Virus record (IMG/VR): IMGVR_UViG_3300046460_000197
Span: 1-62,602 of that record
DNA length: 62,602 nucleotides
Reading direction: 5' to 3' (one strand)
Origin: a virus
Shown here: positions 1 to 62,602 of the stretch, one piece after another
Position numbering within the stretch: the first letter of the stretch is position 1
Layout of the letters: each line of letters begins with the position of its first letter
Program-made: the position numbers and the translations under genes
Notes under the pieces: model-generated
What the model was told of the DNA's origin: nothing
Database searches by the model: none
What the model saw: only the letters and a program-made list of their open reading frames with translations

Positions 1-1
1 C

Positions 2-448
2 CAGGGGTCCGAAAACCGGACCTCTAGGGGTCCGGTCACCGGACCCCATAACCAGAACCACAGAAACCACGTAGAAGAAGAAGCTTCTGTTGAGGCTCCG
101 GCTCGCCAGATCAGCAGCGAGCAGAAGCGCGAGTTCGGCCGGTTCTGGCACAACCACCCGAAGAGCAAGGACTACGACAAGACCCTCGAGGCGTGGACCG
201 AAGCGGTCCTCGCCGGAGCGGACCCCGTAGCCATCTCGGCCGCCGCCCTTGCCTATGCCCGCGAGATGGCTGGCCAGGAATTCCGATTCGTCAAGCAGTC
301 CGCGAACTGGGTCCGCGAGCGCCGCTATGAGGACAAGTTCGCCCCCGAGCCGAGCCCGGACGGCCGCCCCTCGCTGCGCGCCGTCTCCGGCGGCTACCAG
401 CCGTACCGCAACCCCACCGACCAATCCGTCTACGACGAGGACTTCTGA
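2..448 (+). CDS. C-terminal part of junction-spanning replication-initiator-like protein (continues from 62202..62602)
   Basis: Open frame from nt 2 to TGA 446-448 (QGSENRTSRGPVTGPHNQ...RNPTDQSVYDEDF*). It is in frame with the 62202 ORF when the ends are joined, has unbiased composition, and lies immediately upstream of the DnaC-like and DnaB genes. Confidence 0.6.
   Translation, partial: QGSENRTSRGPVTGPHNQNHRNHVEEEASVEAPARQISSEQKREFGRFWHNHPKSKDYDKTLEAWTEAVLAGADPVAISAAALAYAREMAGQEFRFVKQSANWVRERRYEDKFAPEPSPDGRPSLRAVSGGYQPYRNPTDQSVYDEDF
6..45. repeat. Iteron copies 4 and 5 of the origin-like array (GGTCCGAAAACCGGACC 6-22; GGTCCGGTCACCGGACC 29-45)
   Basis: 17-bp elements with perfect inverted arms GGTCCG/CGGACC, continuing the array at 62496-62602. 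Confidence 0.6.
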
Positions 449-1158
449 TGCAGTACATCCCGCCCGCCAGCCTGCGAGGCCAGAACACCGCCCCGCTCCT
501 CGCCGCCCGCGGCCTCGCCGCCGACTGGCTCGACCTCAACGACTTCGACCCCCACAGTCCCGCCAACGTCGCCCGCTACACCTACGCCGAGGTCTCCCGC
601 CTGGTGCCCTTCCACTACCGCGGCGCCGTCACCTCGCTGCCGCAGCTGGCCGCCTGGATCGACACGCTCGTTGCCGCCGCCCGCGAATGGCAGGCCGAGC
701 GGGGCGCACCGATCGCCAGCATCATCCACGGCCCCTCGCTGCTGCTCCTCGGCGCCACCGGCGTCGGCAAGACCCACGAGGCCTACGGGGCGATGCGGGA
801 GCTGGCCGTGACCGGAGTCCGCGGCGAGTGGGCCGTGACGACCGCCGCCGACCTGTACGCGGCCCTGCGCCCCCGCCACGGCGTCGACTCGGAGGCCGAG
901 TTCCGCCGCTACCGGGACGCCCGCCTGCTCCTCATCGACGACCTCGGGGCCGAGCGCAAGCCCACCGAGTTCACCGAAGAGATCAACTTCCGGCTGATCA
1001 ACCACCGCTACGAGCATCACCTTCCCACCCTGATGACCTCCAACGTCGACCCCAAGGAGCTTGCCGGCCGCCTCGGCGACCGCGTCGTCTCCCGCCTCGC
1101 CGAGATGTGCCAGCGCGTCCCGATGAAGGGCAACGACCGCCGGAGGACCGCCGCGTGA
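448..1158 (+). CDS. DnaC/IstB-like AAA+ helicase loader
   Basis: 236 aa. Walker A LLLLGATGVGKTH, Walker B LLLIDDLG. ATGA overlap with the upstream ORF and GTGA overlap with dnaB. Confidence 0.8.
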   Translation: MQYIPPASLRGQNTAPLLAARGLAADWLDLNDFDPHSPANVARYTYAEVSRLVPFHYRGAVTSLPQLAAWIDTLVAAAREWQAERGAPIASIIHGPSLLLLGATGVGKTHEAYGAMRELAVTGVRGEWAVTTAADLYAALRPRHGVDSEAEFRRYRDARLLLIDDLGAERKPTEFTEEINFRLINHRYEHHLPTLMTSNVDPKELAGRLGDRVVSRLAEMCQRVPMKGNDRRRTAA

Positions 1159-2543
1159 CCACCGACACCGAGATGTGGGTCGCCGACGAGGCCGCCCTCG
1201 ACTCCGCCCCGCGGCCGCCCGAGCGGCCCCGCGACGTCGAGGCCGAACGCATCCTCGTCGCCACCGCCATGCAGCAGCCGGCCGTCATCGACGAGCTCGC
1301 CGCCGAAGGATTCGACCCCGCCGACATCACCACCGACGCCTACCGCTGGATCTGGTGGGCCGTGGAAGAGCTCCGCACCCACTTCCGGGACGGGGAACTC
1401 CGCCACCTCGCCGTCCACCGCCAGCTCGAGGCCTGGCACGCCGACGGCCGCATGCCCAGCACCCGCGTCCCCAGCCCCGAACAGCTCTTCGAGCTCAACC
1501 TGTCCGCCCACCCGGGCGCCGCATCCTGGTACGCCGCCCGCGTCGTCAAGAAGGCCGTCGCCGCCCGCGTCGTCGCCCTCGGCTACGACGCCATCCTCAA
1601 GGGCACCTCGCCGGCCTTCGACGAGGACACCGACGTCGCCGCGATCCAGGCCGACCTCGACGGCGCCATCCGACCGACCGAAGATGCCGAACTCTCCGCG
1701 ATCGGCGACCTGGTCGGCGGGAGCCTGGTCCGCGCCGTCACCCCGCCCACCGACGAAGATCGCGTTCCCACCGGCTTCATGGACCTCGACAGCCTGTTCT
1801 CCGGCGGGTTCACCGGCGGGCAGATGGTCGTCGTCGGCGCGCGGCCGGCGATGGGCAAGTCGACGCTCGCCCAGGACTTCGCCCGCGGCGCCGCCATCCG
1901 CGCGAAGATCCCCACGCTCATCGAGTCGCTGGAGATGAGCAAGGACGACCTGTCCGACCGGATCCTGTGCGCCGAAGCCCGCATCCCCCTGCACCACCTG
2001 CGACAGGGCATCGTCTCCGACAGCGACGTCGCCCGCGCCGCGGCCCGCGTGCAGGACACCATCGCCGACGCCCCGCTCTACATCAACGACGGCGCCCTGC
2101 TGTCCCTGGCGAGCCTGCGCGCCCGAGTCCGCAACCTCGTCCGTACCCGCGGACTCCGCCTCGTGATCATCGACTACCTGCAGCTCATGCAGGTCGGCCG
2201 GGCCGACAACCGGCAGCAGGCCGTTGCCGACCTGTCCCGCGGGCTGAAGCTCCTGGCGAAGGACTTCGACATCACCGTCGTCGTCCTGTGCCAGCTCAAC
2301 CGCGGGCCCGAGCAGCGCACCGAGAAGAAGCCGATGGTGTCCGACCTGCGCGAGTCCGGGGCGATCGAGCAGGACGCCGACATCGTGATCCTGCTGCACC
2401 GCGAGGACGCCTACGACAAGGAGACCCCGCGGGCCGGCGAGGCGGACCTGATCGTCGGCAAGCACCGCAACGGGCCCACGGCCACGATCACCGCCGCGTT
2501 CCAGGGTCACTTCGCCCGCTTCTGCGACATGGCCCAGACCTGA
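1155..2543 (+). CDS. dnaB: Replicative DNA helicase DnaB
   Basis: GTG at 1155 inside the long frame 249..2543. The upstream part of that frame is R/P-rich off-frame junk. Motifs: GFMDLD, GARPAMGKST (Walker A), VIIDYLQLM, SDLRESGAIEQDADIV. Confidence 0.9.
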   Translation: MTTDTEMWVADEAALDSAPRPPERPRDVEAERILVATAMQQPAVIDELAAEGFDPADITTDAYRWIWWAVEELRTHFRDGELRHLAVHRQLEAWHADGRMPSTRVPSPEQLFELNLSAHPGAASWYAARVVKKAVAARVVALGYDAILKGTSPAFDEDTDVAAIQADLDGAIRPTEDAELSAIGDLVGGSLVRAVTPPTDEDRVPTGFMDLDSLFSGGFTGGQMVVVGARPAMGKSTLAQDFARGAAIRAKIPTLIESLEMSKDDLSDRILCAEARIPLHHLRQGIVSDSDVARAAARVQDTIADAPLYINDGALLSLASLRARVRNLVRTRGLRLVIIDYLQLMQVGRADNRQQAVADLSRGLKLLAKDFDITVVVLCQLNRGPEQRTEKKPMVSDLRESGAIEQDADIVILLHREDAYDKETPRAGEADLIVGKHRNGPTATITAAFQGHFARFCDMAQT

Positions 2544-2758
2544 TGACCGTCGACCCGGCGGACATCGCCGCGCTCCGTGAGCAAGGCGACCTCAAGGACT
2601 ACCTGCTCTCCCTTGCGGGCCGCACTCCGACCAAGCCGAAGCCGGCTGTCGCCGAGCCGACCGGGCCCGGCTACCACATCGCCCGCCCCGGGGCCTGGCC
2701 GTGCGGTACCGCCGCCACCGGCCCGACACCGCCGCCGTGCACGCACCCGACCGCCTGA
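2543..2758 (+). CDS. Hypothetical protein (71 aa)
   Basis: ATG 2543 overlaps the dnaB stop (TGATG). MTVDPADIAALREQGDLKDYLL..., with a Pro-rich tail. Confidence 0.5.
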   Translation: MTVDPADIAALREQGDLKDYLLSLAGRTPTKPKPAVAEPTGPGYHIARPGAWPCGTAATGPTPPPCTHPTA

Positions 2759-2792
2759 CCCAACCCACCCCCTACCAACCGAGGGATAGCCC

Positions 2793-3248
2793 GTGACCAG
2801 CAACGATGCACCCAACAGCCCCGACCTCGACGCCATCGAAACCCGCACCAACGCCGCCACACCCGGACCCTGGTGCACCGACTCGTGGGAGATCTACCAA
2901 GGCACCGCATACGTGCCCGGCATCTCGATGTGGATCGGCGAGACCTGCCGCGGCACCACCAGCCCGGAGCAGGACCGAGCCGACGCTGAGTTCGTCGCTG
3001 CCGCCCGCACCGACGTGCCCGCGCTGCTCGCCGAGGTCGCCCGCTTGAAGAGGCAGCGCGAGTACCTGCTCGGCCAGCTCGCCAAACGGGACGCCGAGTC
3101 GGGGCGCGAGGAGGCGGCGCTCCGGAAGCTCCTGGCCAGTGAGGAGCCGATCTGTGGTGACGAGAACGACGGCGACTGGTGCGAGCTGGAGACCGGCCAC
3201 GACGGCAACCACCGGGCCGACACCGCCGAGTGGGCCCCCACCCCCTGA
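2793..3248 (+). CDS. Hypothetical protein (151 aa) with coiled-coil segment
   Basis: GTG start. Natural composition (TPGPWCTDSWEIYQG...LLAEVARLKRQREYLLGQL). Confidence 0.65.
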   Translation: MTSNDAPNSPDLDAIETRTNAATPGPWCTDSWEIYQGTAYVPGISMWIGETCRGTTSPEQDRADAEFVAAARTDVPALLAEVARLKRQREYLLGQLAKRDAESGREEAALRKLLASEEPICGDENDGDWCELETGHDGNHRADTAEWAPTP

Positions 3249-3296
3249 CCTGCCGTGATCGCCCGCCCGCGACCCCACCCACCCCGGAGGCAACCA

Positions 3297-4274
3297 ATGC
3301 CCATGACAACAGACGAGACGCAGCGTCTCGCCGCCGCTGAACCCGCCCTACGCCTGCTCTCCCTGGGCGCTGGCGTCCAGTCCACAACCCTGCTCCTCCT
3401 CGCCGCCGAGGGTCGCCTGCCCGGCCTGGACGGCGCGATCTTCGCCGACACGGGCTGGGAGCCTGCCGCCGTCTACGAGCACCTTGACCGCATTGACCGC
3501 GAGGTCGCCCAGCCCGCCGGGATCCCGATCTACCGCGTCTCGGTCGGCAACATCCGCAACGACGCCCTCGACCCCGAGCACCGGTTCGCCTCGATGCCGC
3601 TGTTCGTCAAGAACCCCGACGGCGGCGACGGGATGACCCGACGCCAGTGCACGTCCGAGTACAAGCTGAAGCCGATCAAGGCGCAGGCGCGGCAGCTCCT
3701 CGGCTACCCGCACCCGCGGCCCGTGCCGCGCGGCATGCACGCCGAGCAGTGGATCGGGATCAGCCGCGACGAGATCGGCCGCGCCAAGGACTCCGGCATC
3801 CAGTACCTGAAGTCGGTCCACCCGCTCCTCGACATGGACGGCGCTGCCGACGGACGCCAGGGATGGACGCGCAGCGACTGCCTGCGCTACCTGCGCGCCA
3901 ACGGCTGGGCATCCACGCCGAAGAGCGCATGCATCGGCTGCCCGTTCCACGGCAACGCCCAGTGGCGCGCGCTCCGAGACGGCAATCCGCAGGAGTGGGC
4001 GGACGCCGTCGACTTCGACCACGCCATCCGCTCCGGCAACGCCCGCGGCAACGCGAACGGCAAGCCCCTGCTGGGCGAGGCGTACCTGCACCGCTCCCGC
4101 CTGCCGCTCGACCGGGCCCCCATCGACCGCGTCACCGCGCACGAGTGGGCCAGCAAGCAGACCGACATCTTCGGCCAGATCGCTGACGCCGAGCTGGAGG
4201 AGGGCGACCCCGACGGCTGCTCCCCGTGGGCCTGCCGCTCCGGACAGCCCGTTGCCGCAGACGACGCCGCCTGA
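3297..4274 (+). CDS. PAPS-reductase / PP-loop ATP-pyrophosphatase family protein (DndC-like fold)
   Basis: ATG 3297 lies 6 nt after GGAGG. PP-loop-like LSLGAGVQSTTLLLLA. The C-terminal Cys cluster CIGCPFH is typical of phage PAPS-reductase-like proteins. Confidence 0.75.
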   Translation: MPMTTDETQRLAAAEPALRLLSLGAGVQSTTLLLLAAEGRLPGLDGAIFADTGWEPAAVYEHLDRIDREVAQPAGIPIYRVSVGNIRNDALDPEHRFASMPLFVKNPDGGDGMTRRQCTSEYKLKPIKAQARQLLGYPHPRPVPRGMHAEQWIGISRDEIGRAKDSGIQYLKSVHPLLDMDGAADGRQGWTRSDCLRYLRANGWASTPKSACIGCPFHGNAQWRALRDGNPQEWADAVDFDHAIRSGNARGNANGKPLLGEAYLHRSRLPLDRAPIDRVTAHEWASKQTDIFGQIADAELEEGDPDGCSPWACRSGQPVAADDAA

Positions 4275-4348
4275 CCACCGCAGTACGGGCCGCTCCTGCA
4301 GCAATCAGGAGCGGCCCGCCGGCCCAGCATCCCACCCGGAGGAACCCG

Positions 4349-5494
4349 ATGACCGAGCACACCACCGAGACCGCCCTGTCGCTGCTCTACCGGTACGGCC
4401 TGCCTGAGGACGTCATCGACGGCGCGCTCAGCCTGCACGCCCAGGAATTGGCCGCGACGATCCGCACGACCGACCTGCCGGACTGGTTCACCGATGTCGA
4501 CCTCTTCGAGAACGGCGTGGGCTGGGCGGCTGATCTGATCACCCCGGGCCAGCAGCCGACGGCCGCCGCGTCTGTGGTGCGACCGCCCGCCACCGACCGC
4601 ACGGCGTGCCGCACGGCGCAGCACTGCGCGTACCACGGCTGGTGCCGCCGCTGCGCTCCCCAGTTCGCCGCCGTGATGAGCCGCGTCAACGTGGCGATCC
4701 AGCGCACCGACGCGGACGAGTCGCACTGGGGGCCGGTGTACGAGGCTGTCGGCAAGGCGCTGCTGGACGCGGTGCTGCCCGAGCCCGCAGACCGGGCGGC
4801 CCTCCGCGGCCTCGTCGGCCGGGTGTTGCGGCCGTGGATGGTGGGCGGCGATGACGCGGACGTCACCCGACGGGTGGGGCATGCCGCCGATGCGGTGATG
4901 GCCCTGATGCCCGCGCAGGCAGACCGGGCGGCCGTACTGCGGGAGGTGGAGCAGCACATTCGGGAGCTCGCCCGCGCGACCTTCCAGCCCTACTACAGCA
5001 GCGCCTACGCCACCCTGGCCGACGACATCAGCCGTCTGGCCGCCGAGTCTGCCGCCGACACACCGGACCAGACGGACGAGGCGTTCGTCCCCCCGGCGGC
5101 GCGCAACCTCCCGGCAGGCACGTTGGAGGCCGCCGAGATCGGCGCCAACCGGCTCGACGCCTGGGCCCGCACCCCGAACGGCCGGAACTTCCTCGCCCAC
5201 GCCCTCGTGCAGCTGGCCCGTACCGGCTGGCTGCGGACCGAGCCCGCCGACGGGTGGGAGCCGATGGGCGACGCCGCCGAGCCTGCCGTTGGCGGGGCGC
5301 GGCAGCCGAAGGACACCGACCGCGTCGTCGCCTACCGGCACCCCGCCACTGGCGCGCTGTTCTGCGTCCGTAGCGCCCCGAGGAATCCCGGCGACATCTG
5401 GACCCCGGTCACCGCCGAGGAACTGGAAGACGGCGGCGTGTGCGTCGGGTGCGGCGCGGACGTCCTCATCGAGCAGCAGCCGACGGAGGCGTGA
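4349..5494 (+). CDS. Hypothetical protein (381 aa)
   Basis: ATG 4349 after GGAGGA. Natural composition; C-terminal CVRS...CVGCG Cys pairs. Confidence 0.65.
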   Translation: MTEHTTETALSLLYRYGLPEDVIDGALSLHAQELAATIRTTDLPDWFTDVDLFENGVGWAADLITPGQQPTAAASVVRPPATDRTACRTAQHCAYHGWCRRCAPQFAAVMSRVNVAIQRTDADESHWGPVYEAVGKALLDAVLPEPADRAALRGLVGRVLRPWMVGGDDADVTRRVGHAADAVMALMPAQADRAAVLREVEQHIRELARATFQPYYSSAYATLADDISRLAAESAADTPDQTDEAFVPPAARNLPAGTLEAAEIGANRLDAWARTPNGRNFLAHALVQLARTGWLRTEPADGWEPMGDAAEPAVGGARQPKDTDRVVAYRHPATGALFCVRSAPRNPGDIWTPVTAEELEDGGVCVGCGADVLIEQQPTEA

Positions 5495-5497
5495 ACC

Positions 5498-5734
5498 GTG
5501 GCCACCTACACCACCGAGAGCGTGACCCTCACCATCCGCCGCTGGATCGTCCCCGCCGTCGAACCGTGGGGCGCCACGGCAGCCGAGATCAGCAAGGCGT
5601 GGGCGGCGGCCGAGTTGGACTACCGCCGCCACCGCGGAATCCCGCAGGAGCAGCCGCTCGCCGACGACGCGCTGAGGTTCCGGATTCGGGACGGCGAGAT
5701 CGTCATCAGCTTCGAGTTCGAGACGCCGTCGTGA
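5498..5734 (+). CDS. Hypothetical protein (78 aa)
   Basis: GTG start 4 nt after the upstream stop. MATYTTESVTLTIRRWIVPAVEPWG... Confidence 0.6.
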   Translation: MATYTTESVTLTIRRWIVPAVEPWGATAAEISKAWAAAELDYRRHRGIPQEQPLADDALRFRIRDGEIVISFEFETPS

Positions 5735-5999
5735 TCGCCCTAGGCCCGCGGCGGGGGCTGAGTGTCCGTCTGTGGGCCCCAGAGGGCTCGGAGGTCCCGG
5801 CGGAGGGCCGGGGCGCTACGGACGCGTCAGACGGGCGTACACGGCCTCCGCGCCCGACGAGTGCGCCCACAGCGCCCCCGTCCAGCCCGCCCATGCGTCG
5901 CCTGAGCGCCCCGCAGGACGACCGTGGCCCTTTTCTCGCACCGACCCGCCCCGGGCCCGCACAGAGCCGTCTGTGCCCGCACGCACCCGAGGAGACCCC

Positions 6000-6128
6000 G
6001 TGAGCCACACCGAGTTCTGGGCCACCGAGGAGCTCCCCGGCATCGCCTGGGACCCCGACGCCGAACCACCCGACGACGCCGACGAACCGGGCGTCGAGAC
6101 CGTGACCGTGATGGGAGACCTCCTGTGA
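6000..6128 (+). CDS. Hypothetical small acidic protein (42 aa)
   Basis: GTG 6000 after GAGGAG. VSHTEFWATEELPGIAWDPDAEPPDD... Its stop overlaps the next start. Confidence 0.4.
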   Translation: MSHTEFWATEELPGIAWDPDAEPPDDADEPGVETVTVMGDLL

Positions 6129-6415
6129 ACCGAACCCGCGCCCCCAAGCCCAACCAGCACGAACGCGCCCAGCGCCGGGCCACCATCGAGACCCTCCTCG
6201 GCCGGGCCCTCCGCGGCGTCCTCACCATCCCCGAAGCCGCCGTCCTCGCCGACTACATGCGGGCCGAGTGGCGCGTCGCCGACAAGACCCGCGTATCCCT
6301 CGGCGACACCACCCGCGCCCTCGCCAGCCACCGGGCCGCCGCCGACGCCGAAATCCAGCGGCTCGAAGCCCGCATCGCCGAACTCACCGACCAGCGGCGA
6401 GAGGCAGCCGCGTGA
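6125..6415 (+). CDS. Hypothetical protein (96 aa), C-terminal coiled coil
   Basis: GTGA overlaps on both sides. ...AADAEIQRLEARIAELTDQRREAAA. Confidence 0.55.
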   Translation: MNRTRAPKPNQHERAQRRATIETLLGRALRGVLTIPEAAVLADYMRAEWRVADKTRVSLGDTTRALASHRAAADAEIQRLEARIAELTDQRREAAA

Positions 6416-6789
6416 ACGACAGCCCGCTCCGACAGCAGATCGCCGAGGCCCTGCTCCGCGTCCTTCACCCGCTCGGTCCCCACCTTGCCACCCCCGACGA
6501 ACGCCGGATCGTCAACGACTTCGCCGACGCCGTCCTCGCCGTGATCCTCCCGCACGGCAAGTTCCTCGGCGACCAGTTGCGGGAGTCGGAGGGCGCTCTC
6601 CTGCGCGTCCTGGCGGCCGTTGAGCAGCTCGGCAATGAGCCCCACCCCAGCCACGATCACCCCTGCCCTGACGACGTCCTCAAGGCCGTCCGCGACGCCC
6701 TCACCGCCCCCGCCCACGACGCCGGCCCCACCGTCGCCGAAGCCGCCGCCAACGACCGGCGCTGGCCGCTCGAGAAGGCAGGCGAGTGA
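6412..6789 (+). CDS. Hypothetical protein (125 aa)
   Basis: GTG 6412 overlaps the upstream stop. VNDSPLRQQIAEALLRVLHPLG... Confidence 0.6.
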   Translation: MNDSPLRQQIAEALLRVLHPLGPHLATPDERRIVNDFADAVLAVILPHGKFLGDQLRESEGALLRVLAAVEQLGNEPHPSHDHPCPDDVLKAVRDALTAPAHDAGPTVAEAAANDRRWPLEKAGE

Positions 6790-7091
6790 TGGACGAGGTC
6801 AAGGTCATCAACTACTGGGGCCCCGCCTGCGAGACGGGCCGCCACTTCCCCCCGCACCCCGACATGACCTGCGACGAAGCCGACGAATGGATCCGGGTGC
6901 GCGATCGCATCCTCGGCGACTACCTTGCCGCCGCCTGGGACGACTTCGCCCGCCAGCGCGACCCGCTCACCGGCACCGCCTTCGCCGTCCCCGCCAAGCC
7001 GGCCGCCGAACTCCCCGAGCGAGACGCCGTACATCGTGCCCTCGCCATGCTCCGCCCCAGCCTCATCTGGGACCACCGCTACCGCGCCTGA
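6786..7091 (+). CDS. Hypothetical protein (101 aa)
   Basis: GTGATG overlap with the upstream gene. MMDEVKVINYWGPACETGRHFPPHPDMTCDEADEW... Confidence 0.65.
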   Translation: MMDEVKVINYWGPACETGRHFPPHPDMTCDEADEWIRVRDRILGDYLAAAWDDFARQRDPLTGTAFAVPAKPAAELPERDAVHRALAMLRPSLIWDHRYRA

Positions 7092-7130
7092 TCCACCGCC
7101 CCGCCCGCACGCCCCGCAAGGAGAGCCGCC

Positions 7131-7787
7131 GTGAACGACGCCCCGACGCCCGCCTGCATCGTCTGCCGCCACGACCTCTACGCCGACGAATGGGACCGGT
7201 ACTGCTGCCGCCCCTGCCAGGACCGCATCGACGCAGACCTCGCCACCCTCGCCGGCCCCGCCACCTGGCACGACGGCCACCTCGTCTCCGGCCTCTTCGC
7301 CGCCCTCCCCACCGAACTCGAACCCAGCAGCGGCAGCCGCGGCCCGCGCGTCTCCGGCAGCAAAAGCGCCCCCGCCCCCGCCCGCATGGACCCCCTCAGC
7401 CAGAGCGCCCACGGCGGCCTCGTCAACGACCTCGAAGAATGGGTCGGCGACTGGGAATCACGCGGCTACGCCACCCGCTGCCGCGCCGTCCGACCCCAGT
7501 ACCGCATGGACCAGGCCGTCGCGACGCTCCGCTTCAACCTCGACACCGCCGTCCGCCGACACGAAGCGATCAGTTCCTTCGCCGAAGACGTCCGCACGAT
7601 CCGCGGCACCTGCGAAGGGCTCATCGTCGGTGCTCGGCCGCCCAAGCCGCTGCACGCCGCCTGCCACTGCGGAACCCGCATCACCTTCAACCTCAACACC
7701 GAATACCGGCACTGCAAAGGCTGCGGCACCGACTACGGGCACACCGCACTGATCGAACTCGTCCTCGCCGAAAGGCGGGCCGCGTGA
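7131..7787 (+). CDS. Hypothetical protein with two zinc-ribbon-like Cys clusters (218 aa)
   Basis: CIVCRH...CCRPCQ at the N-terminus and CHCG...CKGCG at the C-terminus. Confidence 0.65.
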   Translation: MNDAPTPACIVCRHDLYADEWDRYCCRPCQDRIDADLATLAGPATWHDGHLVSGLFAALPTELEPSSGSRGPRVSGSKSAPAPARMDPLSQSAHGGLVNDLEEWVGDWESRGYATRCRAVRPQYRMDQAVATLRFNLDTAVRRHEAISSFAEDVRTIRGTCEGLIVGARPPKPLHAACHCGTRITFNLNTEYRHCKGCGTDYGHTALIELVLAERRAA

Positions 7788-8236
7788 CCGAGAAGCCCAC
7801 CCCCGAGATCGCCGCGCAACTCCTCGCTGCCCTATGCGGCGAGGCCCCCGCGATCATCTGCCCAACCCGCTGCGAGCCCCGCATGTACGGCGAGCACCAC
7901 GACCCGCCCGCCCCGCACCCCTGGGCCGGACCCGAAGACGTCGCCCATGCCGCCGCGACCGGCCAGCCGGAACCCACCGGGAACTGTGGCTGCAACTGCG
8001 CCCGGGAAGCCACCGCCGAGGAGCAGCTCCGCGCCCGCGTTCGCGCCGCACTCAAAGCCGCAGGCCTCTCCCAAGCCGAGGCCTGCCGCCAACTCGGCTG
8101 CTCCACCAAGCACATGAACATGATGCTCACCGGCAAATCCACCCTCACCCTGACCTGGGCAGAAGGCATCCTCGGCCTCTGCGGACACAGCCTCGTCATC
8201 GACATTCGGCCCGACGACCCCAAGGAGCGGCCGTGA
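7784..8236 (+). CDS. XRE-type helix-turn-helix protein (150 aa)
   Basis: GTG 7784 (GTGA overlap). C-terminal HTH: LKAAGLSQAEACRQLGCSTKHMNMMLTGKSTLTLTWAEGI. Only the last 150 aa of track ORF 6620..8236 look real. Confidence 0.65.
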   Translation: MTEKPTPEIAAQLLAALCGEAPAIICPTRCEPRMYGEHHDPPAPHPWAGPEDVAHAAATGQPEPTGNCGCNCAREATAEEQLRARVRAALKAAGLSQAEACRQLGCSTKHMNMMLTGKSTLTLTWAEGILGLCGHSLVIDIRPDDPKERP

Positions 8237-8448
8237 CCGACCACGCCACCGACCGGCTGCCCATCGTCACCGACAGCCAGGGCCACGCCTACCTCGGCGC
8301 CGACGCCGTCGTCGCGTTGCTGCGGGCCATCGCCGAAAGCTGCCGGACCCTCGCCGACCAGCCCGACTACGGCCTCGACGCGGTCGCCGTCGCCATCGAA
8401 ATGGAGGCCGACAACCTGGACTGCCGGGCGATCATGAGAACCAGATGA
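8233..8448 (+). CDS. Hypothetical protein (71 aa)
   Basis: GTGA overlap; last gene before the strong terminator. Confidence 0.55.
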   Translation: MTDHATDRLPIVTDSQGHAYLGADAVVALLRAIAESCRTLADQPDYGLDAVAVAIEMEADNLDCRAIMRTR

Positions 8449-8449
8449 C

Positions 8450-8488
8450 GAAGGGCCCCTCGACCGCCGTCCGGTCGAGGGGCCCTTC
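8450..8488. terminator. Bidirectional intrinsic terminator hairpin between converging operons
   Basis: Perfect 17-bp stem GAAGGGCCCCTCGACCG / CGGTCGAGGGGCCCTTC with a 5-nt loop. Confidence 0.8.
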
Positions 8489-8495
8489 GCTGTGC

Positions 8496-8660
8496 TCAGT
8501 TGGCCGGCTGGTTGGAGCCGGGGCAGGTGCTCCCATTCGCGCCCTGGTGGATCGTTGTCGGCTGCCCCTTCTCCGATCCGACGATCGCACCGCAGCTCGG
8601 GCAGTTCCCCGCGAGCCGGCCAGGATCGAAGCGGGCACTGCGGCCGTGCAAGCAGTCCAT
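8496..8660 (-). CDS. Possible small Cys-containing protein (54 aa)
   Basis: ATG preceded by GGAGGTCCGC. MDCLHGRSARFDPGRLAGNCPSCGAIVGSEKG... Short, so uncertain. Confidence 0.35.
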   Translation of the reverse strand: MDCLHGRSARFDPGRLAGNCPSCGAIVGSEKGQPTTIHQGANGSTCPGSNQPAN

Positions 8661-8729
8661 GCGGACCTCCAAACAGTGAGGTCCCGCCAGACTGCTCCCG
8701 CCAACCGAAGCCGTACAGGGCGCGCGCAA

Positions 8730-9116
8730 TCATGCAAGGCGCACGAACGCCTTCTCTCCGTTGTGGAAGAACACCGTCAGCCCCGGGTTTTGCTTGCCGC
8801 GCGCCGTCCACACATCGATCTTCCGCGTGTCTGTGGCTTCCGTCGCACCCACCACGCCACCCAGCCACGCATCCGGAGCAGCCGTCACGGGCGCAGTCGT
8901 CCACGCCGCAGGATCCCCATGCACTGGAGCCGTCGGCTTCCCCTTCTGCGCCCCATCCGCCGACTGCCCCATGATCTGCCACAACTGGTCACGGCCCGCC
9001 ACCGTCACCGCCAGCGGATACGGGTACGGCGTCCCCTCCGGAACCTGCACCCGCTGCACGTCAGGGCTGTTTTTGAGCACGTCAAGCAGATGATCGCGAT
9101 AGTCCAGCGGCTGCAC
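8730..9116 (-). CDS. Hypothetical protein (128 aa)
   Basis: GTG at 9116 after AAAGGA. VQPLDYRDHLLDVLKNSPDVQRVQVPEG... The upstream part of track ORF 8730..9242 was discarded. Confidence 0.55.
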   Translation of the reverse strand: MQPLDYRDHLLDVLKNSPDVQRVQVPEGTPYPYPLAVTVAGRDQLWQIMGQSADGAQKGKPTAPVHGDPAAWTTAPVTAAPDAWLGGVVGATEATDTRKIDVWTARGKQNPGLTVFFHNGEKAFVRLA

Positions 9117-9249
9117 GAGAAGGGTCCTTTCGGTGGTGACCTGGGCCAGTCTAGGAGGGCTGAGGCGGGAGGGAAGAGCTAGGGCGGAAGGTGTCCGCGA
9201 GACGACCGCAAGAGGCCCCCAACCGAGCGGGTGAGGGCCCAAACGTGAC

Positions 9250-9525
9250 TCAGAAATGTGACGTGTCGAACGGCGCAGGCAGCTTCGGCAGGTCCACGTC
9301 GAAGGCCTGCGCGATCAGGTAGCGGGCCATCGTGTCGTGCTCCAGCTCGCTGCGTCCGGCCGGCATCGCGAGGATCGTCTCGCCACTCTTGCGCTGCACG
9401 ACCGCGCCGAAGAACGAGCGGTCGGTGATCGAGGAGTCGAAGATCTCGACACCGGTCTCGGCGAGCAGGACGTCGAGCGGCGCGTCAAGGACTTGGGCAG
9501 GGGAGAGGACAGGCGGTACGCTCAT
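9250..9525 (-). CDS. Hypothetical protein (91 aa)
   Basis: ATG 9525. MSVPPVLSPAQVLDAPLDVLLAETGVEIFDSSITDRSFFGAVVQRKSGETILAMPAGRSELEHD... No HExxH motif. Confidence 0.55.
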   Translation of the reverse strand: MSVPPVLSPAQVLDAPLDVLLAETGVEIFDSSITDRSFFGAVVQRKSGETILAMPAGRSELEHDTMARYLIAQAFDVDLPKLPAPFDTSHF

Positions 9526-9625
9526 GGCAGACCTCATTCTTTGAACGGGATGGGTTGATGCAGCGAGCGGGAACTCGCTGTGGATGAACTGGCCGGGCGT
9601 TGGTAGCGCCCGGCCGTTCGCGTTT

Positions 9626-10099
9626 CTATGTGGCCTTGTTGTGCACCACGTTGTGCAGTGGCTTCTCGGTTCGGATGGCGTGGCTCTCGGCATCCAGGGC
9701 TGCTGACCGGCTTTCGAGCCACTCCAGCGAAAGGTCAGCGACCTCCGGCCACCACTCCTTGTCTGCGGCGTGCTGGCCCCAGCGCTGCGGCGGCTTGCTG
9801 CTGATGCCCACGTAGAGGAGCTGGCCAGCGGAGTTGCGAAGGCGGTACAAGGCAGTCGGCTGGAGATCGATCTCGACTTCCGATGCTTTCCGGACCCTCT
9901 TCGGCGCGCGGGCGGCAGCCTCTTCAGCCTCCCCCGCCCGCATCTCCTCCGCCGTCTTCATCCGCACGGCGACCCAGTAGTTCGGTACTTCAGGGTGGGG
10001 CTCATACACGTAGTTCGCGAAGGGGGTTGAGTAGCTCACGATCCAGTCTTCAGGATCCTCGTACATCTGTATCGGATCGCTTCTGGGGGTTGCCGACAT
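9626..10099 (-). CDS. GIY-YIG nuclease family protein
   Basis: 157 aa. LYRLRNSAGQLLYVGISSKPPQRWGQHAADKEWWPEV...ESHAIRTEKPLHNV fits the GIY...YVG...R...E...N pattern. Confidence 0.75.
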   Translation of the reverse strand: MSATPRSDPIQMYEDPEDWIVSYSTPFANYVYEPHPEVPNYWVAVRMKTAEEMRAGEAEEAAARAPKRVRKASEVEIDLQPTALYRLRNSAGQLLYVGISSKPPQRWGQHAADKEWWPEVADLSLEWLESRSAALDAESHAIRTEKPLHNVVHNKAT

Positions 10100-10179
10100 G
10101 CCACTCCTAACCGTGCGAACGCGGACACCCTCGGTCGATGCCCGCCTACGTTGCGCAGCCGTTCTGAACAGGAGCCTCC

Positions 10180-10245
10180 ACTGGTATAGGACCAGTTGTC
10201 AAGATGCCTGAGTTGCCACAGGCGCTGACCTGGTACACGACCGGT
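10180..10245. promoter_or_regulatory. Two GntR/HutC-type operator-like palindromes in a divergent promoter region
   Basis: ACTGGTATAGGACCAGT (10180-10196; arms ACTGGT/ACCAGT) and CCTGGTACACGACCGGT (10229-10245). Low-GC spacer between the GIY-YIG operon and the GntR gene. Confidence 0.5.
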
Positions 10246-10296
10246 CGATTGGGGCAGCTAGACAGGTATCTTGGGCGGTCGTAGACCTGAGGAGGT

Positions 10297-11055
10297 ATGG
10301 CCGTGACGGATCCAGCGCAGAGCAAGAAGCCGCGCTATGAACAGATCGCGGATGAGCTGCGCGCGCGGATCGACGCCGGTGTGTACAGCGAAAGTCGCAA
10401 GCTGCCCAGCGAGAGAGAGCTCTCCGAGGAGTTCGCCACTGCGCGCAACACCGTGCGAGATGCGATCCAGGTGCTTCGCGCCGACGACCTCGTCGAGTCG
10501 CGCGGTGGGTCGGGCGTGTATCTGCGGTCGTTCCGGCGCGTCAAGCGTGACGCCGTCGAGCGGCTCTCCAGGAAGCACTGGGGGGTTGGGCGCGCAATCT
10601 GGGACAAGGATTTGGGGGGGCGCGATCGGAGCGAAGAGGTCGTCGTTGAGACGGTCACGCCGCCCGACGAGATCGCAGGCACCTTGGGTATTCGAGGACG
10701 GCAGGCCCTGATGCGCCGGAGGGTCTTCCAGTCCGAGGGTCGCAAGATCCAGCAGGCAACGTCCTGGTACCCAGCTGACCTTGTAGCGGGTACCGCGATC
10801 GCGGAGCAGGACACAGGGCCGGGTGGCTCGTATGCGCGGCTCGACGAGATCGGGCGCGGGCCGGCGCACTACCGGGAGGAAATCAAGATCCGCCTCCCCC
10901 TCTCGGCTGAAGCGAGGACGCTCGGCATCACGATGAGCACGCCGGTGGTGTTCATCATGCGCACCGCATTCGATGCCGACGATCAGCCCGTCGAAGTCAA
11001 CGAGATGATGCTGGACTCTGACAGCTACACGTTGATCTACACCTTCCCCTCTTGA
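10297..11055 (+). CDS. GntR-family (HutC subfamily, UTRA domain) transcriptional repressor, Kor-like
   Basis: 252 aa. N-terminal wHTH PRYEQIADELRARIDAGVYSESRKLPSERELSEEFATARNTVRDAIQVL, followed by a UTRA-sized C-terminal domain. Confidence 0.85.
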   Translation: MAVTDPAQSKKPRYEQIADELRARIDAGVYSESRKLPSERELSEEFATARNTVRDAIQVLRADDLVESRGGSGVYLRSFRRVKRDAVERLSRKHWGVGRAIWDKDLGGRDRSEEVVVETVTPPDEIAGTLGIRGRQALMRRRVFQSEGRKIQQATSWYPADLVAGTAIAEQDTGPGGSYARLDEIGRGPAHYREEIKIRLPLSAEARTLGITMSTPVVFIMRTAFDADDQPVEVNEMMLDSDSYTLIYTFPS

Positions 11056-11073
11056 CCTGCGCCCGACGCGCAT

Positions 11074-11100
11074 AAGCCCCCGCCGTGACGGCGGGGGCTT
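11074..11100 (+). terminator. Intrinsic terminator after the GntR gene
   Basis: AAGCCCCCGCC-gtgac-GGCGGGGGCTT followed by TCTT. Confidence 0.75.
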
Positions 11101-11115
11101 TCTTGCGTCCGGGTG

Positions 11116-11177
11116 ATTGGTACTAGACAGCTGCTTGCGCTGAGCTGTCTCAGTTGCTTAAGTGGTCCTATACAGGT
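11116..11177. promoter_or_regulatory. Two more HutC-type operator-like sites upstream of the transfer operon
   Basis: ATTGGTACTAGACAGCT (11116-11132) and AGTGGTCCTATACAGGT (11161-11177). The latter shares the 11-mer TGGTCCTATAC, in inverted orientation, with the site at 10180. All four sites fit TGGTA-N3-GAC. Confidence 0.45.
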
Positions 11178-11222
11178 TCCGAGTCCGGGGCCTCCGCCAC
11201 AGCCATGTCTGAAGGGAGAACG

Positions 11223-11462
11223 ATGAGCGACACCGCCCAGGCCCCGGCCCCCAACTCCGAGCGGATGCTCGAAGCAGCAGAGGTTGCCGAACTGCTCAAC
11301 CTGTCGCTGACGGCGGTCTACCGCCTCGCCCGCAGCGGCGCCCTAGAGAGCCACCGCCACGGCCAGGGGTCGATCCGGCCGCGAGGTCTCCGCTTCCCCG
11401 AGTCGGCGGTTGCCGCGCACCTGAACCGCTCCCGCGTCCGCACCGCCACGGAGGTGGCCTGA
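11223..11462 (+). CDS. Excisionase/MerR-type HTH DNA-binding protein (79 aa)
   Basis: ATG 11223 after GAAGGGAGA. LEAAEVAELLNLSLTAVYRLARSGALES. Confidence 0.65.
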   Translation: MSDTAQAPAPNSERMLEAAEVAELLNLSLTAVYRLARSGALESHRHGQGSIRPRGLRFPESAVAAHLNRSRVRTATEVA

Positions 11463-11464
11463 CC

Positions 11465-11650
11465 ATGAGCACCTCGACCCGATCCTTCCGTCCCGCCGCA
11501 ACCCAGCCGGGCCTGTCCCCGGCCGACCGCGCCGCGCATGATCTCGCCACGTTCGTCCGGCGCCCGCTGGCCGCCGACGACCACAGCAAGACGAAAGAGC
11601 CGTTGCCGCAGAGGCCTCGTGGCCCGCACCCGTACCGGAGCGCGTCGTGA
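11465..11650 (+). CDS. Possible small protein (61 aa)
   Basis: Tightly coupled to its neighbours (a 2-nt gap and a GTGA overlap). Composition is Pro/Arg-rich, so uncertain. Confidence 0.4.
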   Translation: MSTSTRSFRPAATQPGLSPADRAAHDLATFVRRPLAADDHSKTKEPLPQRPRGPHPYRSAS

Positions 11651-11841
11651 CCGCCGACCTGGCCCGCCTCGCGGCGGCGCAGACGACGGCCGACGCGGTG
11701 ATCGCCGCGGTGGCCACCCCGATCGACGGCCGGCCGATGTTGCGGATCGCGGTCACCGACCCGGAGACGAACACGCGCCTCGCCACCGGCTTCGTCGCCT
11801 ACAACGCCCCCGGGTTGCGGCTCGTCGAGGGGCCGTCATGA
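11647..11841 (+). CDS. Hypothetical protein (64 aa)
   Basis: GTG start; ATGA overlap with the next gene. Confidence 0.5.
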   Translation: MTADLARLAAAQTTADAVIAAVATPIDGRPMLRIAVTDPETNTRLATGFVAYNAPGLRLVEGPS

Positions 11842-12182
11842 CGGACCAGATGTACCTCCGTCGCTGGCAGCGTGCCGCCTACCGGGCGCTCGGCGAGTTC
11901 CTGAAGGCGGACCTCCCGGCCGTCACGTGGACGATCGCCATCTCCGGCGCCCTGGTCGGCGACGTGGATTCGCTGAGCTCGACGCCGGCCGAGATGCGGG
12001 CCGCGTTCGAAGCCTGGACTGGCTGGCTGAACGCCGAGGGTGTCACGGACCGGATGCGCCAGGACGGCGTCACCCACCTGTACGCGCAGTTCCGGCACGG
12101 CGAGGGGGCGACGGAGGTTCGCGGTGCGATCCGCGCCGACATCTACCCGCCGCTCGACGACGAGCCGGGTGAGCAGCCGTGA
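11838..12182 (+). CDS. Hypothetical protein (114 aa)
   Basis: MTDQMYLRRWQRAAYRALGEFLKADLPAVTWTIAISGALVGDVDS... Confidence 0.6.
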   Translation: MTDQMYLRRWQRAAYRALGEFLKADLPAVTWTIAISGALVGDVDSLSSTPAEMRAAFEAWTGWLNAEGVTDRMRQDGVTHLYAQFRHGEGATEVRGAIRADIYPPLDDEPGEQP

Positions 12183-12346
12183 CCGCCGCCCAGCGCGCCA
12201 AGCTTCACCGCGAGGTCGGCGAGCTCAACGACTGGTCCAGGAAGCGCCCGCAGTAACCCCCTGACCGGCCGTGGCGCGGTCCGACAATCCCCCCGTCCCG
12301 CGCCACGGTCACCCACCTCCCACCACGCCCTTGAAAGGCCACCGCC

Positions 12347-12580
12347 ATGTCTCTTCGCCTGATCATCTCCGCGCCGTCCGTGATCGCCGACCCGTTCGAC
12401 GCCGCGGAGGCCGACCTCCGGGCCCGCTACGTCGCCGACTACCTGGCCGACTCCCGCAGCGGCGACGTGATCGCCCGCGACTGGACGCTCTACGAGATCG
12501 AGATGTACGACGCCGCGAACCCCGGCCAGCCGCTGCTGATGGACGAGATCCGCGGCCTGGACTTCCCGGCCGCCGCCTGA
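12347..12580 (+). CDS. Hypothetical protein (77 aa)
   Basis: MSLRLIISAPSVIADPFDAAEADLRARYVADYLADS... Confidence 0.6.
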   Translation: MSLRLIISAPSVIADPFDAAEADLRARYVADYLADSRSGDVIARDWTLYEIEMYDAANPGQPLLMDEIRGLDFPAAA

Positions 12581-12662
12581 CCCCACAAGCCGCCGGGCGC
12601 GGGAATCCCCCGCCCGCGCCCGGCACCCCGTCCCATCCGAACCCAACCGAGAGGAAACCGTC

Positions 12663-12869
12663 ATGGCCCTGTTCAAGAAGACCCCCACCGAGAAGGCCGA
12701 CATCGCCGCCCTGCGCGCCGCCGACGCCGAGCTGCACGCCAACCAGCGGCGCGAGGAGAAGGCCGGGATCCGCGAGGAGACCCCCGAGTACGTGCGCCTC
12801 AACACGGCCGCGAACGAGGCCGCCGCGAAGGTCTCCCGCTGGCATGGCGGCACCAGGCGAGGCAAGTGA
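12663..12869 (+). CDS. Hypothetical charged small protein (68 aa)
   Basis: RBS GAGAGGAAACCGTC precedes the ATG. MALFKKTPTEKADIAALRAADAELHANQRREEK... Confidence 0.6.
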   Translation: MALFKKTPTEKADIAALRAADAELHANQRREEKAGIREETPEYVRLNTAANEAAAKVSRWHGGTRRGK

Positions 12870-13078
12870 TGGGCCTCTTCAGTCGGAAACGCAACGTCGA
12901 CGCCAGCCCCGGCACCAACCCCCGCGGCGGCCAGCCTGTCCGTACCGACCGTGAGTTCTGGACCGGCCTCGCCGAGGACGCCGAACGCCGAGCCGCACAG
13001 GCCGACAGCAAGGAAGGGCGCAAGGCCATGGAGAAGAACGCCCGGGACTTCCGGCGCCGCTCCACCGGCAGGCCCTGA
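12866..13078 (+). CDS. Hypothetical charged small protein (70 aa)
   Basis: GTGATG overlap with the upstream gene. MMGLFSRKRNVDASPGTNPRGG... Confidence 0.55.
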   Translation: MMGLFSRKRNVDASPGTNPRGGQPVRTDREFWTGLAEDAERRAAQADSKEGRKAMEKNARDFRRRSTGRP

Positions 13079-13115
13079 CCGTTCGTTCGATCCGACCAGC
13101 CCGAGAGGAACCCCA

Positions 13116-13412
13116 GTGCACGCCTACCTGATCACCGCGAAGCCGGGCCGGCTCAGCCGGACGGTCCGGGCCGTGGGCCGGTGTGCGCTGCGGTCCCTCG
13201 CCCTGACCGTGATGGCCGGCCTCGGCGCCGTCGTCTTCACCGTCCGCTGTGCCCGGCCCGTCATCAACTACCTGGCGACCCGGGCCGCATGGCTGGAGCT
13301 GTGGGCCGCGTCTGTCACCGGGATCGGCCCGGTCGGGGCCGCCGTCGGGTCTGGCCTCGCCGACGAGTTCGTCCGTGAATTCCACAAGGCGCGCACCAGC
13401 GCGTCCGCCTGA
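13116..13412 (+). CDS. Small membrane protein (98 aa), Spd-like position
   Basis: GTG 13116 after GAGAGGAA. Two hydrophobic helices: LALTVMAGLGAVVFTV and AASVTGIGPVGAAVGSGL. Confidence 0.55.
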   Translation: MHAYLITAKPGRLSRTVRAVGRCALRSLALTVMAGLGAVVFTVRCARPVINYLATRAAWLELWAASVTGIGPVGAAVGSGLADEFVREFHKARTSASA

Positions 13413-13426
13413 AGGGACTGAGAACC

Positions 13427-14689
13427 GTGACCGCCACATCCGTCGAGCAGGTCAACGGAACCGCCGTGACCCGGCCTGAGCGCGGCTTCGACGCCGTCGC
13501 CCTCGCCGAGGCGGATGCGATCCGCGCCCGCACCGCCGCCGAGACGGAAGCCGCCCTCATGAAGGCGCAGGCCGAAGCCGACGCGATCCGCGCCAAGGCG
13601 GAGGCCGACGCTGAGAAGCAGCGGCTCGCGAACCGGCGCCAGGCCATCACCCTGGAGGAGAAGGAAGCCGACCACGCCGAGAAGATGGCCGAGTCCGATC
13701 GCCGCCGCAAGGAATCCGAGCGGCTCGCCCGCCAGGCCGAGGAGCAGGCCGCAGCCGAGCAGGAGGCGGCCGGCCAGCAGGCGGCAGAGATGGCGGACGC
13801 CGACGAGAAGTGGCGCAAGTACGCGATCCGCTTCGCCATCGTCTGCGGCATCGTGTCCCTGCCCGTGCAGATGTCGTTCTTCTGGAACAGGGAAGCGCCC
13901 TGGATGGCCGCCGCCCCGATCATGCTGGAAGGCGCCGCCTGGGTCGTCCACCGTGGCGCCCGCGCGGCAGCCGTCGGCAACCGGCCGGTGTGGCACTACC
14001 GCACGATCGTCTGGCTGCTCGCCTTCATCGCCGCCGCGGTGAACCTCTACCACGGGCTTCACTCCTTCGACCCGGGCACCGCCCTGTCGACGGCGTTCGC
14101 ATCCATCGCCGGCCCGGGCGTCTGGGACCTTCACGAGCACGGCCGGCTCCGCAGGCGCGGCGACACGCCTACCCGCCGCGAGCGCAAGGCCGCCGAGAAG
14201 GAAGCGAAGCGGATCGCCGCCGAGCAGGCCGAGCGCGAGCTGCGCGAATCCGAGAGGCAGGCATACCGCGAGAAGGCCGCACGCGAGGCGGCGGCACAGC
14301 TCGCCGCCGACCGCGAGGCGAAATTCCCCAAGGTGTGGGAGCACGCGCTGAAGCTTGCCGCGGACCTCGGCGAGACGACTGTCACCCAGGCCATCTGGAA
14401 GCAGGCGAAGCTCGACGTCGAGGGCGCACTCCCCGGCGAATCGGCTGACGTCATCCGCATGCGCAACGCCGCCGAGGCGAGGGTCGAAGCCGCCCGCGAG
14501 AAGCGCTCGGTGAACGGATCAACGGCGCAGGTCGCTTCGCAAGTGCTCGGCCCGAAGAAGCCCCGCGTGTACAACCCGCCCGCACGCCGCGGGAAGCGCA
14601 CCAAGGGCGACGTCCAGTACTCGGCCGGAGCGCGCCGCCAGGCCTCTCTCGCGGCCCGCAACGCCACTGCCAAGAAGGACCCGTCATGA
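13427..14689 (+). CDS. DUF2637/SpdB-like integral membrane protein with charged coiled-coil flanks
   Basis: 420 aa. AE/K/R-rich coiled-coil N- and C-terminal regions flank about 4 TM helices (YAIRFAIVCGIVSLPVQMSFFW, TIVWLLAFIAAAVNLYHGL...). Lies immediately upstream of, and overlaps, the TraB-like gene, as in Streptomyces plasmids and AICEs. Confidence 0.6.
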   Translation: MTATSVEQVNGTAVTRPERGFDAVALAEADAIRARTAAETEAALMKAQAEADAIRAKAEADAEKQRLANRRQAITLEEKEADHAEKMAESDRRRKESERLARQAEEQAAAEQEAAGQQAAEMADADEKWRKYAIRFAIVCGIVSLPVQMSFFWNREAPWMAAAPIMLEGAAWVVHRGARAAAVGNRPVWHYRTIVWLLAFIAAAVNLYHGLHSFDPGTALSTAFASIAGPGVWDLHEHGRLRRRGDTPTRRERKAAEKEAKRIAAEQAERELRESERQAYREKAAREAAAQLAADREAKFPKVWEHALKLAADLGETTVTQAIWKQAKLDVEGALPGESADVIRMRNAAEARVEAAREKRSVNGSTAQVASQVLGPKKPRVYNPPARRGKRTKGDVQYSAGARRQASLAARNATAKKDPS

Positions 14690-16749
14690 GCCTCGACCAG
14701 CACCCGGAGTTCCCCGCCGGATGGGACCTCGACAAGGTGATCCCCGGCGAGCTGCATGTGCCCGACGACCTGTCCGGCGAGGACATCGCGCCCGGAATCG
14801 TCGTCCCCTACCGGCCTCGCCCGGCCGTCCTGTCGAAGGCGGGCTCGGCCGGCATGGTGGTCGCCGCGACAACCGGCCGCGCCTGCGGGCTCACCGCCCG
14901 CTGGTTCTTCACCGGCGCCGCCTCGGTCGGTTTCCTCGGCTGGCGGTACGTCCGCGCCCACGACCTCCAGGAGACTCTCGGCGGCATGTCGAAGTCCTCC
15001 GACTGGAACAAGGTCGACATCGTCCGCAAGAAGCGGTGGAAGACCCTCGGCTGGACGGCCGGTATCACCGCCGGGCTCAACCTGGCTGGCTGGTGGGCGC
15101 TCGTGAAGTTCGGCGGCATGACCGCCACCGACTGGTCCTGGAAGATCCCGCCCGCCCTCACCGCAGCCGCCCTCTTCGCCGCGGTCACCTGGTACGGCCG
15201 CTACCGCACGAACAGCCCCGGCATCGCCCCCCAGATGCTCGTCGCCGACCAGGACAACCCGGGCGAAGACGAGCCGTTCCCGATCTCCTGGGTCACCGGC
15301 GGCGACCAGGCCGCCGACTGCCTCGGCCGCGCCCTGTACGCCGAGGGCGTCGATTACCGGGCGGTGACCACGCTGACCCGCCACGACTGGGGATGGGAGC
15401 TGGAGGTTGTCCTCAAGGGCGCGACCCCCGGCGGCGTCCAGGCCAAGGCCGACCAGCTGGAATCCCGTCTCGGCTTGCCTGACGGCGGCTTCATGATCGA
15501 GCCGGACTCGCGGGACAAGTCCCGGATCACCGTCCGCCTCGTGCAGTCCAACCCGTTCGCCGACATGCCCCGCCCTGCTGTTCACGCCCCCCGCTCGCTG
15601 TCGGTCCATGACACCGTCGCCATGGGGCGGGCCATGGACGGCAGCGTCTTCGAGCTCACTCTCGACGGATTCTGTGCGCTCATCATCGGCGCGATGGGGG
15701 CGGGCAAGACACTCGGTGCCCTTCGGACGATCAACGAGGCGCTCACCGCCTGCCGGGACGCTGTCGTCTGGGACCTCGACCCCATCAAGGGAGGTCTCGG
15801 CGAGTTCGGCGACCTGATGGAGCGCCGCGCCCGCACCCCCGAGGAGTGCGAGGAGGCTCTCGACGACGCCCTCGCCTACGTGACGGCGCGCGGCAAGCTG
15901 CTGCCCAGCCTCCACATGGGGGACCGCTGGCACGCCACCCCGGAGCACCCCAACCTCTACATCAACATCGACGAGTTCATCCAGCTCAGCCCCCGTGGCA
16001 AGGAAACCGCGATCAAGATCCTGCGCACGGGCCGCCAGTACGGCATCTACCTGCTCCTGGCCGGCCAGGAGGCCACCGCCGACGCCCTCGGCGACGCCAT
16101 CGCCATGATCGTCGCGTACCGGATCCTCATGTCCTGCCGCTTCGAGGACATCAAAATCGCCTTCGGCCCCGGCGCGGGAGCGCAGGGCTGGCGCCCCGAC
16201 CGGATGAAGCCCGCCGTCGGGCCCGTCGCCAACGACGCAGGACAGGCCATGATCATGGGCGGCCCCTTCAACCGGGCCATCCGCCACCAGTTCAACAGCT
16301 ACACCCGAGAACAGATCACCGCCTGCCTCGACGACCGCATCATGGCCGGCGTCAACCGCATGGACGGCGACACCATCCTCAAGGCGGGAGCCACCCTCAC
16401 CACGGCCAGCCAGCGCGACAACCTGGCCGAACGGCTCGACGCCATCACCCACGAGGACGCCCCCCTCATCGCCGTCCTGCTGCGCACCTTCGAGGCACAG
16501 GACCGAGGCTTCCTGCCGACCGGCGAGGTGCTGCTGCCCACCCTGGCCGCCGCAGGAGTCGCCGGCGTCGACGCCACCGCGCTCGCCAACCGGATCCGCA
16601 AGCACGCCCCGGGCGCCAAGGCGGACCGCGCCGACTGCACCGAAGGCAAGTACCTGCGCGGATGGAACCGCAGCGAGGTCGAAAGGGCCGCCGCCGGCCT
16701 GCTGGACCCGGCACAGACCCGGCAGAACCCTGGCACAAGGGCGGCGTAG
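14686..16749 (+). CDS. traB: FtsK/SpoIIIE-family dsDNA translocase, TraB-like (Streptomyces conjugation type)
   Basis: 687 aa. N-terminal TM helices, Walker A ALIIGAMGAGKTLG, Walker B LYINIDEFIQL, and a C-terminal segment with wHTH-like character. Confidence 0.85.
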   Translation: MSLDQHPEFPAGWDLDKVIPGELHVPDDLSGEDIAPGIVVPYRPRPAVLSKAGSAGMVVAATTGRACGLTARWFFTGAASVGFLGWRYVRAHDLQETLGGMSKSSDWNKVDIVRKKRWKTLGWTAGITAGLNLAGWWALVKFGGMTATDWSWKIPPALTAAALFAAVTWYGRYRTNSPGIAPQMLVADQDNPGEDEPFPISWVTGGDQAADCLGRALYAEGVDYRAVTTLTRHDWGWELEVVLKGATPGGVQAKADQLESRLGLPDGGFMIEPDSRDKSRITVRLVQSNPFADMPRPAVHAPRSLSVHDTVAMGRAMDGSVFELTLDGFCALIIGAMGAGKTLGALRTINEALTACRDAVVWDLDPIKGGLGEFGDLMERRARTPEECEEALDDALAYVTARGKLLPSLHMGDRWHATPEHPNLYINIDEFIQLSPRGKETAIKILRTGRQYGIYLLLAGQEATADALGDAIAMIVAYRILMSCRFEDIKIAFGPGAGAQGWRPDRMKPAVGPVANDAGQAMIMGGPFNRAIRHQFNSYTREQITACLDDRIMAGVNRMDGDTILKAGATLTTASQRDNLAERLDAITHEDAPLIAVLLRTFEAQDRGFLPTGEVLLPTLAAAGVAGVDATALANRIRKHAPGAKADRADCTEGKYLRGWNRSEVERAAAGLLDPAQTRQNPGTRAA

Positions 16750-16768
16750 CCCCGGCAGACCCCCGGCG
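16705..16768. repeat. clt-like cluster of GACCCGG-type direct repeats at and after the traB 3' end
   Basis: GACCCGGCA at 16705 and 16716 (11-bp phasing), then GAACCCTGGCA 16725, CCCCGGCA 16750 and GACCCCCGGCG 16758. The cluster spans the stop codon at 16747-16749. Confidence 0.4.
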
Positions 16769-16876
16769 GAGATTCACGGCATCGGCGCAGGTCGCCGGGT
16801 GTGCGCCGGGGTCCCGCCGCCCCCGCGCCACCCGATTGATCCCTAAATGTGAAGTCAGCCGACCGAGGAGTCCGAC

Positions 16877-17644
16877 ATGCCGCCCGCGAAGCGCGCCCCG
16901 GCCCGCCGCACCACCCGCAAGCCGTCCGCGCGCAGCCACCCCGCCCGCCGCGTCAAGATCCCCAAGAAGGCGGGCCCGCTCCACGCCCGCCTCGGCGCGA
17001 AACTCGCACTCGTCGCCGTCTCCCACCTCGACACCCACACCGACCTCCTCCAGTCCCGCAAGGACGCCGCCATCCTCCGCGCCACCCACAAAGGCTGCCC
17101 CACCTGCAAAGGCAACGGGCAGATCTTCACCAAGGGCAAGGACGGCTCCTTCACCGGCTCCAAGCCCTGCCCGGCCAAGCCGACCAAGCAGCGCACATCC
17201 CGCTGGGAGGTGTACAAGGCGTCCCGGTTCGGCGCCGACAAGAACACCGGCCTCGTCGGCTGGGCCTGCCCGTGCGGGAAGAAGGAAAAGCCCCGCTACC
17301 GCGACGCCCGGCTCGCCACCAAGGCGCTACGGGCCCATGAGAAGAAGAAGCATGGCGGTCAGACCGTCGGGGGCGCCTGGTACGCGCAGACCGCCGACGC
17401 CGCCCAGACGGTCCCCACCCCACAGCAGCAGCCCGCCGTGTCGAAGGTCGTCACCGACTCCGGCATGACGGACGAGCAGTGGATCAAGCAGAACAAGAGC
17501 CTCCACCCCGGCAAAGCCATCGCCCAAGGCCTGTGCTGGATGTGCGCCGGCGAGCGCAAGCTCCACGGCGCCTTCGGCGGCCAGCAGATCGTCGCCATCT
17601 GCCCCGAATGCAAGGGCAACGGCAAAGCCCCCACCGCAGCCTGA
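16877..17644 (+). CDS. Basic protein with DnaJ-type CxxCxGxG zinc-finger motifs (255 aa)
   Basis: CPTCKGNG, CPCGKK, CWMCAGERK and CPECKGNG. Lys/Arg-rich N-terminus. Confidence 0.65.
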   Translation: MPPAKRAPARRTTRKPSARSHPARRVKIPKKAGPLHARLGAKLALVAVSHLDTHTDLLQSRKDAAILRATHKGCPTCKGNGQIFTKGKDGSFTGSKPCPAKPTKQRTSRWEVYKASRFGADKNTGLVGWACPCGKKEKPRYRDARLATKALRAHEKKKHGGQTVGGAWYAQTADAAQTVPTPQQQPAVSKVVTDSGMTDEQWIKQNKSLHPGKAIAQGLCWMCAGERKLHGAFGGQQIVAICPECKGNGKAPTAA

Positions 17645-17666
17645 CACCCAAGGAGACCCACCCGCC

Positions 17667-18146
17667 ATGTACCAGCTGCCCGAGCCGCCCGCCGCCTCCG
17701 CGGCCGGGCAGACCCCCATCGACGACCAGGCACAGAAGCTCCTCGCAGCAGTCGAGGACGCCATGCGCACCCCCACCTCCTACCGCGACGACACCCCCGT
17801 GCCCCGGATCGGCACCGCCCCGCCCGTCCAGCAGCCCGGCCTCCCCGCGATGAGCCCGCGGGCCACCGATGCGGCCCGGCTGATGATGTACGGCGGGCTC
17901 GCCACCGTCCCGCCCGGGATCGTCCTCACCGCCGTCCTCCTCGCCAGCGAGCACGCCGACCCCACCATTGTCGGGATCATCTTCGGCGCGCCCATCGCGC
18001 TCGTCCTCGCCGTCGCTCGACTCGCCGCCCGCGCCAAGGGCGTCCTGCCCGCCGAGCAGCACCAGCACTTCCACGGCACCGTCCACCAGCAGACCACCCA
18101 CAGCCGCACCAGCGGCGTGTGGGCCCGAACCGACAACCGGCAGTAG
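17667..18146 (+). CDS. Membrane protein (159 aa), Spd-like
   Basis: Two TM helices: LMMYGGLATVPPGIVLTAVLLA and IVGIIFGAPIALVLAVARL. Confidence 0.6.
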   Translation: MYQLPEPPAASAAGQTPIDDQAQKLLAAVEDAMRTPTSYRDDTPVPRIGTAPPVQQPGLPAMSPRATDAARLMMYGGLATVPPGIVLTAVLLASEHADPTIVGIIFGAPIALVLAVARLAARAKGVLPAEQHQHFHGTVHQQTTHSRTSGVWARTDNRQ

Positions 18147-18189
18147 GCCGCCGGGCGTTGTCAGTGGCGAGTGATACGACAGGATCGAT

Positions 18190-18993
18190 ATGGCACACGG
18201 AAACTACTTCACACCGACGACGGTGAAGGATGCCCGTTGCGGCGTCCGCCGCAGCGTTGCCCACCTCATGACGCTCGTCGACACTGAAGAACCGGCGTTC
18301 CCCAGCATCGCCACCGCCCTCCAGGACATGGCCAACGCCGGCGTCGAACTGACCGAGGACATGGTCTCGGCCGCCGTGAAGATGGGGCGCCAGAAGCACG
18401 CGGACGAGCAGGCGAAGCGTCACAACGCCCCGGAGCGGCGGTCCATCGTCTACTACATCCGACGCGGACAGCTCATCAAAATCGGGACAACGACGAATCC
18501 AGCCTCTCGCTTCAAGTCGCTCATGCCGGACGAAATACTCGCCTTCGAGCCTGGCCACGTGGATGTGGAACGTGCGCGGCATCAGCAGTTCCATGCCAGT
18601 CGAGTGGCGCGGAAGAGCGAGTATTTCCACTGGACTGATGAGCTGGCTACGCACGTCGCTGTCTTGCGCAAGCGGCACGGTGAGCCCGATCCTGCGTGGC
18701 CCACCATGGCCACCCTTGGGACCGGATACATCCGCACCAAGGTCAAGCCCGAGCTTCCTGACCCCACCAGCGGCGAGACGGCCACAGCTACCGACGGCGC
18801 AAAGTTGCTCGGGATGAACCGGTCCACCGTGCAAGGCTGGGTGCACCGCGGGCTGATTACGGCTGCGGGCCGGGATGAGAAGGGTCGGCCCCTTTACTAC
18901 GTCGATCACATGCGCTTCATCATCGAGCGGAACCGCTCCTGGCAGAACCACAAGAAGCATCGGTCGAACGACGCCACGTCCGTACCTTCTTGA
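18190..18993 (+). CDS. T5orf172/MUG113 (GIY-YIG-like) domain protein with C-terminal HTH
   Basis: 267 aa. VYYIRRGQLIKIGTTTNPASRFKSL...ERARHQQFHASRVARKSEYFHW, plus the HTH GAKLLGMNRSTVQGWVHRGLI. Confidence 0.7.
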   Translation: MAHGNYFTPTTVKDARCGVRRSVAHLMTLVDTEEPAFPSIATALQDMANAGVELTEDMVSAAVKMGRQKHADEQAKRHNAPERRSIVYYIRRGQLIKIGTTTNPASRFKSLMPDEILAFEPGHVDVERARHQQFHASRVARKSEYFHWTDELATHVAVLRKRHGEPDPAWPTMATLGTGYIRTKVKPELPDPTSGETATATDGAKLLGMNRSTVQGWVHRGLITAAGRDEKGRPLYYVDHMRFIIERNRSWQNHKKHRSNDATSVPS

Positions 18994-19096
18994 CAATCTG
19001 ACCAGCACCGAAGCAAACTGCGATCAATCTAGTACACGTGTCTTGAGGGTCATCGCGCACGCGGTGGCCCTTTTGCGTTCCTGAGGGAGGTGCACG

Positions 19097-19324
19097 ATGC
19101 CTCCCGGCTACGTCACCGCCGCAGACGCCGCCTGGTACGCGGGCGTCCCCGTTGGCACCATCTGGCGCTGGGCCTCCGAAGGTCGCATCACGAAGACCGG
19201 CAAGGGCAAGCAGGCCCGCTACCGGGTGCACGACCTTCCCCACGGGCGCCGCGACGAATACACGCGCGAGCTGCTCGAACCCGGCAAGCCGCCCGCCCTG
19301 CCCGAAGGATGCCGCGCCGCCTGA
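19097..19324 (+). CDS. Excisionase-type HTH DNA-binding protein (75 aa)
   Basis: VTAADAAWYAGVPVGTIWRWASEGRITKTGKG; RBS GAGGGAGG. Confidence 0.65.
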   Translation: MPPGYVTAADAAWYAGVPVGTIWRWASEGRITKTGKGKQARYRVHDLPHGRRDEYTRELLEPGKPPALPEGCRAA

Positions 19325-19344
19325 CCGCCCCGCCGTCCCTGCCA

Positions 19345-19364
19345 CCCCGCCGCGAACGGCGGGG
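19345..19364 (+). terminator. Hairpin after the HTH gene
   Basis: CCCCGCCG-cgaa-CGGCGGGG followed by CTTC. Confidence 0.55.
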
Positions 19365-19397
19365 CTTCACCTTCAGCCTGTCGAGAGGATGCCCGCG

Positions 19398-19844
19398 ATG
19401 GCGAACATCACCTTCAACGTTGCCCTCGGCCGCGCGGCATCGCTTGCCGCGCTGCCCGCCGCGAGCGACGCCCTCATCCTCATTCCGCTGGAGGCCGGCG
19501 GACTGGAAGCGGACTCCGTCTTGCGCGACAAGGACACCCTGGCCGACGTCGTGTCGGGCACCACGAACGAGCAGACCACTGTCGGCCGGAAGACCCTCTC
19601 CGGCGTCACCGTCGCGGTCAACGACACGGCCGACCGCGTGGAGATCGACGCCGCAGACGTCACCTGGACTTCGCCCACCGGCAACGCGGTCGGCGCGATG
19701 GTCATCTGCTACGACCCGGACGGCACCGGCGGCACCGACGCCGACCTGATCCCGGTCACCAAAGCGGATGTCACGTGGTCGCCGGACGGGACCACCTTCA
19801 CCCTGACCGTGGCCGACTTCTTCCGGGCGAGCTCCACCTCGTAG
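19398..19844 (+). CDS. Hypothetical beta-rich protein, possibly virion-associated (148 aa)
   Basis: ATG 19398. MANITFNVALGRAASLAALPAASDALILIPLEAGG... Adjacent to a fibre-like gene. Confidence 0.6.
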   Translation: MANITFNVALGRAASLAALPAASDALILIPLEAGGLEADSVLRDKDTLADVVSGTTNEQTTVGRKTLSGVTVAVNDTADRVEIDAADVTWTSPTGNAVGAMVICYDPDGTGGTDADLIPVTKADVTWSPDGTTFTLTVADFFRASSTS

Positions 19845-19846
19845 CC

Positions 19847-20917
19847 GTGACGACCTTCAGTGACGACTTCAATCGCGCCAACTCCACCGACCTCGGGCCC
19901 AACTGGGTGGAGGTCAGCGGAGACTGGTCGATCGTCTCGAACCAGCTCTCACCTGGAGCGGCTGGCGGGACGATCATCCTGCGCGCCGCCGGAGCGATGG
20001 CCGGCAACGACCACTCGGCGCAGTTCACAATCGCCGCCACCACGGCGGCGAGCCAGGGCGTGTGGTGCCGCGGCAACAGCAACATCAGCCAGGGCTACCT
20101 GTGGCGCAACGACGGCAGCTCCTGGAATCTGTTCAGCGTCGTGGGCGGCAGCTTCACCAGCATCGGCAGCTTCGCCGGAGCCGCGGCCCCTGGCGACGTC
20201 GCGAAAGTCCAGGCCGTCGGGTCGGCGATTAAGGGCTACGTCAACGGCGTCGAGCGCGTCAGCGTCACCAACACCGCCGTAACGACCGGCACCAGCGTCG
20301 GCATCCGCTCGGAGTCGGTGGGCGCTCTCCGGTTTGATGATTTTGCCGCTGCCGATGTGACCGCCGGCGCGACCCTCGGTGTTGCGGCTGCCACGGAGAC
20401 CGCACAGCCGCTGACCGGCAGCAAGGCGACAATGCTCAGCCCTGCCGCCGAAACCGATGCAACGCAGCCCCTCGCGGGCGCTAAGACCGCAGCCCTGGGC
20501 ACCGCCACCACGTCCGAAGCGGCGCAGCAACTGGCCGGCAGCAAGATGGGCACACTCGGCACCGCAGCCGAAGTCGACGCCCCGCAGGCGCTCACCGGAT
20601 CCAAGACGGCGGCACTGCCCTCCGCAGCAGAAACCGAGACCGCACAGCCCCTCACGGGCACGAAGAGCCGAAGCCTCGGCACAGCCGAATCCGCCGAGGT
20701 AGCCCAGCATCTGACGGGCGCCAAAGGCGCCACCCTCGGCCCGGCCGAGGAAATCAGCACCGCGAGACCCCTCGCCACGGCTGGCAGCACCGCCGCGGAC
20801 ATCGACCTCACCGTCGACGCCCCCTACAGCCCGTGGGCGGTAGGCGCACCGCAAGGCCAAGTCTGGCCCCCAGGCAAGCCGCAGCGCAGCGACTGGGAGG
20901 TGACTGAACCGTGGTGA
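19847..20917 (+). CDS. Fibre/receptor-binding-like protein: lectin/LamG-like N-domain plus 20-aa tandem repeats
   Basis: GTG 19847, 356 aa. N-terminus FSDDFNRANSTDLGPNWVEVSGDWSIVSNQL...GYLWRNDGSSWNLFSVVGG, then about 6.5 copies of QPLTGSKxxxLGxAAExxxA. Confidence 0.65.
   Translation: MTTFSDDFNRANSTDLGPNWVEVSGDWSIVSNQLSPGAAGGTIILRAAGAMAGNDHSAQFTIAATTAASQGVWCRGNSNISQGYLWRNDGSSWNLFSVVGGSFTSIGSFAGAAAPGDVAKVQAVGSAIKGYVNGVERVSVTNTAVTTGTSVGIRSESVGALRFDDFAAADVTAGATLGVAAATETAQPLTGSKATMLSPAAETDATQPLAGAKTAALGTATTSEAAQQLAGSKMGTLGTAAEVDAPQALTGSKTAALPSAAETETAQPLTGTKSRSLGTAESAEVAQHLTGAKGATLGPAEEISTARPLATAGSTAADIDLTVDAPYSPWAVGAPQGQVWPPGKPQRSDWEVTEPW
20384..20800 (+). repeat. In-frame 60-bp tandem repeat array (about 6.5 copies)
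   Basis: The CAG codon of the Q-P/Q/A/H-L-T/A-G motif recurs at 20405, 20465, 20525 and so on. Copies are divergent but clearly periodic. Confidence 0.7.
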
Positions 20918-21210
20918 TTCCAGCCAGCAGTACCGAGTTCGTGCATGTCACCGTCACCGTGCCTGCCGGAGTCGATGTCACCAACACACCCCCGAAGCTT
21001 GCAATCCTGCCCGTCTCGAACCGGGACAACCCGGTGCCTGACGACTGGCACGCGGGCGACTGGGCAGAAGGCGCCGAGGCTCGGCTCCTCGTCGGACCCG
21101 ATGGTGGCGTGGTCACACTGGCCAAGGGCGACTATCGGGTCTACGTCAGCTTCGATCCGCCCGGCAGCGAGAACATCGTGCGTCTGTCGGGATACCTCGG
21201 CATCACCTAG
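20911..21210 (+). CDS. Hypothetical Ig-like/beta-sandwich-like protein (99 aa)
   Basis: GTG start overlapping the upstream gene. ...STEFVHVTVTVPAGVDVTNTPPKLAILPVSNRD...GDYRVYVSFDP. Confidence 0.6.
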   Translation: MVIPASSTEFVHVTVTVPAGVDVTNTPPKLAILPVSNRDNPVPDDWHAGDWAEGAEARLLVGPDGGVVTLAKGDYRVYVSFDPPGSENIVRLSGYLGIT

Positions 21211-21425
21211 TCCCTACGCCACGGCCGGTCCTTGCCGCCTGGCCTGAGCGTCACCTCGGGATCCGGGCCAGTCCGTCGCTGGCGCGCCGTTGACGCCAAA
21301 GTCCCCAACACCAGCGCTGCGCCGACGATAACGCCTGGCCACCACGTGATCAGACGGCATCCGATGATCAGCACTACGCCGGCCACAACCGCGCCAAGCG
21401 GCGCATCCACCTTCACGTTCACCAC
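21207..21425 (-). CDS. Possible reverse-oriented small membrane protein (about 72 aa)
   Basis: GTG 21425/21422. VVNVKVDAPLGAVVAGVVLIIGCRLITWWPGVIVGAALVLGTLAS (two TM helices), followed by a basic tail. Only the distal part of track ORF 21207..21647 was kept. Confidence 0.35.
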   Translation of the reverse strand: MVNVKVDAPLGAVVAGVVLIIGCRLITWWPGVIVGAALVLGTLASTARQRRTGPDPEVTLRPGGKDRPWRRD

Positions 21426-21532
21426 CCCCAAGGTGGGACAGAGTACGGAGCGGGAAGCGCCATGGCCACCTCTAGCGACGGCTTCACCCACGGCGGTCGC
21501 GACCGCACGACCGACAGACTGCAGGTGCGCTG

Positions 21533-21916
21533 ATGCCCAGACGCGGGGGATACCGGGTGTGCACCGTGCCCGGCTGCCCGGAGTACACGACCGAGGGTCG
21601 CTGCCCCGAGCACCGACGCGAGGCAGAGCAGCGCCGCGGCAGCGCACGGCAGCGCGGATACGGCAAGGGGCACGAGACTCGCTTCAGGCCGGCCGTCCTC
21701 GCCCGCGATCCACGCTGCGTGTGCCGCGACGTCGAGCACGGACACGGCGAGCCGTGCGGTCAGGCCAGCGTGCACGCCGACCACTGGCCACTCAGCCGGC
21801 GCGAGCTCGTTGCCCGAGGCCTCGACCCCGACGATCCCAAGCACGGGCGTGGCATCTGCCAGCCCTGCCACAGCAGCAGCACGGCACGCGAGCAGCCAGG
21901 AGGATGGAACCGATGA
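21533..21916 (+). CDS. HNH endonuclease (terminase-associated type)
   Basis: 127 aa. CTVPGCPEYTTEGRCPEH...HADHWPLSRREL...GICQPCHSS. Lies directly upstream of the terminase genes. Confidence 0.85.
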   Translation: MPRRGGYRVCTVPGCPEYTTEGRCPEHRREAEQRRGSARQRGYGKGHETRFRPAVLARDPRCVCRDVEHGHGEPCGQASVHADHWPLSRRELVARGLDPDDPKHGRGICQPCHSSSTAREQPGGWNR

Positions 21917-22134
21917 CCACAGCGAAGCCCAAGGCTGACGCAGTCGCGGCCACAGCAGAGCCGGTGGCCGTCGAGGAGGTCAAGGAAGAGGCACCCGAGT
22001 GCGGGGTGCCGCACTATCTGCCGGCCCTGGCCCACATCCGGTGCCAGCGCGACCAGCAGGACCCCGACCGTGAGCCTGGTGCCCCGGACCACCAGCATCG
22101 CCACCAGGACGGCGACGCCCTGTACCAGTGGTGA
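21913..22134 (+). CDS. Hypothetical protein (73 aa)
   Basis: ATG 21913 overlaps the HNH stop. MTTAKPKADAVAATAEPVAVEEVKEE... Confidence 0.45.
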   Translation: MTTAKPKADAVAATAEPVAVEEVKEEAPECGVPHYLPALAHIRCQRDQQDPDREPGAPDHQHRHQDGDALYQW

Positions 22135-22166
22135 CCTTGCCGCCGGCGCCGGCCGAACCCGGCTCG

Positions 22167-22302
22167 ATCATCACGCAGGGTGACGATCATGGTGGGGGGA
22201 CCCCCCATTCCAAGATCCACGCCGGACCGCCGGGGAGGTGGCCCGGAGGTTTGCCAGGTTCAGAGCCTAGGTGATCATGCTCCGCTGTCACGCAAGGTGA
22301 CG
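22167..22302. other. Candidate cos/terminase-recognition region
   Basis: TGGGGGG-A-CCCCCCA palindrome (22194-22208) flanked by two copies of TCACGCARGGTGACG (22172-22186 and 22288-22302), in the 200-bp gap between the HNH operon and terS. Confidence 0.35.
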
Positions 22303-22333
22303 GCGTTTTCGCCGCGCAACGCGGCCAGTTGGA

Positions 22334-22813
22334 GTGATCGACATGCCGAAAGGTGGAGCACGCACCAGGTCCGGGCCGGCGCCCGATCCGACCGCGCTGA
22401 GGCGCGAGCGAGATGCCGGCGAGTGGACGATTCTGCCTGCTGAGGGCCGTGAAGGCGCAACGCCTGCCTGGCCGTTCGAAAATCAGAGCGTTCGTGAGGC
22501 AGTGCTGTGGGTCAAGATGTGGGCCAAGCCGCAGGCTCTGATGTGGGAGCGCTACGGCCAGGAGCTGGAGGTGGCACTGTACGTCCGCCGTCTCGCTGAG
22601 GCAGAGAAACCGGAGTCGTCAGTCGTCCTGTCGACGCTTGTGCGGCAGATGGCGGACTCGCTGGGACTGACGACTCCAGGAATGCGTGGCAACCGGTGGC
22701 GCATCGACCGGATCAGTAAGGAAGACGAGACTTCGGTGGGGCCGAGTGGGCCTGTCGTTGAAGCGACCTCGGCACGCGCCAGGCTGAGGGCGGTGCCTGG
22801 TGGTAGCGGCTGA
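22334..22813 (+). CDS. Terminase small subunit (P27-like)
   Basis: 159 aa (alternative ATG at 22343). GGARTRSGPAPDPTALRRERD...WPFENQSVREAVLW...LGLTTPGMRGNRWRI. Position is upstream of TerL. Confidence 0.75.
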   Translation: MIDMPKGGARTRSGPAPDPTALRRERDAGEWTILPAEGREGATPAWPFENQSVREAVLWVKMWAKPQALMWERYGQELEVALYVRRLAEAEKPESSVVLSTLVRQMADSLGLTTPGMRGNRWRIDRISKEDETSVGPSGPVVEATSARARLRAVPGGSG

Positions 22814-24428
22814 CGACGGGACCTGGCCCCTCGACTTCCCTACCCTGTACGTCGTCCCGGACTGGATTGCCAGGCACTGCAAGTTGCAGTCGGTTGGCGG
22901 CCTGGACAGTACGCCGCAGCCGTTCGAGATGTACGACTGGCAGCTGCGAATCACGGCGAATCTGTACCGGGTGAAGCCGACCGCCGAGCTCGGCCAACTG
23001 TCGACCGCGTTTCACTATCGGCGCGCTCAGGCAGTGGCCCCGCAGAAGTCCGGCAAGGGCCCGTGGGCCGCCTCCGTGGTTGCCGCCGAGGCGGTCGGCC
23101 CGGTGCTGTTCAACGGCTGGGCGCAGGGCGGGGAGCGGTATCGCTGCTCGGATCACGGCTGCGGCTGCGGTTGGGTGTACTGGTACGAGCCGGGGGAGCC
23201 GATGGGCCGCCCTTGGAATCAGCCGCTGATCCAGATCACGGCGACGTCCGAGGATCAGACGGACAACACGTACCGGCCGCTCCAGGCGATGATCCGCAAC
23301 GGGCCGCTCGCCGAGGTGATGAAGGTCGGCGAGCAGTTCATCCGGCTACCGAACGACGGCCGTATCGACGTCGTCACTTCGAGTGCTCAGAGCCGTCTGG
23401 GCAACCCGATCACGTTCGCGTCTCAGGACGAGAGCGGGATCTGGACCGAGCAGAACGGCATGACCAAGGTCGCCACGACGCAACGCCGTGGCCTGGCGGG
23501 CATGTCGGGGCGCTCGCTGGAGCAGACGAACGCCTGGGACCCCACGGAGAACACGGTCGCCCAGAAGACCGCGGAGACGAAGGCCCCGGACGTCTACCGG
23601 TTCCACCGGCTGCCGCCCAAGAGTCTGTCGTACACGAACAAGGCCGAGAGGCGCCGTATCCACGCGGCCGTGTACTTGGGCAGCTCGCACATCGACCTCG
23701 ACGCCATCGAGGGCGAGGCTTTCGAGCTGATGGAGAAGGAGCCGGCGGAAGCGGAGCGCTTCTACGGCAACCGAATCACGGCGGGCATGGGCACCTGGCT
23801 GCAGCAGGACCGATGGGACGCCCGCATCGCCGTGGAGGAAGTGCCGGACGGCACGGCGCTCGCGCTGGGCTTCGACGGATCCGACGTGGACGACTGGACC
23901 GGAATTCGCGCCGAGACGCTGGACGGCTACCAGTTCACTCCGACCTACGGGCCCGACAACAGGCCCTGCGTGTGGGATCCGGAGGACTGGGAGGGTCAGG
24001 TGCCGCGGCTTGAGGTCGATGCCGCGGTGGATGAACTGATGGGCCGCTTCAACGTGGTCCGCATGTACGGCGATCCGCCGTACTGGACCAGCGAGATGGC
24101 GGCCTGGCAGGCCCGGTACGGCGAGAAGCGCGTCACGGAATGGCAGACGTACCGGGTCGCGCAGATGCATGCGGCCTGCGAGCAGCTGCTGACGGACGTC
24201 ACGAAGAAGGACACGACATTCCGGCACGACGGCTGCGAGACGACGTCCATCCATGTTCGGAACGCACGCAAGGCGGCCCGCCCGGCGAAGCGCTACGTGC
24301 TGCGGAAGGCGACGCACGTTCAGAAGATCGACCTTGCCGTCGTCTCGGTGCTTGCCCACGAGGCGGCCTGCGATGCGATTGCCGCCGGTGAAGCCCGCAC
24401 CAAGAAGCGCCGAGCGCGCGGATTCTGA
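22800..24428 (+). CDS. Terminase large subunit
   Basis: 542 aa. Walker A-like AVAPQKSGKGPWAA and a C-terminal nuclease-sized domain. Overlaps the terS stop. Confidence 0.9.
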   Translation: MVAADDGTWPLDFPTLYVVPDWIARHCKLQSVGGLDSTPQPFEMYDWQLRITANLYRVKPTAELGQLSTAFHYRRAQAVAPQKSGKGPWAASVVAAEAVGPVLFNGWAQGGERYRCSDHGCGCGWVYWYEPGEPMGRPWNQPLIQITATSEDQTDNTYRPLQAMIRNGPLAEVMKVGEQFIRLPNDGRIDVVTSSAQSRLGNPITFASQDESGIWTEQNGMTKVATTQRRGLAGMSGRSLEQTNAWDPTENTVAQKTAETKAPDVYRFHRLPPKSLSYTNKAERRRIHAAVYLGSSHIDLDAIEGEAFELMEKEPAEAERFYGNRITAGMGTWLQQDRWDARIAVEEVPDGTALALGFDGSDVDDWTGIRAETLDGYQFTPTYGPDNRPCVWDPEDWEGQVPRLEVDAAVDELMGRFNVVRMYGDPPYWTSEMAAWQARYGEKRVTEWQTYRVAQMHAACEQLLTDVTKKDTTFRHDGCETTSIHVRNARKAARPAKRYVLRKATHVQKIDLAVVSVLAHEAACDAIAAGEARTKKRRARGF

Positions 24429-24439
24429 GAGGGGGCCGG

Positions 24440-25825
24440 ATGCCTCAGCCTGTTGCTGTCCAGTCCCCGGAATGGTGGCGGGACCGTCTGTACGACGCGC
24501 TGTGCAAGCGGTCGGAGGGGACGAAGGTCTTCGACGACTACTACGAGTGCGAGCACCCGTTGCCGCATCTGCACGAGAAGGCGCGGGCCCCGTTTCGGCG
24601 GCTTCTGAAGATGTCGCGGGCCAACTACATGGAGCTCGTGGTCGATGCGTTGGTGGGTCGGCTGGAGGTTGCCGGCTTCCAGTCGGACGTCGACGGAGAT
24701 TCAGATCAGGCGGCCTGGGCGCTGTGGCAGGACAACAACCTGGACGGCGGCAGCTCGCTGGCGTTTCTCGAAGCGGCGATCCGCGGCAACGCCTACATGC
24801 TGGTGTCTCCGCCCTCTGGCGGCCGGGGCTTCCGCATTACTCCGGAGCATCCGACGCAGGTCATCACGGAGGGAAAGCCGGGGGAACCGGGCGAAATGGC
24901 CGCGGCACTGAAGCTGTGGCTGGACGACTGGACGGGCAAGCTCTGCTGCACCGTGTACCTCCCCGAGAGGATCTACAAGTTCGAGGCACCCGAACCCAAG
25001 TACGGGGAGAGGACGCAGAAGCCGCAGTGGGCGCGCCGCGAGGTGGCCGGCGAAGAGTGGGGCGGCAAGAACGTCCTGGGCGAGGTACCGTTCGGCGAGC
25101 TGGCGAACCGGCCGCGGATGCTGAAGCCAGGGGCCAGCGAGTTGCGCTCGGTGACGGGGATCCAGGACCGGATCAACAAGACGATCGCCGACCGGATGAT
25201 GACCCAGGAAGGCGCGGCGTTCCCGGCGAAGTGGGCGACGGGCTTGGAGATCCCGCTCGACGAGAACGGTCAGGAGATCGAGCCGTTCGACGTCGCGGTG
25301 AACAAGATCCTGATCGCGGAAGAGGCCGGCGCCAAGTTCGGCCAGTTCGCGGCCGCGGACCTGACCGGCTACCTGAAGGCCAAGGAGGCGGACGTCCACG
25401 ACATCGCCGCGATCACGTCGACACCGCCGCACTACCTGCTCGGCAGCATGGTGAATCTGTCGGCGGAGGCGCTGAAAGCAGCCGAGGCCGGCCTCATCCA
25501 CAAGATTTATCAGCGGCGCCGCTTCCTCGAGGAGGGCCTGGAGCGGACGATGCGGCTCGCCGGGTTCGCCTCGTCGCAGGCCCGCATCGTATGGAAGTCC
25601 CCGGAGTGGCGCACCGAGGGCGAACTCGTCGACGCCCTGGTCAAGATGGGCACGCTCGGCGTACCCCGCGAGGTGCTGTGGGAGCGCTGGGGTGCCACGC
25701 CGCAGGAGATCGAACGTTGGCGACAGCTGAACGAGGACAGCCTCGACCGGGCTCTGGCCGGCGACCTGGCCGCAGAGTACGGGCCGAAGCCGACCGAGGC
25801 GGCCGCCGAGCCTGTTGGGGAGTAG
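24440..25825 (+). CDS. Portal protein
   Basis: 461 aa; position and size fit. ...ITSTPPHYLLGSMVNLSAEALKAAEAGLIHK... is typical of SPP1-type portals. Confidence 0.85.
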   Translation: MPQPVAVQSPEWWRDRLYDALCKRSEGTKVFDDYYECEHPLPHLHEKARAPFRRLLKMSRANYMELVVDALVGRLEVAGFQSDVDGDSDQAAWALWQDNNLDGGSSLAFLEAAIRGNAYMLVSPPSGGRGFRITPEHPTQVITEGKPGEPGEMAAALKLWLDDWTGKLCCTVYLPERIYKFEAPEPKYGERTQKPQWARREVAGEEWGGKNVLGEVPFGELANRPRMLKPGASELRSVTGIQDRINKTIADRMMTQEGAAFPAKWATGLEIPLDENGQEIEPFDVAVNKILIAEEAGAKFGQFAAADLTGYLKAKEADVHDIAAITSTPPHYLLGSMVNLSAEALKAAEAGLIHKIYQRRRFLEEGLERTMRLAGFASSQARIVWKSPEWRTEGELVDALVKMGTLGVPREVLWERWGATPQEIERWRQLNEDSLDRALAGDLAAEYGPKPTEAAAEPVGE

Positions 25826-25828
25826 GCC

Positions 25829-26890
25829 ATGGCGCCGACTGCCCGACAGCTCGCGCTGCGTCACTACAAGCGGCAGGCGCGCGTAGCCCGCCTGACCGCA
25901 GAGCAGGTGCAGAGGCTCTGGCACCTGCTGGACCCATCCGATCTGACCGGGTCGTGGAAGGCCCAGATCGGCCCGCGGATGGTGCAGTCGGTGACGGCCG
26001 GACAGCTGGCCTCGGCCGCCCTGGCTGACGACTATGTCGACGCCGTTGTGGCCGCGGAAGGCGCGAATCCAGCGCGGGCCGGCCGTGTGCGGCCTTCGGC
26101 CTTCGCCGGCCTGGCGGCTGACGGCCGCGCGCTGGATTCGCTGCTGTACCTGTCGGTGATCACGACGAAGCAGGGCGTCGGTAGTGGTCTGGCCATGGAA
26201 GACGCCTTGATGCGGGGGCTGCGGCAAGCGCTGATGTTGTCGAGTTCGGAAGTCACGCAAGCCGGGCGGGGCGCCGTCGGCGCGTCAATGGCCGGCAAGC
26301 GCACCATTCAGGGCTACGTGAGAGTCGTGCAGCCCCCCGCATGCAGTCGTTGCGTCATCCTGGCGGGCAAGGAGTTCGGCTGGAATTCAGGGTTCCAGCG
26401 GCATCCGAAGTGCGACTGCGTCCACCTCCCGACCACACTGATCGCCCGCGGCCAGCACCGCGGCCGTGTCGGATCCGACAGCTTCACCCCGACCGCGCGG
26501 CCAGGAACAGGTGCCCCCGGTTTCATCGACCCGCAGGCCTACTTCAACAGGCTCTCGCGCGCCGAACAGGATCGCGTCTTTACTGCGGCCGGTGCGCAGG
26601 CCATCCGTGAAGGCGGCGATATGGGCCAGGTCGTCAACGCCCGGAGAGGGATGTACACCACGACGACCTACGGGCGCCGAGTGCAGGCCACGCGGGAAGG
26701 CGCCACGGCGCGCGGCTCGTTCTACCGGCAAGAGCGCGCCCGCGACATCGCCCGGGGTCGCGTACCGGCCGACATCGGCCGCTCCTACCGGCTCACCAGC
26801 CCCCGGCTCCTGCCTGAGCAGATCTTCGAGCTCGCCGAGAGCCGAGACGAAGCGATCGCCATGCTGCGCCGCTTCGGCTATCTGACCTGA
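25829..26890 (+). CDS. MuF-like minor capsid / head morphogenesis protein
   Basis: 353 aa, directly after the portal gene. The motif CSRCVILAGKEF...HPKCDCVH resembles the SPP1 gp7/MuF family. Confidence 0.7.
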   Translation: MAPTARQLALRHYKRQARVARLTAEQVQRLWHLLDPSDLTGSWKAQIGPRMVQSVTAGQLASAALADDYVDAVVAAEGANPARAGRVRPSAFAGLAADGRALDSLLYLSVITTKQGVGSGLAMEDALMRGLRQALMLSSSEVTQAGRGAVGASMAGKRTIQGYVRVVQPPACSRCVILAGKEFGWNSGFQRHPKCDCVHLPTTLIARGQHRGRVGSDSFTPTARPGTGAPGFIDPQAYFNRLSRAEQDRVFTAAGAQAIREGGDMGQVVNARRGMYTTTTYGRRVQATREGATARGSFYRQERARDIARGRVPADIGRSYRLTSPRLLPEQIFELAESRDEAIAMLRRFGYLT

Positions 26891-26932
26891 CCGCGCGCAA
26901 CGCGCGGCCTTATCCCGCAACGGGAGTACCGC

Positions 26933-27475
26933 ATGTCCGAGACAGCAATCGAGCCCACCACGCCCGAGGGCGGCCCGTCCGCGGAGCTGTCCAGTTCGGC
27001 GCCCTCCGCTGGCGACGCCCCCCTGGGCCCTGCGGGCGAGAAGGCGTTGGCGGAGTGGAAGCAGCGCGCCAAGGACGCCGAGAAGGCGAGCCGCACACAG
27101 GCCGCGCGCCTGCAGGAGATCGAGGATCGCGACAAGTCCGACGTTCAGAAGGCTGGCGAACGTGCCACGAAGGCCGAGCAGCGGGCCGCCGCAATGGTGG
27201 AACGCGCCGCTAAGGCCGAGGTGCGGGCCATCGCCGCATCTACCTTCGCAGACCCGTCAGACGCCGCCGCCTTTCTGAACATGAGCGATTTCGTCGACGA
27301 CGAGGGCGACATCGACAGCAAGGGCATCGAAAAGGCCCTCGCCGACCTGCTGAAGCGCAAGCCGCACCTCGGCAAGGAAGCGGCCCCACCCTCCTTCGAC
27401 GGTGGCGCGCGCACCACTGCAGCCAAGCCCACATCCATGAACGAGCTCATCCGCCAGCAGGCGGGCGCGAGCTGA
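26933..27475 (+). CDS. Scaffolding protein
   Basis: 180 aa, helical and charged (EKALAEWKQRAKDAEKASRTQAARLQEIEDRDK). Lies between the MuF-like and capsid genes. Confidence 0.7.
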   Translation: MSETAIEPTTPEGGPSAELSSSAPSAGDAPLGPAGEKALAEWKQRAKDAEKASRTQAARLQEIEDRDKSDVQKAGERATKAEQRAAAMVERAAKAEVRAIAASTFADPSDAAAFLNMSDFVDDEGDIDSKGIEKALADLLKRKPHLGKEAAPPSFDGGARTTAAKPTSMNELIRQQAGAS

Positions 27476-27529
27476 CATCGTCCGGCCCGGTGAACGGCCG
27501 GCCATTCCAAGGAAAGGCAGGCAGTAGCC

Positions 27530-28492
27530 GTGGCCTACAACAACCTGACGAGCCGCACCGATGCTGCGGCTCTCATTCCCGAAGAGGTCTCTAAGGAGAT
27601 GCTCGGCAAGGCCGTGGAGGACTCTGCGGCGCTCAAGATGTTCAAGCGGATCCCGGTGGCGCGCGGCCAGCTGCGCCTGCCGATCCTGTCCGCCCTGCCG
27701 GTCGCCTACTGGGTGAGCGGCGACACCGGCCTGAAGCAGACCACCGAGGTCAACTGGGCGAACAAGTTCCTGAACGTCGAGGAGATGGCGACGATCGTCC
27801 CGTTCCCCGACAACGTCCTCGCGGACACGGATGCGGACCTCTGGGACGAGGCGGAGCCGCTGGTGCGGGAGGCGTTCGGGCGCCTTCTGGACTCGACGAT
27901 CTTCTTCGGCACGAACGCGCCGAGCTCGTTCCCGACGAACATCCTGTCTGCGGCGACCGCTGCGGGGAACAGCGTCAACGAGGGCTCCACTGCGGCGCAG
28001 GGCGGCTTCTTCGGTGACGTCGACAAGGTGTACGAGAAGGTCGAGGCTGACGGCTTCGAGGTCAACGGCTTCGTCGCGGCGACGTCGGCGAAATCCAAGC
28101 TCCGCATGGCGCGGGACACGCAGGGCCGCAAGCTTGACGAACAGCGCGCCGGTGGCGACCTGAGGACCCTGGACGGCTACCCGGTCGAGTACGCCATGAA
28201 GGGTCTCTTCCCCCTCGCGGGCGGGGTCGGTGTCGACGGCGTGCGTCTCTTCGCCGGCGACTGGGACGAGTTCGTCATCGGCGTCCGTCAGGACATCAGC
28301 ATGAAGATCCTCGACCAGGCCGTCATCCAGGACAACACGGGCGCGATCATCTACAATCTGGCCCAACAGGACATGACGGCGGTCCGCCTGACCTTCCGTG
28401 TCGGCTGGCAGGTGAGCAACCGCATCAACAACGAGCAGCCCACCGAGGGCAGCCGTTACCCGGTCGGCGTTCTCAAGACCGTGGGCGCTTGA
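27530..28492 (+). CDS. Major capsid protein (HK97 fold family)
   Basis: 320 aa, GTG after AAGGAAAGG. ...LNVEEMATIVPFPDNVLADTDADLWDEAEPLVREAFGRLLDSTIFFG... Confidence 0.85.
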   Translation: MAYNNLTSRTDAAALIPEEVSKEMLGKAVEDSAALKMFKRIPVARGQLRLPILSALPVAYWVSGDTGLKQTTEVNWANKFLNVEEMATIVPFPDNVLADTDADLWDEAEPLVREAFGRLLDSTIFFGTNAPSSFPTNILSAATAAGNSVNEGSTAAQGGFFGDVDKVYEKVEADGFEVNGFVAATSAKSKLRMARDTQGRKLDEQRAGGDLRTLDGYPVEYAMKGLFPLAGGVGVDGVRLFAGDWDEFVIGVRQDISMKILDQAVIQDNTGAIIYNLAQQDMTAVRLTFRVGWQVSNRINNEQPTEGSRYPVGVLKTVGA

Positions 28493-28599
28493 GCAGCTAG
28501 AATGTTGCTAGGCGGAGGCTAGGGTAGCTCCCGAAAAGCGTTCCCTGAGCGCCTGCCCCCGCTTCATATTCTTCAGGGACTCGCCTTCAGGGAGCGAGC

Positions 28600-29007
28600 A
28601 TGAAAACCTGCAGAGACTGCGGGAAAGAATTGCCGTACTCGCAGTTCTACAAGAACCAAAACGTGCGCGACGGGCACTTGAATCAGTGCAAGAAGTGCAC
28701 TGTTGGTCGGTACGGGCCAGGCCGGTCGGCGAGGGCAAAGAGGGATCGTCTCTACTTCCAGCAGATCAAGCTGGAGCGTGGCTGTGCAGACTGCGGGTAC
28801 CGCGAGAACGCTGTCGCTCTCGATTTCGATCACCTACCGGGCGTGGACAAGAAGTATCGCGTGGCATGTATGGCGGGCGTCAGTCGGGAGTTGATAGACG
28901 CAGAGATCGCTAAATGCGAAGTTGTCTGCGCCAACTGTCACCGCATCAGGACAGCAAACCGCTTGATAGAGGCGGGCGAGGACTCCACGGAGAGCCTGCC
29001 CGTCTGA
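28600..29007 (+). CDS. Free-standing HNH homing-type endonuclease
   Basis: 135 aa. CRDCGK...CKKC; CADCGY...LDFDHLPG...CANCHRIRT. Visibly lower GC and A/T-rich third codon positions compared with its neighbours. Confidence 0.85.
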   Translation: MKTCRDCGKELPYSQFYKNQNVRDGHLNQCKKCTVGRYGPGRSARAKRDRLYFQQIKLERGCADCGYRENAVALDFDHLPGVDKKYRVACMAGVSRELIDAEIAKCEVVCANCHRIRTANRLIEAGEDSTESLPV

Positions 29008-29082
29008 CCAAATCATGCTTGAACGGCGTCCAGCGACTGGGCGCCGTTTGGCATGTCAGGGCTCTCATCACAGGAGACAGAC

Positions 29083-29490
29083 ATGGCTGACACCGCCCCC
29101 TACGTGCGGGTCCTCGAAGCCGACGTTCCCGCCGTGTCCACGGCCGGGAATGACGACGACAGCATCATCGGGCAGGCCCCGTTCGACTGCACCGTCACCG
29201 CCGTGCAGTACGTGCCCGAAGCCGCCATCACCGGCGCCAACACCAACACCCGTTCGGTCTCGCTCATCAACAAGGGCCAGACAGGGGCGGGCACGACCTC
29301 GGTCGCCACCCTGCAGTTCGACTCGGGCGTCAACGCCACGGCGGCCGACGAGAAGACCATCGCCCTGTCGGGCACTGCCGTGAACCTCGTCCTCGCGGCC
29401 GGGGACACCCTGCTGTGGCGGTCCCTGCACGTCGGCACCGGCATCACCGACCCGGGCGGCCTCGTCCGCGTCACCCTCTCCCGGAACTGA
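29083..29490 (+). CDS. Hypothetical head-region protein (135 aa)
   Basis: ATG 29083 after CAGGAGACAGAC. MADTAPYVRVLEADVPAVSTAGNDDDSIIGQAPFDCTV... Confidence 0.6.
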   Translation: MADTAPYVRVLEADVPAVSTAGNDDDSIIGQAPFDCTVTAVQYVPEAAITGANTNTRSVSLINKGQTGAGTTSVATLQFDSGVNATAADEKTIALSGTAVNLVLAAGDTLLWRSLHVGTGITDPGGLVRVTLSRN

Positions 29491-29501
29491 GGAGGCCAGT
29501 C

Positions 29502-29762
29502 ATGGCTGCAACACGATCCAGCAAGCCGGCCGGAGAGCCGGAGGACCAGCCTGCCCCCGAGGGAGACGAGGTCGCCAAGGCTGTCCAGCGGGCCACCGAC
29601 AAGGCGCAGGCGCAGGGCTACCTCGGCGTCGAGGTGGACCCGACTCCGAACGAGCACTACTCAGTGGCCGGTGTCGTGGACGGCAAGGCGACCCCGGAGA
29701 CCGACCCCGGTCACGCCCGCGAGGTGCGGCAGAAGCTCGACGACGACGCGCGCCAGCGCTGA
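29502..29762 (+). CDS. Hypothetical protein (86 aa)
   Basis: ATG 29502 after GAGGAGG. Confidence 0.55.
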   Translation: MAATRSSKPAGEPEDQPAPEGDEVAKAVQRATDKAQAQGYLGVEVDPTPNEHYSVAGVVDGKATPETDPGHAREVRQKLDDDARQR

Positions 29763-29777
29763 CGAGGGGAGGCTGCC

Positions 29778-30347
29778 GTGGCTCTTCCCCCGTTCGCTAC
29801 GGCGGCCGAGCTCGCCGCTTCGATGCAGGTATCGGTCGATGCGGCTGCGGCCGACCTGGCTCTGGCGTCGGCATCTGCGGTGATCCGCAGGTGGACTCGC
29901 CAGACCATCACCCGGGTCGTCGACGACGTGGCGACGCTGCGGATCATCGACTGCGGTGAACTGGTGCTGCCGCAGCGGCCCGTCGTCTCGGTGTCGCAGG
30001 TGAACGTCAACGCGCTGGTGCTGAACGACTGGGTGCTGTCGGGGGACCGGTTGCTGCGCACCGGCGGCTGGCGGCAACTGCCTGGCACCACGACGTATCC
30101 GGATCCCGGCCTGGTCCAGGTGACGTACACGCACGGCTGGGGCGAGGTCCCGGACGAGGTGCGGGCCGTCTGCCTGGATCTGGCGGCGTCGACGCTGACG
30201 AACCCGGCGATGCTCCGCCAGGAAACGATCGACGACTACAGCCGCACCTTCGCCTCGGAGACGCTGGGAGCAGGCAGTCTGTCGGCTGGCCACAAGGAAG
30301 TGCTCAGCGACTACCGACGTCGCATCGGCACCGTGGGCCTGCGATGA
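29778..30347 (+). CDS. Head-tail connector/adaptor protein
   Basis: 189 aa. FATAAELAASMQVSVDAAAADLALASASAVIRRWT..., typical of gp6-like adaptors; position fits. Confidence 0.65.
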   Translation: MALPPFATAAELAASMQVSVDAAAADLALASASAVIRRWTRQTITRVVDDVATLRIIDCGELVLPQRPVVSVSQVNVNALVLNDWVLSGDRLLRTGGWRQLPGTTTYPDPGLVQVTYTHGWGEVPDEVRAVCLDLAASTLTNPAMLRQETIDDYSRTFASETLGAGSLSAGHKEVLSDYRRRIGTVGLR

Positions 30348-30757
30348 GCAGCCTGGACACGCTGCTTGCAGCCGGCCGTAAAGCCGCCGAGAACCGCATG
30401 AGAGATTCGGTCCGCCTGTATTCGCAGGCCGCGGACACCTTCGACCGGGCGACAGGCAATACGGTCCCGGGTGCGCAGACAGATCTCTACTTGGGCAAGG
30501 CGCGAGTGAAGGCCATCGCCGCGTCCACGGGGGAGGAGGCCGAGGCGGCCGAGCGTGAAATCGTGCTGCGCGAGTATGAGGTGCAACTGCCATGGTCGAC
30601 GCCACTGCCGGACGGTAGCCGCCTCCTGCCAGGGATGCGTGTCGAGGTGACCTCGTCGCCAGACTCACGCATGGGCGGGCTCATTCTCTGGGTGACGGGT
30701 GCGGCGTTCTCGGATCAGTCGACAGCCTGGCGGATTAGAACGGAGGACCGGTCATGA
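30344..30757 (+). CDS. Head closure / head-tail joining protein
   Basis: 137 aa; ATGA overlaps on both sides; position in the head-tail cassette. Confidence 0.55.
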   Translation: MSSLDTLLAAGRKAAENRMRDSVRLYSQAADTFDRATGNTVPGAQTDLYLGKARVKAIAASTGEEAEAAEREIVLREYEVQLPWSTPLPDGSRLLPGMRVEVTSSPDSRMGGLILWVTGAAFSDQSTAWRIRTEDRS

Positions 30758-31155
30758 CCGCTGGACGATTCGACATGCGCGACGTTCGCCGCCTTGAGCG
30801 CCACCTGGCCCGAAGCATCCCCCGCATCAGGCGGGATGCCCGCGGGGTGGTGATGCGAGGCGCGGTGAACGTCAAAAAGGACTGGCGCAACAACGCCCGA
30901 GCCACGGGACGCAAGCACGCCAAGCTGTACCCGCGGTCGGTGGGTTTCGACATCGCCGGCTACGGCCCGGACATCTGGGCGGCGACGATCGGCCCGGACA
31001 AGGGCGGCCCTCAGGGCCCGCTCGGCAACCTGCTGGAGTATGGCTCGGTGCACAACCCGCCGCACAACGACGGCGGTAGAGCCTTGGCCGCCGAGCTGCC
31101 ACAGTTCACCGCGCAGATGGAGCTACTGGCCACGCGCGGACTGGCCTGGTGGTGA
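30754..31155 (+). CDS. HK97 gp10-like tail-component protein
   Basis: 133 aa. ...GNLLEYGSVHNPPHNDGGRAL..., characteristic of the gp10 family. Confidence 0.7.
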   Translation: MTAGRFDMRDVRRLERHLARSIPRIRRDARGVVMRGAVNVKKDWRNNARATGRKHAKLYPRSVGFDIAGYGPDIWAATIGPDKGGPQGPLGNLLEYGSVHNPPHNDGGRALAAELPQFTAQMELLATRGLAWW

Positions 31156-31159
31156 GCCG

Positions 31160-31579
31160 ATGCCATCGCTCACGCCACCCGATGTTCTGCCTCACGTCGA
31201 CGCCGTCCATGCGGCACTGGAGGCCGCCGGCCTGACCGTCTACCTCGGCGGCACCCCGGCCGCGTCCGGCTGGTCTCCGCCGGACAAGTTCGCCGTTCTG
31301 TACCCCGACCCGGGAATGGCGGTGCGCGAGTCACTCGCTGACGAGCGCACCGATTTCGACTCGACCATGCAGGTCACCTGTGTCGGGGGAGACCCGGAGC
31401 GAGCCCTATGGGTTGCCGGACGTGTCCGCATGGCCATGGCGCAGCCCCTGTCCGTGACGGGCCGCCGCTGCTGGCCGCCCGAGGATCTGGGCGGGCCGCC
31501 GCTGGCGCGGGACGACGACGTCACCCCGCCCCTGTGGTTCGTGCCAATCCAGTACCGCATCTGCTCAACTTCAGCCTGA
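31160..31579 (+). CDS. Tail terminator-like protein
   Basis: 139 aa. Called from its position between the gp10-like and major tail genes. Confidence 0.5.
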   Translation: MPSLTPPDVLPHVDAVHAALEAAGLTVYLGGTPAASGWSPPDKFAVLYPDPGMAVRESLADERTDFDSTMQVTCVGGDPERALWVAGRVRMAMAQPLSVTGRRCWPPEDLGGPPLARDDDVTPPLWFVPIQYRICSTSA

Positions 31580-31591
31580 CAGGAGACTCCC

Positions 31592-31924
31592 GTGGCGCTT
31601 CTCGCCCAGCAGGTCGTCGCACTGAGCGGCCTGACCCCGACGTACTCGGCTGCCGCCGCATCGACCACGGTGACGTGCGGCGACCGCAGCTTCCTGCACG
31701 TCAAGAACACCAACGGCAGCTCGATGACCGTCACGATCACGTCGACGGCCAAGACGCGCGGCCAGGCCGCAGCAGACCTGGTGGTGACGGTTCCTGCGAC
31801 CACCGGCGACAAGATGATCGGCCCGATCTTCGCCGACCTGTTCGCCTCGACCGCCGATGGCGTGAGCGCTTCGATCACCTACTCGTCGACGACGTCCGTC
31901 ACCGTCGCAAGCCTCGTCATCTGA
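31592..31924 (+). CDS. Hypothetical protein (110 aa)
   Basis: GTG start; Ser/Thr-rich beta-type composition. Confidence 0.5.
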   Translation: MALLAQQVVALSGLTPTYSAAAASTTVTCGDRSFLHVKNTNGSSMTVTITSTAKTRGQAAADLVVTVPATTGDKMIGPIFADLFASTADGVSASITYSSTTSVTVASLVI

Positions 31925-31983
31925 CGCACTCCGTCCTGCTCGCCCCGTCGTTCGGGGCTTTTTTCATGCCCTGAGGAGGGTCC

Positions 31984-32463
31984 ATGTCTGACCTGATCAA
32001 CGACGGAATGACCAAGGTGGTCTGGGCGTCGTCCATCGCCAACATCAACGCGCCGACCACGACCGAACTGAACGCGGGCAGCGACTACACGCCGCGTATC
32101 ACCCCGGACGGTCTCAAGCTCGACCCGTCGACAGCGGACGTCGACACGAGCTCACTCGCGAGCACGTTCGACACCAAGACGGTGGGCCGTGTCGGGTACG
32201 ACGCCGAGGTCACGTTCAAGCGGGGTACGACCGGCGGCGAGGATCTCCCGTACACGACGCTGAAGTACGGCGTCTCCGGCTACCTCGTGGTCCGTCGCGG
32301 GATCGCCTACGCGACCGCGTGGGCGAGCTCCCAGAAGTGCGAGGTCTACCCGGTGGTCTGCGGCGAGCCGCAGAACAACAGCCCCGCCGCCAACGAGGTC
32401 ATGAAGTTCACCAGCTCCATGAAGGTCACGTCGGCGCCGGCCACCGCGGCGACGGTCGCCTGA
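31984..32463 (+). CDS. Major tail protein
   Basis: 159 aa, directly upstream of the chaperone pair and the tape measure gene. Confidence 0.7.
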   Translation: MSDLINDGMTKVVWASSIANINAPTTTELNAGSDYTPRITPDGLKLDPSTADVDTSSLASTFDTKTVGRVGYDAEVTFKRGTTGGEDLPYTTLKYGVSGYLVVRRGIAYATAWASSQKCEVYPVVCGEPQNNSPAANEVMKFTSSMKVTSAPATAATVA

Positions 32464-32981
32464 TGCCGAGCATCGAGGAGATCCTCAAGCAGGCGTCGCC
32501 CCGGCAACGCACCGTACCGGTGTGCATCCGAGGCGACCTGGCCAGCGAAGTGGAGCACCTCGCCGAGCAGATGTCGAGAGCGACCAAGGAGTGGGAGCCG
32601 ACGAGCATCGCCGACGAGCACCCGGGGCGCAGGATCGCCGCGGAACTGAAGGCTGCCCAGGAGGCGGTGAAAGCCGCCGAGGTGCCGTTCGTCCTTCAGT
32701 TCATCGGCGACCGCGCGTACAGCGATCTGCTGGCCGAGCACCCGTCGGACAACCCCAACGAACTGTTCGACGAGAGGACCTTCCCGAAAGCACTGATCGT
32801 CGCGTCCTGCGTCGACCCGAAGATGACGGCCGAGCAGGCAACGGAGCTCTTCGAGAAGATCAACCGCGGCGAGCAGAAGAAGTTGTTCGACGCCGCGTGG
32901 GAGGTCCATACCGCGACAGACGTTTCCCCTTTCTCGCTGGCCGCCTCCGCACTCCTGGCGGGCCTTGGCGGCGACAGCTAG
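32463..32981 (+). CDS. Tail assembly chaperone (G-like, short form)
   Basis: 172 aa, acidic. TGATG overlap with the major tail gene. A slippery site lies near its 3' end. Confidence 0.75.
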   Translation: MPSIEEILKQASPRQRTVPVCIRGDLASEVEHLAEQMSRATKEWEPTSIADEHPGRRIAAELKAAQEAVKAAEVPFVLQFIGDRAYSDLLAEHPSDNPNELFDERTFPKALIVASCVDPKMTAEQATELFEKINRGEQKKLFDAAWEVHTATDVSPFSLAASALLAGLGGDS

Positions 32982-33286
32982 AAGCCGCCCGGGCCTGGAG
33001 TGTTCCAAGGTCGGTGTTCATGGGGCGCGTCGTCCGGCCGGGCGAGCCGTTGTGGCTGCCGGAGGACAGAGCGTGGGCCCTCGCTCTGCTCGAGGTGGAG
33101 GCTGACGCCTGCCCGGAGTGTCGGCAGCCGTGGCACGAAGCAACTGACCCCAAGAACGAGTTCGGATACAGCGCCGAGGTGATCCGCTGCCACGCCTGCA
33201 CGACGTCATCGAAAGCCGTCAAGGCCAAGCAGGACAAGGGCGAGTCGGTCGAGGGTCTGCATGTCCGCCTCGATCTGCGCAACTAG
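32463..33286 (+). CDS. Tail assembly chaperone, -1 frameshift fusion (G-T-like long form)
   Basis: The -1 frame is open from the slippery heptamer to 33286 and encodes sensible sequence (...GRVVRPGEPLWLPEDRAWALALLEVEADACPECRQPWH...). It ends 25 nt before the tape measure start. Confidence 0.65.
32927..32933 (+). promoter_or_regulatory. -1 programmed ribosomal frameshift slippery heptamer C CCT TTC
   Basis: Fits X XXY YYZ in the zero frame of the chaperone gene (tcC CCT TTC). Confidence 0.6.
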
Positions 33287-33311
33287 CGCACGACCGCATG
33301 GGAGGTAAGCC

Positions 33312-36300
33312 GTGGCCACCCGATCCGTGAACGTCCGCCTGGTCGCGGACGTCAGCAGCTACACCCGCTCGATGCGGACGGCCGCCCGCAGTACCTCCCA
33401 GCTGGCCAATGCGGGCGCGATCGTGGGTACCGCGCTCGTCGCAGGGTTCGCAGTCGCGGCAGCCAGCGCTGCCAAATTCGACAAGGAGTTGTCCAATGTC
33501 CGCGCGGTGACTGGCGCCTCCGCGAAGGACATGCAGAAGCTGCGCGCTGCCGCACTGGAGGCCGGCAAGACGACGTCCTTCACCGCGACCGAAGCGGCCC
33601 GCGCTGAGGCCGAGCTGGCGCGCGCCGGCATCAGCACCGCCGACATCGTGGGCGGCGCACTGAAGGGTGCGCTGGCACTGGCGGCAGCAGGGCAGGTCGA
33701 CCTCACAGAGGCGGCCGTCGTCAGCGCCCAGGCCATGAATACGTTCGGCTTGGCGGGCAAAGACGTCACACACGTGGCGGACCTGCTCGCCGCTGGCGCG
33801 AACAAGTCCGCGGCCGACGTACACGGCCTGGCCATGTCGATGCGCATGGGCGGCCTGCTCGCCCACCAGACCGGCCTGTCCATCGAGGACACCGTGGGCG
33901 TTCTGGCGGCTTTCGCCGACCGCGCACTGATCGGCTCGGATGCCGGTACCTCGCTCAAGGTGATGTTGCAGCGCCTGGTGCCTCAGTCGAAGGAAGCCAA
34001 GGCGGCAATGAGCGCGATCGGCTTCAGCGCCTACGACAGCCAGGGCAAGTTCATCGGCCTGGAGAAGATGGCCGGGAACCTGAAGACCTCGTTCTCGAAA
34101 CTCACGCCCGAGGCCCGCAACTCCGCCATGGCGACGATCTTCGGGGCGGACGCCGTGCGTTCGGCCACGATCCTCTACGAACTGGGCTCCGAGGGCATCG
34201 CCAAGTACGTCAACTCCGTCAACGACCAGGGCGCCGCGCAGCGCATGGCCGCAATTCAGACGGACAACCTGATCGGCGACTTCGAGCGCCTGCGAGGCGC
34301 TCTCGAGGTCGCCCTGATCGAGGGAGGGTCCGCGGCCAATGGGTCCCTGCGCACGATGACCCAGTGGATCACGCGGCTGGTCAACGCCTACAGCAGCCTC
34401 AGCCCCGAACTCCAGCACGCGGTCACACTGTTCGCCGGATTCGGCGGCGCCGCCACCCTCGCCGCGGCGGGTGTCCTGCTCCTGCTGCCCCGGATCGCCG
34501 CGACCCGGGCCGCCCTGGTCGCCATGGGCCTCACGGCCGCCCGCACGCGGATCATGCTGGGCACGCTCGGCAAGGTGGGCGCCGTGGTCGCCGGCCTCGA
34601 GCTGATCTCCTACGCCTCCCGGAAGGTTCAGGAGCAGTTCGCGGACTCCCCGCCGTCCGTGTCGAAGCTGGCGAGCAGCTTCGTGGACCTCAGCAACAAC
34701 GGCAAGGTCGGCGGGGAGGCACTGAAGAGGCTCGGCAGTGATCTCGGCGGGTTCGGTGAGGCCGTCAAGCGGGTCGCCCATCCCGACTGGCAGGCCCGCA
34801 CGACAGACGTGGTCAACTCCCTGACGCTCGGCATCACCGAGGGCCTCGGCGAGACACAGATCCCACTCGAAGAGGCCCGCGACAAAATCAAGTCCGTCGA
34901 CGAGGCGCTCGGTCAGCTCGCCCAGTCCGGGAACGCCCAGATCGCCGCCGACGCCTTCAACCAACTCGCCGGCGCAGCCGCGGCCGACGGTACGAGCAAG
35001 GAGAAACTCCTCTCGCTGCTGCCGCAGTACACGGATGCCCTGGCCCAGGTGGACGTCCAGAGCAAGACGTCGGCCGTCTCTCAGGAGGCCCTAGCCGAGC
35101 AGCTCGGCATAACCGCTGACGAGCTTCAGGACCAGCGCACCGAGGCCGAGAAGCTGGTCGATGCCCTCAACGCCCTGAACGGCGTGAACATCAGCTCGGC
35201 CGAGAAGGAAATCGGCTTCCGCCAGTCCCTCGCCGACCTGACAGAAGCCGTCAAGGACAACGGTCGCTCACTGGACATCACCTCCGACAAGGGCCGCAAG
35301 GTGAAGGGCGCGTTCCTGGAGGCCGCGCAGGCCGCCATGGATCACGCCCAGGCGGTGGCCGAGCAGAAGAACAGCCAGCAGGCCGGACAGGCCGTTCTCG
35401 AGAAGGACATCAGCCTGCTGCGCGAGCAGATGTCGGCCGCCGGCTTCTCGGCGGCTGCGATCGACCAGTTGGTCGGGTCGTACCTCCAGCTGCCCGTTGC
35501 AGTCACAACGGACGTGAAGGCCGAGACGGCCTCCGCCATCAGCAGCCTGGAGGGCGTCCAGAAGCAGATCAAGGGCACCAAAGGCAAAACCGTCACGGTC
35601 GACGCGCTCACCGCGTCGGCCCGCACGAACCTCGAGGCCCTCGGCTTCAAGATCAAGTCCACGAAGGGCAAGAAGGTCAGCATCACGGTGCCGACCGGCA
35701 GCCAGCAGTCCGCCGTGAACGCTCTGGCCGCCGCCATCGCAGCCCTGCGCGACAAGGCCGTGACCATCACCACCTCCTACGTCATCAAGGGCAGCAAGAC
35801 CGTCCCGAGCGGCACCTACCTCGGCTCCACCGCCGGCCGCAGTGCCGACGGCAACCTCTACGGGCCCGCCCAGCGGTTCGCCGTCGGCGGCATGCGGGAG
35901 CAGCACGTCGCGCAGATCGCCCAGCCCACACTCCGCATCTGGTCGGAGCCGGAGACCGGCGGCGAGGGCTACATCCCCATGTCGCCCGCCAAGCGGATGC
36001 GTTCCACGCAGATCCTCGGCGAGATCGCCGGCCGTTTCGGCTACCGGCTGGAGAAGTACGCCACGGGCGGCATGTCCGGCTTCACCTACGCGCCGACCGG
36101 GGCCCCGGTACTCGGCGGCCCGTCTGACGCCAAGCAGCGCTACGACGACCTGATCGGCCGGCTGAAGGACGCATGGAAGGAGTATCAGGAGGCGATTGCC
36201 GAGCGGAACAAGGTTCTCAAGGACAAGAAGTCCACGAAGGCCGAGAAGTCCGCCGCACAGAAGGCGGTCGCGAAGCAGTTCGCTGAGGTCAAGGCCCTTG

Positions 36301-37301
36301 ATGCTGCTCTTGGGTTGAAGGCGGGGGCGCCTGCGCCGAAGGGCTTCAGCCTGGCCGCCTACCAGAAGCAGCTAGGCAACTCGCTGAAGGCGACGGTGAC
36401 GTGGCGCACCAACCTGTCAAAGATCGCCAAGCGGGGCGGCGAAGATGTTCGCGTCATGCTGGAATCGATGGGCGAGGACGGCGCCTCCCTCGTCAGCGCC
36501 CTTGCCGGCGCAAGTGACAAGCAGTTCAAAGACATCACCAGCAAGCTGATGCAGACCGGGGAGATCGCCAAAGCGACCTTGGCAGACTTCACTAGGCAAC
36601 TCGGTGCCAGCACCACGGAGAGCAAGGCCTTCGCGGCGGATCTTCAGAAACTGGCCGCATCAGGCTTTGGCGATCTCGCTCAAGCGCTTGCCGCGCAGGG
36701 CGACTCGGCGGCCGTGGCGCTCGCCCACGAAGCTGCCGGGAACGCAAAGTCGGCGGCCGCGGCGAACAAGGCCGTCGGCGCTGCCGAGGGCGCACTGTCC
36801 GGCGAAGACCTGACGAACGCTCTGACCCTGCTGTCCACCCTGCGGGGCGGCACCGGGAAGGGCTTCGCCGACCTCATCGCGGCAGGCCTGGATGTGGCCA
36901 CCATCCGCGCCTTGGTTCCGAAGATGACCGCCCAGATCAAGGCCCTGCCTGCTGCCAACCGGGACACCTTCGTGCGGCAGTGGGTGCAGCAAGGCGGCAA
37001 GGCGATGGCGGCCGGCGGCATCCTCAACCGGCCGACGATGGTCCTAGGCGGCGAGGCTGGAGACGTCGAGTCGTGGATCCCGTGGAACAACTCGTCTCGC
37101 TCGCGGGGCCTGCTCGCCAAGACGGCCGCGGCCATGGGCTACCAGCTGGTCCCTGCTGGCAGGTACGGGGGCGGCGGGGCCAGCAGCAGCGGGTCAGCGC
37201 CCCACGTGTCCCGCACGACCAACATCACGCTGAACGGGGCCAAGCAGAGCGGAGTCGAACAGGTCCACGACATCGCCCGAGTCATGAACTTCGTCGGCTG
37301 A
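33312..37301 (+). CDS. Tape measure protein
   Basis: 1329 aa, Ala/Gly/Leu-rich with helical repeats; position after the chaperone pair. Confidence 0.9.
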   Translation: MATRSVNVRLVADVSSYTRSMRTAARSTSQLANAGAIVGTALVAGFAVAAASAAKFDKELSNVRAVTGASAKDMQKLRAAALEAGKTTSFTATEAARAEAELARAGISTADIVGGALKGALALAAAGQVDLTEAAVVSAQAMNTFGLAGKDVTHVADLLAAGANKSAADVHGLAMSMRMGGLLAHQTGLSIEDTVGVLAAFADRALIGSDAGTSLKVMLQRLVPQSKEAKAAMSAIGFSAYDSQGKFIGLEKMAGNLKTSFSKLTPEARNSAMATIFGADAVRSATILYELGSEGIAKYVNSVNDQGAAQRMAAIQTDNLIGDFERLRGALEVALIEGGSAANGSLRTMTQWITRLVNAYSSLSPELQHAVTLFAGFGGAATLAAAGVLLLLPRIAATRAALVAMGLTAARTRIMLGTLGKVGAVVAGLELISYASRKVQEQFADSPPSVSKLASSFVDLSNNGKVGGEALKRLGSDLGGFGEAVKRVAHPDWQARTTDVVNSLTLGITEGLGETQIPLEEARDKIKSVDEALGQLAQSGNAQIAADAFNQLAGAAAADGTSKEKLLSLLPQYTDALAQVDVQSKTSAVSQEALAEQLGITADELQDQRTEAEKLVDALNALNGVNISSAEKEIGFRQSLADLTEAVKDNGRSLDITSDKGRKVKGAFLEAAQAAMDHAQAVAEQKNSQQAGQAVLEKDISLLREQMSAAGFSAAAIDQLVGSYLQLPVAVTTDVKAETASAISSLEGVQKQIKGTKGKTVTVDALTASARTNLEALGFKIKSTKGKKVSITVPTGSQQSAVNALAAAIAALRDKAVTITTSYVIKGSKTVPSGTYLGSTAGRSADGNLYGPAQRFAVGGMREQHVAQIAQPTLRIWSEPETGGEGYIPMSPAKRMRSTQILGEIAGRFGYRLEKYATGGMSGFTYAPTGAPVLGGPSDAKQRYDDLIGRLKDAWKEYQEAIAERNKVLKDKKSTKAEKSAAQKAVAKQFAEVKALDAALGLKAGAPAPKGFSLAAYQKQLGNSLKATVTWRTNLSKIAKRGGEDVRVMLESMGEDGASLVSALAGASDKQFKDITSKLMQTGEIAKATLADFTRQLGASTTESKAFAADLQKLAASGFGDLAQALAAQGDSAAVALAHEAAGNAKSAAAANKAVGAAEGALSGEDLTNALTLLSTLRGGTGKGFADLIAAGLDVATIRALVPKMTAQIKALPAANRDTFVRQWVQQGGKAMAAGGILNRPTMVLGGEAGDVESWIPWNNSSRSRGLLAKTAAAMGYQLVPAGRYGGGGASSSGSAPHVSRTTNITLNGAKQSGVEQVHDIARVMNFVG

Positions 37302-37313
37302 GGGGAGGCGCGG

Positions 37314-38201
37314 ATGCCGTACACCCCGGGCGCCGACCTGGACGGCATGGGTGCCGTCCTTGGGGGCGTCACGCTGGGGGCCGTCGATTCTCGGGGCGTC
37401 GCCTGGTACCTCCAGACCCTGGAGGGCTGGGACTCCCCGGATGCCCGCTCTGAATTCACCGAGCGGGAAGGGGACCATGGAGCATGGGCGGCACCCGTGT
37501 ATCTCGGGGCGCGTCCCATCACCCTGGCCGGAACCATCGTGGCTCCGGCCAGGGACCTGCTCGAGCAGTCCATGAACCAACTGAGGGTGGCGGCCGGCCT
37601 GACCGACCGGACCCTCACGGTGGGTGAGGTCGTGCCGAAGCAGGCCACGGTACGGCGCAGCGGTAAGCCTCTGTTCCAATACGTCACCGACACTGTGGCG
37701 ACGTACTCCGTGATGGTTACGGCGGCCGACCCGCGCCGCTACAGCACCACCCTGAGCAGCGCCACGACGAATCTGGCGTCGGTCACAGGCGGCCTCAACT
37801 TTCCGGTCACATTCCCGGTCAGCTTGTCGGCCACGGCTGTTGCGGGCCTGATCACTGCCGCCAACGACGGCGACGCCGACACCCGGCCGCTGTTGACGAT
37901 CGCGGGCCCGGTCGTCGCCCCGACCATCGCCGCGCTGTACGAGGACGGCACGGTCAAGCAGCTGATCTACACGCAGGATCTCCAGGCCGGTGACCTGCTG
38001 GTGATCGACACCGACGCCCACACCGTCACGCTCAACGGGGGCGTGTCCAGGCGTCGGTACCTCAGCGTCCCTGCGGGCTGGCCGACCATCCCGCCCGCGG
38101 GCGAGGACGGCTCACCAGCCGTCGTCAGCTACCAGTTCCAGTCGGGCACCTATAACGCCAGCGCGACGCTGACCGCTAGCTGGCGGTCAGCGTGGATGTG
38201 A
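37314..38201 (+). CDS. Distal tail protein (Dit, siphovirus tail family)
   Basis: 295 aa. ...VAWYLQTLEGWDSPDARSEFTEREGDHGAWAAPVYLGARPITLAGTI... is a typical Sipho_tail N-terminus. Confidence 0.75.
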   Translation: MPYTPGADLDGMGAVLGGVTLGAVDSRGVAWYLQTLEGWDSPDARSEFTEREGDHGAWAAPVYLGARPITLAGTIVAPARDLLEQSMNQLRVAAGLTDRTLTVGEVVPKQATVRRSGKPLFQYVTDTVATYSVMVTAADPRRYSTTLSSATTNLASVTGGLNFPVTFPVSLSATAVAGLITAANDGDADTRPLLTIAGPVVAPTIAALYEDGTVKQLIYTQDLQAGDLLVIDTDAHTVTLNGGVSRRRYLSVPAGWPTIPPAGEDGSPAVVSYQFQSGTYNASATLTASWRSAWM

Positions 38202-38214
38202 GGAGGAGGCAGGC

Positions 38215-39276
38215 ATGCCCGTAGACCCGTGGGCCATCGACGGCCTCAACTACACCGGCCTGGAGGCGCGGAACGCCGAGTTGGGCGTCATGGGCAACGG
38301 CTCCGCGCTCGGCTCCCGCTCCGGCGTCCGCCCGGGCGACCCGGGCCTGACAGTCTCCCTGGCGGGCTCCACCATCAACGTCAGCGCGGGCGTCGCCGCA
38401 ATCGCCTACGCCGGGCAGGGCGTCTACCGGTGCGCCTTTCCTTCGTCAGTGTCGCCCGGTTCCGTCACCGCCGCGCACGCCACCCTCGCTCGCATCGACC
38501 TGGTGTACCTGCGCGTGTGGGACAACGCGGTCGACGCCTCCGGTCTGAACAAGGCGGACATCGTCTACCTCGCGGGCACCGCCTCGGCGTCACCAGTCGC
38601 GCCGACGCCGGCGGGCACGCAGGTCTACATGCCGCTCGCCACGATCAGCGTCCCCGCATCCGGTGGCGGATCCCCGTCGGTGTCCACCGCGGTCCGGCCG
38701 TACACCGTGGCGCCCGGTGGCATCCTGCCGTCGTCCACCGCGCCCGGCAGCCCGTACACCGGCCAGTACTACGACGACGGCACCAACCTGCTGCGCTGGA
38801 ACGGCTCGAGCTGGGACACCTACCAGAAAGTGCCCGGCGCCTGGACGTCGTGGACGCCGACCTGGGCCACGTCCACCGGCCTGCGGCTGCCCTCCTACGG
38901 CAATGCCGCCGTGGACTGCAAGTACTCGAAGATCGGCCGGACGGTCCTCTTCAACATGTCGCTCACATGGGGCACCACCACCAACTTCGGGGCCTCGCCA
39001 ACGACATCGGACAACTGGACGTTCTCCCTCCCTGTTGCGGCAGCCGTTGCCTTCACCTCGATCGGCACCGCGCACATCGAGCCCGGCAACGGACAGAGGG
39101 CCAGCATGGCGATGGCGCAGGTCAACGCGAGCGCCGCCGATATCAGCCTGCACATGACCGGACCGCGGATCGACGGCAGCGCGACCGTGGCCGGCGTCGT
39201 CGACTCGATCACCCCCTTCGTATGGGGCAGCACGATGAAGCTGGTCATCCTGGGCCAGTACGAGTCCGCCACGTGA
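38215..39276 (+). CDS. Minor tail protein
   Basis: 353 aa; beta-rich, Gly/Ser/Thr-rich. Confidence 0.65.
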   Translation: MPVDPWAIDGLNYTGLEARNAELGVMGNGSALGSRSGVRPGDPGLTVSLAGSTINVSAGVAAIAYAGQGVYRCAFPSSVSPGSVTAAHATLARIDLVYLRVWDNAVDASGLNKADIVYLAGTASASPVAPTPAGTQVYMPLATISVPASGGGSPSVSTAVRPYTVAPGGILPSSTAPGSPYTGQYYDDGTNLLRWNGSSWDTYQKVPGAWTSWTPTWATSTGLRLPSYGNAAVDCKYSKIGRTVLFNMSLTWGTTTNFGASPTTSDNWTFSLPVAAAVAFTSIGTAHIEPGNGQRASMAMAQVNASAADISLHMTGPRIDGSATVAGVVDSITPFVWGSTMKLVILGQYESAT

Positions 39277-40352
39277 CCGCGTTCGAGCTGGCCTGGTACG
39301 GCGTGGACCTTCGCACCGGCGGCATCGTCGAGGACCTGCCCTCACTCAAGCCCAGCGGCGGCTTGGGCCGCAAGCTCGGCGCGAGCGCGACGCTTCAGCT
39401 CGAGCTGGCCCTGGACGGCGCGCCCCGCGGCTGGGACGAGGCGACCGCACCGGGCCGGACGCTCGTCGTCGCGGTCGACACCGCGACAGACACCCCCATC
39501 TGGGCCGGGGTCACGCTGCCCCGCGAGGGCGGCAGCGCGGGCACCGTGCAGCTTGGGGCCGCCACCCTGGAGGCCTACCTGGACGCCCGCTACCCGGGCA
39601 CCCAGACGATGCTGGCCGTCGACCAGGCGACCGTCTGCACGAACCTGATCACGCCCGCGCTCACCCAGGGTCCGCCGTTCATCATCGACTCCGTGGCCAC
39701 CGGGACCACGATGGATTACCTCAGCGACGACGGGGACGACAGGACGATCTTGTCCTGCCTCAGTGAGGTCATGAGCCTCGACGGCGGCCCCGAGTGGACC
39801 ATCGACGTCGCCTGGAACGGAGCTCACACCGGCTTCCAATTTCCGATCCGGATCCGGACGCAGGTCGGCGTCCAGTCGACGAACCCCGAGCCGGTCTTCG
39901 ACTACCCAGGATGCGTCGCCGAGTACGCCCTCGCCGAGTCCTACGAGCAGGGCAAAGGGGCCACACGCGTGCGGGCCCGCGGCGAAGGCGAGGGATCCTC
40001 GCGGCTCACCTCGTCAGCCCACGACGCCACCGCCCTGCTCGCGTCCGGCTGGCCGCTGTGGGAGTACCGCTACACGCCAGCGTCCGGCGTCACCGATCCT
40101 GATCAGCTGGATGGACACGCCGCGTCCTCGCTCGGCCTGATGGCGCAGGGCGGCCAGGTGTGGACCATGAAGGCGGTCGCCTCGCAGGCCCCGCGCCTGG
40201 GCTCTGTGTGGGGGATCGGTGACTCGGTCCGGCTCAGTGTCGAGCACTCTCGCCGGCACCCGGCCGGGGCCGAGGTCGTGGCCCGTTGCTGGGCGTGGGA
40301 GCTGGACCCGTCCGCAGACCGCGTCACGCCGATCCTGGTCGAGGAGGACTAG
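39273..40352 (+). CDS. Minor tail protein (Tal-like N-terminal domain)
   Basis: GTG 39273 (GTGA overlap), 359 aa. The upstream part of track ORF 38229..40352 is off-frame junk. Confidence 0.65.
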   Translation: MTAFELAWYGVDLRTGGIVEDLPSLKPSGGLGRKLGASATLQLELALDGAPRGWDEATAPGRTLVVAVDTATDTPIWAGVTLPREGGSAGTVQLGAATLEAYLDARYPGTQTMLAVDQATVCTNLITPALTQGPPFIIDSVATGTTMDYLSDDGDDRTILSCLSEVMSLDGGPEWTIDVAWNGAHTGFQFPIRIRTQVGVQSTNPEPVFDYPGCVAEYALAESYEQGKGATRVRARGEGEGSSRLTSSAHDATALLASGWPLWEYRYTPASGVTDPDQLDGHAASSLGLMAQGGQVWTMKAVASQAPRLGSVWGIGDSVRLSVEHSRRHPAGAEVVARCWAWELDPSADRVTPILVEED

Positions 40353-41144
40353 ATGCCCCGACAGCTGGACCAACTGCCCTCCGACCCGACGACCCTGGCC
40401 CGCAAGGTCAGGGCCCTCGAGGAACAAGTACGGGAACTGCGCGGAGCGCGCCGCTTGTCCTCGGCCACCCTCGGCCTGGTGCAGACGGCCGCGGACGGCG
40501 AGCGCGTCGCCCTGGACCAGAGCAGCCAGTCCCTGCGCGTGTACGGGCCGGACGGCGCCACGGTCTTGGCCGAGCTGGGGCCGACATCCGACGGCGGCGG
40601 CGGGCTGTGGACGCGCGGCACCGGAGACTTCCCCTTCTCCGCGAACCTCAACAGCGGAGAGCTGGCGTTCAGGCCGGTAGAGGACGACGTGGTCCAGGTC
40701 CCCGGAAAGATCTACTACGACACCGAGGGATTCCAGTACAGCGACCTCACGCTGACCTCCGGCGCGGTCGCCAGCACCGACCACCGGGCGCTGATGATCC
40801 TGGAGTCCATCTACGCCGGCGCGACGCCCTACGTGTACATCCAGGGCGAGAACTCGACCCAGTGCAACCTGGACGTCCTGGGCGTGCTCACCGCGAAGAG
40901 CTTCGCCTTCGGACAGGTCACGATCACGCCGAGCGCGGCGAACACGCCCACCTCGGCGACGATCTCCGGACTCGGCCTGAAGGGCTCGACCTTCTACGGA
41001 TGGGCCACCGCAGCCACCAACGTCGTCGGCACCAGCGTGACCGGCGTGGGCACCACCGGTGCCACCGCGGCCGGCGTGAACGTCTGGCTGACCCGCAGCT
41101 CGACCGCCGCGACCCCCGTGAACTGGCTGGTGATGGGCCTATGA
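40353..41144 (+). CDS. Minor tail / fibre protein with N-terminal coiled coil
   Basis: 263 aa. LARKVRALEEQVRELRG, followed by a beta-rich C-terminus. Confidence 0.65.
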   Translation: MPRQLDQLPSDPTTLARKVRALEEQVRELRGARRLSSATLGLVQTAADGERVALDQSSQSLRVYGPDGATVLAELGPTSDGGGGLWTRGTGDFPFSANLNSGELAFRPVEDDVVQVPGKIYYDTEGFQYSDLTLTSGAVASTDHRALMILESIYAGATPYVYIQGENSTQCNLDVLGVLTAKSFAFGQVTITPSAANTPTSATISGLGLKGSTFYGWATAATNVVGTSVTGVGTTGATAAGVNVWLTRSSTAATPVNWLVMGL

Positions 41145-41338
41145 CGACTCTTCAGCCGGGCATGTTCTACGCCGCGGTCGTCCGGGACGTCACCGAGGAC
41201 TGCGTCAACTACGGCCAGTCCTTCGAGGTGCCGGAGCTGTACTCCAACGGCGGCCAGGCCACGGTCACGTGCGGGCTCTGCGGGCAGCCCATGGAGCTGG
41301 ACTCAGCGACTCTGCTGGACCCGCAGCCCGAGATGTGA
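41141..41338 (+). CDS. Hypothetical small protein (65 aa)
   Basis: ATGA overlap with the upstream gene. ...VTCGLCGQPMELD. Confidence 0.5.
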   Translation: MTTLQPGMFYAAVVRDVTEDCVNYGQSFEVPELYSNGGQATVTCGLCGQPMELDSATLLDPQPEM

Positions 41339-41403
41339 CCACCCCGCTCGCCCCCTGCCAGCCCCGCGCCGACCGGCCGGGGCTTCCTCATGTCGGAGAC
41401 CTC

Positions 41404-42822
41404 ATGAACCGCGCCGGATATCGGCTCGCCACAGACCTGCCCGAAGGCATGCTGCCGTGGCGGGACCGCCCCGTCCTGTGGGCGAACGTCAGCCCCACGA
41501 CCGGCACTTACCACCTCAACGCACAAGGTGAATACCTGTACTACCCGGGCGGCGGCACCACCGGCTACGACCACCCCGTCGGCCAGATCCAGTTCGGCCT
41601 CGGCTGCATCGCCAGCTACCGCGTCCAGACCGACCCCGCCCGCAAAGCCCTCTTCCTCAACCGGGCCAAGCAGCAGGCAGGCCGCCTCATCGACCGACAC
41701 CGCCTGGGAAACGACGGCGGCTGGTGGTTCCCCTACGGCTTCGACTTCACCCACGCCGTCCACTCCGGCATCTCCTACCAGGCGCCCTGGTACTCCGGGA
41801 TGGCGCAGGGCGAGGCGATCAGCCTGTTCGTACAACTCTCCCAGCTCGAGGGCCTCACCGACGCCGAACGCGCCACGTACCTGGCGGCCGCCGACGGCGC
41901 CTTCGCGTCCCTCCAGACCGACGAGTACGGCTACCCGTGGGCGGTCAACACGGACCGGTCCGGCTATGCCTGGATCCAGGAGTACCCGGGCGCCGAGCCG
42001 GACACCGGCGACTTCACCTACAACGGCATGGTCTACGCGATGTTCGGCGTCTGGGACTACTACGCCGCCACCGGCAGCCAGACCGCCGCCGACCTGTACG
42101 ACGCGTTCGCGACCACCATCGCCCGGTTCTTCCCGCTGCTACGGAACCCGAAGTGGTGCTCGTTCTACTGCCAGACGCACCGCATCGAGGCCTACACCTA
42201 CCACCAGCACCACATCGAACTCTTCCGCCAGCTCAACTGGCAGACCGGGTCGCCGGACTTCGCCGACAACGTGGACCGCCTCGTCGACGACTACCCGGCC
42301 GCCGGGGTCACCGGCACCATCGCCTTCGAGTCCGGCAGCCACACCCTGTGCCGCTTCGACACCGCGGCCTCCGGAGCCTGGTCGACGGCCACAGGCGACG
42401 CACTCCTCGAGCAGAAGACGGTCACGTTCGCGAGCGACACGGCCGCGCCCGCCTCCATGCGGCGCCGCATCAAGAGCCGCGGCATCTACTACCTCATCTC
42501 CGCCGGCGCCTACGCGGGCTGGTGGGTCGGCGAGAACTGGTCGCGCGCCTACCTGCGCGGCATCTACCTCCCCACCCTGTACCGGCCGGAGCGCACCGTG
42601 ACCTTCCCCGGCAGCGTGCCCGTCGACTGCTACAAGGTCGCCACCGACGGCACCATCACCAGCGTCAGGACGGTCACCTTCGCCAGCCCGTCGAACGCAC
42701 CCGCCGACCGCCGCGCCATCGTCAACGGCCGGCCCATGTTCCAGATCACCGCTGGCGGGCTCACCGCCTACTGGGTCCCGGCCGGCTCCGTGACCATCGA
42801 CGCCGAACCCGCCGTCGACTGA
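41404..42822 (+). CDS. D-glucuronyl C5-epimerase C-terminal-domain-like protein (tail-associated glycan-active enzyme candidate)
   Basis: 472 aa. ...ISYQAPWYSGMAQGEAISLFVQL...YNGMVYAMFGVWDYY... resembles the (alpha/alpha)-barrel C5-epimerase family as I remember it. Lies between the tail genes and the endolysin. Confidence 0.5.
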   Translation: MNRAGYRLATDLPEGMLPWRDRPVLWANVSPTTGTYHLNAQGEYLYYPGGGTTGYDHPVGQIQFGLGCIASYRVQTDPARKALFLNRAKQQAGRLIDRHRLGNDGGWWFPYGFDFTHAVHSGISYQAPWYSGMAQGEAISLFVQLSQLEGLTDAERATYLAAADGAFASLQTDEYGYPWAVNTDRSGYAWIQEYPGAEPDTGDFTYNGMVYAMFGVWDYYAATGSQTAADLYDAFATTIARFFPLLRNPKWCSFYCQTHRIEAYTYHQHHIELFRQLNWQTGSPDFADNVDRLVDDYPAAGVTGTIAFESGSHTLCRFDTAASGAWSTATGDALLEQKTVTFASDTAAPASMRRRIKSRGIYYLISAGAYAGWWVGENWSRAYLRGIYLPTLYRPERTVTFPGSVPVDCYKVATDGTITSVRTVTFASPSNAPADRRAIVNGRPMFQITAGGLTAYWVPAGSVTIDAEPAVD

Positions 42823-42846
42823 ACGTTCCCGCCCCGAGGAGGGCCC

Positions 42847-43665
42847 ATGGCCTGGTGCCCGTTCGCCACCAAGTACGAGCTGCAACCGGAGTCCGACAGC
42901 CAGCCTGCGATCCGGCCGACGCAGTTCATCGTCCACAGCATCATCGCCCCGTGGACGGCCCGCCGCGTCTACGAATACTGGCGCGACAGCACCAACCTCG
43001 AAAGCCACTTCGGCCTCGGCTACGAAGGCGACCTCGGCCAGTTCATCGGCACGGAGACCCGCGCCGACGCCAACGCCGGCGCCAACCGCCGCACGGACGG
43101 CAGCGGCGCCGTCTCCTGCGAGACCGCCAGCAACCTGCAAGGCTCCGATCCGTGGACCGCTGAGCAGGTCGAGATGCTCATCCGCCTCGGCGTGTGGCTG
43201 CACGAGAAGCACGGCATCCCGCTCAGGATCTGCCGCAGCCACGACGACCCCGGCTTCGGCTACCACCGGCTCTACCGGGAGTGGTCGACCGACGGCACGA
43301 ACTGCCCTGGCGACGCCCGCGTGAAGCAGTTCCGCGAGGTCGTGTTCCCGGGCATCGCCGCCCGCGCGAACGGCACCACCCAGCCGCCCACCCAGGAGAA
43401 CCCCATGGCGCTCACCGACGACGACATCAAGAAGATCGGCCGTCAGGTCGTGACCGGTGCGACCGGCATGAAAAACCCCGACGACACCAGCGCGGACTGG
43501 GCGCTGTCGAGCTTCGTCGGCCTCACCTACAAGACGACCCGGGCCATCGCCGCAGACGTCGCCGCCGTGAAGAAGACGGTCGACGCGCTCGCGATCGGCG
43601 GCGTCGACCTGGACGCCCTCGCCGACAAGGTCGCCGACAAGCTCGCCGCGCGCCTCGCCAACTGA
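42847..43665 (+). CDS. Endolysin, N-acetylmuramoyl-L-alanine amidase (amidase_2/PGRP type)
   Basis: 272 aa. ...FIVHSI...SHFGLGYEGDLGQFI...ANRRTDGSGAVSCETA...NCPG. RBS GAGGAGGG. Confidence 0.8.
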   Translation: MAWCPFATKYELQPESDSQPAIRPTQFIVHSIIAPWTARRVYEYWRDSTNLESHFGLGYEGDLGQFIGTETRADANAGANRRTDGSGAVSCETASNLQGSDPWTAEQVEMLIRLGVWLHEKHGIPLRICRSHDDPGFGYHRLYREWSTDGTNCPGDARVKQFREVVFPGIAARANGTTQPPTQENPMALTDDDIKKIGRQVVTGATGMKNPDDTSADWALSSFVGLTYKTTRAIAADVAAVKKTVDALAIGGVDLDALADKVADKLAARLAN

Positions 43666-43694
43666 CCGTCTGCCCTCCCAGAAACGAGAACCCC

Positions 43695-44075
43695 ATGAAG
43701 ATCCTCGGCAGAGAGCCCGTCTACCTGCTCGGCTTCATCGCCGCGTTCCTCCAAGCGCTGTCTGCATTCGGCGTCGACATCTCCGACGGCACCCAGACCG
43801 CGATCAACGCCGTCTCCGCTGCGGCCGTCGGCATCATCACCGCGATCGTCCTCAAGTCCGGCGCCCTCGCCGCCGCCATCGTGCAGTTCGCCCAGGCCGC
43901 CATGGCGCTGTGCGTCGGCCTCGGTCTCGACTGGTCCGCTGGCGACCAGTCCAAGGTGATGGCCGCGATCGGCGCGCTCGTCACCCTGTGGCTGCGCCAG
44001 CAGGTCACCGCCCCGGTGCCCGCCGTCGCGCTCGAGCAGTCCAGTCCGGTCAAGTCCGGGCCGACGGCGGTCTGA
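43695..44075 (+). CDS. Holin-like membrane protein
   Basis: 126 aa with 3-4 TM helices, directly after the endolysin gene. Confidence 0.6.
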   Translation: MKILGREPVYLLGFIAAFLQALSAFGVDISDGTQTAINAVSAAAVGIITAIVLKSGALAAAIVQFAQAAMALCVGLGLDWSAGDQSKVMAAIGALVTLWLRQQVTAPVPAVALEQSSPVKSGPTAV

Positions 44076-44519
44076 GTGCCCTGCCGGGCGGCCCGGCGGC
44101 TACAGCAGCACCTCGGCCGCCGCGGCATCTTCCTGCTGATCCTCGGCATCGGTAAAACCAGCTGGGGCATCAGCTTCCTCGTCGACCCGCCGGACGACCA
44201 CGGTCTCGCCCTGCTCACGTCGCTCTGCTCACTGCGGCACTGGGCCTGGCTGTGGATCGCCTGCGGCCTCATCACCGGCGTATCCGCATTCCTGCGGATC
44301 GGCCGCGACTGGGCCGGCTTCCTCGCCGCCCTCATTCCCCCCTCAGTGTGGGCACTCGCCTACGGCGCCGCCGTCATCAGCGGCACCTACTCCCGTGGCG
44401 CCTACGTCGCAATCTGGTACCTGACGAGTCACGTCGGGGTGATCATGTGGGCGAGCACGGTTCCCGAATACTCGGTTCCCCCAGTGCCGCGGCGCGCCCG
44501 GAGAGGCAAGGGCCCGTGA
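44076..44519 (+). CDS. Membrane protein (lysis cassette)
   Basis: 147 aa, GTG adjacent to the upstream stop. About 4 TM helices. Confidence 0.55.
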   Translation: MPCRAARRLQQHLGRRGIFLLILGIGKTSWGISFLVDPPDDHGLALLTSLCSLRHWAWLWIACGLITGVSAFLRIGRDWAGFLAALIPPSVWALAYGAAVISGTYSRGAYVAIWYLTSHVGVIMWASTVPEYSVPPVPRRARRGKGP

Positions 44520-44878
44520 GCGTAGCGGAGTTGATCGCGCTGGTCGGGGCTGCCGGTACGGTCCTGGGTGGTGGAGGGTTCTTCGTGGCCCGCGCCACGG
44601 TACGGGCGGCGCAGGCCACCGCGCGGGCTAACGAAGCCGCGGCACAGGCTGCTGCGGCTCCTCAGCAGCGGGCGGCGGACCTCGCCGTGTTGAAGGAGAC
44701 TGTGGCCCGGGTGGACGGGGAGAACAAGGAGCTGCGTCAGTGGCAGCGGCGCACGGAGGCTCTGCTGCGGGCATTCTCGTGGTCGAGTGACCGCTGGCGC
44801 CGGCAGATGGAGCGGGCGGGTATCGACCCCGAGCCGCCGCATCCTCTGGTGGACGAGTACAACCGAACTGGAGTGTGA
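44516..44878 (+). CDS. N-terminally anchored coiled-coil protein (lysis cassette)
   Basis: 120 aa. TM helix VAELIALVGAAGTVLGGGGFFV, then a coiled coil. Confidence 0.55.
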   Translation: MSVAELIALVGAAGTVLGGGGFFVARATVRAAQATARANEAAAQAAAAPQQRAADLAVLKETVARVDGENKELRQWQRRTEALLRAFSWSSDRWRRQMERAGIDPEPPHPLVDEYNRTGV

Positions 44879-44879
44879 C

Positions 44880-45020
44880 GTGGACGAACCGATCACCGCG
44901 CTTCCGCCGCAGCGGCCCGCGGTACGGCGGATCGACGAGTCCGCCGCCGACATGGGCACCCTCGTCGACATGGGCGTCGTTCCCGAACAGCCCGAGCCGC
45001 CCGCCGTCGAGGAGGGCTGA
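44880..45020 (+). CDS. Possible small acidic protein (46 aa)
   Basis: GTG 1 nt after the upstream stop; short. Confidence 0.35.
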   Translation: MDEPITALPPQRPAVRRIDESAADMGTLVDMGVVPEQPEPPAVEEG

Positions 45021-45112
45021 TGGCCGACGACGAAGACGACCCGCCGTTCTGGCTGTCGCCGCGCCCGTTCCGCGAACCCGACTGGCCGCCCGACGACGAC
45101 ACCGAGGCGTAG
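45020..45112 (+). CDS. Possible small acidic protein (30 aa)
   Basis: TGATG coupling. MADDEDDPPFWLSPRPFREPDWPPDDDTEA. Confidence 0.3.
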   Translation: MADDEDDPPFWLSPRPFREPDWPPDDDTEA

Positions 45113-45270
45113 TCTGGACGCAATACCTCGCGCCTGGCGAGGGACCTGGGGGTCGCTCCCTCAGGTTGCCCGAACGGCAGCACCACCGACCGGACGAAGG
45201 CGTGCACACCCGAGACTGGTCGGCGCTGGCCCGCGAACCTTGCGGAATGGGCTCCCGCCGCAAACTTCGA

Positions 45271-45310
45271 CGCCCCCGCTTCTCTGCCAACCGGCAGGGG
45301 AGCGGGGGCG
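45271..45310. terminator. Bidirectional terminator between the lysis operon and a reverse gene
   Basis: CGCCCCCGCT...AGCGGGGGCG with an inner stem CTGCC/GGCAG. Confidence 0.7.
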
Positions 45311-45321
45311 CTTCGTCGTTG

Positions 45322-45915
45322 TCAGAGCTCCCAGCCGGGGGCGGGTCGGCCGGGGACCTGGGGAAGCTGGGCGCAGTAGAGCCCGATGCTCGCGTGGTCG
45401 CAGGCGCCCGTCCGGCACTCAGCCGACCGCATCCGCTCGCAGCGGCCGGAGGCGTGCTGGCAGGTACCGTCCTTGCACTCGGGGCGAATGTACGGGAACT
45501 GTGCGGCCCACTCCGGCGACCAGGGGTCATCCTGTAGCGCGCGACCCCGGTCGGCGATGCCCTTGACCGTAGGGGCGGACAGTCCGATCTTGCGCGAGAG
45601 GATCGCGTTGCCGCCTCGTCCCATTGCGTCGACAGTGCGGGCGAAGACGAGCTGGCGTGCGGTCGTGGCTGCCTTGTATTGCGCCTCTGCCTCCATGTAC
45701 TCGGCGTGGGCCCGAACCGCCTGAGCTTCAGCCTTTGCGCCGGTGTCGTGAGTCTCAACGATCGCCCAGTAGGACTGACTGTCGAAGTCGTCGATGCTGT
45801 TCAGGTCTCCGTCGTGCGCCGCGATCAGGTCGTCGACGATGGCTTCGATGTCGAAGGACTCGGCGCTGTCACCGAGGGTGAGGCTGACTTGGTGGGCGAG
45901 GTCGCTGCGGTTCAC
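45322..45915 (-). CDS. Hypothetical DNA-binding-like protein with C-terminal Cys-rich domain (197 aa)
   Basis: Acidic N-terminus, an HTH-like ILSRKIGLSAPTVKGIADRG, and a C-terminal CKDGTCQHASGRCERMRSAECRTGACDH. Confidence 0.65.
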   Translation of the reverse strand: MNRSDLAHQVSLTLGDSAESFDIEAIVDDLIAAHDGDLNSIDDFDSQSYWAIVETHDTGAKAEAQAVRAHAEYMEAEAQYKAATTARQLVFARTVDAMGRGGNAILSRKIGLSAPTVKGIADRGRALQDDPWSPEWAAQFPYIRPECKDGTCQHASGRCERMRSAECRTGACDHASIGLYCAQLPQVPGRPAPGWEL

Positions 45916-45961
45916 GGGATCCCCCTGGGTTAGTGGGAGGGGTTCTGCTTCCCTCCCGACA

Positions 45962-46011
45962 CCTCTAAGATTAGGGGGTACCTAAGAAGAAGGCAAGGGG
46001 GGTCCTAAGAA
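45962..46011. promoter_or_regulatory. Three CYTAAGA direct repeats in a divergent promoter region
   Basis: CCTCTAAGA (45962), GGGGGTACCTAAGAA (45974) and GGGGGGTCCTAAGAA (45997, abutting ATG 46012). Low-GC patch. Confidence 0.4.
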
Positions 46012-46551
46012 ATGGCGATTCGATCCCGTCGGCCAGCCGGTGCAGACGCCGACGGGCTTGTCTCCTGCCTCATCTGCGACCGGCGCTTCCGCTCGCTCGG
46101 CCCGCACCTCTACCGCGCCCACCAGATCAGCGCCGCCGACTACCGCGCCGAACACGGCCTCCCCGCCGGTGCCATCCTCATGGCCACCGCCACCCGGCAG
46201 GCACTCTCCGACGCCCGTCAGCAAGCCATGCAGGAAGACGCCGACCTGGTCGGCAGGATGCGCGCAGCTACCCCATCCTCGGAGGAGCTGGCGCGCCGCT
46301 CCGCAGAAGCCCGGGCCGGCACCGACGGCCTTGCACAGGTTCGGGCCGCACGCCGCCGCGGTGCGCAGACGACACAACCCTTCACGGTCCAGGCCCGACG
46401 CGACCTCATGGACGCAACCGCGCGCGCCGCTGGCTACACCTCCATGCGCGACGCCATCGAGGAGACCCGCGCCTTGCCCTCCCGTGAGGCTGCGACTCGG
46501 ATCGGGGTCGGAGCCTCGACCGTCAAGCGGTGGAGGCGGAAGTTGAAGTGA
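46012..46551 (+). CDS. MucR/Ros-like zinc-finger protein with C-terminal HTH
   Basis: 179 aa. CLICDRRFRSLGPHLYRAHQISAADYRAEHGLP fits the Ros/MucR C-x2-C...H-x4-H plus YR..GLP signature. C-terminal HTH EAATRIGVGASTVKRWRRK. Confidence 0.7.
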   Translation: MAIRSRRPAGADADGLVSCLICDRRFRSLGPHLYRAHQISAADYRAEHGLPAGAILMATATRQALSDARQQAMQEDADLVGRMRAATPSSEELARRSAEARAGTDGLAQVRAARRRGAQTTQPFTVQARRDLMDATARAAGYTSMRDAIEETRALPSREAATRIGVGASTVKRWRRKLK

Positions 46552-46656
46552 TGACCCGTGGGCGCGCGTGCTGCGGATGGCCCCCGATAACCCACACATA
46601 TCAAGGCCCTTGCGCGGTACGCTAGTTCGACACAAAACCCCGCAAAGGAGACTAGG

Positions 46657-47697
46657 TTGCCGAAGGAGCTTGTACCGGTAGAAACCGCTGAGATCGTCGT
46701 CGAGGTGCCTTCGGGCAGTCGTGATCGGCACGTCTCTGACGAGACCGCCGCGGACCTCAAGCGCGCCACCGCGGTCAACACCGACCGGGCCTACGCGCGA
46801 TGGTGGGACATGGCCCTCAACTGGTGCGCGAGCGAGGGGCGGACCCCCCTTCCCATGACGGCTGAGACAGTCGCCGAGTTCATCGGCCATCTCAAGCGGT
46901 CCGTCTCGCCCAAGACCGGCAAGCCCTACTCGCCGGCCAGCCTCGACCAGGCGCTCTCCGCCATCCGTACAGCCCACTTCCGCGCCGGGTTCGAAGGGCA
47001 GCCGCAGTCCCGCGCCGCCCGCGACATCATCAAGGTCCACCGCCAAGACCGAGCGCGCGCTGGGTGGCGCCCGCGCCGGGCCAAGCCCATCACTCTCGAC
47101 GTCCTGCGCCTCCTGCTTACCCAGTGCGACACCGAATCGCTCAGCGGACGACGGGATGCCACGATCCTGATCCTCGGCTACGGCCTCATGGGGCGCCGCT
47201 CCGAGCTGGCCGCCTGCACCATCGACCAGGTGACCGTCACTGACGAGTGGGTCACGGTCTTCATCCCCTTGTCGAAGACCGACACGAACGCCCAGGGTGA
47301 AGACGTCGACGTCCCCCGGGGCATCGCTCCGGACATCGACGCGGGCGCCATCGTCGGTTCCTATCTGGAAGCGCTCGCGGGGCGCGGCATCACAAGTGGC
47401 CATCTGCTTCGCCGCATCGACAAGTGGGGCAACGTCGGCGCCGGCATGACCGCCGCCACCATCAACGACATCGTGAAGAAGCTGGCCGCCGACGCCAACC
47501 TGACCGACGCGGAACGGACGACCGCTCACGGCCTGCGGGCAGGAGCGCCGACCGATGCAGCTGAGCGGGGCGTCCCCATCCCCTTCATCGCCGAGCATGG
47601 GCGTTGGAGCAAGAACTCCACGCAGGTGCTCACCTACGTCCGCCCCGCGGACCGGCGCCGCAACAACCCGCTCCTACCGCGCGACAGCCGGGCCTGA
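46657..47697 (+). CDS. Cre-like tyrosine recombinase
   Basis: 346 aa, TTG 46657 located 8 nt after AAAGGAG. Catalytic signature GRRSELA (R), HGLRAGAPTDAAERG (HxxR), GRWSKNSTQVLTYVR (W...Y), closely parallel to Cre HSARVGAARDMA...GGWTNVNIVMNYIR. Confidence 0.85.
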   Translation: MPKELVPVETAEIVVEVPSGSRDRHVSDETAADLKRATAVNTDRAYARWWDMALNWCASEGRTPLPMTAETVAEFIGHLKRSVSPKTGKPYSPASLDQALSAIRTAHFRAGFEGQPQSRAARDIIKVHRQDRARAGWRPRRAKPITLDVLRLLLTQCDTESLSGRRDATILILGYGLMGRRSELAACTIDQVTVTDEWVTVFIPLSKTDTNAQGEDVDVPRGIAPDIDAGAIVGSYLEALAGRGITSGHLLRRIDKWGNVGAGMTAATINDIVKKLAADANLTDAERTTAHGLRAGAPTDAAERGVPIPFIAEHGRWSKNSTQVLTYVRPADRRRNNPLLPRDSRA

Positions 47698-47708
47698 GAG
47701 CAACGAAT

Positions 47709-47736
47709 GCCCCCGCAGCCAGCTGGCTGCGGGGGC
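47709..47736. terminator. 28-bp perfect palindrome immediately after the recombinase stop
   Basis: GCCCCCGCAGCCAG|CTGGCTGCGGGGGC. Most simply a terminator; a recombination-site role is not excluded. Confidence 0.6.
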
Positions 47737-48002
47737 GTTGTGCTGCGCGGGCCTCAGCCCCACCACGTGTCGCTCATCGCGCCTCCCCGGGACGTAGGTG
47801 CGGCCACCATGCACCCCGAAGGGCCCACCCGAAGGTGTTGCGAACACGATGACCGCCCGGTCACGGTACGCGGAAGCCGTCCGTCCTGTCAGCCCACGCG
47901 ACAGACTCCGATGATTTCCGGCCGCGATCTATCCCCGTGGCCGATTCATGGTGCATCGTGTCCGCACGGGATCCGCTCCACCCCCGGGTGAATCCCTCCG
48001 CT

Positions 48003-48064
48003 GGGCCCTGCCGTTCGCTGCGAGCGGCAGGGCCCGCCGCGCCTCCCGGCTCCCCACGGGAGGC
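48003..48064 (+). terminator. Two tandem GC-rich hairpins in a roughly 450-bp non-coding stretch
   Basis: GGGCCCTGCCG...CGGCAGGGCCC (48003-48035) and GCCTCCC...GGGAGGC (48041-48064). Confidence 0.45.
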
Positions 48065-48190
48065 ATGCGGCGTGTCCGCTCCCTGTCAACCAGCGGGCGT
48101 TAGCCGGGCGTTAAGGCCTCCCCGACGGGCCATGGTGCACTGAATGCAGGCACCTCACCGGGGCCTCCATCTTCACCGCAAGGGAGAGCC

Positions 48191-48352
48191 ATGTCTGAGA
48201 TCGACCCTGAGCTGGCACTGATCCTCTCGCTCGGCGAGACTGCCCGTGCTGTCACTGACGGCACGCTCACTGGTGCTGCACGCGACGAGGTATTCGAGAT
48301 CCTGGGTAACGCGACAGATCGCTACTTGGCGGAGCACCCGCTCCCCGAGTAG
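48191..48352 (+). CDS. Possible small helical protein (53 aa)
   Basis: ATG 48191 after AAGGGAGAG. MSEIDPELALILSLGETARAVTDGTLTGAARDEVFEILGNATDRYLAEHPLPE. The antisense track ORF 48173..48355 looks less natural. Confidence 0.45.
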   Translation: MSEIDPELALILSLGETARAVTDGTLTGAARDEVFEILGNATDRYLAEHPLPE

Positions 48353-48419
48353 CAACGCTAAGGCGGCCCTGTATCCCGGGAGGGGTCAGGGTCGCTGCCG
48401 CTCCGAGTTGCCACACAAT

Positions 48420-48433
48420 TCGAACACGTGCTC
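48420..48433. promoter_or_regulatory. SOS-box-like site TCGAACACGTGCTC upstream of the LexA-like gene
   Basis: GAAC-N4-GCTC, one mismatch from the GAAC-N4-GTTC core. Lies 11 nt upstream of ATG 48444 and is 12/14 identical to the site at 50557. Confidence 0.4.
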
Positions 48434-48443
48434 TAGTCGAGGC

Positions 48444-48668
48444 ATGGCCAGGCACCGCGTAGACCACCTCACCGACACCCAGGAACGCATCCTCCGCTGC
48501 ATCCGGCAGACCATCGCCGACCGGGGAGAGGCGCCCACCGTCGCGGAGATCGGTGAGCAGGTAGGCATGCGGTCCCGCGCGTCCGTCCACTACCAGCTGA
48601 CGGAGCTTGAGCGGAAGCACGCGATCTCCCGGCAGCCCGGCCAGTGGCGCGGGATCCGACTCGCGTGA
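48444..48668 (+). CDS. LexA N-terminal DNA-binding-domain-only protein (no peptidase domain)
   Basis: 74 aa. LTDTQERILRCIRQTIADRGEAPTVAEIGEQVGMRSRASVHYQLTELERKHAISRQPGQWRGIRL parallels the LexA wHTH (LT..Q..v...I......G.pPt..EIa...G.rS......HL..L..KG.I......RGI.L). The ORF stops right after the domain. Confidence 0.7.
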   Translation: MARHRVDHLTDTQERILRCIRQTIADRGEAPTVAEIGEQVGMRSRASVHYQLTELERKHAISRQPGQWRGIRLA

Positions 48669-48877
48669 CCAACGACGGACGCTTCCATCTCACCCTCACC
48701 TCCGCCGGCGACCCGGTCCAGCACGGCTGGTGGGGGAGCGAGGCCACCGCCCGCCGGAAGTTCACGTCCTGGATCGGCGAGTGGGGCGAGCTGCCGGAGG
48801 CGCGGGTCGTGCTCGTCGACGAAGAGACGGGCGAGATGCTGGATAGCTGGCCCGGCGTTGTCAGCGGAGGCTCGTAG
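48665..48877 (+). CDS. Hypothetical protein (70 aa)
   Basis: GTGA overlap with the LexA-like gene. VTNDGRFHLTLTSAGDPVQHGWWGSEATARRKFTSWIGEWG... Confidence 0.55.
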   Translation: MTNDGRFHLTLTSAGDPVQHGWWGSEATARRKFTSWIGEWGELPEARVVLVDEETGEMLDSWPGVVSGGS

Positions 48878-48975
48878 CATGGGCTCATCAACTTCGACTA
48901 GCAAGTCGGGTTGTTGTAGGTGCTAGTGGCCCCGTCCGTACAGCGCCGGGCGGGGCCAGCTGCTCTGGAGGGCTC

Positions 48976-49149
48976 ATGTTCCGTCGCCTGATCCGACGCT
49001 TCCGCCGTGGCGGATCCATGCCGTCGTACCGGCCGGACCCCAACATGCACCTGGTCACGCTGTCGCCCGGGTGGGTAGAGCTGCCGCCGGGCTCGAAGGA
49101 TCGCTACCCGGCCGAGATCATCGCCCGGATCAACCAGTCGCACCGCTGA
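48976..49149 (+). CDS. Possible small basic protein (57 aa)
   Basis: ATG after GGAGGGCTC. MFRRLIRRFRRGGSMPSYRPDPNMHLVTLSPGWVELPPGSKDRYPAEIIARINQSHR. Confidence 0.35.
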   Translation: MFRRLIRRFRRGGSMPSYRPDPNMHLVTLSPGWVELPPGSKDRYPAEIIARINQSHR

Positions 49150-49169
49150 CTTCCGCATACCGGACGGCC

Positions 49170-49361
49170 TCACGCAGCCGTGGTCACGTCCCCCTGCTGG
49201 ACCTGCCGCAGCTCGGCGAGGAGCTCGTGATACTCCCGCTGCTGCTCCGGCGTCAGCCTCACCGCCGGATGCCCGCGCCCGTCCATCCACAGCGCGCGGA
49301 TCGCCGCGTTCAGCTCCGCAGCCGACCGCGCCGGGCCCGCAGGCGGGGGAGTGGGGGACAT
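49170..49361 (-). CDS. Hypothetical protein (63 aa)
   Basis: ATG 49361. ...AAELNAAIRALWMDGRGHPAVRLTPEQQREYHELLAELRQVQQG. Confidence 0.5.
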   Translation of the reverse strand: MSPTPPPAGPARSAAELNAAIRALWMDGRGHPAVRLTPEQQREYHELLAELRQVQQGDVTTAA

Positions 49362-49395
49362 GGCGATCAGTCTAGGACCGGGGTCTGACACCGGG

Positions 49396-49641
49396 CTATG
49401 AGCTCGGCGGCTGGGGCAGTTCCGTGACGAAGGTCCCGATGCCGACCTGCATCTCCGCCAGGCCCTCCTGTCGCAGCTCCGTTAACACCCTGCGCGCGGT
49501 CATCTGGCTGATCCCGAACTCGCCGCAGATCGACACGACCGAGGGCAGCTGCTGCGCCGGCGGATAGGTGCCGTCCAGGATGCGTTCCCGCAGGACGGCG
49601 TAGACCTGCTTCCACCTCGGCACATCTGGCTCCCACCTCAT
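49396..49641 (-). CDS. GntR-type winged-HTH-only regulator (81 aa)
   Basis: ATG 49641. KQVYAVLRERILDGTYPPAQQLPSVVSICGEFGISQMTARRVLTELRQEGL. No effector domain. Confidence 0.65.
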   Translation of the reverse strand: MRWEPDVPRWKQVYAVLRERILDGTYPPAQQLPSVVSICGEFGISQMTARRVLTELRQEGLAEMQVGIGTFVTELPQPPSS

Positions 49642-49805
49642 GATCCCGACGCTAGGCGGACCTACCTGGCTAGGCGATATGAGCGAACCTGTCGGGCGTA
49701 TCGCGCCTATCGCACCTGTCGCAGTGGGTAACCTGCAATTGCAAGGACCCCCGCGACCGCGCGAACGGCCCGGGGGCATGGCCGACGGACTACCGGAGCG
49801 TCGAC

Positions 49806-50048
49806 ATGGACGAGCGTAGAGACGCTGAGCTCCCACCCCAAGGCGCCTGGCCGCCATTAGCCGCGGCGAGCCGCCTCAGCCCCGTGCAGCAGGCATACGG
49901 CGCCTACACCGGGCACGCCATAGCGTGCGACGCCTGCCGCGACGTCGACCGCAGCTGCGCGGACGCCGAGGCCCTATGGAGGGCGTACCGGGCGGCCGGC
50001 GACGAGGCATACGACCGGCTGGCGGACGGATCAGCTCCAGCCCGATGA
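49806..50048 (+). CDS. Hypothetical protein (80 aa)
   Basis: Divergent from the GntR-wHTH gene. ...AIACDACRDVDRSCADAEALWRAYRAAGDEAYDRL. Confidence 0.45.
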   Translation: MDERRDAELPPQGAWPPLAAASRLSPVQQAYGAYTGHAIACDACRDVDRSCADAEALWRAYRAAGDEAYDRLADGSAPAR

Positions 50049-50169
50049 TCGGGTTACCAGAAGGAACGTTTGGCCAACGCTCCACCTGCGGTTACGGAAA
50101 CGTTCTCACTGCACACATCCGGTCAGATATATGCGGCTACGGCCTTGCGGTGATCGGGTCGGACGTGTT

Positions 50170-50185
50170 GTTGTCTGTCGACAAC
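50170..50185. terminator. Small hairpin between converging genes
   Basis: GTTGTC-tgtc-GACAAC. Confidence 0.35.
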
Positions 50186-50188
50186 GAT

Positions 50189-50431
50189 TCAGCCGTTGAG
50201 GAGGTCGGTGACGGGCACTCTCAGTGCGCCGGCGAGTAGGAGCAAGTCGGCGTAGCGAGGGTCTGTGACCGCGTTCTCGTAGCGCTGGATCGTCCGCCGC
50301 TCAACCCCCATACGGTCGGCTAATTGATCCTGGGACAGATCGGCGGCGCGCCGGAGGTCCCCGATACGGAGGCCGAGGGCGACTTGCTTTTTGCGGACCC
50401 AGTCGGGGCGCGGGTGTCGGCGGGCTGGCAC
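50189..50431 (-). CDS. XRE-family HTH regulator (80 aa; possible longer form from GTG 50572)
   Basis: LRIGDLRRAADLSQDQLADRMGVERRTIQRYENAVTDPRYADLLLLAGALRVPVTDLL. GC3 stays high up to about 50550, so the start is uncertain. Confidence 0.6.
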   Translation of the reverse strand: MPARRHPRPDWVRKKQVALGLRIGDLRRAADLSQDQLADRMGVERRTIQRYENAVTDPRYADLLLLAGALRVPVTDLLNG

Positions 50432-50556
50432 CCGGTAACGCTCCGGCCGAGACGATCTTGCGTCAGTACCAAAACTGTCGCTTCGGTCGTTGGACAACCA
50501 CTTGGCCCTGCGGATGGTCTGGCATATGCCGCAGGGCTCGATGTAGTGTCCACTAA

Positions 50557-50572
50557 TCGAACACCTGTTCAC
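50557..50572. promoter_or_regulatory. SOS box with a perfect GAAC-N4-GTTC core (TCGAACACCTGTTCAC)
   Basis: Matches the actinobacterial LexA consensus TCGAAC-N4-GTTCGA at 14/16. Sits just downstream of TAGTGT (-10-like) and upstream of AAGGAG. Confidence 0.55.
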
Positions 50573-50690
50573 TCGAAGGAGTGAATCAGGGCATCGACCT
50601 GCATCCATGCGGCAATACGGAAGGTCGAAGCATCCAAGACGTGCCGGTGGGCCATGAAGGGGCGCCCTCCATCGTGGTTACCGGCGCGAG

Positions 50691-50730
50691 CCCGCCCCCA
50701 GCCCGAGGCTGGGGGCGGGTGCTCGTTTTT
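50691..50730 (+). terminator. Canonical intrinsic terminator (13-bp GC stem plus T tract)
   Basis: CCCGCCCCCAGCC-cga-GGCTGGGGGCGGG followed by TGCTCGTTTTT. Confidence 0.7.
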
Positions 50731-50835
50731 GGGAGACGGAATGGGAGACGATCATGCAGGCGGTACCCGGAACAACACCCATGGAGCCCGGAGTAACGTC
50801 TACGAAAAGCCGCTGAACTCAAGGCTCTCCGGCCC

Positions 50836-50946
50836 TTCGCGCAGGCCATGCACCGCGACGCGGCCATCTACACGATCTTCGAAGGCACGAGCGAGATCCA
50901 GCGCCTGGTGATCGCCCGCACGCTGTCGGGGATGCCGATCCGCTAG
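50836..50946 (+). pseudogene. 3'-terminal fragment of an acyl-CoA dehydrogenase gene (attP-associated)
   Basis: Translates to ...FAQAMHRDAAIYTIFEGTSEIQRLVIARTLSGMPIR*, the conserved ACAD C-terminus (RDAKI.QIYEGT.EIQR.VIAR.L). The frame is open only from 50797 and there is no N-terminal part. Confidence 0.7.
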
Positions 50947-50988
50947 GACGGGCTGGCAGCAGGACGCGCATAGATCGTTGCTATGAAA

Positions 50989-51018
50989 GCGGCCCTCCCG
51001 ACTCTGCGGGAGGGCCGC
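50989..51018. terminator. Hairpin between the ACAD fragment and the integrase stop
   Basis: GCGGCCCTCCCG-actctg-CGGGAGGGCCGC. Confidence 0.6.
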
Positions 51019-51069
51019 TGACTTGCGCCTACTGAAAGATCGAATCCAGTTTGGGAGACGCCTGGGAGA

Positions 51070-52332
51070 TCAACTCTCAGACTTGGCGGGGATTTGGGGG
51101 ACCGGGCCGAACTCGCGACGGTCGACGACCGTCCGCAGAGACTGCTCCCATCGGGACTGCAACGTCTCTGCGATCTTCAGTTCCATCGTCAGCGTCGTAT
51201 GGGAGTAGGTCCCCTCGACGCCCTGGAGCGCGTGGCCCATGCGCTCCTCTACCGCCACTCTAGGATGCCCGTCCTCGTCGAGCCAGACCTTGTGCGAGTG
51301 GCGCAGTCCGTGCGGCACCAGCCCTTCAACGCCCAGCACCGGCCGGACACCGGCCCGGTAGCCCACCCGCGGTTTCGACGGCCGCTCCGGACGCCCTTCG
51401 ACCATGAACCGCCACGGACCGGAGTACCAGGCCCCGCTCCGCAGTAGCCGGCCGCCCTTCGGCGCCGTGAACACCCACTCCGAGTCCGGCCGCGAAGCGA
51501 GCAGTTGCCGAAGGAGGGCGGCGAGGAACGGCGGGATAATGAGACCGCGACCCGAGTCGTACTTGGCGGGGATCTCCGTGAATGCGCCGTCGACGTACTG
51601 GCTTTGCTGCTGCGCGTGCAGACGGGCGCCCTGCCCGCGGTCGACCAGCTCCAACTGATCCCGGTGCACGGCGGCCAGTTCGCCGATCCGCAGACCCGTG
51701 TAGGCCGAGGCGAGAACGAGGGCGTACTCGTTCAGTCCATACATCTCCAGCCCGTTGCGGGCTATCAGCAGGGCCTGGCGAGGGGTGGCGATGACCTTGT
51801 CGTCCTTCGGCTTCGGCTCGTACTTCCCGCGCCGGCCGGACTTGCGCGCGGCCACCGGGTTGTCGGCACGCAGCCGCTCAGAGACCGCGTCGTCCATCAT
51901 TGTGCGGAATGTCGACACGATGGCATCGGCGTAGTTCTTGGAGACCTGCTGCCGGATCCGCTTCTCCCAGGTGACGATCGCTGTGGGGGACAGATCTCCG
52001 ATCGCCACACCTCCCCACTCGGGGAGGATCTGGTTCTTCAGCCGGAGCCGGTACTCCTTCTCTGTGAGCGGGCCGACGTCGATGGACGGAAGCCAGGCAG
52101 CGGCCCACTCTGCGACCGTGGTGCGGCCGTCGCGCGGGTTGTAGAACTGCTTCCGACGGACGTCGGTCTCGAGGCCTTGGGCGTACTGCTCGGCAGAGCG
52201 TTCCGAGTGGAACGGCTGCCCGTTGTCGTCTTTGGAGACGGAACCCCACTTGCCGTTGGGGAGCTTGTACCGGCCTCGGTACCGCCACTTACGTGCGCGC
52301 TTGTCGTAGCCGCGCTTCTCGGCGTGAGCCAT
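51070..52332 (-). CDS. int: Tyrosine integrase
   Basis: 420 aa. AYTGLRIGELAAV (R), HGLRHSHKVWL (HxxR), MGHALQGVEGTYSH (H...Y). The N-terminal arm-binding-like region RKWRYRGRYKLPNGKW is also present. Confidence 0.9.
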   Translation of the reverse strand: MAHAEKRGYDKRARKWRYRGRYKLPNGKWGSVSKDDNGQPFHSERSAEQYAQGLETDVRRKQFYNPRDGRTTVAEWAAAWLPSIDVGPLTEKEYRLRLKNQILPEWGGVAIGDLSPTAIVTWEKRIRQQVSKNYADAIVSTFRTMMDDAVSERLRADNPVAARKSGRRGKYEPKPKDDKVIATPRQALLIARNGLEMYGLNEYALVLASAYTGLRIGELAAVHRDQLELVDRGQGARLHAQQQSQYVDGAFTEIPAKYDSGRGLIIPPFLAALLRQLLASRPDSEWVFTAPKGGRLLRSGAWYSGPWRFMVEGRPERPSKPRVGYRAGVRPVLGVEGLVPHGLRHSHKVWLDEDGHPRVAVEERMGHALQGVEGTYSHTTLTMELKIAETLQSRWEQSLRTVVDRREFGPVPQIPAKSES

Positions 52333-52347
52333 CGATCACCTCTGGGC

Positions 52348-52566
52348 TTAACCGGTGACGGCGCGCAGCGCTCTGCGGACCATCGTTTCGTCGAGCCGCT
52401 TCCAGCCGGTGATCGTAGTGTTGAGGACTTTCTGCAACGCGGCAGCGCCGTCGTCGCTGATCAGCTTCTGGTCGGCGTAGACGTTGAACTGCCCATCGTC
52501 ACAGTCCTCGACCCAGATCTGAACGTTGCAAGGCATTCCCGAGACTGACACAACCCGCACAGGCAT
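52348..52566 (-). CDS. Hypothetical protein (72 aa) upstream of int
   Basis: ATG 52566 after GGGGGA. MPVRVVSVSGMPCNVQIWVEDCDDGQFNVYADQKLISDDG... Only the distal part of track ORF 52348..52815 was kept. Confidence 0.5.
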   Translation of the reverse strand: MPVRVVSVSGMPCNVQIWVEDCDDGQFNVYADQKLISDDGAAALQKVLNTTITGWKRLDETMVRRALRAVTG

Positions 52567-52672
52567 AGGTCCCCCAAGACCACCGCGGGCGCCCTCCATT
52601 GTGGTATCCGGACATGAGATCACACTTCCGGCCGGTCTCGGGAGGGGATGAACACATCCAGTGTGGGGGACG

Positions 52673-53236
52673 TTACGAACCGTTCGCAGCGTGCGGGGTG
52701 TTCCCGTTGTCGTCGTCATCGTCGGGCAGCCATTGCAGCTTGCGCTCGGCGCGACGCCAGGCAATGAGAGCTGCCTGGATCTCTTCGGGGGTGGCGTCCG
52801 GGCGGCCATGGACAACGACCGTCATGCGTGCGCCGCCGGTGCCGGGCAGCTGGATGACTTGGGAGTCGATGAGCGGGTCATCGCTCTCCAGTTCGTCGAC
52901 GACGCGCAGCGGTAGCTTCTCGCGGATCCGGTCCTTGGCGGCCGAGTCGGAGGATCCGTCGCTGGCGGTAGTCGCAGGGGTCGGCTGGCCGCCGGCGAGG
53001 ACGGCCCGCGCCGATCCTTCGGCCCACCCAAGATGTGGCTCAATCTTGGCCACGGTCTGAGGCATGCGGCTGCGCGGTTTGCCGCTTTCGAGGTTCTGGA
53101 CGCTTCCCTCGCTGACGCCGGCGAGGTCGGCGAGCTTCTCCTGCGAGAGGCCACGCGCCTCGCGTGCAGCCCTGGCGGCGGCGGCGAGCTTGGCCCACTC
53201 CAGGTTGGTCCGGTCCTCTGTCATGGCGGCCATCAT
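52673..53236 (-). CDS. CI-like XRE-family repressor
   Basis: About 183-187 aa (start at 53236, 53233 or 53224). HTH AREARGLSQEKLADLAGVSEGSVQNLESGK. Divergent from a Cro-like gene. Confidence 0.7.
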   Translation of the reverse strand: MMAAMTEDRTNLEWAKLAAAARAAREARGLSQEKLADLAGVSEGSVQNLESGKPRSRMPQTVAKIEPHLGWAEGSARAVLAGGQPTPATTASDGSSDSAAKDRIREKLPLRVVDELESDDPLIDSQVIQLPGTGGARMTVVVHGRPDATPEEIQAALIAWRRAERKLQWLPDDDDDNGNTPHAANGS

Positions 53237-53417
53237 GCCGCACGGTTTGGCAACACGCACCCAGGGGCTCCCCTAATTGACCAGGATTGATCGGTCTTTG
53301 GGGAGCTCTTTTGTTGCCTCGTTAGCGCCTCGTTGCGCTTGCGCCCCGTAAGTGCGCCGCCGCGCGCCGTACATCCCTGGCCATCGCTTGCCGCTCCAGG
53401 CGCCGTGGGCCACCCAG

Positions 53418-53447
53418 GGAATCCCGAAGAACACCCAACGAATCCCG
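53418..53447. promoter_or_regulatory. Direct 9-bp repeats GAATCCCGA x2 (21-bp phasing) in the immunity intergenic region
   Basis: Located at 53418-53426 and 53439-53447. Further short repeats (ATTGAYC x2, GCCTCGTT x2) lie at 53275-53335. Confidence 0.3.
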
Positions 53448-53515
53448 ACCAGGGCTCTTGCTATTGGCGCTTCGTTGGGTCTACGTTGTGTCTCGTGAGA
53501 CCGAACGGAGCCGCA

Positions 53516-53770
53516 ATGAAGGCCATCCGGGAGGCCCGGGGGATCAGCCTTCAGCAGCTTGCCAAGGACATCGGCAGAGACCCCGGCTTTATCTCCCGCG
53601 TCGAGAACGGCAAGCAGGGAGCAGGCGACGGAACCCTCCACCTCTACGCCCGCCGCATTAACGCCTCCATCGATGCCATCACCCATAAGGAGAACCCAAG
53701 TGACCAGGAACGACCTGGCTCCCCCCACCGAAACGACTCTGATCCTCCGGCAGCTGACTGCAGCCGTTGA
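53516..53770 (+). CDS. Cro-like XRE-family HTH protein
   Basis: 84 aa, ATG after ACGGAG. MKAIREARGISLQQLAKDIGRDPGFISRVENGKQ. The 3' end overlaps the next gene by 71 nt, so its true end and function are uncertain. Confidence 0.65.
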   Translation: MKAIREARGISLQQLAKDIGRDPGFISRVENGKQGAGDGTLHLYARRINASIDAITHKENPSDQERPGSPHRNDSDPPAADCSR

Positions 53771-54026
53771 GCGCCTCGCAGCCGCCCCCACGGCCGCCGA
53801 GCTGGAGCTGAAGTGCTTCACCCCGGAAGAGGCCGCCGCCATCCTCGGCAAGACCCCCAACTGGGTCATCGAGGCGATCCAGGACGGCCGCGTCCCCCAC
53901 ACCTACGTCGGTAAGTCGCCGCGCATGACCGCCACTCACATCCGCTGGGTGCAGGCGCAGGGCGAGCGAGTGCCCAACCAGTACGCCAGGCCACTCACCA
54001 AGACGCCGGCTCCCGTCGCCGCCTGA
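53700..54026 (+). CDS. Excisionase-family HTH DNA-binding protein (Xis candidate)
   Basis: GTG 53700 located 8 nt after AAGGAG, 108 aa. CFTPEEAAAILGKTPNWVIEAIQDGRVPHTYVGKSPRMTATHIRWV. Confidence 0.65.
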   Translation: MTRNDLAPPTETTLILRQLTAAVERLAAAPTAAELELKCFTPEEAAAILGKTPNWVIEAIQDGRVPHTYVGKSPRMTATHIRWVQAQGERVPNQYARPLTKTPAPVAA

Positions 54027-54108
54027 GCGGCAAAGAGGCCGCCCCGCGCCTACGGGACGACCTCAACGATCCACCCCTCACGAACTGACGAAACGAAAGG
54101 GGCTTCAC

Positions 54109-54447
54109 GTGCCTCAATCCTCTCAGACCCCGAACCTCGCCCTCGCAAAGGCCCGTGAGGCAGCCGCCGAGATCCTTCGACAGGACACCGGCACCGACCA
54201 CCCGAAGTGGCGGCTGATCCTCACCGACAGCGAGTCCTTCACCGGCCTCGCCCCCGTCTGCACCGGAGAGCGCAGCGACGCGCTGCACGAGATCCCCGAT
54301 TATCCCGGCGGTCCGAAGCGGGACGAGGACGGCGTCTACGACTGCTGCCCATGGCCGCAGGTCGAGACGTACTCGGAGGCGGTGGCTGCCTACCTGGTGG
54401 AACTGCTGAACGCCGACGTCGAGCAGGCCCTCGGCGGTGCGGCATGA
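54109..54447 (+). CDS. Hypothetical protein (112 aa)
   Basis: GTG start; natural composition. Confidence 0.6.
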   Translation: MPQSSQTPNLALAKAREAAAEILRQDTGTDHPKWRLILTDSESFTGLAPVCTGERSDALHEIPDYPGGPKRDEDGVYDCCPWPQVETYSEAVAAYLVELLNADVEQALGGAA

Positions 54448-54710
54448 CCGACTCGATCACCTCCCTCCCGGCCGCCGTAACCGCCCGTGGCGCCCTCCCG
54501 ATGCCCGCCGGGGACGTCCGCCCCTGGTCCGACATGGACACCCCGCTGCCGGTCGTCGAGGCCGACACCCGCCTCCAGGCGCTCCTCGCCGACCCGCCCG
54601 CAGGTCACGTGGAGGCCCTCCAGCCCGCCGACTGGTACGAGACCGTGTTCGACCTCCTCGCCTGCGCCCACCCCGAAACCTGCACCTGCACGCCGAAGGA
54701 GACGCCGTGA
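54444..54710 (+). CDS. Hypothetical protein (88 aa)
   Basis: ATGA overlap with the upstream gene. Confidence 0.55.
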   Translation: MTDSITSLPAAVTARGALPMPAGDVRPWSDMDTPLPVVEADTRLQALLADPPAGHVEALQPADWYETVFDLLACAHPETCTCTPKETP

Positions 54711-54910
54711 CCGCCCTCGACGCCGAACCCCGCCCGCTGGCGGACCTGGAGCAGGACGCGCTGGTCGCCGTCGAGGTCGAGTTCGCCCGCCGCGCCCGCG
54801 GAACAAAGCCGTGGACGCCGACCGAGCTGATCGACCGGATCGAGCAGGTCCACGTCCGCTACAACCACCGCCGCGCCTGGCTGCGCACACACGAGCAGGC
54901 GGTGTCGTGA
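54707..54910 (+). CDS. Hypothetical protein (67 aa)
   Basis: GTGA overlap with the upstream gene. Confidence 0.55.
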   Translation: MTALDAEPRPLADLEQDALVAVEVEFARRARGTKPWTPTELIDRIEQVHVRYNHRRAWLRTHEQAVS

Positions 54911-55050
54911 TGGCCGCCGTCGACCTGACGGCCCTGCCGCCCGTCGTAGTCGTCCCCGGTATCGCCGCCTGGCTCGGGATCGCCCGGCCGGACGACGAGC
55001 CCGACGAGTACGAGGCGCTGTGTCGGCAGCTCAGCGAGGGGGACGCATGA
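54907..55050 (+). CDS. Possible small protein (47 aa)
   Basis: GTGATG overlap with the upstream gene; short. Confidence 0.4.
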   Translation: MMAAVDLTALPPVVVVPGIAAWLGIARPDDEPDEYEALCRQLSEGDA

Positions 55051-55256
55051 CCGCCCCGCCGTCGCGCCTGTCGCCGACCGCCGGCCTGTTCAACGCGGCC
55101 GTCCGCCTCTACATCCGCCGGGCCCGGAACCTGATCGCCGCCCAGGAGAAGGCCCTCGACGAGGCCCGCAACCTCAACCACGCCCTGCGCACCGCCGCCA
55201 GCTACCGGGCCAGCGCACACGCCGGATACATCGACCGCACCGGACTGGAGACGTAG
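55047..55256 (+). CDS. Hypothetical protein (69 aa)
   Basis: ATGA overlap with the upstream gene. Confidence 0.5.
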   Translation: MTAPPSRLSPTAGLFNAAVRLYIRRARNLIAAQEKALDEARNLNHALRTAASYRASAHAGYIDRTGLET

Positions 55257-55258
55257 TC

Positions 55259-55717
55259 ATGACCCTCGGCGAACTGATACCCGTGCGCCTCGGCATGCTG
55301 CGGCCGGTCCGCCAGCCGAAGCACAGCGCGCCCGCAGAGGTCGACCGGCTGCGCCTCAGGCTCGGCTGGGCGAACGATCTGATCCGCACGCAGCAGGTAC
55401 AGATCGACGACGCCGAGAAGCGCGCCGACTGGGCGGCAGCCTGCCAGGCCGAGGCGGAGGAGCTGGTCGTCAAGCTGCAGGCCGACGTCGACGACCTCAC
55501 CGCCGAGCGCGACCAGTTCGCCGAGGAGAACGCCGCGCTGAAGCACCGGTTCGCCGCCCACCTGGCCGCCGACGCCAACGCCACCCGCATCACCGTGCCG
55601 CCCGCGATCCGCGACACCAGCGCGCTCGAGGACCAGGCCACCGGCCCGATCGACGTCCGCACGCTCTGGGACGCCCTCGGCGTCCAGCCCGTCACCGACC
55701 CGGGCCGCATCCACTGA
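55259..55717 (+). CDS. Coiled-coil protein (152 aa)
   Basis: ...QIDDAEKRADWAAACQAEAEELVVKLQADVDDLTAERDQFAEENAALKHRF... Confidence 0.6.
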   Translation: MTLGELIPVRLGMLRPVRQPKHSAPAEVDRLRLRLGWANDLIRTQQVQIDDAEKRADWAAACQAEAEELVVKLQADVDDLTAERDQFAEENAALKHRFAAHLAADANATRITVPPAIRDTSALEDQATGPIDVRTLWDALGVQPVTDPGRIH

Positions 55718-55822
55718 CACCGCCGTCCTCGCCAGATGACCGCCCGGCTGGCGAGGCGGCGGCCCAAAGGAAAGCCCCGAGCGCTGGTATCGCCCGGGGA
55801 TCCGACACCAGCATCCCAGGAG

Positions 55823-56821
55823 ATGACCTTGTCCGTCACCATCAACGCCCACAGGCTCCTGGCCCTCGTCGCCAAGACCCGCGGCCATGTGAACGAAGAC
55901 GAAGTCCCGCAGCTCTGCGGGATCCGCTTCGAGAGCAACGGCACCTACCTGCACGCCCTCGCCTCCGACCGCTTCACGTTCGCCGTCGCCCGCACCAAAC
56001 TCCGCCAGGCCGGCGAGCCGTGGGCCCTCACCGTCCCCGCCGAGGACGTCAAATGGCTGCACGGCTGGCTCAAAGCCCACGAGGGCGCCGACATCATCGA
56101 CGTCTCGGCCGACGGCGCGCAGCTCAAGATGAGCAGCGAGCGGGGGCAGCTCACCATCAACGGCAGCACCGCCACCTTCCCGAAGTGGCAGGGCATGTTC
56201 CGTGACGTCCTGTCTGAAGCCTCCAGCAGCCGAGAGCTGACCTCCCTCGACGCCCACATGCTCGCCCGGTGGAAGAGCGCCGGAAGCCACCTGCGCGTCT
56301 GGCAGTCCTCCGAGGTCAAGCCGCTCCTCCTCGTCGGGGACGACTTCCTCGGCCTCCAAATGCCGGCCCGCTACAGCGGCGAGGACAAGGACCGGCCCAC
56401 TGTCCTCGGCGACTGGATGGGCAGCCTCAGCGGCGGCGAGCCCGCCGAGTTGCCCGAGCCGCCCGAGCAGACATCCGTCCCGAAGATGATCGAGGCGACG
56501 CTGCACCACACGCTGCGCTCAACTTCGGCGATGTTCGGCGCCGACATGGACACCGAGATGGGGCGCGCCACCTTCAACGCCTGGGTGTTCTCCGGCATCT
56601 ACGCCTGGTCCGCCTACCGGTGCCTCGAAGCACTTCGGCAGGCCGACCCAGACCTCGCCGAGACCACCGCCCGCGACCTCGACGAGCAGTTGGAGTCCGG
56701 CGAGATCGGCGAGTGGGCGTGGGACGCCGCCGAGAAGGCCGGCTTCGACCCGCAGAAGTGGCACGACGAGTACGAGGCCCACAAGAAGAAGCTCGCCAAG
56801 AAGGCCGCCGAAGCCGCCTGA
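55823..56821 (+). CDS. DNA polymerase III beta-clamp (DnaN)-like protein with unrelated C-terminal extension
   Basis: ATG 55823, 332 aa. The N-terminus LLALVAKTRGHVNEDEVPQLCGIRFESNGTYLHALASDRFTFAVART parallels the clamp pattern P.L.G.....dg.L.l.aTD..R.A. Assignment rests on motif memory only. Confidence 0.4.
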   Translation: MTLSVTINAHRLLALVAKTRGHVNEDEVPQLCGIRFESNGTYLHALASDRFTFAVARTKLRQAGEPWALTVPAEDVKWLHGWLKAHEGADIIDVSADGAQLKMSSERGQLTINGSTATFPKWQGMFRDVLSEASSSRELTSLDAHMLARWKSAGSHLRVWQSSEVKPLLLVGDDFLGLQMPARYSGEDKDRPTVLGDWMGSLSGGEPAELPEPPEQTSVPKMIEATLHHTLRSTSAMFGADMDTEMGRATFNAWVFSGIYAWSAYRCLEALRQADPDLAETTARDLDEQLESGEIGEWAWDAAEKAGFDPQKWHDEYEAHKKKLAKKAAEAA

Positions 56822-56944
56822 CCACCTCCCATACGCCGCGTCGAGCGCTTCCCCCAACGCTCCGCGGCAGCCGAGGCCGCCAGCCCCGCACCTCCCCCCG
56901 ACGGGGCTGGCGGCCCGGCACCACCCATCCCGAAAGCAGGCCAC

Positions 56945-57895
56945 ATGAGCACCACGGACACCGAAAGCCACGCCTACGTCGTCCCTGACGGCGTCCTCAT
57001 CGGACACCTCACCCCGGGCACCGCCGCCTGGGAAGAAGCCCGCACCGGCCTCACGATCACCGCCACCGAGATCGCAGCCGTCGTCGGCCTCTCACCCTGG
57101 ATGAGCCGCTTCACCCTCTGGCACAAGAAAGCCGGCCTGCCCACCGGACCGTTCGAGATGACCCCCGCCATCGAGTGGGGCAACCGCCTCGAAGAGGCCG
57201 TAGCCGCCAAGTGGCAGGACGAACACCCCGGCTTCCTGGCCGCCCCCGCAGGCACCTGGCAGCACCGCGAGCGGACCTGGCAGCGCGCCACCCCCGACTG
57301 CCTCGTCTACCGCCAGCCCGCAGGCGAGTTCGAGACGCCGGACCAGGCCGAGGAACTCCTCGAGGTGAAGACCAGCCCGTTCGGCGACGACTGGGGGCCG
57401 TCCGGCGACGACGAAGGAATCCCCGTCTGGTACCGCTGCCAGGTCATCTGGCAGATGGACACCCTCGGCCTGCACCGCACCCGCTTCGCCGTCCTCATCT
57501 CCGGCCACGACTACCGCGAATACACCGTCGACTACGACGAGACCGAGGCCCGCATCCTCCGCGACGCCGCCGAACGCTTCCTCGACGACGTGCGCCGCGG
57601 CAACCGGCCGCCCATCGACGGCGCCACGGACACCTACCGCACGATCCGCGTCCAGCCGGACGGGCTCGAGGACCGCGACGTCGAGATCCCCTCCGACCTC
57701 GTCGCCCGCTGGGACGCCGCCTACACCGACCTGTCCGCCGCATCCGCCGACCTCACGCAGGTCCGCGGCGAGGTCCTCGACCTCATCGGCAACGCCAAGC
57801 GCGCCGTCTGCGGCGACCGCCGTATCGCCTACCGCACCGTCCGCGACGGCAAGACGTACAGCCTCAACCCCTACACCAGCAAGGACGCAGCGTGA
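56945..57895 (+). CDS. YqaJ/lambda-exonuclease-like recombination exonuclease
   Basis: 316 aa. GTAAWEEARTGLTITATEIAAVVGLSPWMSRFTLWHKKAG...LLEVKTS... Paired with RecT. Confidence 0.8.
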   Translation: MSTTDTESHAYVVPDGVLIGHLTPGTAAWEEARTGLTITATEIAAVVGLSPWMSRFTLWHKKAGLPTGPFEMTPAIEWGNRLEEAVAAKWQDEHPGFLAAPAGTWQHRERTWQRATPDCLVYRQPAGEFETPDQAEELLEVKTSPFGDDWGPSGDDEGIPVWYRCQVIWQMDTLGLHRTRFAVLISGHDYREYTVDYDETEARILRDAAERFLDDVRRGNRPPIDGATDTYRTIRVQPDGLEDRDVEIPSDLVARWDAAYTDLSAASADLTQVRGEVLDLIGNAKRAVCGDRRIAYRTVRDGKTYSLNPYTSKDAA

Positions 57896-58710
57896 GCCAG
57901 ATCAGCAACGCCATCGAGAAGCGCGACAACGGGCCCGCCGCCGTCGTCGAGAGGTACCGCAGCGACCTCGAACTCGTCATGCCCAGCCACCTCCAGGCGC
58001 GTGTCGGCGCCTGGATCCGCAACACGCAGGGCCTCCTGCGCCGCGACGAGAAGCTCATGGAAGCCGCCCAGAACGACGTCGGGCAGTTCATCGCCGTCCT
58101 CATGGACGCCGGCCGCCTCGGACTCGAACCCGGCACCGAGCAGTACTACCTCGTCCCGCGCTGGAACAAAAAGAAGCGAGCCACCGAGGTCACCGGCGTC
58201 CGTGGCTACCAGGGCGAGATCGAGCTCATGTACCGGGCGGGCGCCGTCTCCTCCGTGATCGTCGAAGTGGTCTACAGCAAGGACCAGTTCCAGTTCCGGC
58301 CCGGCCGCGACGAACGCCCGGTCCACGACATCGACTGGGACGCAGACGATCGCGGCCAGCTCCGACTCGCTTACGCCTACGCCGTCATGAAGGACGGAGC
58401 CACCAGCAAAGTCGTCGTCCTCAACCGCGGCCACATCGCGAAGGCGCGCGCCAAGTCCGACAGCGCCGACAAGGACTGGTCGCCGTGGAACACCGACGAG
58501 GAAGCGATGTGGCTGAAGACCGCAGCGCACCGCCTCGCCAAGTGGGTGCCGACGTCCGCCGAGTACATGCGCGAGCAGATCCGCGCAAAGGCCGTCGTCG
58601 AGGTCGAGCAGCACCCCGGGCCCCTTCCGGCCGGTATCCCGCAGCCCGCGCCCGGAACGGTCGACAACGACTACGACGAGGACCCCCTCGAGGGCGAGCT
58701 CGTCGACTAG
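57892..58710 (+). CDS. recT: RecT-family single-strand annealing protein
   Basis: GTG 57892 (GTGA overlap), 272 aa. ...CMDAGRLGLEPG-type segment AVLMDAGRLGLEPGTEQYYLVPR, then GYQGEIELMYRAG. Confidence 0.8.
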   Translation: MSQISNAIEKRDNGPAAVVERYRSDLELVMPSHLQARVGAWIRNTQGLLRRDEKLMEAAQNDVGQFIAVLMDAGRLGLEPGTEQYYLVPRWNKKKRATEVTGVRGYQGEIELMYRAGAVSSVIVEVVYSKDQFQFRPGRDERPVHDIDWDADDRGQLRLAYAYAVMKDGATSKVVVLNRGHIAKARAKSDSADKDWSPWNTDEEAMWLKTAAHRLAKWVPTSAEYMREQIRAKAVVEVEQHPGPLPAGIPQPAPGTVDNDYDEDPLEGELVD

Positions 58711-58786
58711 CCCGCACGCCGGAAGCCGGCCCGCGGGAATCGGGCCGGCTCCACCTCCAGCACACACCTCCGAAGGGAGAACGACA

Positions 58787-59125
58787 ATGCCCCGCCTCAC
58801 ACTCGCCGAGCAGGTCGCCGCCGACGCCCGCGACAAGACCCTCAATCAGTTGGTCCGCCAGGCCTCCGACTGGGACCGCAAGGTTGTCGCCCAGGCCGTC
58901 CTCATCTGGATGCGCGACCACTACACCGTGTCCGCGAACGACCTGCGCCACGAGCTCCCCGACGTCGCCGGTGGGGTCCTGCCCGGCGTGCTGCGGGGCA
59001 TGTCCCACAACTTCCTGATCCACACCGGCCGGTACGTGCCGTCCACTTCGCTGCGCACCAAGGGGCATCCCATAGCGGTGTATCGGCGCCGCACCGCCGC
59101 AGACCGGGCAGAGGCCGCCGCGTGA
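58787..59125 (+). CDS. Hypothetical protein (112 aa)
   Basis: ATG after GAAGGGAGA. Confidence 0.6.
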   Translation: MPRLTLAEQVAADARDKTLNQLVRQASDWDRKVVAQAVLIWMRDHYTVSANDLRHELPDVAGGVLPGVLRGMSHNFLIHTGRYVPSTSLRTKGHPIAVYRRRTAADRAEAAA

Positions 59126-59217
59126 GCCCCGACGCCGCCCTCGCCGCCGCCGTGGCCGCGTTCATGACCGCCGCCTGCACCCTCCTCCTCCTGCTCGGCA
59201 CCCGGAGGCAGCGGTGA
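59122..59217 (+). CDS. Possible small TM peptide (31 aa)
   Basis: GTGA overlaps on both sides. AAFMTAACTLLLLLG. Confidence 0.3.
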   Translation: MSPDAALAAAVAAFMTAACTLLLLLGTRRQR

Positions 59218-59459
59218 CCGCCGTCGACTTCGCCCTCGACTCGATCCTCGCCGTCGGCTGGATCGCCGCCTTCATCCTCGCCGCCGGGGTTGTGCTCCTC
59301 GTCGCAGGCCTCGCCGTCGCCCTCGGCCGCTGGACCGGCACCTGCCTCGCCATCCGCTGGCACGCCCGCCGGCTCATCCGCGAGGTGCAGCTGTACGTCC
59401 ACCGGCCCATGCTCCGCCCCCTCTTCGACACCCACGACCAGCCCCGGAAGGAGATGTGA
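59214..59459 (+). CDS. Membrane protein (81 aa)
   Basis: TM helix ILAVGWIAAFILAAGVVLLVAGLAVAL. Confidence 0.55.
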   Translation: MTAVDFALDSILAVGWIAAFILAAGVVLLVAGLAVALGRWTGTCLAIRWHARRLIREVQLYVHRPMLRPLFDTHDQPRKEM

Positions 59460-60316
59460 CCGTGAAGCCGCTCGCCGAACACGGAACCACAGCCCGCGCC
59501 AAAGGGCGCCCCTCCGCAGGCATCCCCGGCTGCCCCTGCCCCCGCTGCCGCCGCGCCGAAAACGCCTACGACAAGCGCCGCCGCTTCCTCAACCAGACCG
59601 GCCGCACCCTCATGGTCGACACCGCCCCCGTCGCCGCACACCTCCGAGGCCTCTTCGCCGCAGGAGCCGGCTGGATCCAGCTCGCCGCGATCTCCGGCTG
59701 CTCCACCTCCACCCTGCACAACCTGCTCACCGAGCAGAACCCGCGCTGCCGCCGCGCCACCGCCAACAAGATCCTCGCCATCCAGCCCGGTGACGCCATT
59801 CCCGACCACCGCGGCATCCCCGCCACCGGCACCGTCCGCAGGGTCCGCGCACTCATGACCCTCGCCCACACCTGCCGGGCAATCAGCCAGGCCTGCCAGA
59901 TCGACCACAGCACGCTCTCCGACCTCCTCACCGGCCGGCTGGACGCCGTATCCATCGGCCTCGCCAACAGGGTCGCCGACGGCTATCGCACCCTCAGCCG
60001 AACCACTGGAGCATCCGCCCGGTCCCGCAACCGGGCCACCCGCGAACGCTGGGCACCGCCTGCCGCCTGGGACGACGACACCATCGACGACCCGAACGCC
60101 CAGCCCGAGTACGGCCGCGAGCTCAGCTTCCACGAGCGGGCCGAACTCCGCCGCGAAGAGATCATCCACTTCGCCTGGCACGGCGACACCCCCGAGCAGA
60201 TCCTCGCCCGCCTCAACGGCGAGATGTCCATCTCCACCGTCCGCCAGATCGTCCAGGACTGGCGCACCGGCCAGAAGCGCGACCGTCGTCCCAACTCCCT
60301 GAAGGAAGCCGCCTGA
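59456..60316 (+). CDS. Hypothetical DNA-binding-like protein (286 aa)
   Basis: N-terminal CPCPRCRR, repeated HTH-like segments (ISGCSTSTLHNLL, QACQIDHSTLSDLL) and a C-terminal MSISTVRQIVQDWR. Confidence 0.55.
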   Translation: MTVKPLAEHGTTARAKGRPSAGIPGCPCPRCRRAENAYDKRRRFLNQTGRTLMVDTAPVAAHLRGLFAAGAGWIQLAAISGCSTSTLHNLLTEQNPRCRRATANKILAIQPGDAIPDHRGIPATGTVRRVRALMTLAHTCRAISQACQIDHSTLSDLLTGRLDAVSIGLANRVADGYRTLSRTTGASARSRNRATRERWAPPAAWDDDTIDDPNAQPEYGRELSFHERAELRREEIIHFAWHGDTPEQILARLNGEMSISTVRQIVQDWRTGQKRDRRPNSLKEAA

Positions 60317-62118
60317 TGTACCGCAACGACAACGACGCGCTCACCGTCATGGACTGGTTCTGCGGCGCTGGTGGCTCCAGCCAGGGCATGCACTCCATTC
60401 CGGGTGTCCGGATGGAGCGGGCCGCGAACCACTGGGAGCGGGCGATCGAATCGCACGCCGCGAACTTCCCCACCGTCGACCACTACCGCGGCGACATCCG
60501 CGAAGCGCCGGTGGACAAGTGGCCCGTCACCGACATCTTCTGGGCGAGCCCCGAATGCCCGCAGTGGTCCAACGCCCGCGGCAAGAAGCGCGACTTCGAC
60601 GCCTCCCTCCAGGGCGACCTCTTCGACGGCTTCGGACCGTCCGAGGAAGTCGAACGATCCCGCGCCCTGATGGAGGAGGTGCCGCTGTACCTGCGCGGAG
60701 TCCAGCAACGCGGCGGCCTCGTCAAGGCCGGCGTGGTTGAGAACGTCGTCGACGTGCGCGCCTGGGACCAGTGGGACCGGTGGCTCGGCGAGCTCCACAA
60801 GCTCGGCTACCGCACCCGCGTCATCGCCCTCAACAGCATGCACGCCGACCCGCGCACCGTGCACAAGGCGCCGCAGAGCAGGGACCGCCTGTACGTCGCC
60901 TACTGGCACGCCTCCCTCGGCCGGACCCCGGACTGGGACAAGTGGCTTCGGCCGCGCGCCTGGTGCACGAGCTGCGACATGTGGGTGCAGGCCGTGCAGC
61001 GCTTCAAGCAGCCCGGCCGCGACATGGGCCGCTACCGCCAGCAGTACGTGTACCGCTGCCCGAACGTGGCCTGCCGCAACCAGGTCGTCGAGCCGGAGAC
61101 CCTGCCCGCCGCCGTCGCCATCGACTGGACCCTGCCCGGGCAGCGCATCGGTGACCGGACCAAGCCCCTCGCCGACAAGACCCTCGCCCGCATCCAGGCC
61201 GGCCTCGACAAGTTCGCCCGGCCCATCACCCTCGAAGCCGCAGGCAACACCTTCGAACGACGCCCCGGCGTCCGCACCTGGCCCGTTGACGCACCCCTCA
61301 CCACCCAGACCACCACACCCACCAAGGCCGTCGCCTACGAGCCGTTCATGGTCCCGGCCGGCGGCACCTGGCGCAACGACCCCTCCAGCGTGCTGGACCC
61401 GATGGCCTGCCGGACCACCCGCGAGAACGACGGCCTCGCCATCCCGCCCCTCCTCATCCCCGTCGAAGGCCGCGACGGGAAGGAGCCCGCGTCCGCGAAC
61501 AACCCGCTCCGCACCCAGACCGCGCGCAACGAGACCGGCCTTGCCTGGCTGCCGTTCATGGTCACCATGCGCGGCGGCGGCGACCAGCTCCGAGGCCGCT
61601 CCATCAGCGAGCCCGTCGGCACCGTGTCGGCGAACGGCAACCACCACGGCCTGGTCACTCCGAACCTGCCCGCGTTCGTGATGCGCAACAACGGCAGCAC
61701 CGGTGACGGCGGCGAGCACTGCACCACAGCGGCCGAGTACTTCCACACCATGACCACGGCCGGCCACCAGTCCCTCGTCACCTGGGAACACCTTCTCGTC
61801 CCCTACTACGGCAACGGCACGGCGAAGACCGTCCGCGAGCCCGTCGGCACCCTGTCCACCCGCGACCGGTACGCCCTCGTCCAGGGCAACGTCGACATCA
61901 ACGACGTCCTCTTCCGGATGCTCGAGCCCCACGAGATCGGCCGCGCGATGAGCTTCGCCGATCAGTACATCGTCCTGGGCTCCAAGCGCGAACGGGTCCG
62001 CCAGTACGGCAACGCCGTCACCCCGAACTGCGCCGAAGTCATCGTCTCCGCACTCGTCGAAGCGATCACCGGCGAGGACATCGAGCGGCACGCCGAGCCG
62101 CAGTTGGCCGCCGCGTGA
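60316..62118 (+). CDS. DNA (cytosine-5) methyltransferase, orphan
   Basis: 600 aa. Motif I DWFCGAGGSSQG, motif IV SPECPQWS, motif VI ENV, motif X QYGNAVTP, and a very long variable region. No adjacent restriction endonuclease was recognised. Confidence 0.85.
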   Translation: MYRNDNDALTVMDWFCGAGGSSQGMHSIPGVRMERAANHWERAIESHAANFPTVDHYRGDIREAPVDKWPVTDIFWASPECPQWSNARGKKRDFDASLQGDLFDGFGPSEEVERSRALMEEVPLYLRGVQQRGGLVKAGVVENVVDVRAWDQWDRWLGELHKLGYRTRVIALNSMHADPRTVHKAPQSRDRLYVAYWHASLGRTPDWDKWLRPRAWCTSCDMWVQAVQRFKQPGRDMGRYRQQYVYRCPNVACRNQVVEPETLPAAVAIDWTLPGQRIGDRTKPLADKTLARIQAGLDKFARPITLEAAGNTFERRPGVRTWPVDAPLTTQTTTPTKAVAYEPFMVPAGGTWRNDPSSVLDPMACRTTRENDGLAIPPLLIPVEGRDGKEPASANNPLRTQTARNETGLAWLPFMVTMRGGGDQLRGRSISEPVGTVSANGNHHGLVTPNLPAFVMRNNGSTGDGGEHCTTAAEYFHTMTTAGHQSLVTWEHLLVPYYGNGTAKTVREPVGTLSTRDRYALVQGNVDINDVLFRMLEPHEIGRAMSFADQYIVLGSKRERVRQYGNAVTPNCAEVIVSALVEAITGEDIERHAEPQLAAA

Positions 62119-62201
62119 CCGCCGTCTGCCGGCCGCGCGCCGGACCCTGACCCGCCGCCAGTGACCCGCCGCCAACCAGAGCTACCGAGAGAAGAGACCA
62201 C

Positions 62202-62602
62202 GTGAGCATCGACGCCATGTACTGGGTCTGGCTCCACTCCCAGTCGAAGGGAGCCGGACGGCACGTCATGCTGGCAATCGCCAACCGGATCACCGGCGAC
62301 GACGGCGCCGCGCGGGTCAGCACTGCGGAGCTCGCGCGGTTCAGCAACGCAGCCCGATCGTCCGTCATCAAGGCCATCGACGCCCTCGTGAAGTCCGGCG
62401 AACTGGACCTTCTCGAGGAAGGCCGAGGGACTCGGCCGACGCTCTACAGGATCCCCGGAACGGTCGGATTCGCGCGCCCCGACTTCGGTTCTAGAGGTCC
62501 GGTGACCGGACCCCTAGAGGGTGGCCAGGGGTCCGAAAACCGGACCGCTAGGGGAAACGCTAGGGGTCCGGTGACCGGACCCCAGGGGTCCGAAAACCGG
62601 AC
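62202..62602 (+). CDS. N-terminal part of the replication-initiator-like wHTH protein (runs off the window end and continues at nt 2)
   Basis: GTG 62202 after GAGAGAAGAGA. MYWVWLHSQSKGAGRHVMLAIANRITGDDGAARVSTAELARFSNAARSSVIKAIDALVKSGELDLLEEG (phage/plasmid Rep-type wHTH). No stop before the window end. Confidence 0.65.
   Translation, partial: MSIDAMYWVWLHSQSKGAGRHVMLAIANRITGDDGAARVSTAELARFSNAARSSVIKAIDALVKSGELDLLEEGRGTRPTLYRIPGTVGFARPDFGSRGPVTGPLEGGQGSENRTARGNARGPVTGPQGSENR
62496..62602. repeat. Iteron array inside the initiator gene (copies 1-4): candidate ori
   Basis: GGTCCGGTGACCGGACC at 62496 and 62565; GGTCCGAAAACCGGACC at 62530 and 62587. Each has perfect inverted arms, and CTAGRGG motifs are interspersed. 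The array encodes the repeated peptides GPVTGP and GSENRT. Confidence 0.6.

Follow-up and report, generated by a model that had tools for sequence, protein, structure and literature searches.

A transfer-type locus on a temperate phage genome

Between the replication and packaging genes of a Streptomyces phage lies a rightward operon that resembles the DNA-transfer loci of Streptomyces conjugative plasmids, which raises the question of whether it is a nested conjugative element or a part of the phage, and of what it would do there. The window analyzed here, the whole 62,602-nucleotide stretch of DNA, is the complete circular 62.6-kb genome of a temperate siphophage; 21 bases are identical at its two ends, and an ORF continues in frame across the junction, indicating a circular assembly. 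The replicon encodes a terminase large subunit, an SPP1-type portal, an HK97-type capsid, a tail tube, a tape measure, Dit, an amidase, a tyrosine integrase and an HTH_3 repressor. The operon is composed, in order, of a GntR/UTRA repressor with its own operator-like sites, small proteins, a 98-aa membrane protein, a 420-aa SpdB2-like protein, a 687-aa translocase, a zinc-finger protein and a 159-aa protein (Table 1).

All of the features named in an earlier note on this DNA are present where that note placed them, and its description of a Streptomyces plasmid-type tra/spread module on a phage replicon agrees with the gene order of plasmid pFP1, the clt-like array and the operator-like sites. 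Within the block it treated as one unit (10100–19330), 18190–19324 is variable cargo outside the conserved cassette. An integrase gene, a replication gene and flanking direct repeats were sought in the block and none was found, so that the suggested AICE, or AICE chimera, does not apply in the strict sense.

Table 1. Coordinates of features in and around the transfer-type operon
Feature	Position	Strand	Basis
Two GntR/HutC-type operator-like palindromes, divergent promoter region upstream of gntR	10181..10244	.	palindrome matches
GntR-family repressor, HutC subfamily (winged HTH and UTRA effector domain)	10297..11055	+	Pfam
Terminator-like hairpin closing the gntR transcription unit	11062..11112	+	inverted repeat
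Operator-like sites, start of rightward operon	11115..11176	.	sequence and palindrome matches
Operon gene 1: 79-aa HTH_17/excisionase-family DNA-binding protein	11223..11462	+	Pfam, NCBIfam, PHROG
Small ORFs	11465-11650, 11647-11841, 11838-12182, 12347-12580, 12663-12869, 12866-13078	+	ORF lists, GC3
98-aa membrane protein, conserved core cassette member	13116..13412	+	TM segment, homologues
420-aa SpdB2-like integral membrane protein, overlapping traB by 4 nt	13427..14689	+	composition, hydropathy, pFP1 match
687-aa TraB-type FtsK-fold dsDNA translocase	14686..16749	+	Walker motifs, AlphaFold/Foldseek, NCBIfam, PHROG, pFP1 TraB
clt-like locus spanning the traB stop codon	16700..16835	.	CCCGGC repeat density, relatives
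255-aa protein with two CxxCxGxG zinc-finger motifs, conserved core cassette member	16877..17644	+	motifs, homologues
159-aa two-TM membrane protein, frequent cassette member	17667..18146	+	two strong TM segments, phrog_19266
Variable cargo	18190..19324	+	Pfam

The translocase and its SpdB2-like partner

The translocase retains intact Walker A (GAMGAGKT, aa 335) and Walker B (LYINIDEF) motifs and is composed of N-terminal amphipathic/hydrophobic helices, a motor domain and a C-terminal domain resembling a winged helix. The N-terminal helices had been described as transmembrane; they are indeed hydrophobic or amphipathic, but their hydrophobicity is just moderate. Structure prediction bears out the proposed FtsK/SpoIIIE identity, with the FtsK motor domain (6t8g/2ius) as the best PDB match to the AlphaFold model (pLDDT 73.7; Foldseek E 4e-13, TM-score 0.64–0.68 on the target). 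The strong family profiles that had been implied did not materialize: Pfam FtsK_SpoIIIE (15.6 bits, cut-off 24) and NCBIfam plasmid_TraB (37 bits, E 1.5e-9, cut-off 800) both score below cut-off, and the block likewise scores too low for the cut-offs curated for the canonical families of the pSVH1/pIJ101 type. The protein matches phrog_12531 (E 1.4e-91) and pFP1 TraB (32% identity over 516 aa, E 8e-61). Phylogenetically it belongs to a prophage clade in which Spd-like neighbors are always present, with the pFP1-family plasmids and BE-cluster phages as sister group, and it is thus not confined to a cluster of orphan phage FtsK-like genes. The nearest translocases in cultured phages are those of the lytic 130-kb BE-cluster phages.

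The 420-aa gene is translationally coupled to traB through the 4-nt overlap. The N-terminal third of its product is 67% A/E/K/R/Q and coiled-coil-like, the C-terminal half is basic, and the hydrophobic core (aa 132–238) contains segments at aa 134–152, 157–175 and 193–211, in keeping with the multi-TM protein with coiled-coil flanks that had been proposed. The architecture described for SpdB2 of pSVH1 is similar (PMC4447253), and the match to pIJ101 SpdB is marginal. A relation to the DUF2637/Spd proteins is only partly borne out, in that the TM core matches a DUF2637 protein of pFP1 (tblastn E 4e-11; blastp E 1e-9), but Pfam DUF2637 gave no match in the window's own protein; among 15 homologues, four gave weak matches to this profile (best E 0.0024).

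A clt-like repeat array at the end of traB

The clt-like element that the earlier note had named without coordinates lies at the 3′ end of traB. Four direct repeats with a CCCGGC core, starting at 16707, 16718, 16751 and 16762, share one strict 11-bp phase, the 8-mers GACCCGGC beginning at 16705 and 16716; these are followed by a spacer containing GCAGGTC and then, in inverted orientation, by copies at 16794 and at 16805. The density of CCCGGC/GCCGGG within the window peaks here (6 copies in 140 bp versus a mean of 0.30). An array is found in every relative examined, with 6–8 copies against 0.1–0.4 expected, and that of the window is the more degenerate, with 6 core copies compared with 6–8 good ones in relatives. 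The array behind traB in pFP1 and pFP1-family plasmids has the same architecture and CGCAGGTC core. Published clt regions contain direct 8-bp repeats recognized by the cognate TraB (PMC4447253), and pIJ101 clt combines an imperfect inverted repeat with direct repeats (PMC3583192), features with which the window array agrees.

The repeat word shifts by lineage with the TraB C-terminal domain (ACCCGGC, CCCGTCT, CTGCTCG, CTGCTCA, CTGCTAC, and CTCTAC in pFP1), such that lineages with another TraB C-terminus have another word at the identical location. Part of this co-variation is trivial in the window's lineage, because the direct repeats overlap the last traB codons; it is nevertheless not a coding artefact, because the CTGCTC- and CTGCTAC-type repeats lie wholly outside coding sequence. 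We infer that TraB binds the array.

The gntR repressor and operator-like sites

Both Pfam domains expected of the proposed GntR/UTRA repressor were matched (GntR, E 2e-18; UTRA, E 2.3e-18), and the protein shares 29% identity with pIJ101 KorA (E 4e-15, in a small database), 30% with the GntR protein of pFP1 (E 5e-13) and 28% with pZL12.80. Judged by sequence, it is a candidate Kor/TraR-like regulator of the operon. Upstream of gntR, operator-like palindromes are found at 10181–10195 (CTGGTATAGGACCAG) and 10230–10244 (CTGGTACACGACCGG); at the operon start, a strong site on the minus strand (CCTGTATAGGACCAC, 11162–11176) precedes the ATG at 11223 by ~50 bp, with a weaker site (TTGGTACTAGACAG) at 11115–11128. 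With ≤3 mismatches allowed, the palindrome has three matches in the 62.6-kb window versus 0.65 expected, and all three flank gntR. The hairpin behind gntR (GCCCCCGCCGT/ACGGCGGGGGC, then TTTCTT) corresponds to inverted repeat I3, with 25-nt arms that are 80% complementary and 1 nt apart.

The orthologous locus L010 has operator-like sites in matching positions both upstream of gntR and at the operon start (5144/5189), and locus L027, which shares the GIY-YIG(-)/GntR/HTH_17 trio with the window, has one at the operon start (5120). This conservation, together with the placement of the sites around gntR and the operon start, lends weight to the Kor-type regulation that had been suggested, in which GntR would bind the palindromes. 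GntR is found in just about half of the related loci, and relatives without it carry a NUDIX gene pair in its place. The transfer-immunity factor Pif of pSAM2 is a NUDIX protein.

Early and downstream genes

The first gene product of the operon matches Pfam HTH_17 (E 1.1e-9), NCBIfam "excise" (29.8 bits, cut-off 28.8) and PHROG excisionase families. Several of the small ORFs that follow overlap by 4 nt. Searches of these ORFs against Pfam, NCBIfam and PHROG gave zero family matches, and they show no demonstrable kinship to any Spd protein; they are Spd-like by position and size only. Called genes of prophage L020 share 82–95% identity with four of the window ORFs and 68% with a fifth (11838-12182), and no L020 homologues of 11465-11650 and 11647-11841 were found. 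The 98-aa membrane-protein gene had not been singled out before; its TM segment lies at aa 83–101 of the longer ORF, and homologues of 55–87% identity occur in 15 of 16 IMG/VR loci and also in most genome loci.

Downstream of the translocase, the zinc-finger and membrane proteins noted earlier are both present. The zinc-finger protein has the motifs CPTCKGNG and CPECKGNG, weak Pfam matches to DnaJ_CXXCXGXG and Anti-TRAP, and homologues (56–77% identity) in 15 of 16 IMG/VR loci; an ORF just downstream of traB in pFP1 also matches it (E 1.5e-4). The 159-aa protein matches phrog_19266 (E 4.4e-48) and shares 45% identity (E 1e-34) with pZL12.70c, whose gene immediately follows tra in pZL12; this plasmid-phage is its sole match among 50,697 phage records. 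By Pfam, the cargo consists of a nuclease-like protein of the MUG113/T5orf172 type that has an HTH at its C-terminus (18190–18993), encoded in none of the related loci, and a 75-aa HTH_17 protein (19097–19324), encoded in few.

Conservation of the cassette

The combination of Kor, Spd-like, TraB and clt-like elements had been considered unusual, but the cassette proved common in Streptomyces prophages: its core occurs in ~35 loci (16 from IMG/VR, 4 from assemblies and ~15 from species-representative genomes), upstream of packaging modules with terminase/portal genes of no fewer than three unrelated types. All core genes are under purifying selection, with dN/dS values against L020 of 0.13–0.50 (0.13 for traB, 0.15 for the 98-aa gene). 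Recurrence, purifying selection and the co-variation of repeat word and TraB argue that the block is neither a nested AICE nor a one-off chimera but an integral phage module.

Homologues of the GntR, DUF2637/SpdB2-like, TraB and zinc-finger proteins are encoded in identical order in the conjugative plasmid pFP1 and its relatives; the pFP1 locus was reportedly described as a conjugal transfer locus by Zhang et al. in 2008. The layout of plasmid-phage pZL12 likewise matches the window, with GntR, a membrane protein, an FtsK-like Tra, the 159-aa homologue and packaging genes in that order. In work that cites the pZL12 study, this locus is described as a conjugal transfer locus, transfer requiring the main tra gene together with two genes next to it (PMC3583192).

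Discussion

On balance we favor the view that the block is a complete Streptomyces-type dsDNA transfer/spreading module, a regular and selected part of a temperate siphophage, through which phage DNA would be transferred, or would spread along hyphae, independently of virions. The GntR/UTRA repressor would hold the rightward operon off, in a Kor-like role, by binding palindromes in that operon's promoter as well as in its own. Relief of repression would lead to expression of the excisionase-family HTH protein, the small proteins, the 98-aa protein, the SpdB2-like protein, TraB, the zinc-finger protein and the 159-aa protein. The SpdB2-like protein may form a pore or scaffold, and the TraB-type protein a hexameric FtsK-fold pump whose C-terminal domain is predicted to recognize, on phage DNA in circular form (excised or replicating), the phased clt-like repeats at the 3′ end of traB. 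TraB and its membrane partners could then pump dsDNA through the wall or septum into a neighboring hyphal compartment or a contacting mycelium.

The module may instead act inside one mycelium only, during infection or induction, moving replicating genomes across septal cross-walls with no conjugation between mycelia, so as to enlarge the productive zone or lysogenize the whole hypha. We regard this restriction as a less likely but serious alternative. Intramycelial spreading of plasmids needs Spd proteins together with TraB, lytic BE-cluster phages likewise keep a related translocase, and in every relative in which late genes were found they come directly after the module, which fits expression in the lytic program. 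However, conjugal transfer is the role described for the homologous loci of pFP1 and pZL12, the NUDIX pairs of relatives recall donor/recipient immunity, and the module's own repressor, operator-like sites and terminator-bounded regulator gene point to control separate from the lytic cascade. Sequence does not separate the intramycelial and intermycelial modes, and both may coexist.

A role in handling the phage's DNA or in taking over the host, instead of in transfer from cell to cell, such as genome resolution or segregation, partition into spore compartments or interference with host FtsK-dependent septation, with the array as a loading or regulatory site, appears improbable. The nearest PHROGs family is categorized as "moron, auxiliary metabolic gene and host takeover", and Streptomyces phage papers suggest, without presenting data, a link of FtsK-like genes with host development or with replication (PMC11536984, PMC13587820). 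Peebs, the one lytic BE-cluster phage examined, carries its orthologue as a lone gene surrounded by tRNA genes, with no Spd-like or GntR neighbor and no adjacent repeat array within ±7 kb, so that a phage can put an FtsK-like pump to other uses. Against this, an integrating prophage has no need of a partition device, and the constant SpdB2-like and other membrane partners, gene-by-gene tra synteny and plasmid-like clt architecture argue for a transfer machine.

It is very improbable that the block is a defense, exclusion or immunity module, or a decaying plasmid/AICE remnant recombined into the phage and merely carried, as might be argued from weak PADLOC matches to MADS HTH components and AbiEi, from right-end nuclease-like and HTH genes that look like typical defense-island cargo and from a truncated TraB in one genome (L041), since the PADLOC matches cover short HTH stretches only, an integrase, a replication gene and flanking repeats are all absent, and a relic would not show core genes so intact, translationally coupled, purifyingly selected and kept across dozens of prophages with differing structural modules.

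A phage that also conjugates has experimental precedent in the Streptomyces plasmid-phages pZL12 and pFP4 (PMC3583192, PMC4170104), and the idea has not been described for integrating phages. In the transfer/spreading reading favored here, the module probably allows the DNA of the phage to move from one hyphal cell to another with no particles involved, and the phage genome would thereby spread or establish lysogeny virion-free, besides ordinary particle-borne infection.

The window as a temperate phage genome

By its gene content, from which it is known here, the window is a complete tailed temperate phage, as the earlier note had proposed: terminase, portal, capsid, tail, lysis, integrase and repressor genes are all present and the ends are closed. 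The genes recovered by GC3-based gene calling and profile scans are phage-like throughout. A 21-base sequence is identical at the two ends, and the ORF that begins at 62202 crosses the junction in frame, so the window is a closed circular assembly of about 62.58 kb. The terminase is ~60% identical to those of the Streptomyces phages Dubu, phiSASD1 and Kromp, and no tRNA genes were found in the window. Neither ParA nor ParB was detected when the called genes were scanned against Pfam; a tyrosine integrase beside a CI-like repressor is present instead. A promoter and terminator consensus scan of the window gave no usable signal, the DNA being high in GC.

An iteron-bearing replication gene and DnaB are both present, so a plasmid phase of the element may exist. 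Iteron-like repeats (GGTCCGGTGACCGGACCCC) extend across the circular junction (62496-62602 plus 1-50), with GGGGTCCG and GGTCCGGT each occurring 4-5 times per 100 bp. They lie inside the ORF that crosses the junction, upstream of an AAA+ loader-like ORF and of DnaB, and this ORF is probably a replication initiator gene with an internal origin, like the rep/iteron loci of the pFP1 type. These repeats were also considered as a clt, the locus in cis on which TraB acts, and rejected: they fall within the replication-initiator ORF, and origin iterons are the simpler reading.

Three further regions outside the transfer-type block were observed. The interval 44400-50050, between the lysis genes and the integrase, is of mixed orientation and holds a second recombinase and several regulators. 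A 517-aa protein (41269-42822) has the C-terminal domain of D-glucuronyl C5-epimerase (Pfam E 1.5e-20); its gene lies just upstream of the amidase endolysin gene, and such a protein is unusual in a lysis/tail-end region. Three ORFs at 19152-21210, between the transfer cassette and the HNH/terminase genes, are 53-78% identical to those of the closest relative, prophage L020, and the 380-aa product of one of them (19775-20917) contains ~8 imperfect copies of the 13-residue unit AETETAQPLTGSK. Tandem Repeats Finder reported no repeats in the window, including none at the DNA level for 19775-20917.

Features discussed in the text (window positions unless a related locus is named)
Feature	Position	Strand	Family match or remark
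DnaB helicase	about 1150-2543		replication/early gene
YqaJ exonuclease and C5 cytosine methyltransferase			replication/early genes
GntR/UTRA repressor (gntR)	10297-11055
79-aa excisionase-family HTH protein	11223-11462	+
Six small ORFs	between the 11223-11462 and 13116-13412 genes	+	no family match
98-aa membrane protein	13116-13412	+
420-aa membrane protein	13427-14689	+
687-aa translocase (TraB)	14686-16749	+
255-aa double CxxCxGxG (zinc-finger) protein	16877-17644	+
159-aa two-TM protein	17667-18146	+
MUG113/T5orf172 protein with HTH, then HTH_17 protein	18190-19324		Pfam
Terminase large subunit (TerL)	22800-24428		phrog_19179, E 8.5e-148
HNH endonuclease, SPP1-type portal, HK97-type capsid (Phage_capsid), tail tube, 1329-aa tape measure, Dit, amidase (Amidase_2)			structural/lysis set
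ROS/MucR-type regulator	46012-46551
Second tyrosine recombinase	46657-47697
Protein with LexA DNA-binding domain	48246-48668
Second GntR protein	49396-49857	minus	HTH-only
Tyrosine integrase (Phage_integrase)	51070-52332	minus	adjoins CI-like repressor gene
CI-like repressor	52673-53260	minus	HTH_3
NUDIX gene pair of related cassettes	L020 4923-5902; L025 4644-5629; also L032, L034, L039, L040	minus

The transfer-type block is a conserved phage module

ORF, Pfam and motif checks recovered, each in its place, every feature that had been described for the 10100-19330 block. The rightward genes that follow gntR are tightly packed with several 4-nt overlaps. The two genes at 18190-19324 are missing from almost all relatives and are thus variable cargo. 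The full combination of genes had been thought unusual, a view that did not hold, since the cassette core (98-aa membrane protein, SpdB2-like 420-aa protein, TraB and zinc-finger protein, often joined by the 159-aa protein) recurs in nearly all of 16 IMG/VR loci, in four assembly contexts with gene calls and Pfam marks, and in ~15 species-representative Streptomyces and Streptantibioticus genomes. Downstream of the cassette, these loci carry at least three kinds of packaging module. One pairs Terminase_4/TerL_ATPase and an HK97-type portal, another has Terminase_6N and an SPP1-type portal on the opposite strand, and a further one is the type seen in the window. Relative to L020, whose TraB is 92% identical, TraB has a dN/dS of 0.13 and the 98-aa protein one of 0.15, with higher values for the 159-aa (0.26), zinc-finger (0.35) and SpdB2-like (0.50) proteins.

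AICEs are compact elements that lie between att repeats and carry an integrase, a replication gene and a tra gene of their own (PMC3218068, PMC2440964), and prophage-like loci were explicitly excluded from AICE surveys (PMC3218068). Profile scans found no integrase or replication gene within 10100-19330, no flanking direct repeat exceeds 13 bp, and the window's only integrases (46657-47697 and 51070-52332) belong to the phage genome proper. With these features absent from the block, both the phage/AICE chimera of the earlier note, in the strict sense, and the insertion of a nested AICE or plasmid are rejected; together with the conservation of the cassette across kinds of packaging module, they argue that the block is a phage module moved by modular exchange.

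On the chromosome of Streptomyces albidocamelliae (L041, 10001-11020), only residues 341-680 of the translocase are represented, at 77% identity, and no other cassette genes were found near this fragment, which is probably the remnant of a decayed module.

The translocase has an FtsK motor fold and is a distant relative of plasmid TraB

Both the Walker A motif (GAMGAGKT, at aa 335) and the Walker B motif (LYINIDEF) of the 687-aa protein are intact, while family-level profiles match weakly: Pfam FtsK_SpoIIIE scores 15.6 bits (cut-off 24), the NCBIfam equivalog NF041214 plasmid_TraB scores 37 bits (E 1.5e-9; cut-off 800 bits) in an alignment limited to the motor core, and a PDB profile search reaches FtsK at E 0.01. 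An AlphaFold model built on 26 homologues (pLDDT 73.7) settles the fold at the level of a predicted structure. Its best PDB match is the FtsK motor domain (6t8g, 2ius; E 4e-13 to 1e-11), with a TM-score of 0.6-0.68 on the target over ~400 columns, followed by the conjugative coupling protein TcpA and the type VII ATPase EccC. The FtsK/SpoIIIE assignment made earlier thus stands for the motor fold and the Walker motifs and falls short of the Pfam and plasmid_TraB cut-offs. Given 37 against 800 bits, over the motor core only, the translocase is, by its sequence, a distant relative of the pSVH1-type TraB and no equivalog of it. The N-terminus is predicted to form long helices (aa 55-176) with moderately hydrophobic stretches (Kyte-Doolittle 0.9-1.1), and the C-terminal aa 592-680 are predicted to follow a helix-strand-helix-helix-strand-strand-helix order, a winged-helix-like pattern.

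More than 120 clusters at least 50% identical to the translocase were found in the whole protein collection; Streptomyces genomes or metagenomes are the source of every one, and their annotation reads hypothetical or FtsK/SpoIIIE. An exhaustive search of 1.84 billion representatives gave 349 relatives, of which 74 reach E 1e-30 or better. The close homologues sit in chromosomal contigs of 0.2-10 Mb. In a neighbour-joining tree of the motor domain, drawn without support values, the prophage translocases form one clade with two subclades, which is sister to the pFP1-family plasmids plus a BE-cluster phage, with the plasmid-phage pZL12 as outgroup. The plasmid affinity anticipated for this protein is therefore borne out by the pFP1-family plasmids, and qualified by the BE phage within the same sister group.

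Membrane and zinc-finger partners

SpdB2 is a protein of about 410 aa with an N-terminal coiled coil, four central TM helices and a C-terminal oligomerisation/DNA-binding domain (PMC4447253). The 420-aa protein, whose gene overlaps traB by 4 nt, has this architecture as judged from composition and hydropathy: residues 1-130 are 67% A/E/K/R/Q, hydrophobic segments occur at 134-152, 157-175 and 193-211 with a weaker fourth, and residues 241-420 carry a net charge of +16. The DUF2637 family (PF10935) proposed for it does not match the window protein in Pfam even at E 10. That family matches four of 15 homologues (best E 0.0024), and the TM core matches the DUF2637-annotated protein of pFP1 at E 4e-11 and 1e-9, so the proposed relationship survives as homology to the pFP1 protein. 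Against pIJ101 SpdB the match is marginal (E 0.005 with six sequences searched, from a profile alignment with untrimmed N-termini). With tblastn, the protein found no match among 50,697 phage records and matched two records only among plasmids, where the gene does not adjoin a TraB. The zinc-finger protein matches the ORF downstream of pFP1 traB (E 1.5e-4), and the 159-aa protein is 45% identical to pZL12.70c (E 1e-34), pZL12 being its sole match among the 50,697 phage records.

SpdB2 homologues are present in the temperate phages phiC31 and VWB, and a role in the spread of phage DNA has been proposed for them (PMC4447253). The absence of any tblastn match among the phage records indicates that the 420-aa protein differs from these homologues. 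To our knowledge, neither phiC31 nor VWB has a TraB or clt partner.

A phased repeat array at the end of traB

CCCGGC-core repeats start at 16707, 16718, 16751 and 16762 in a single 11-bp phase, with the fuller 8-mers GACCCGGC starting at 16705 and 16716; a spacer with GCAGGTC follows the direct repeats, and inverted copies then occur at 16794 and 16805. The array spans the last 15 traB codons and the 128-bp gap to the next gene. Nowhere else in the window are these repeats so dense (6 copies in 140 bp, where the mean is 0.30), and all relatives examined carry an array at the same place, usually cleaner than the window's, so the clt-like element suggested earlier can be assigned to 16700-16835. 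Seven related loci (L003-L008 and L010) have 6-8 ACCCGGC/GCCGGGT copies at 11-bp spacing, against 0.1-0.4 expected, and L009 has 4 copies.

The short repeat word is specific to lineage: CCCGTCT in L011, CTGCTCG in L013, L015, L017 and L026, CTGCTCA in L016 and L018, CTGCTAC in L014, and CTCTAC in the plasmids pFP1, pSLUN2 and that of NBC_00285. Which word a locus carries follows the type of its TraB C-terminal domain, even at the level of subtypes inside the second prophage subclade. In that subclade the repeats lie wholly downstream of the traB stop codon, so the co-variation is no by-product of coding; for the window's own subclade the argument is weakened, though not overall, because the first repeats encode the C-terminal tail.

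Arrays of both prophage subclades and of pFP1 have a CGCAGGTC core in common. The short core CGCAGGTC(A) was observed in the window at 16786-16793, at about 21920-22100 in the array-bearing locus L002 and just after the traB stop in L013-L018; it is shared with the pFP1-family plasmids despite their differing repeat words, and in pFP1 and the second prophage subclade the array is flanked by two copies of it in inverted orientation. A promoter, a second binding site or a processing site are candidate roles for it.

Known clt loci consist of direct 8-bp repeats recognised by the cognate TraB (PMC4447253), that of pIJ101 combining an imperfect inverted repeat with direct repeats (PMC3583192). The design of the 16700-16835 array matches these published features, and recognition by TraB would follow by analogy. 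Position, phase, conservation and co-variation make the array a candidate cognate clt for the TraB C-terminus. The pSVH1 recognition word, which we take to be GACCCGGA, is one base off GACCCGGC. A further use of GACCCGGC as a genome-wide polar signal was rejected, as the 8-mer, allowing one mismatch, shows no enrichment (176 matches, 209 expected); its significance is confined to the local phased cluster.

Repressor, operators and upstream genes

The assignment of the repressor upstream of the cassette to the GntR/UTRA type was upheld, with Pfam matches to the GntR winged HTH and to UTRA (HutC subfamily), both at E about 2e-18. It is 29% identical to pIJ101 KorA and 30% identical to the pFP1 GntR (E 5e-13), and a strong hairpin with a T-run follows its gene at 11062-11112. 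The palindrome CTGGTATAGGACCAG at 10181 has other matches with at most 3 mismatches in the window only at 10230 and 11162 (0.65 expected); two palindromes are thus upstream of gntR and the third is ~50 bp upstream of the first gene of the operon, with a weaker site at 11115. In L010, whose GntR is 71% identical, the sites occupy the same positions, and in L027, a distant relative from Streptantibioticus with a TraB 60% identical, one is positioned downstream of gntR. This arrangement fits autoregulation by GntR together with control of the operon, as for TraR/KorA, with the palindromes as putative binding sites.

An upstream GntR gene is present in five of the 16 IMG/VR loci and absent from six loci whose upstream sequence extends the full 10 kb. 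Among the related cassettes, about half have no GntR gene within 10 kb, some having a NUDIX pair instead, so the pairing of GntR with the cassette is not obligatory. This minus-strand pair of NUDIX hydrolase genes takes the GntR position in about a third of the related cassettes; Pif, the transfer-immunity factor of pSAM2, is a NUDIX protein. A GIY-YIG nuclease gene is divergent to gntR in the window (9626-10099, minus strand) and likewise in L027 (3548-4234), and the occurrence of this divergent pair in both indicates that the GIY-YIG/GntR/HTH_17 trio travels together.

Comparison with known transfer systems

The closest plasmid TraB homologues (32-37% identity, E about 1e-60) belong to the theta-replicating pFP1 family (pFP1, NC_006912; pSLUN2; the NBC_00285 plasmid), and pFP1 traB is reportedly, from the 2008 work of Zhang et al., the major functional transfer gene. 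The pFP1 order of GntR, three small ORFs, DUF2637 protein, TraB and a ~258-aa ORF is that of the window, and pSLUN2 and the NBC_00285 plasmid share it with the addition of a small zinc-binding gene (RRQRL) before traB. The array after the traB stop has the same design in the two groups and differs in its word (CTCTAC against CCCGGC). In contrast to the window, the plasmids transcribe their regulator divergently, encode a longer TraB (about 860-930 aa) and have many more spd-like genes after traB, a MOBF relaxase-like gene and no phage genes.

The plasmid-phages pZL12 and pFP4 establish the principle that a Streptomyces phage can carry a conjugative transfer locus. Like the window, pZL12 (GQ919031, "Streptomyces phage ZL12") and pFP4 have on a single replicon both a complete set of siphovirus structural genes and a transfer locus of the Streptomyces type, and pZL12 shares its gene order: GntR (pZL12.80), small ORFs, a membrane protein (73c), 72c, an FtsK-like protein (71c), 70c and packaging genes. 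The translocases are 24.5% identical over 265 aa (E 7e-5). Unlike the window, pZL12 carries one more gene, with a 766-aa product, that separates the membrane-protein gene from tra, and the sequence after its tra gene (pZL12.71c) holds no repeat array. Moreover, pZL12 is a 90-kb plasmid prophage kept by ParAB, whereas the window is 62.6 kb and has a tyrosine integrase and a CI-like repressor. Of what defines a plasmid-phage, the window has the phage genes and the transfer locus, and no ParA or ParB for autonomous maintenance was detected in it. The synteny sought for the whole block was accordingly found as gene order shared with the pFP1 family and pZL12, while megablast of the block returned no match among the 50,697 phage records.

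The canonical systems of pSVH1, pIJ101, pJV1 and pSAM2 use a single FtsK-like pump, a direct-repeat clt read by its C-terminus, a SpdB2-type partner and a GntR-family Kor (PMC4447253). The window shares this TraB/clt/Spd/Kor logic, but the sequence relation is remote, its TraB being 25% identical to pIJ101 Tra over the motor core. The canonical hosts are plasmids or AICEs of 8-25 kb, whereas here the host is a 62.6-kb virus whose block is without its own integrase or replication gene.

FtsK-like genes of Streptomyces phages are a routine annotation without known role (PMC11536984, PMC13587820). Among cultured phages, the only translocase homologues are the "FtsK-like DNA translocase" genes of 91 BE-cluster Streptomyces phage records (lytic, ~130 kb), Peebs, Samisti12 and NootNoot among them, at 37-43% identity over aa 151-591 (E about 1e-78); phrog_12531 matches the window translocase at E 1.4e-91. 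In Peebs, the one BE phage inspected over +/-7 kb, the FtsK-like gene (L001 6680-8494) is a solitary gene surrounded by tRNA genes. No other protein of the block, whether the SpdB2-like, the zinc-finger, the 159-aa or the GntR protein, has a match within that interval, which also lacks a repeat array beside the gene. The BE-cluster phages differ further in being lytic and twice the window's size, and their translocase has a different C-terminal domain.

Interpretation

The simplest reading of these sequence data is that the block would be a working TraB-clt-Spd apparatus acting in cis on the phage genome, its mode being conjugation between mycelia, septum-crossing spread within one mycelium, or both. 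A role for the pump other than transfer keeps some weight, because the BE-cluster phages retain an FtsK-like pump without SpdB2-like or GntR partners and it is evidently useful to them alone; the constant company of membrane proteins, the plasmid-type clt and the separate repressor circuit nevertheless favour transfer or spreading over a purely intracellular role in the window and its relatives. That the block is a defence system or a relic is poorly supported, and defence was rejected, PADLOC having given short HTH matches only.

Building on the reading as a transfer apparatus, we consider it possible, if on balance doubtful, that integrating temperate siphophages of Streptomyces, forming a large and mosaic lineage, have a second route of infection that needs no virions. 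A derepressed prophage would excise, possibly by means of the excisionase-like first gene of the operon, and its own TraB, acting on the clt that the phage carries, would pump phage DNA into adjoining compartments and into recipient mycelia in contact with the donor, amounting to conjugative spread of lysogeny; while integrated, the same clt could drive Hfr-like mobilisation of the adjacent host chromosome. In the literature searched we found no account of widespread integrating temperate phages with a conserved pFP1-type cassette (TraB, clt, SpdB2-like and zinc-finger proteins), nor of repeat words that differ by lineage in step with the TraB C-terminus.

Because each lineage has its own pairing of TraB C-terminus with repeat word, these loci provide a natural set for decoding how TraB reads its recognition sequence, and a concrete hypothesis is now available for many unexplained "FtsK-like" genes of actinophages. 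If the module works as proposed, many Streptomyces prophages would move in two ways, by particle and by hyphal contact, and the boundary between phage, plasmid and AICE would be blurred beyond the two known plasmid-phages. Contact transfer would bypass receptor specificity and alter the view of how lysogeny spreads in soil mycelia, and a prophage clt with its TraB pump could mobilise chromosomal DNA, including biosynthetic gene clusters.

What the first reader, a model, noticed from the sequence alone, without database searches (positions are those of the whole stretch)
16705..16768. clt-like cluster of GACCCGG-type direct repeats spanning the traB stop codon
Seen: GACCCGGCA occurs twice, 11 bp apart (16705 and 16716). 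It is followed by the degenerate copies GAACCCTGGCA, CCCCGGCA and GACCCCCGGCG, all within 65 bp around the traB stop (16747-16749). Established knowledge (from memory): the TraB C-terminal wHTH recognises short 8-bp GC-rich direct repeats (TRS; GACCCGGA in pSVH1) clustered in the clt locus, which often lies at or just after the traB 3' end. Inference: this is the cis-acting transfer locus of the block. The 17-bp iterons at the window ends also contain GACCGGAC and are an alternative TraB target.
Basis: partly seen in the sequence, partly recalled or inferred. Interest (0 to 1): 0.6.

Follow-up and report, generated by a model that had tools for sequence, protein, structure and literature searches.

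The report
Phage DNA pump's docking repeats
The short repeats at the end of this Streptomyces phage's membrane DNA-pump gene are one arm of a larger, conserved array that changes together with the pump's own DNA-binding domain. It is most likely the site where the pump docks on the phage genome, as the clt site does on Streptomyces conjugative plasmids.

Summary
The window is a complete 62.6-kb temperate Streptomyces phage. Its 687-aa "TraB" has membrane helices, an FtsK-type motor and a C-terminal winged helix.

The reported copies are the left arm of a roughly 120-bp array:
- 16705-16770: six 11-bp units, core (G)ACCCGGC.
- 16771-16792: a centre containing CGCAGGT.
- 16793-16825: inverted copies, CGCCGGG.

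This is the strongest period-11 repetition in the genome (0 of 200 simulated genomes reach it).

Relatives give the decisive evidence. About 50 phage, prophage and metagenome loci keep the same architecture after the same gene, but with at least nine different repeat words. All copies in both arms change together. The word class follows the pump's winged-helix domain (AUC 0.98). It does not follow the equally adjacent downstream gene (0.56) or the upstream gene (0.51). pFP1-type plasmids carry the same layout after their Tra gene.

Best reading (0.7): a clt-like docking array read by the translocase's own wHTH. Binding and transfer are untested. The window-end iterons are unrelated palindromes. 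Earlier notes of this scan describe similar phage-borne pump-plus-array modules in at least 13 other genomes. Verdict: new variant of a known kind, interest 0.62.

The parts
14686..16749 (+). FtsK/TraB-like membrane DNA translocase gene (687 aa): N-terminal membrane helices, FtsK-type motor, C-terminal winged helix
   Evidence: The sequence carries Walker A (GAMGAGKT) and Walker B (INIDEF) motifs. phrog_12531 matches at E 1.4e-91. NCBIfam plasmid_TraB scores 37 bits, below its cut-off. The AF2 model matches the FtsK motor structures 6T8B and 2IUS at E 6.5e-12.
16459..16668 (+). [quoted passage not shown]
   Evidence: AF2 on a 20-sequence alignment gives pLDDT about 90 over the domain, with DSSP order H-S-H-H-S-S. 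Foldseek hits are weak (E >= 0.45) but are mostly MarR, ORC, Cdt1 and PadR winged helices.
16705..16770 (+). Left arm: six 11-bp units in strict register, core (G)ACCCGGC. Units 1, 2, 3, 5 and 6 are recognisable and unit 4 (16738-16748) is degenerate. The arm spans the stop codon at 16747-16749.
   Evidence: 36 of 55 period-11 matches, the genome maximum. The core is invariant and the spacers vary in 13 class-A relatives.
16771..16792 (+). Centre, two unit-lengths long, containing CATCGGCGCAGGT (16780-16792). The CGCAGGT box is conserved across nearly all motif classes and in pFP1-type plasmids.
16793..16825 (+). Right arm: inverted copies in the same 11-bp register. These are CGCCGGGT at 16793, CGCCGGGGT at 16804 and a degenerate unit at 16815. 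The window has one 11-bp unit fewer than its relatives.
   Evidence: (inverted repeats I1 and I3).
16835..16855 (+). AT-rich box ATTGATCC-N-ATGTGAAGT, conserved after the right arm in classes A-C. It may be a promoter or an accessory site; its function is unknown.
   Evidence: The sigma-70 consensus scan found no match.
16877..17644 (+). Downstream gene: a 255-aa basic protein with CxxCxGxG zinc knuckles, RBS GAGGAG at 16865-16870. It is conserved in all motif classes and does not co-vary with the repeat word.
   Evidence: AUC 0.56; shares the HKGCPxCKGxG knuckle with the gene downstream of pFP1 Tra, E 9e-7.
13427..14689 (+). Upstream gene: a 420-aa membrane protein related to the DUF2637 protein that precedes Tra on pFP1. 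It overlaps the translocase start.
   Evidence: E 5e-13; AUC 0.51.
10297..11055 (+). GntR/UTRA (HutC-type) repressor at the head of the block. This is the family of TraR, KorA and KorSA, the regulators of Streptomyces transfer genes.
   Evidence: Pfam GntR 2e-18 and UTRA 2.3e-18. The TraR/KorA family assignment is from PMC4447253 and my own knowledge.

Best explanation
The repeats are the left arm of a two-arm array of about 120 bp (16705-16825), with 7-8-bp sites spaced one helical turn (11 bp) apart. The C-terminal winged-helix domain of the adjacent FtsK/TraB-like translocase reads this array. It would then be the pump's docking and loading site on the phage genome, the functional equivalent of a plasmid clt.

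Inferred mechanism. Several translocase subunits bind the phased sites on one face of the DNA through their wHTH domains. Five or six sites per arm roughly match the six subunits of a ring. The raised local concentration nucleates ring assembly on this DNA rather than on other DNA. The two arms point towards each other across a conserved CGCAGGT centre. The membrane-anchored motor then pumps double-stranded phage DNA across a septum or between hyphae.

What is shown: the array exists, it is conserved, it co-varies with the wHTH domain, and the protein has the stated architecture. What is inferred: physical binding, ring loading, and any role in transfer or spread.
For: 1. Architecture. The protein has membrane helices, an FtsK-type motor and a wHTH. 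This is the domain order reported for TraB (PMC4447253, PMC3583192).

2. Local statistics. The array gives the top period-11 peak of the genome, and 0 of 200 null genomes reach it.

3. Conservation. In 23 of 36 dereplicated relatives the strongest period-11 peak of the whole 6-10-kb locus sits at the 3' end of the homologous gene. This includes all 19 loci of classes A, B, C, E and F. The chance expectation is about 4% per locus. In class A the cores are invariant while the spacers vary.

4. Concerted change. At least nine words occupy the same layout: ACCCGGC, CCCGTCT, CCCGTCC, CCCGGTC, CCCGCCG, TGCTCG, TGCTCA, TGCTA and CCCTCG. In each lineage all 9-13 copies in both arms carry that lineage's word.

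5. Co-variation in mosaic genes. Pairwise identity predicts 'same word class' with these AUC values: wHTH 0.976, ATPase 0.885, N-terminus 0.652, downstream gene 0.558, upstream gene 0.512. For example, L038 has an ATPase 85% identical to the window's but a class-C wHTH and the class-C word. Class-D loci have downstream genes up to 77% identical to the window's but a non-homologous C-terminal domain and a different word.

6. DNA-level constraint inside the coding tail. The period of 11 is not a multiple of 3. Class-B tails use rare A/T-ending codons to spell their word: 14 of 48 codons against 241 of 2352 in the rest of the gene.

7. Plasmid link. pFP1, pSLUN2 and a third plasmid have the same layout directly after their Tra/FtsK gene. 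It consists of a CGCAGGTCAGCGG box, CTCTAC repeats and inverted GTAGAG repeats. The flanking genes are homologous, and the class-D C-terminus is homologous to that of pFP1 Tra.

8. Precedent. The pWTY27 clt comprises 16 bp inside traA plus 159 bp downstream, with direct and inverted repeats footprinted by TraA (PMC3583192).
Against: - No binding or transfer data exist for this protein or site.
- The protein scores far below the curated TraB model (37 bits against 800). Its wHTH has no sequence match in plasmids or in the PDB, and its fold matches are not significant.
- The wHTH coding region and the array are physically contiguous, so part of their co-inheritance could be linkage. The equally close downstream gene does not co-vary, however.
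- I assigned the motif classes by eye.
- Sites spread over 66 bp on one helical face cannot all be touched by a single ring, so the loading geometry is speculative.
- The conserved CGCAGGT box and the AT-rich box are not explained by this model.
- Within this window alone, significance is only about 0.01, and the right arm is partly degenerate.
Confidence: 0.7

Rival explanations
1. The array is an operator or promoter-control array. It would regulate transcription of the downstream 255-aa gene and the genes after it, either through the translocase wHTH acting as an autoregulator or through another repressor. It would have no role in DNA loading.
For: The array sits directly upstream of the downstream gene's RBS. 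In classes A-C a conserved AT-rich box follows the right arm. Arrays of 11-bp phased sites flanking a promoter are known from parC of plasmid R1 (own knowledge). This reading and the docking function could also coexist.
Against: No sigma-70-like promoter is detectable. Class D and the pFP1-type plasmids lack the AT-rich box but keep the array. The word follows the translocase wHTH, not any small regulator nearby. Nine to thirteen sites is far more than a typical operator needs. Half of the array lies inside the upstream coding region.
Confidence: 0.12
2. The array is a centromere-like partition site or a replication-origin iteron array, used by a partition adaptor or an initiator rather than by the translocase.
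For: Helically phased short repeats in two arms are typical of type II centromeres and of iteron origins. An AT-rich element lies next to the array.
Against: The phage's initiator-type gene and its own palindromic iterons lie at the window ends, next to the DnaC-like loader. No ParA, ParM or ParR-like gene flanks the array. The word class is predicted by the translocase wHTH and not by the neighbouring genes. The layout is tied to the Tra gene on the pFP1-type plasmids, and the pFP1 replication locus is described as a separate repA plus iterons (PMC3583192).
Confidence: 0.07
3. The repeats have no function. They would be a by-product of replication slippage in GC-rich DNA plus selection on a conserved protein tail (LLDPAxTRQxPG).
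For: The tail peptide is conserved in class A. GC-rich genomes throw up many CCGG-type words. Within-window significance is modest.
Against: Half of the array is non-coding and is equally conserved. The period of 11 is out of frame. Inverted copies match the direct ones. The word changes in all copies at once in each lineage while the layout is kept. Rare codons are used to spell the word. Gain or loss occurs in whole 11-bp units.
Confidence: 0.03
4. The region is an RNA-level element: a terminator or attenuator hairpin formed by the inverted arms in the transcript between the two genes.
For: Imperfect inverted repeats of 30-38 nt span 16731-16833.
Against: The predicted fold is no more stable than shuffled sequence (z = -0.39). 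There is no T-run terminator. Class D has six direct copies before any inverted one. Conservation falls on 7-bp cores at 11-bp spacing rather than on paired columns.
Confidence: 0.03

Closest known systems
clt of Streptomyces plasmid pWTY27, bound by TraA (PMC3583192)
   Same: It is a cis site that begins inside the 3' end of the translocase gene (16 bp) and runs into the downstream non-coding DNA. It contains 7-bp direct repeats plus inverted repeats, and the translocase footprints on the repeats. TraA is a 688-aa protein with two N-terminal membrane helices.
   Different: The words differ (TGACACC and CCCGCCC). No strict 11-bp register or two-arm convergent layout has been described for it. 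It lies on a 14-kb plasmid, not a phage. Binding and cis-requirement were shown experimentally there and not here.
clt/TRS of pSVH1 read by the TraB wHTH (Vogelmann et al. 2011, cited in PMC4447253, PMC4170104, PMC3583192 and PMC12857230)
   Same: Repeated 8-bp words are recognised by helix alpha-3 of a C-terminal wHTH of a hexameric FtsK-like pump. From memory, the pSVH1 word GACCCGGA differs from this window's GACCCGGC at one position.
   Different: There is no detectable sequence homology between this wHTH and plasmid proteins. The primary paper is not held, so neither the word nor the spacing could be checked. The host element here is a tailed phage.
Array after the Tra/FtsK gene of pFP1-type plasmids (pFP1 NC_006912, pSLUN2, NBC_00285 plasmid), seen here
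   Same: The position is the same, directly after the stop codon. The CGCAGGT box, the direct-then-inverted phased repeats and homologous flanking genes are all shared.
   Different: The word is CTCTAC. The box is duplicated in inverted orientation. The replicon is a plasmid without phage structural genes. Whether this array is the pFP1 clt is not known to me. The paper on the pFP1 conjugation locus (Zhang et al. 2008, PMC2423013) is not held.
FtsK gamma domain with KOPS, and SpoIIIE with SRS
   Same: A winged helix at the C-terminus of an FtsK-type motor reads an 8-bp word whose orientation directs loading. Here the two arms converge on a centre, much as KOPS converge on dif.
   Different: KOPS are spread genome-wide with strand polarity. 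Here the word's strand ratio (13:6) equals the background for 7-mers of the same composition (1.85:1), and there is a single cluster.
parC of plasmid R1 with ParR (own knowledge)
   Same: It has two sets of 11-bp phased repeats flanking a central region upstream of an operon.
   Different: No ParM or ParR genes are present here. The repeats follow the translocase wHTH. The arms are inverted rather than all direct.
Streptomyces plasmid-phage pZL12 / phage ZL12 (Zhong et al. 2010, cited in PMC3583192)
   Same: It is a Streptomyces tailed phage genome that also carries a tra locus, a major tra gene plus two adjacent genes, used for conjugal transfer.
   Different: It shares only a 300-bp DNA match to a neighbouring gene. 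pZL12 is a 90-kb plasmid-prophage, whereas this element has integrases. No clt is described for it in the text I could read.

Membership tests
[quoted passage not shown] | Lies on an element that encodes a membrane-anchored FtsK/SpoIIIE-like translocase with a C-terminal wHTH | tested here: met
   The sequence is divergent, scoring 37 bits against an 800-bit cut-off on NCBIfam plasmid_TraB.
[quoted passage not shown] | A cluster of short (5-9 bp) direct repeats, often with inverted repeats, close to or overlapping the tra gene | tested here: met
   Literature descriptions of the pIJ101, pJV1 and pWTY27 clt sites are in PMC3583192.
[quoted passage not shown] | Specific binding by the cognate translocase through its wHTH | not testable with these tools
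   Only indirect evidence is available. The repeat word co-varies with the wHTH domain (AUC 0.976) and not with the neighbouring genes.
[quoted passage not shown] | Required in cis for conjugal transfer or mobilisation of the replicon | not testable with these tools
   This needs mating assays. No data are available.
[quoted passage not shown] | Kil-kor context: a GntR-type repressor and membrane 'spread' genes in the same block | tested here: met
   A GntR/UTRA gene lies at 10297-11055. A DUF2637-like membrane protein is encoded upstream. Small ORFs lie between them.
FtsK-KOPS / SpoIIIE-SRS polar guidance | The word is distributed along the replicon with strand polarity above background | tested here: not met
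   ACCCGGC occurs 13 times on the + strand and 6 on the - strand. The background ratio for 7-mers of the same composition is 1.85. There is only one cluster.
Iteron-type replication origin | Repeats adjacent to, and specific for, the replicon's initiator gene | tested here: not met
   Separate palindromic iterons lie with the replication genes at the window ends. The array follows the translocase wHTH.
Type II (ParMRC-like) centromere | An adjacent partition NTPase and a small adaptor gene | tested here: not met
   No such Pfam hits were found among the ORFs flanking the array. The rest of the genome was not searched exhaustively.

The most novel reading that the evidence does not exclude
A large, recombining family of temperate Streptomyces phages, together with pFP1-type plasmids, shares a pump-plus-docking-array cassette. 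In it the wHTH domain and its 9-13-copy, two-arm, 11-bp-phased array have diversified into at least ten mutually exclusive specificity classes. These classes would act like transfer 'incompatibility' or self-recognition groups, so that each element's pump moves only its own DNA. They would also give the phage a particle-free way to spread double-stranded DNA through or between mycelia. The convergent arms around the invariant CGCAGGT box would load two opposed rings, or mark a processing site, which is a loading geometry not described for any FtsK-family motor.
Probability: 0.3. Interest if true: 0.8.

Novelty: new variant of a known kind. Interest (0 to 1): 0.62.

Why it matters
clt sites have been defined experimentally for only a handful of small plasmids: pIJ101, pJV1, pSVH1 and pWTY27. 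[quoted passage not shown] FtsK-like genes in Streptomyces phages are routinely annotated but have no assigned role (PMC11536984; bioRxiv 10.1101/2024.02.16.580700).

Here comparative sequence alone identifies the probable docking site of a phage-borne pump. It also yields a natural table of at least ten wHTH-and-word pairs, which makes the recognition code of TraB-like motors directly testable by swaps.

If the site works as a clt, these temperate phages can move as naked double-stranded DNA as well as in virions. That would blur the line between phage, plasmid and AICE in an antibiotic-producing genus where conjugation drives large-scale gene flow (PMC11571958).

Tried and rejected
- **KOPS-like polarity.** The strand skew of the word equals the compositional background, so this was rejected.
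- **Hairpin or terminator.** The fold z-score is -0.39 and there is no T-run, so this was rejected.
- **A 13-nt inverted partner of the centre inside the coding 'YLRGW' codons (16652-16664, I7).** It shows no co-variation with the centre in relatives, so it is a coincidence.
- **SpdA palindrome sps (CGTCACGTGACG).** It is absent from the window.
- **CGCAGGTC genome-wide.** There are 13 copies against 6.5 expected, and 4 of 100 shuffles reach 13. This is not compelling.
- **Window-end iterons as an alternative pump target.** They are palindromes with a different word, and nothing supports this idea.
- **Sequence searches on the translocase and its C-terminus.** Pfam gave no hit for the translocase. 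The PDB sequence search and profile search gave nothing. tblastn of the C-terminal domain against plasmids gave nothing.
- **Foldseek of the wHTH.** Only non-significant winged-helix hits were returned.
- **Lytic BE-cluster phages.** They are the best named protein hits, at 37% identity, but have no array after their FtsK-like gene.
- **Literature.** Vogelmann 2011, Zhang 2008 (pFP1/pFP11 conjugation loci) and Zhong 2010 (pZL12) are not held. A full-text search for GACCCGGA returned only unrelated papers.
- **The look-up of sequencing runs.** It was not available, so transcript ends could not be examined.
Full report
**1. What the window is**

The window is the whole record: one contig of 62,602 bp, classed as a virus record. 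It has about 70% G+C and genes with very high GC3. It encodes these phage functions:
- large terminase (22800-24428) and a candidate small terminase;
- portal (24440-25825);
- major head protein (27530-28492);
- tape measure (33312-37301);
- a tyrosine integrase (51070-52332, minus strand) and a second recombinase-like gene;
- a YqaJ exonuclease, a DnaC/IstB-like loader and a C5 methylase.

It is therefore a complete temperate siphovirus-type Streptomyces phage. Between the replication and packaging genes lies a block headed by a GntR/UTRA repressor (10297-11055).

**2. The protein**

The 687-aa product of 14686-16749 has Walker A and Walker B motifs.

Database matches:
- Pfam: no hit.
- PDB sequence search: no hit.
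- NCBIfam plasmid_TraB: 37 bits, far below the 800-bit cut-off.
- PHROGs FtsK/SpoIIIE-like family phrog_12531: E 1.4e-91.

The best named relatives are the FtsK-like proteins of lytic BE-cluster Streptomyces phages, at 37% identity over aa 114-591. The Tra proteins of pFP1-type plasmids follow at 32% over aa 75-580.

An AlphaFold model built from 32 homologues shows these elements:
- long helices at aa 55-176, consistent with a membrane anchor;
- an alpha/beta domain and a RecA-like motor;
- helix 592-605, strand 609-611, helix 612-622, helix 630-640 and a beta hairpin at 647-661.

Foldseek places the motor with the FtsK motor structures 6T8B and 2IUS (E 6.5e-12), then with TcpA and EccC/EssC.

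The C-terminal 125 residues, modelled alone from 20 sequences, have pLDDT about 90 over the domain and the canonical winged-helix order H-S-H-H-S-S. Foldseek hits for this piece are not significant (E >= 0.45), but they are almost all winged-helix proteins: MarR family, ORC/Cdc6/Cdt1, PadR.

So the architecture matches that reported for TraB: membrane anchor, FtsK motor, wHTH (PMC4447253, PMC3583192). By sequence the protein is a distant relative, not a member of the curated TraB family.

**3. The observation**

Laid out in an 11-bp register from 16705, the DNA reads as six consecutive units. Units 1, 2, 3, 5 and 6 carry (G)ACCCGGC-like cores. Unit 4, which holds the last codons, is degenerate. 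The stop codon is at 16747-16749.

After a 22-bp centre (16771-16792, ending in CATCGGCGCAGGT), the same register continues with inverted copies. These are CGCCGGGT at 16793, CGCCGGGGT at 16804 and a degenerate unit at 16815.

Within the genome this is the single best period-11 self-match, 36 of 55 positions against a mean of 15.2 and sd of 3.5. None of 200 third-order Markov genomes reaches it over seven out-of-frame periods. The core hexamer is denser here than anywhere else, and 2 of 200 null genomes match that density. The bare heptamer is not enriched genome-wide.

On the window alone, then, the feature is real, with significance of about 0.01.

**4. Relatives settle it**

The protein has more than 300 homologues at 50-92% identity in Streptomyces genomes and soil metagenomes. 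I fetched 54 loci from genomes, IMG/VR and metagenomes and read the DNA around each stop codon.

The same layout recurs. Forward copies at about 11-bp spacing begin in or just after the last codons. A centre with CGCAGGT follows, and then come inverted copies. The repeated word, however, differs between lineages:

| Class | Word | Loci |
|---|---|---|
| A | ACCCGGC | the window plus about 15 loci |
| B | CCCGTCT | four loci |
| C | CCCGTCC | four loci |
| E | CCCGGTC | two loci |
| F | mix of CCCGCCG and CCCGTCT | one locus |
| D1 | TGCTCG | among the 24 class-D loci |
| D2 | TGCTCA | among the 24 class-D loci |
| D3 | TGCTA | among the 24 class-D loci |
| D4 | CCCTCG | among the 24 class-D loci |

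In each lineage all 9-13 copies, in both arms, carry that lineage's word.

An unbiased test agrees. In 23 of 36 dereplicated loci the strongest period-11 peak of the entire 6-10-kb locus falls at the 3' end of this gene. This includes all 19 loci of classes A, B, C, E and F. The chance expectation is about 4% per locus. Class D has spacings of 10-12 bp and is seen better by word counts.

In an alignment of 13 class-A loci, the CCCGG/CCGGG cores, the centre and a following AT-rich box are invariant while the 3-4-bp spacers vary. The window differs from the others by exactly one missing 11-bp unit in the right arm.

**5. Who reads the array**

The genes are mosaic. For example:
- L038 has an ATPase 85% identical to the window's but a class-C C-terminus (35% identity) and the class-C word.
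- L015 has a 78% identical ATPase, a class-B C-terminus and the class-B word.
- Class-D loci have N-termini 72-84% identical and downstream genes up to 77% identical to the window's. Their ATPase is only 44% identical and their C-terminal domain is not detectably similar to the window's.

Over 50 loci, I asked how well pairwise identity in each segment predicts 'same word class'. For the wHTH segment I used aa 590-668, which excludes the tail encoded by the repeats. The AUC values were:

| Segment | AUC |
|---|---|
| wHTH (aa 590-668) | 0.976 |
| ATPase | 0.885 |
| Middle domain | 0.847 |
| N-terminus | 0.652 |
| Downstream 255-aa gene | 0.558 |
| Upstream 420-aa gene | 0.512 |

The array lies between the wHTH coding region and the downstream gene. 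It follows the former and ignores the latter.

Among closely related class-D domains, the sequence differences fall in the stretch I take, from sequence alone, to be the wing; no class-D structure was modelled. D1 has GDIDGLxNPRGY, D2 has GYLNGExNPRGF, D3 has GECEGExNPRGY and D4 has GAIDGLKNPNGY. These differences accompany changes in the word.

Caveats: I assigned the classes by eye, the loci are phylogenetically related, and the wHTH coding region and the array are contiguous.

**6. The DNA constrains the protein tail, not the reverse**

The repeat period is out of frame. The class-A tail peptide (LLDPAxTRQxPG) is conserved. In class B, however, the tail is spelled with TCT, CGT, CTT, ACT and CTA codons, which are rare at this GC3. 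A/T-ending codons make up 14 of 48 in the last 12 codons, against 241 of 2352 in the rest of the gene.

**7. Link to plasmids**

pFP1 (NC_006912), pSLUN2 and a third 46-kb plasmid have the same layout immediately after their Tra/FtsK gene. It consists of a CGCAGGTCAGCGG box, four or five CTCTAC copies, a palindromic centre, GTAGAG copies and the inverted box.

Further links:
- The flanking genes correspond. The phage's upstream membrane protein matches the pFP1 DUF2637 protein (E 5e-13).
- The downstream proteins share a basic N-terminus and an HKGCPxCKGxG zinc knuckle (E 9e-7).
- The class-D C-terminus is homologous to that of pFP1 Tra (E 9e-6).

pFP1 has no terminase or portal, whereas relatives of classes A, C and D lie in proviruses rated 86-100% complete, with differing structural modules. 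The cassette therefore moves between plasmids and several phage backbones.

A paper whose title says it characterises the conjugation loci of pFP1 and pFP11 exists (Zhang et al. 2008, cited in PMC3583192) but is not held, so I cannot say whether the array lies in the mapped locus. The lytic phage Peebs has no array after its FtsK-like gene.

**8. Comparison with what is known**

Streptomyces clt sites contain direct 8-bp repeats recognised by the cognate TraB through its wHTH (PMC4447253, PMC4170104, PMC12857230). The pWTY27 clt comprises 16 bp inside traA plus 159 bp downstream, with direct and inverted repeats footprinted by TraA. pJV1 has nine 9-bp repeats, and pIJ101 has three 5-bp repeats plus an inverted repeat (PMC3583192). 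TraB specificity has been shown for pJV1, pSVH1 and pIJ101, and no clt is known for pSAM2 (PMC9513070). A Streptomyces plasmid-phage with a tra locus, pZL12, is known (cited in PMC3583192).

The present site fits the clt concept in position, composition and partner protein.

What is different here:
- the host is a tailed temperate phage with integrases;
- the register is a strict 11 bp;
- there are two convergent arms around an invariant CGCAGGT box;
- the breadth of specificity classes is documented.

It is not KOPS-like, because there is no genome-wide polarity. It is not the replication iterons, which are separate palindromes at the window ends.

**9. Verdict**

I put 0.7 on the array being the cognate docking site of the translocase's wHTH. 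That it serves particle-free transfer or spread of the phage DNA is plausible but unshown.

Unexplained: the function of the CGCAGGT box and of the AT-rich box at 16835-16855, and how sites spread over 66 bp would load a ring.

Earlier notes of this scan describe comparable phage-borne pump-plus-array modules in at least 13 other genomes. These are unchecked AI notes and are not evidence, but the phenomenon is evidently recurrent.

Noticed in passing
window 16786-16792; L002-L050 about 40-75 bp after the stop; L055 4419-4433 and 4518-4532: A CGCAGGT(C) box is conserved inside the array in almost all motif classes. It is present, duplicated in inverted orientation, in pFP1-type plasmids and class D. 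It does not change when the repeat word changes, so it may be read by a conserved partner or mark a processing point.
   Followed up: partly
window 16835-16855: An AT-rich box (ATTGATCC..ATGTGAAGT), unusual in 70% GC DNA, is conserved directly after the right arm in classes A-C. It is absent in class D and in the pFP1-type plasmids. No sigma-70-like promoter was called.
   Followed up: partly
window 16798-16804, compared with L007-L041: The window's right arm is exactly one 11-bp unit shorter than in 12 class-A relatives, and its last units are degenerate. The array therefore gains and loses whole units.
   Followed up: yes
window 14686-15255 (aa 1-190), compared with L002, L020 and L022: The translocase gene is itself a recombinant mosaic. 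Its membrane N-terminus is 72-84% identical to class-D loci whose ATPase is only 44% identical and whose C-terminal domain is unrelated.
   Followed up: partly
window 16877-17644: The downstream 255-aa protein has a very basic N-terminus and two CxxCxGxG zinc-knuckle motifs (weak DnaJ-CXXCXGXG and Anti-TRAP Pfam hits). It is conserved after the array in every class and in pFP1.
   Followed up: partly
window 62491-62602 and 3-45: There are five to six palindromic sites of the form GGTCCG-N5-CGGACC at irregular 22-35-bp spacing across the joined ends, next to the replication genes. The word differs from that of the array. They are probably origin iterons.
   Followed up: partly
L006 (Streptomyces albidocamelliae chromosome): This is a truncated homologue (only aa 341-680 match) without a recognisable array after it. 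It is probably a decayed prophage copy.
   Followed up: no
L056 (Streptomyces phage Peebs, 74337-76151 of the record): The FtsK-like gene of this lytic BE-cluster phage sits among tRNA genes and overlaps the next ORF, with no repeat array. The phage FtsK-like proteins are therefore not one functional group.
   Followed up: partly
window 18190-18993: This 267-aa protein combines a T5orf172/MUG113 (GIY-YIG-like) domain with a MerR-type HTH. It gives weak PADLOC hits (mad1, PDC-S57).
   Followed up: no

Follow-up and report, generated by a model that had tools for sequence, protein, structure and literature searches.

The window analysed here is a complete IMG/VR virus record (IMGVR_UViG_3300046460_000197) of 62,602 bp and 69% GC, and megablast of the region against GenBank phages returned no near relatives. 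A predicted replication initiator gene spans the join of the record's two ends, and within its coding sequence lies an array of palindromic iterons. The genes and features of the locus are as follows.

60316-62118: large orphan C5 methyltransferase gene, directly upstream of the initiator
62202-62602, plus strand: 5' part of the initiator gene, GTG start; matches phrog_6643 and the O-like phrogs 8540 and 391
62202-62486: winged-helix DNA-binding domain, residues 1-95, from the AlphaFold2 model and fold matches
62496-62512: iteron 1, GGTCCG-GTGAC-CGGACC, extended unit 62491-62517; frame 0, GPVTGP
62530-62546: iteron 2, GGTCCG-AAAAC-CGGACC, extended unit 62525-62551; frame +1, GSENRT
62565-62581: iteron 3, GGTCCG-GTGAC-CGGACC, with its flanks a perfect 21-bp palindrome; frame 0
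6-22: iteron 4, GGTCCG-AAAAC-CGGACC, the same copy as 62587-62602 plus base 22; frame +1
29-45: iteron 5, GGTCCG-GTCAC-CGGACC, with its flanks a 21-bp palindrome; frame 0
46-95: A/T-rich, A+C-biased tract directly 3' of iteron 5, linker-coding, candidate DNA-unwinding element
22-448, plus strand: 3' part of the initiator gene (rest of the linker, C-domain, tail; stop codon 446-448); matches phrog_270, 9327 and 10293
about 116-316: helical C-domain, with AlphaFold2 helices at residues 166-232
about 374-445: conserved C-terminal tail, associated with loader type
448-1158, plus strand: DnaC/IstB-like AAA+ helicase loader (Pfam IstB_IS21, 3.6e-10; phrog_50, 9e-37)
1155-2543, plus strand: phage-encoded DnaB-type replicative helicase (Pfam DnaB_C, 2.9e-87; phrog_19, 7.5e-79)

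The initiator reading frame opens with a GTG at 62202, runs off the end of the window and resumes at base 22, specifying a protein of 275 amino acids. The start of the loader gene overlaps the initiator stop codon. On the other side, an 83-bp gap separates the methylase stop from the initiator start. This gap houses an exact tandem direct repeat, two copies of TGACCCGCCGCCA at a spacing of 14 bp (62148-62174), which could be a regulatory site. Scans for sigma-70 promoters and terminators around the initiator gene, including the 83-bp gap, found none.

The ends of the record share 21 bp (1-21 = 62582-62602), the mark of a circular assembly. A third occurrence of this 21-mer, which belongs to the iteron unit, is at 62525-62545; thus, the assembly junction falls inside repeats, and the copy number could be an artefact of assembly. 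Two relatives from other metagenomes address this concern. In L009 (88% amino acid identity) and L010 (86%), the gene is interior to its contig (63 kb and 60 kb, respectively), and each has a 275-residue reading frame with five sites at offsets identical to those in the window gene. Both the join and the five-site count can therefore be trusted, with circular closure validated solely through such relatives, which hold the gene inside their contigs. A different record, IMGVR_UViG_3300046499_000422 (68,059 bp), contains the same initiator gene twice (L012 and L013), approximately 57.5 kb apart; the probable explanation is a circular genome assembled with about 10 kb counted twice, the true length being less than 68 kb.

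Searching the entire 62.6-kb record for exact GGTCCG-N5-CGGACC returns five copies, all of them in the array. Allowing up to one mismatch adds a single site in the whole window, at 47637, against a chance expectation of 1.39 per window, and none of 100 shuffled sequences reached six sites at that tolerance. The genome holds no second array and no other repeat cluster of the motif. Each 17-bp palindrome consists of two 6-bp half-sites spaced 11 bp apart, center to center, and successive iterons start 34, 35, 22, and 23 bp apart. All five CTAGRGG motifs in the window lie inside the array, and alignment of relatives reveals that this motif is the outer part of a longer dyad, CTAG-R-GGTCCG-N5-CGGACC-Y-CTAG. 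The sites occupy gene nucleotides 295-425 (residues 99-142), between the winged helix-turn-helix (wHTH) domain and the helical C-domain. Two relatives, L011 and L012, possess a sixth, degenerate unit. An earlier note, made from the DNA letters alone, had described much of this layout: five palindromic iterons placed 22-35 bp apart, CTAGRGG motifs interspersed among them, repeated peptides encoded by them, one iteron at 62587 that is the same copy as 6-22, and a reading frame that ends at 448 with DnaC-like and DnaB genes next. Our map bears out each of these points. In particular, the identity of the two terminal copies is upheld both by the terminal overlap and by the layouts of L009 and L010, and the peptides GPVTGP (frame 0) and GSENRT (frame +1) are evident in the translation.

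What is conserved in the array is the DNA. The three sites with GTGAC or GTCAC spacers are read in frame 0 and yield GPVTGP, the two with AAAAC spacers are read in frame +1 and yield GSENRT; one DNA element thus gives rise to two unrelated peptides. We aligned the gene from five phages that share 69-89% amino acid identity. In this set, 58 of 60 arm columns are invariant, compared to 185 of 285 columns in the N-domain, and third-codon positions are invariant at 20 of 20 sites in the arms and at 35 of 95 in the N-domain (Fisher p=4e-8). The N5 spacer sequence is free to change, occurring as GTGAC, GTCAC, GCTAC, AAAAC, and GAAAC, and the peptide varies along with it, the frame-0 versions among relatives being GPVTGP, GPATGP, GPKTGP, and GPETGP. 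Because the arms are invariant while spacers and peptides change, selection, as judged from these alignments, acts on the DNA arms. These data bear on the notion that the repeats matter at the level of the peptide, as a flexible linker rich in glycine and proline that expanded by slippage, with palindromy incidental. The segment is indeed predicted to be disordered, and copy number ranges from 4 to 6 among relatives. A linker, however, would not be expected to use the same DNA element in two frames to specify unrelated peptides, nor to hold synonymous positions of the arms constant while the peptides change, and perfect dyad symmetry has no peptide rationale. We consider this explanation extremely improbable.

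A link between the array and the protein that it interrupts comes from comparison of 39 homologous genes, including five from Streptomyces phages and 34 from IMG/VR relatives. The Streptomyces phages SV1, Picard, SoJo, ToastyFinz, and Eklok, at approximately 42% identity, have arrays of their own in the same place. Every homolog keeps the 6-5-6 geometry, with 4-6 copies, and the half-site is class specific. Specifically, the half-site changes together with a short motif located at the N-terminus of the predicted recognition helix: GGTCCG accompanies [AG]A[RK]S[ST] (19 distinct sequences), GGCCCG accompanies ASRSVVQ, GGGCCG accompanies [VA]SRSTAR, GGTACR accompanies ASRT[SA]V, GGTCCC accompanies VSKSVVV, GGTCGG accompanies CTRE, and GCTCGG accompanies CTQG. 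To place these classes, a maximum-likelihood tree was built from the N-domain with the recognition-helix segment masked. On that tree, the GGTCCG class appears in both main clades, with at least three changes, and GGTACR falls within a clade of GGTCCG sequences (support 100/99). The eight half-site classes require seven changes in all; the classes coincide in part with clades, and independent co-changes are few (~7). In Eklok (L007), gene nucleotides about 270-450 contain about six imperfect dyads, GGTCGGGAATCCCGGAC, of which a strict palindrome search finds one. Counts restricted to perfect palindromes therefore come out too low for some relatives.

Covariation of this kind is what cognate recognition of the sites by the encoded winged helix predicts. 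Readings based on hairpins, on peptides, or on a third-party protein do not predict it. The first of these would have the repeats form hairpins or cruciforms that affect mRNA stability, pause translation, or serve single-strand initiation, all independently of the wHTH domain. As single-stranded RNA or DNA, the array does fold strongly (-126.8 kcal/mol over 212 nt, z about -10 relative to shuffled sequences), and the arms change in compensatory fashion between classes. Nonetheless, a structural role gives no reason for arm sequence to track recognition-helix residues or for a fixed 6-5-6 geometry with a free spacer, and an Rfam scan produced no family above threshold, the only sub-threshold matches being generic miRNA-like hairpins. 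This possibility appears highly unlikely. The same judgment applies to the proposal that the sites are targets of some other protein, be it another phage wHTH protein or regulator, a host factor, or the adjacent C5 methyltransferase, which we regard as very improbable. As for the methylase, the arms contain CCGG and GGWCC, typical targets of C5 methylases, and an orphan gene for such an enzyme lies immediately upstream (60316-62118). Yet the classes GGTACG, GGCCCG, and GCTCGG lose or change those motifs while keeping the array, SV1-type relatives have arrays without an adjacent methylase, and the covariation is with the protein of the same gene.

Immediately beyond the last iteron, GC content drops. 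The 40-mer at 47/48-87 has 42.5% GC, tied for the lowest in the genome (mean 69.1%, sd 6.7%), and begins 1-2 nt past iteron 5. This tract is A+C-rich on the coding strand, and close relatives preserve it at the DNA level. For about 26 of 33 distinct homologs, the GC minimum of the gene begins no more than a few bases from where the last iteron ends. Cumulative GC skew provides no origin signal; it falls monotonically, since nearly all genes are on one strand.

The placement of the A/T-rich tract also helps to weigh an alternative in which the winged helix does bind the palindromes, chiefly for autoregulation or copy control (as a roadblock, by titration, or by handcuffing), while the true origin lies elsewhere. 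Plasmid iterons have dual roles, in origin function and in regulation, and the sites here are within the transcription unit of the initiator, loader, and DnaB genes. Moreover, helix and half-site covariation shows cognate recognition, not origin firing. On the other hand, a pure operator needs no A/T patch, and a conserved one abuts the array in most relatives. Nor does the genome contain a second array or any further cluster of motif repeats. Finally, the layout matches two embedded origins that have been proven experimentally, those of lambda and SPP1 (oriL). We view a primarily regulatory role as unlikely.

The PHROG profiles identify the gene as that of a replication initiator. The N-half matches phrog_6643, "replication initiation protein" (E=4e-21), as well as two PHROGs annotated as "replication initiation O-like," and the matches of the C-half are to phrog_270, 9327, and 10293, families of replication initiation or primosomal proteins. 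The match of the N-half to phrog_6643 covers profile positions 2-121 of 313, with the C-half in other PHROGs, while SV1 gp38 matches phrog_6643 from end to end (1.7e-87). By profile, the initiator is a mosaic that has only its N-module in common with PHROG 6643, the SV1 gp38 type. Pfam places the initiator in no family above threshold, the best match being HTH_36 (E=0.036), and includes no Rep_3-type match. Neither half matches the G38P family at E<=0.1. Likewise, Phage_rep_O (PF04492) is not matched at E<=0.1 by the N-half or by full-length orthologs, while lambda O scores 5.7e-36. The sole connection to the lambda O family is a weak one, through phrog_678 (E=1.4e-3); phrog_391, which the N-half matches here, is matched by the C-half of lambda O. 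Iteron plasmid Rep proteins are recognized by two winged helices and by direct repeats outside the gene; here, one wHTH domain is modelled and the palindromes are intragenic.

An AlphaFold2 model, made for the L009 ortholog (88% identical) from an alignment of 62 sequences, gives a winged helix-turn-helix at residues 1-95 (pLDDT about 90), a low-confidence segment at residues 98-160 (pLDDT below 50), and a helical domain at residues 166-232 (pLDDT about 87). The iterons and the A/T-rich tract together encode exactly this low-confidence segment, which the model accordingly predicts to be a disordered linker. Foldseek returned solely generic winged-helix matches, at E>=0.03 (MarR-like, ScoC, and the RepA_N structures 4pql and 4pt7 at E>=0.04), and so assigns no specific structural family; a sequence-profile search of the PDB produced one marginal match, of MarR type. 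The 154 database homologs, from Streptomyces or Kitasatospora chromosomes or from metagenomes, are all called "hypothetical protein," and Streptomyces genomes and phage records give members of the family no other label than "hypothetical protein" or "DNA binding protein."

The two sides of the array appear to evolve as separable parts. The protein of L012 (1501-2367) has the same N-domain and iterons as the window protein (69% amino acid identity), joined to a C-domain of the SV1 type. Conversely, initiators with unrelated N-domains and their own repeat arrays share the C-domain or the tail of the window protein. Judged from these sequences, specificity modules seem to be joined by recombination at the array.

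The family of the loader gene downstream follows the last ~20 residues of the initiator and not the C-domain type. Initiators with a YQPYRNPTDQSVYDEDF-like tail are followed by a homolog of the window's DnaC-like loader, those with other tails have a gene for an SV1 gp39-type protein next, and about 35 genes supply one or two exceptions only. C-domain type (A, FGxFW..PKSK; B, ARYFL) was considered as the predictor of loader family and fails, while the C-terminal tail predicts it. The pattern suggests that the tail is a docking peptide for the loader, with the confounder that tail-coding DNA abuts the loader gene, such that simple physical linkage may explain the association. The tail of ~20 residues (consensus LRAVSGGYQPYRNPTDQSVYDEDF; 374-445 in the window; also L017-L036 and L040-L071) is common to initiators with unrelated N-domains and differing C-domains. 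Its end is acidic and aromatic, reminiscent of SSB tails.

We offer a more specific idea tentatively, as possible but on balance doubtful: that the half-site, and hence the origin, is set by the first two to three residues of the recognition helix (AARS, ASRS, ASRT, VSKS, CTRE), and that the C-terminal peptide of ~20 residues (GGYQPYRNPTDQSVYDEDF) docks the DnaC-like loader. If both the code and the docking tail are real, then origin specificity and loader choice would be re-assorted independently by recombination within a translated origin.

We predict that the array and the A/T-rich tract form a theta-type, vegetative origin inside the initiator gene, and we put the probability of this reading at roughly 75%. 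By analogy, the best reading is a theta origin of the lambda O/ori type and the SPP1 G38P/oriL type, used in lytic growth. Dimers of the N-terminal winged helix would bind the five 17-bp palindromes, and the bound initiators would build an O-some-like nucleoprotein complex that destabilises or opens the adjoining A/T-rich tract at 46-95. Recruitment of the DnaC-like loader and the phage DnaB could then fall to the initiator's C-terminal part, with the conserved tail probably sharing in loader recruitment, and theta replication would proceed from there in lytic growth. Transcription may also pass through the origin, as it does in lambda. From the comparative evidence, we infer that binding, unwinding, loader recruitment, and the start of replication all take place at the array. 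The literature searched contained no binding, unwinding, or origin-mapping data for this phage or its homologs.

The earlier note had proposed a lambda O/ori-like embedded layout, and that proposal is supported at the sequence level: the intragenic array, the downstream A/T-rich tract, the loader gene, and the constraint on the DNA all agree with it. The alignment with related phages that it suggested found the repeats conserved as DNA and not as peptide (synonymous positions of the arms, 20/20), and homologous initiators, rather than lacking repeats, have arrays of their own at the same place. The note had left the origin as "vegetative or plasmid-state." The sequence evidence favors the vegetative half of that phrase. 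Specifically, Pfam Phage_integrase matches identify two tyrosine-recombinase genes, at 46657-47697 (plus strand) and 51070-52332 (minus strand), of which one is presumably the integrase beside attP and the other a second recombinase. The phage genome has no ParB and no serine recombinase. Given this gene content, the phage is an integrating temperate phage of a Streptomyces-like host, and an origin for a plasmid prophage is unlikely.

For this phage, the analysis supplies an exact candidate origin, comprising five sites and an unwinding tract. More broadly, dozens of Streptomyces phages and prophages share this translated-origin design, with the initiator protein and its site changing in step. 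To our knowledge, actinobacteriophage replication origins are almost entirely unmapped. The literature that we searched, in which subscription journals were thinly covered, contained no published description of such arrays in the initiators of SV1-like or other Streptomyces phages or actinophages. We anticipate uses in annotation and in the construction of Streptomyces replicons and phage-based vectors, and the family also offers a set of natural variants for the study of winged-helix specificity.

How does the locus compare to known systems? The nearest counterparts by descent are SV1 gp38 and the corresponding proteins of Picard, SoJo (gp39, "RepA-like replication initiator"), ToastyFinz, and Eklok, which are true homologs in the N-domain (E down to 4e-19). 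These phages likewise have 5-6 palindromes of 6-5-6 geometry in the same place, followed by an A/T-richer patch; their records do not annotate the arrays. They differ from the window in their half-sites (GGGCCG, or GTCSGG in Eklok), in recognition-helix residues, in C-domain type, and in loader family.

Streptomyces plasmids provide comparisons from the same host genus, with iteron-type origins bound by the replicon's own Rep. Chang, Kim, and Cohen reportedly placed the origin of the linear plasmids pSLA2 and pSCL within the rep gene. A later paper calls the origin of these plasmids "phage-like, centrally located" (PMC2974207, citing Chang, Kim & Cohen 1996). The theta plasmids pWTY27 and pFP11 have a Rep and iterons (PMC3583192); in pWTY27, unlike here, the iterons are non-coding and lie beside repAB. 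Among PLSDB plasmids, no homolog of either half was found except in one phage-like linear record, and the C-half matched nothing. That record, L074 (NZ_CP114204.1, Streptomyces nigrescens "plasmid phiDSM40276," 20.9 kb, linear), encodes a terminase, lambda-exonuclease/RecT, a serine recombinase, and the initiator homolog, a gene set that suggests a phage, or a piece of one, filed as a plasmid.

In layout, the closest parallels are phage SPP1 and phage lambda. In SPP1, oriL, composed of repeats and an A/T-rich unwinding element, is embedded in gene 38, and the genes for the G39P loader and the G40P DnaB-type helicase follow (PMC5737612). The order of initiator, loader, and DnaB genes is that of the module from 62202 across the join to 2543. 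The repeats, however, are of another kind: SPP1 has direct "AB box" repeats and a second copy, oriR, whereas the window has palindromes and no second array. The G38P family (pfam09524, PMC5737612) is also unmatched here.

Lambda shares the layout as well. In lambdoid phages, including Stx phages, ori-lambda lies inside the O gene, and P is next (PMC7466680). The origin in lambda, and the candidate origin in the window, sits in the middle of the initiator gene, right after the N-terminal DNA-binding domain; in lambda O, Phage_rep_O covers residues 22-115 and four iterons fall at residues about 117-145. Both have 4-6 dyad-symmetric iterons with a 6-5-6 core, TCCCTC-AAAAC-GAGGGA in lambda (NC_001416). 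In both, an A/T-rich tract immediately follows the iterons and the helicase-loader gene is next, the order in the annotated lambda record being iterons, A/T-rich tract, C-domain, and loader gene P. In both, the N-domain and iterons make up one specificity module and the C-part another. There are also differences. The window protein has no detectable membership in Phage_rep_O, such that the likeness is one of layout and mechanism only. The window has five sites with two alternating spacer types, its loader is AAA+ DnaC/IstB-like and not lambda P, the phage encodes its own DnaB, and the host is a high-GC actinobacterium. No new principle is involved: lambda and SPP1 established this layout decades ago.
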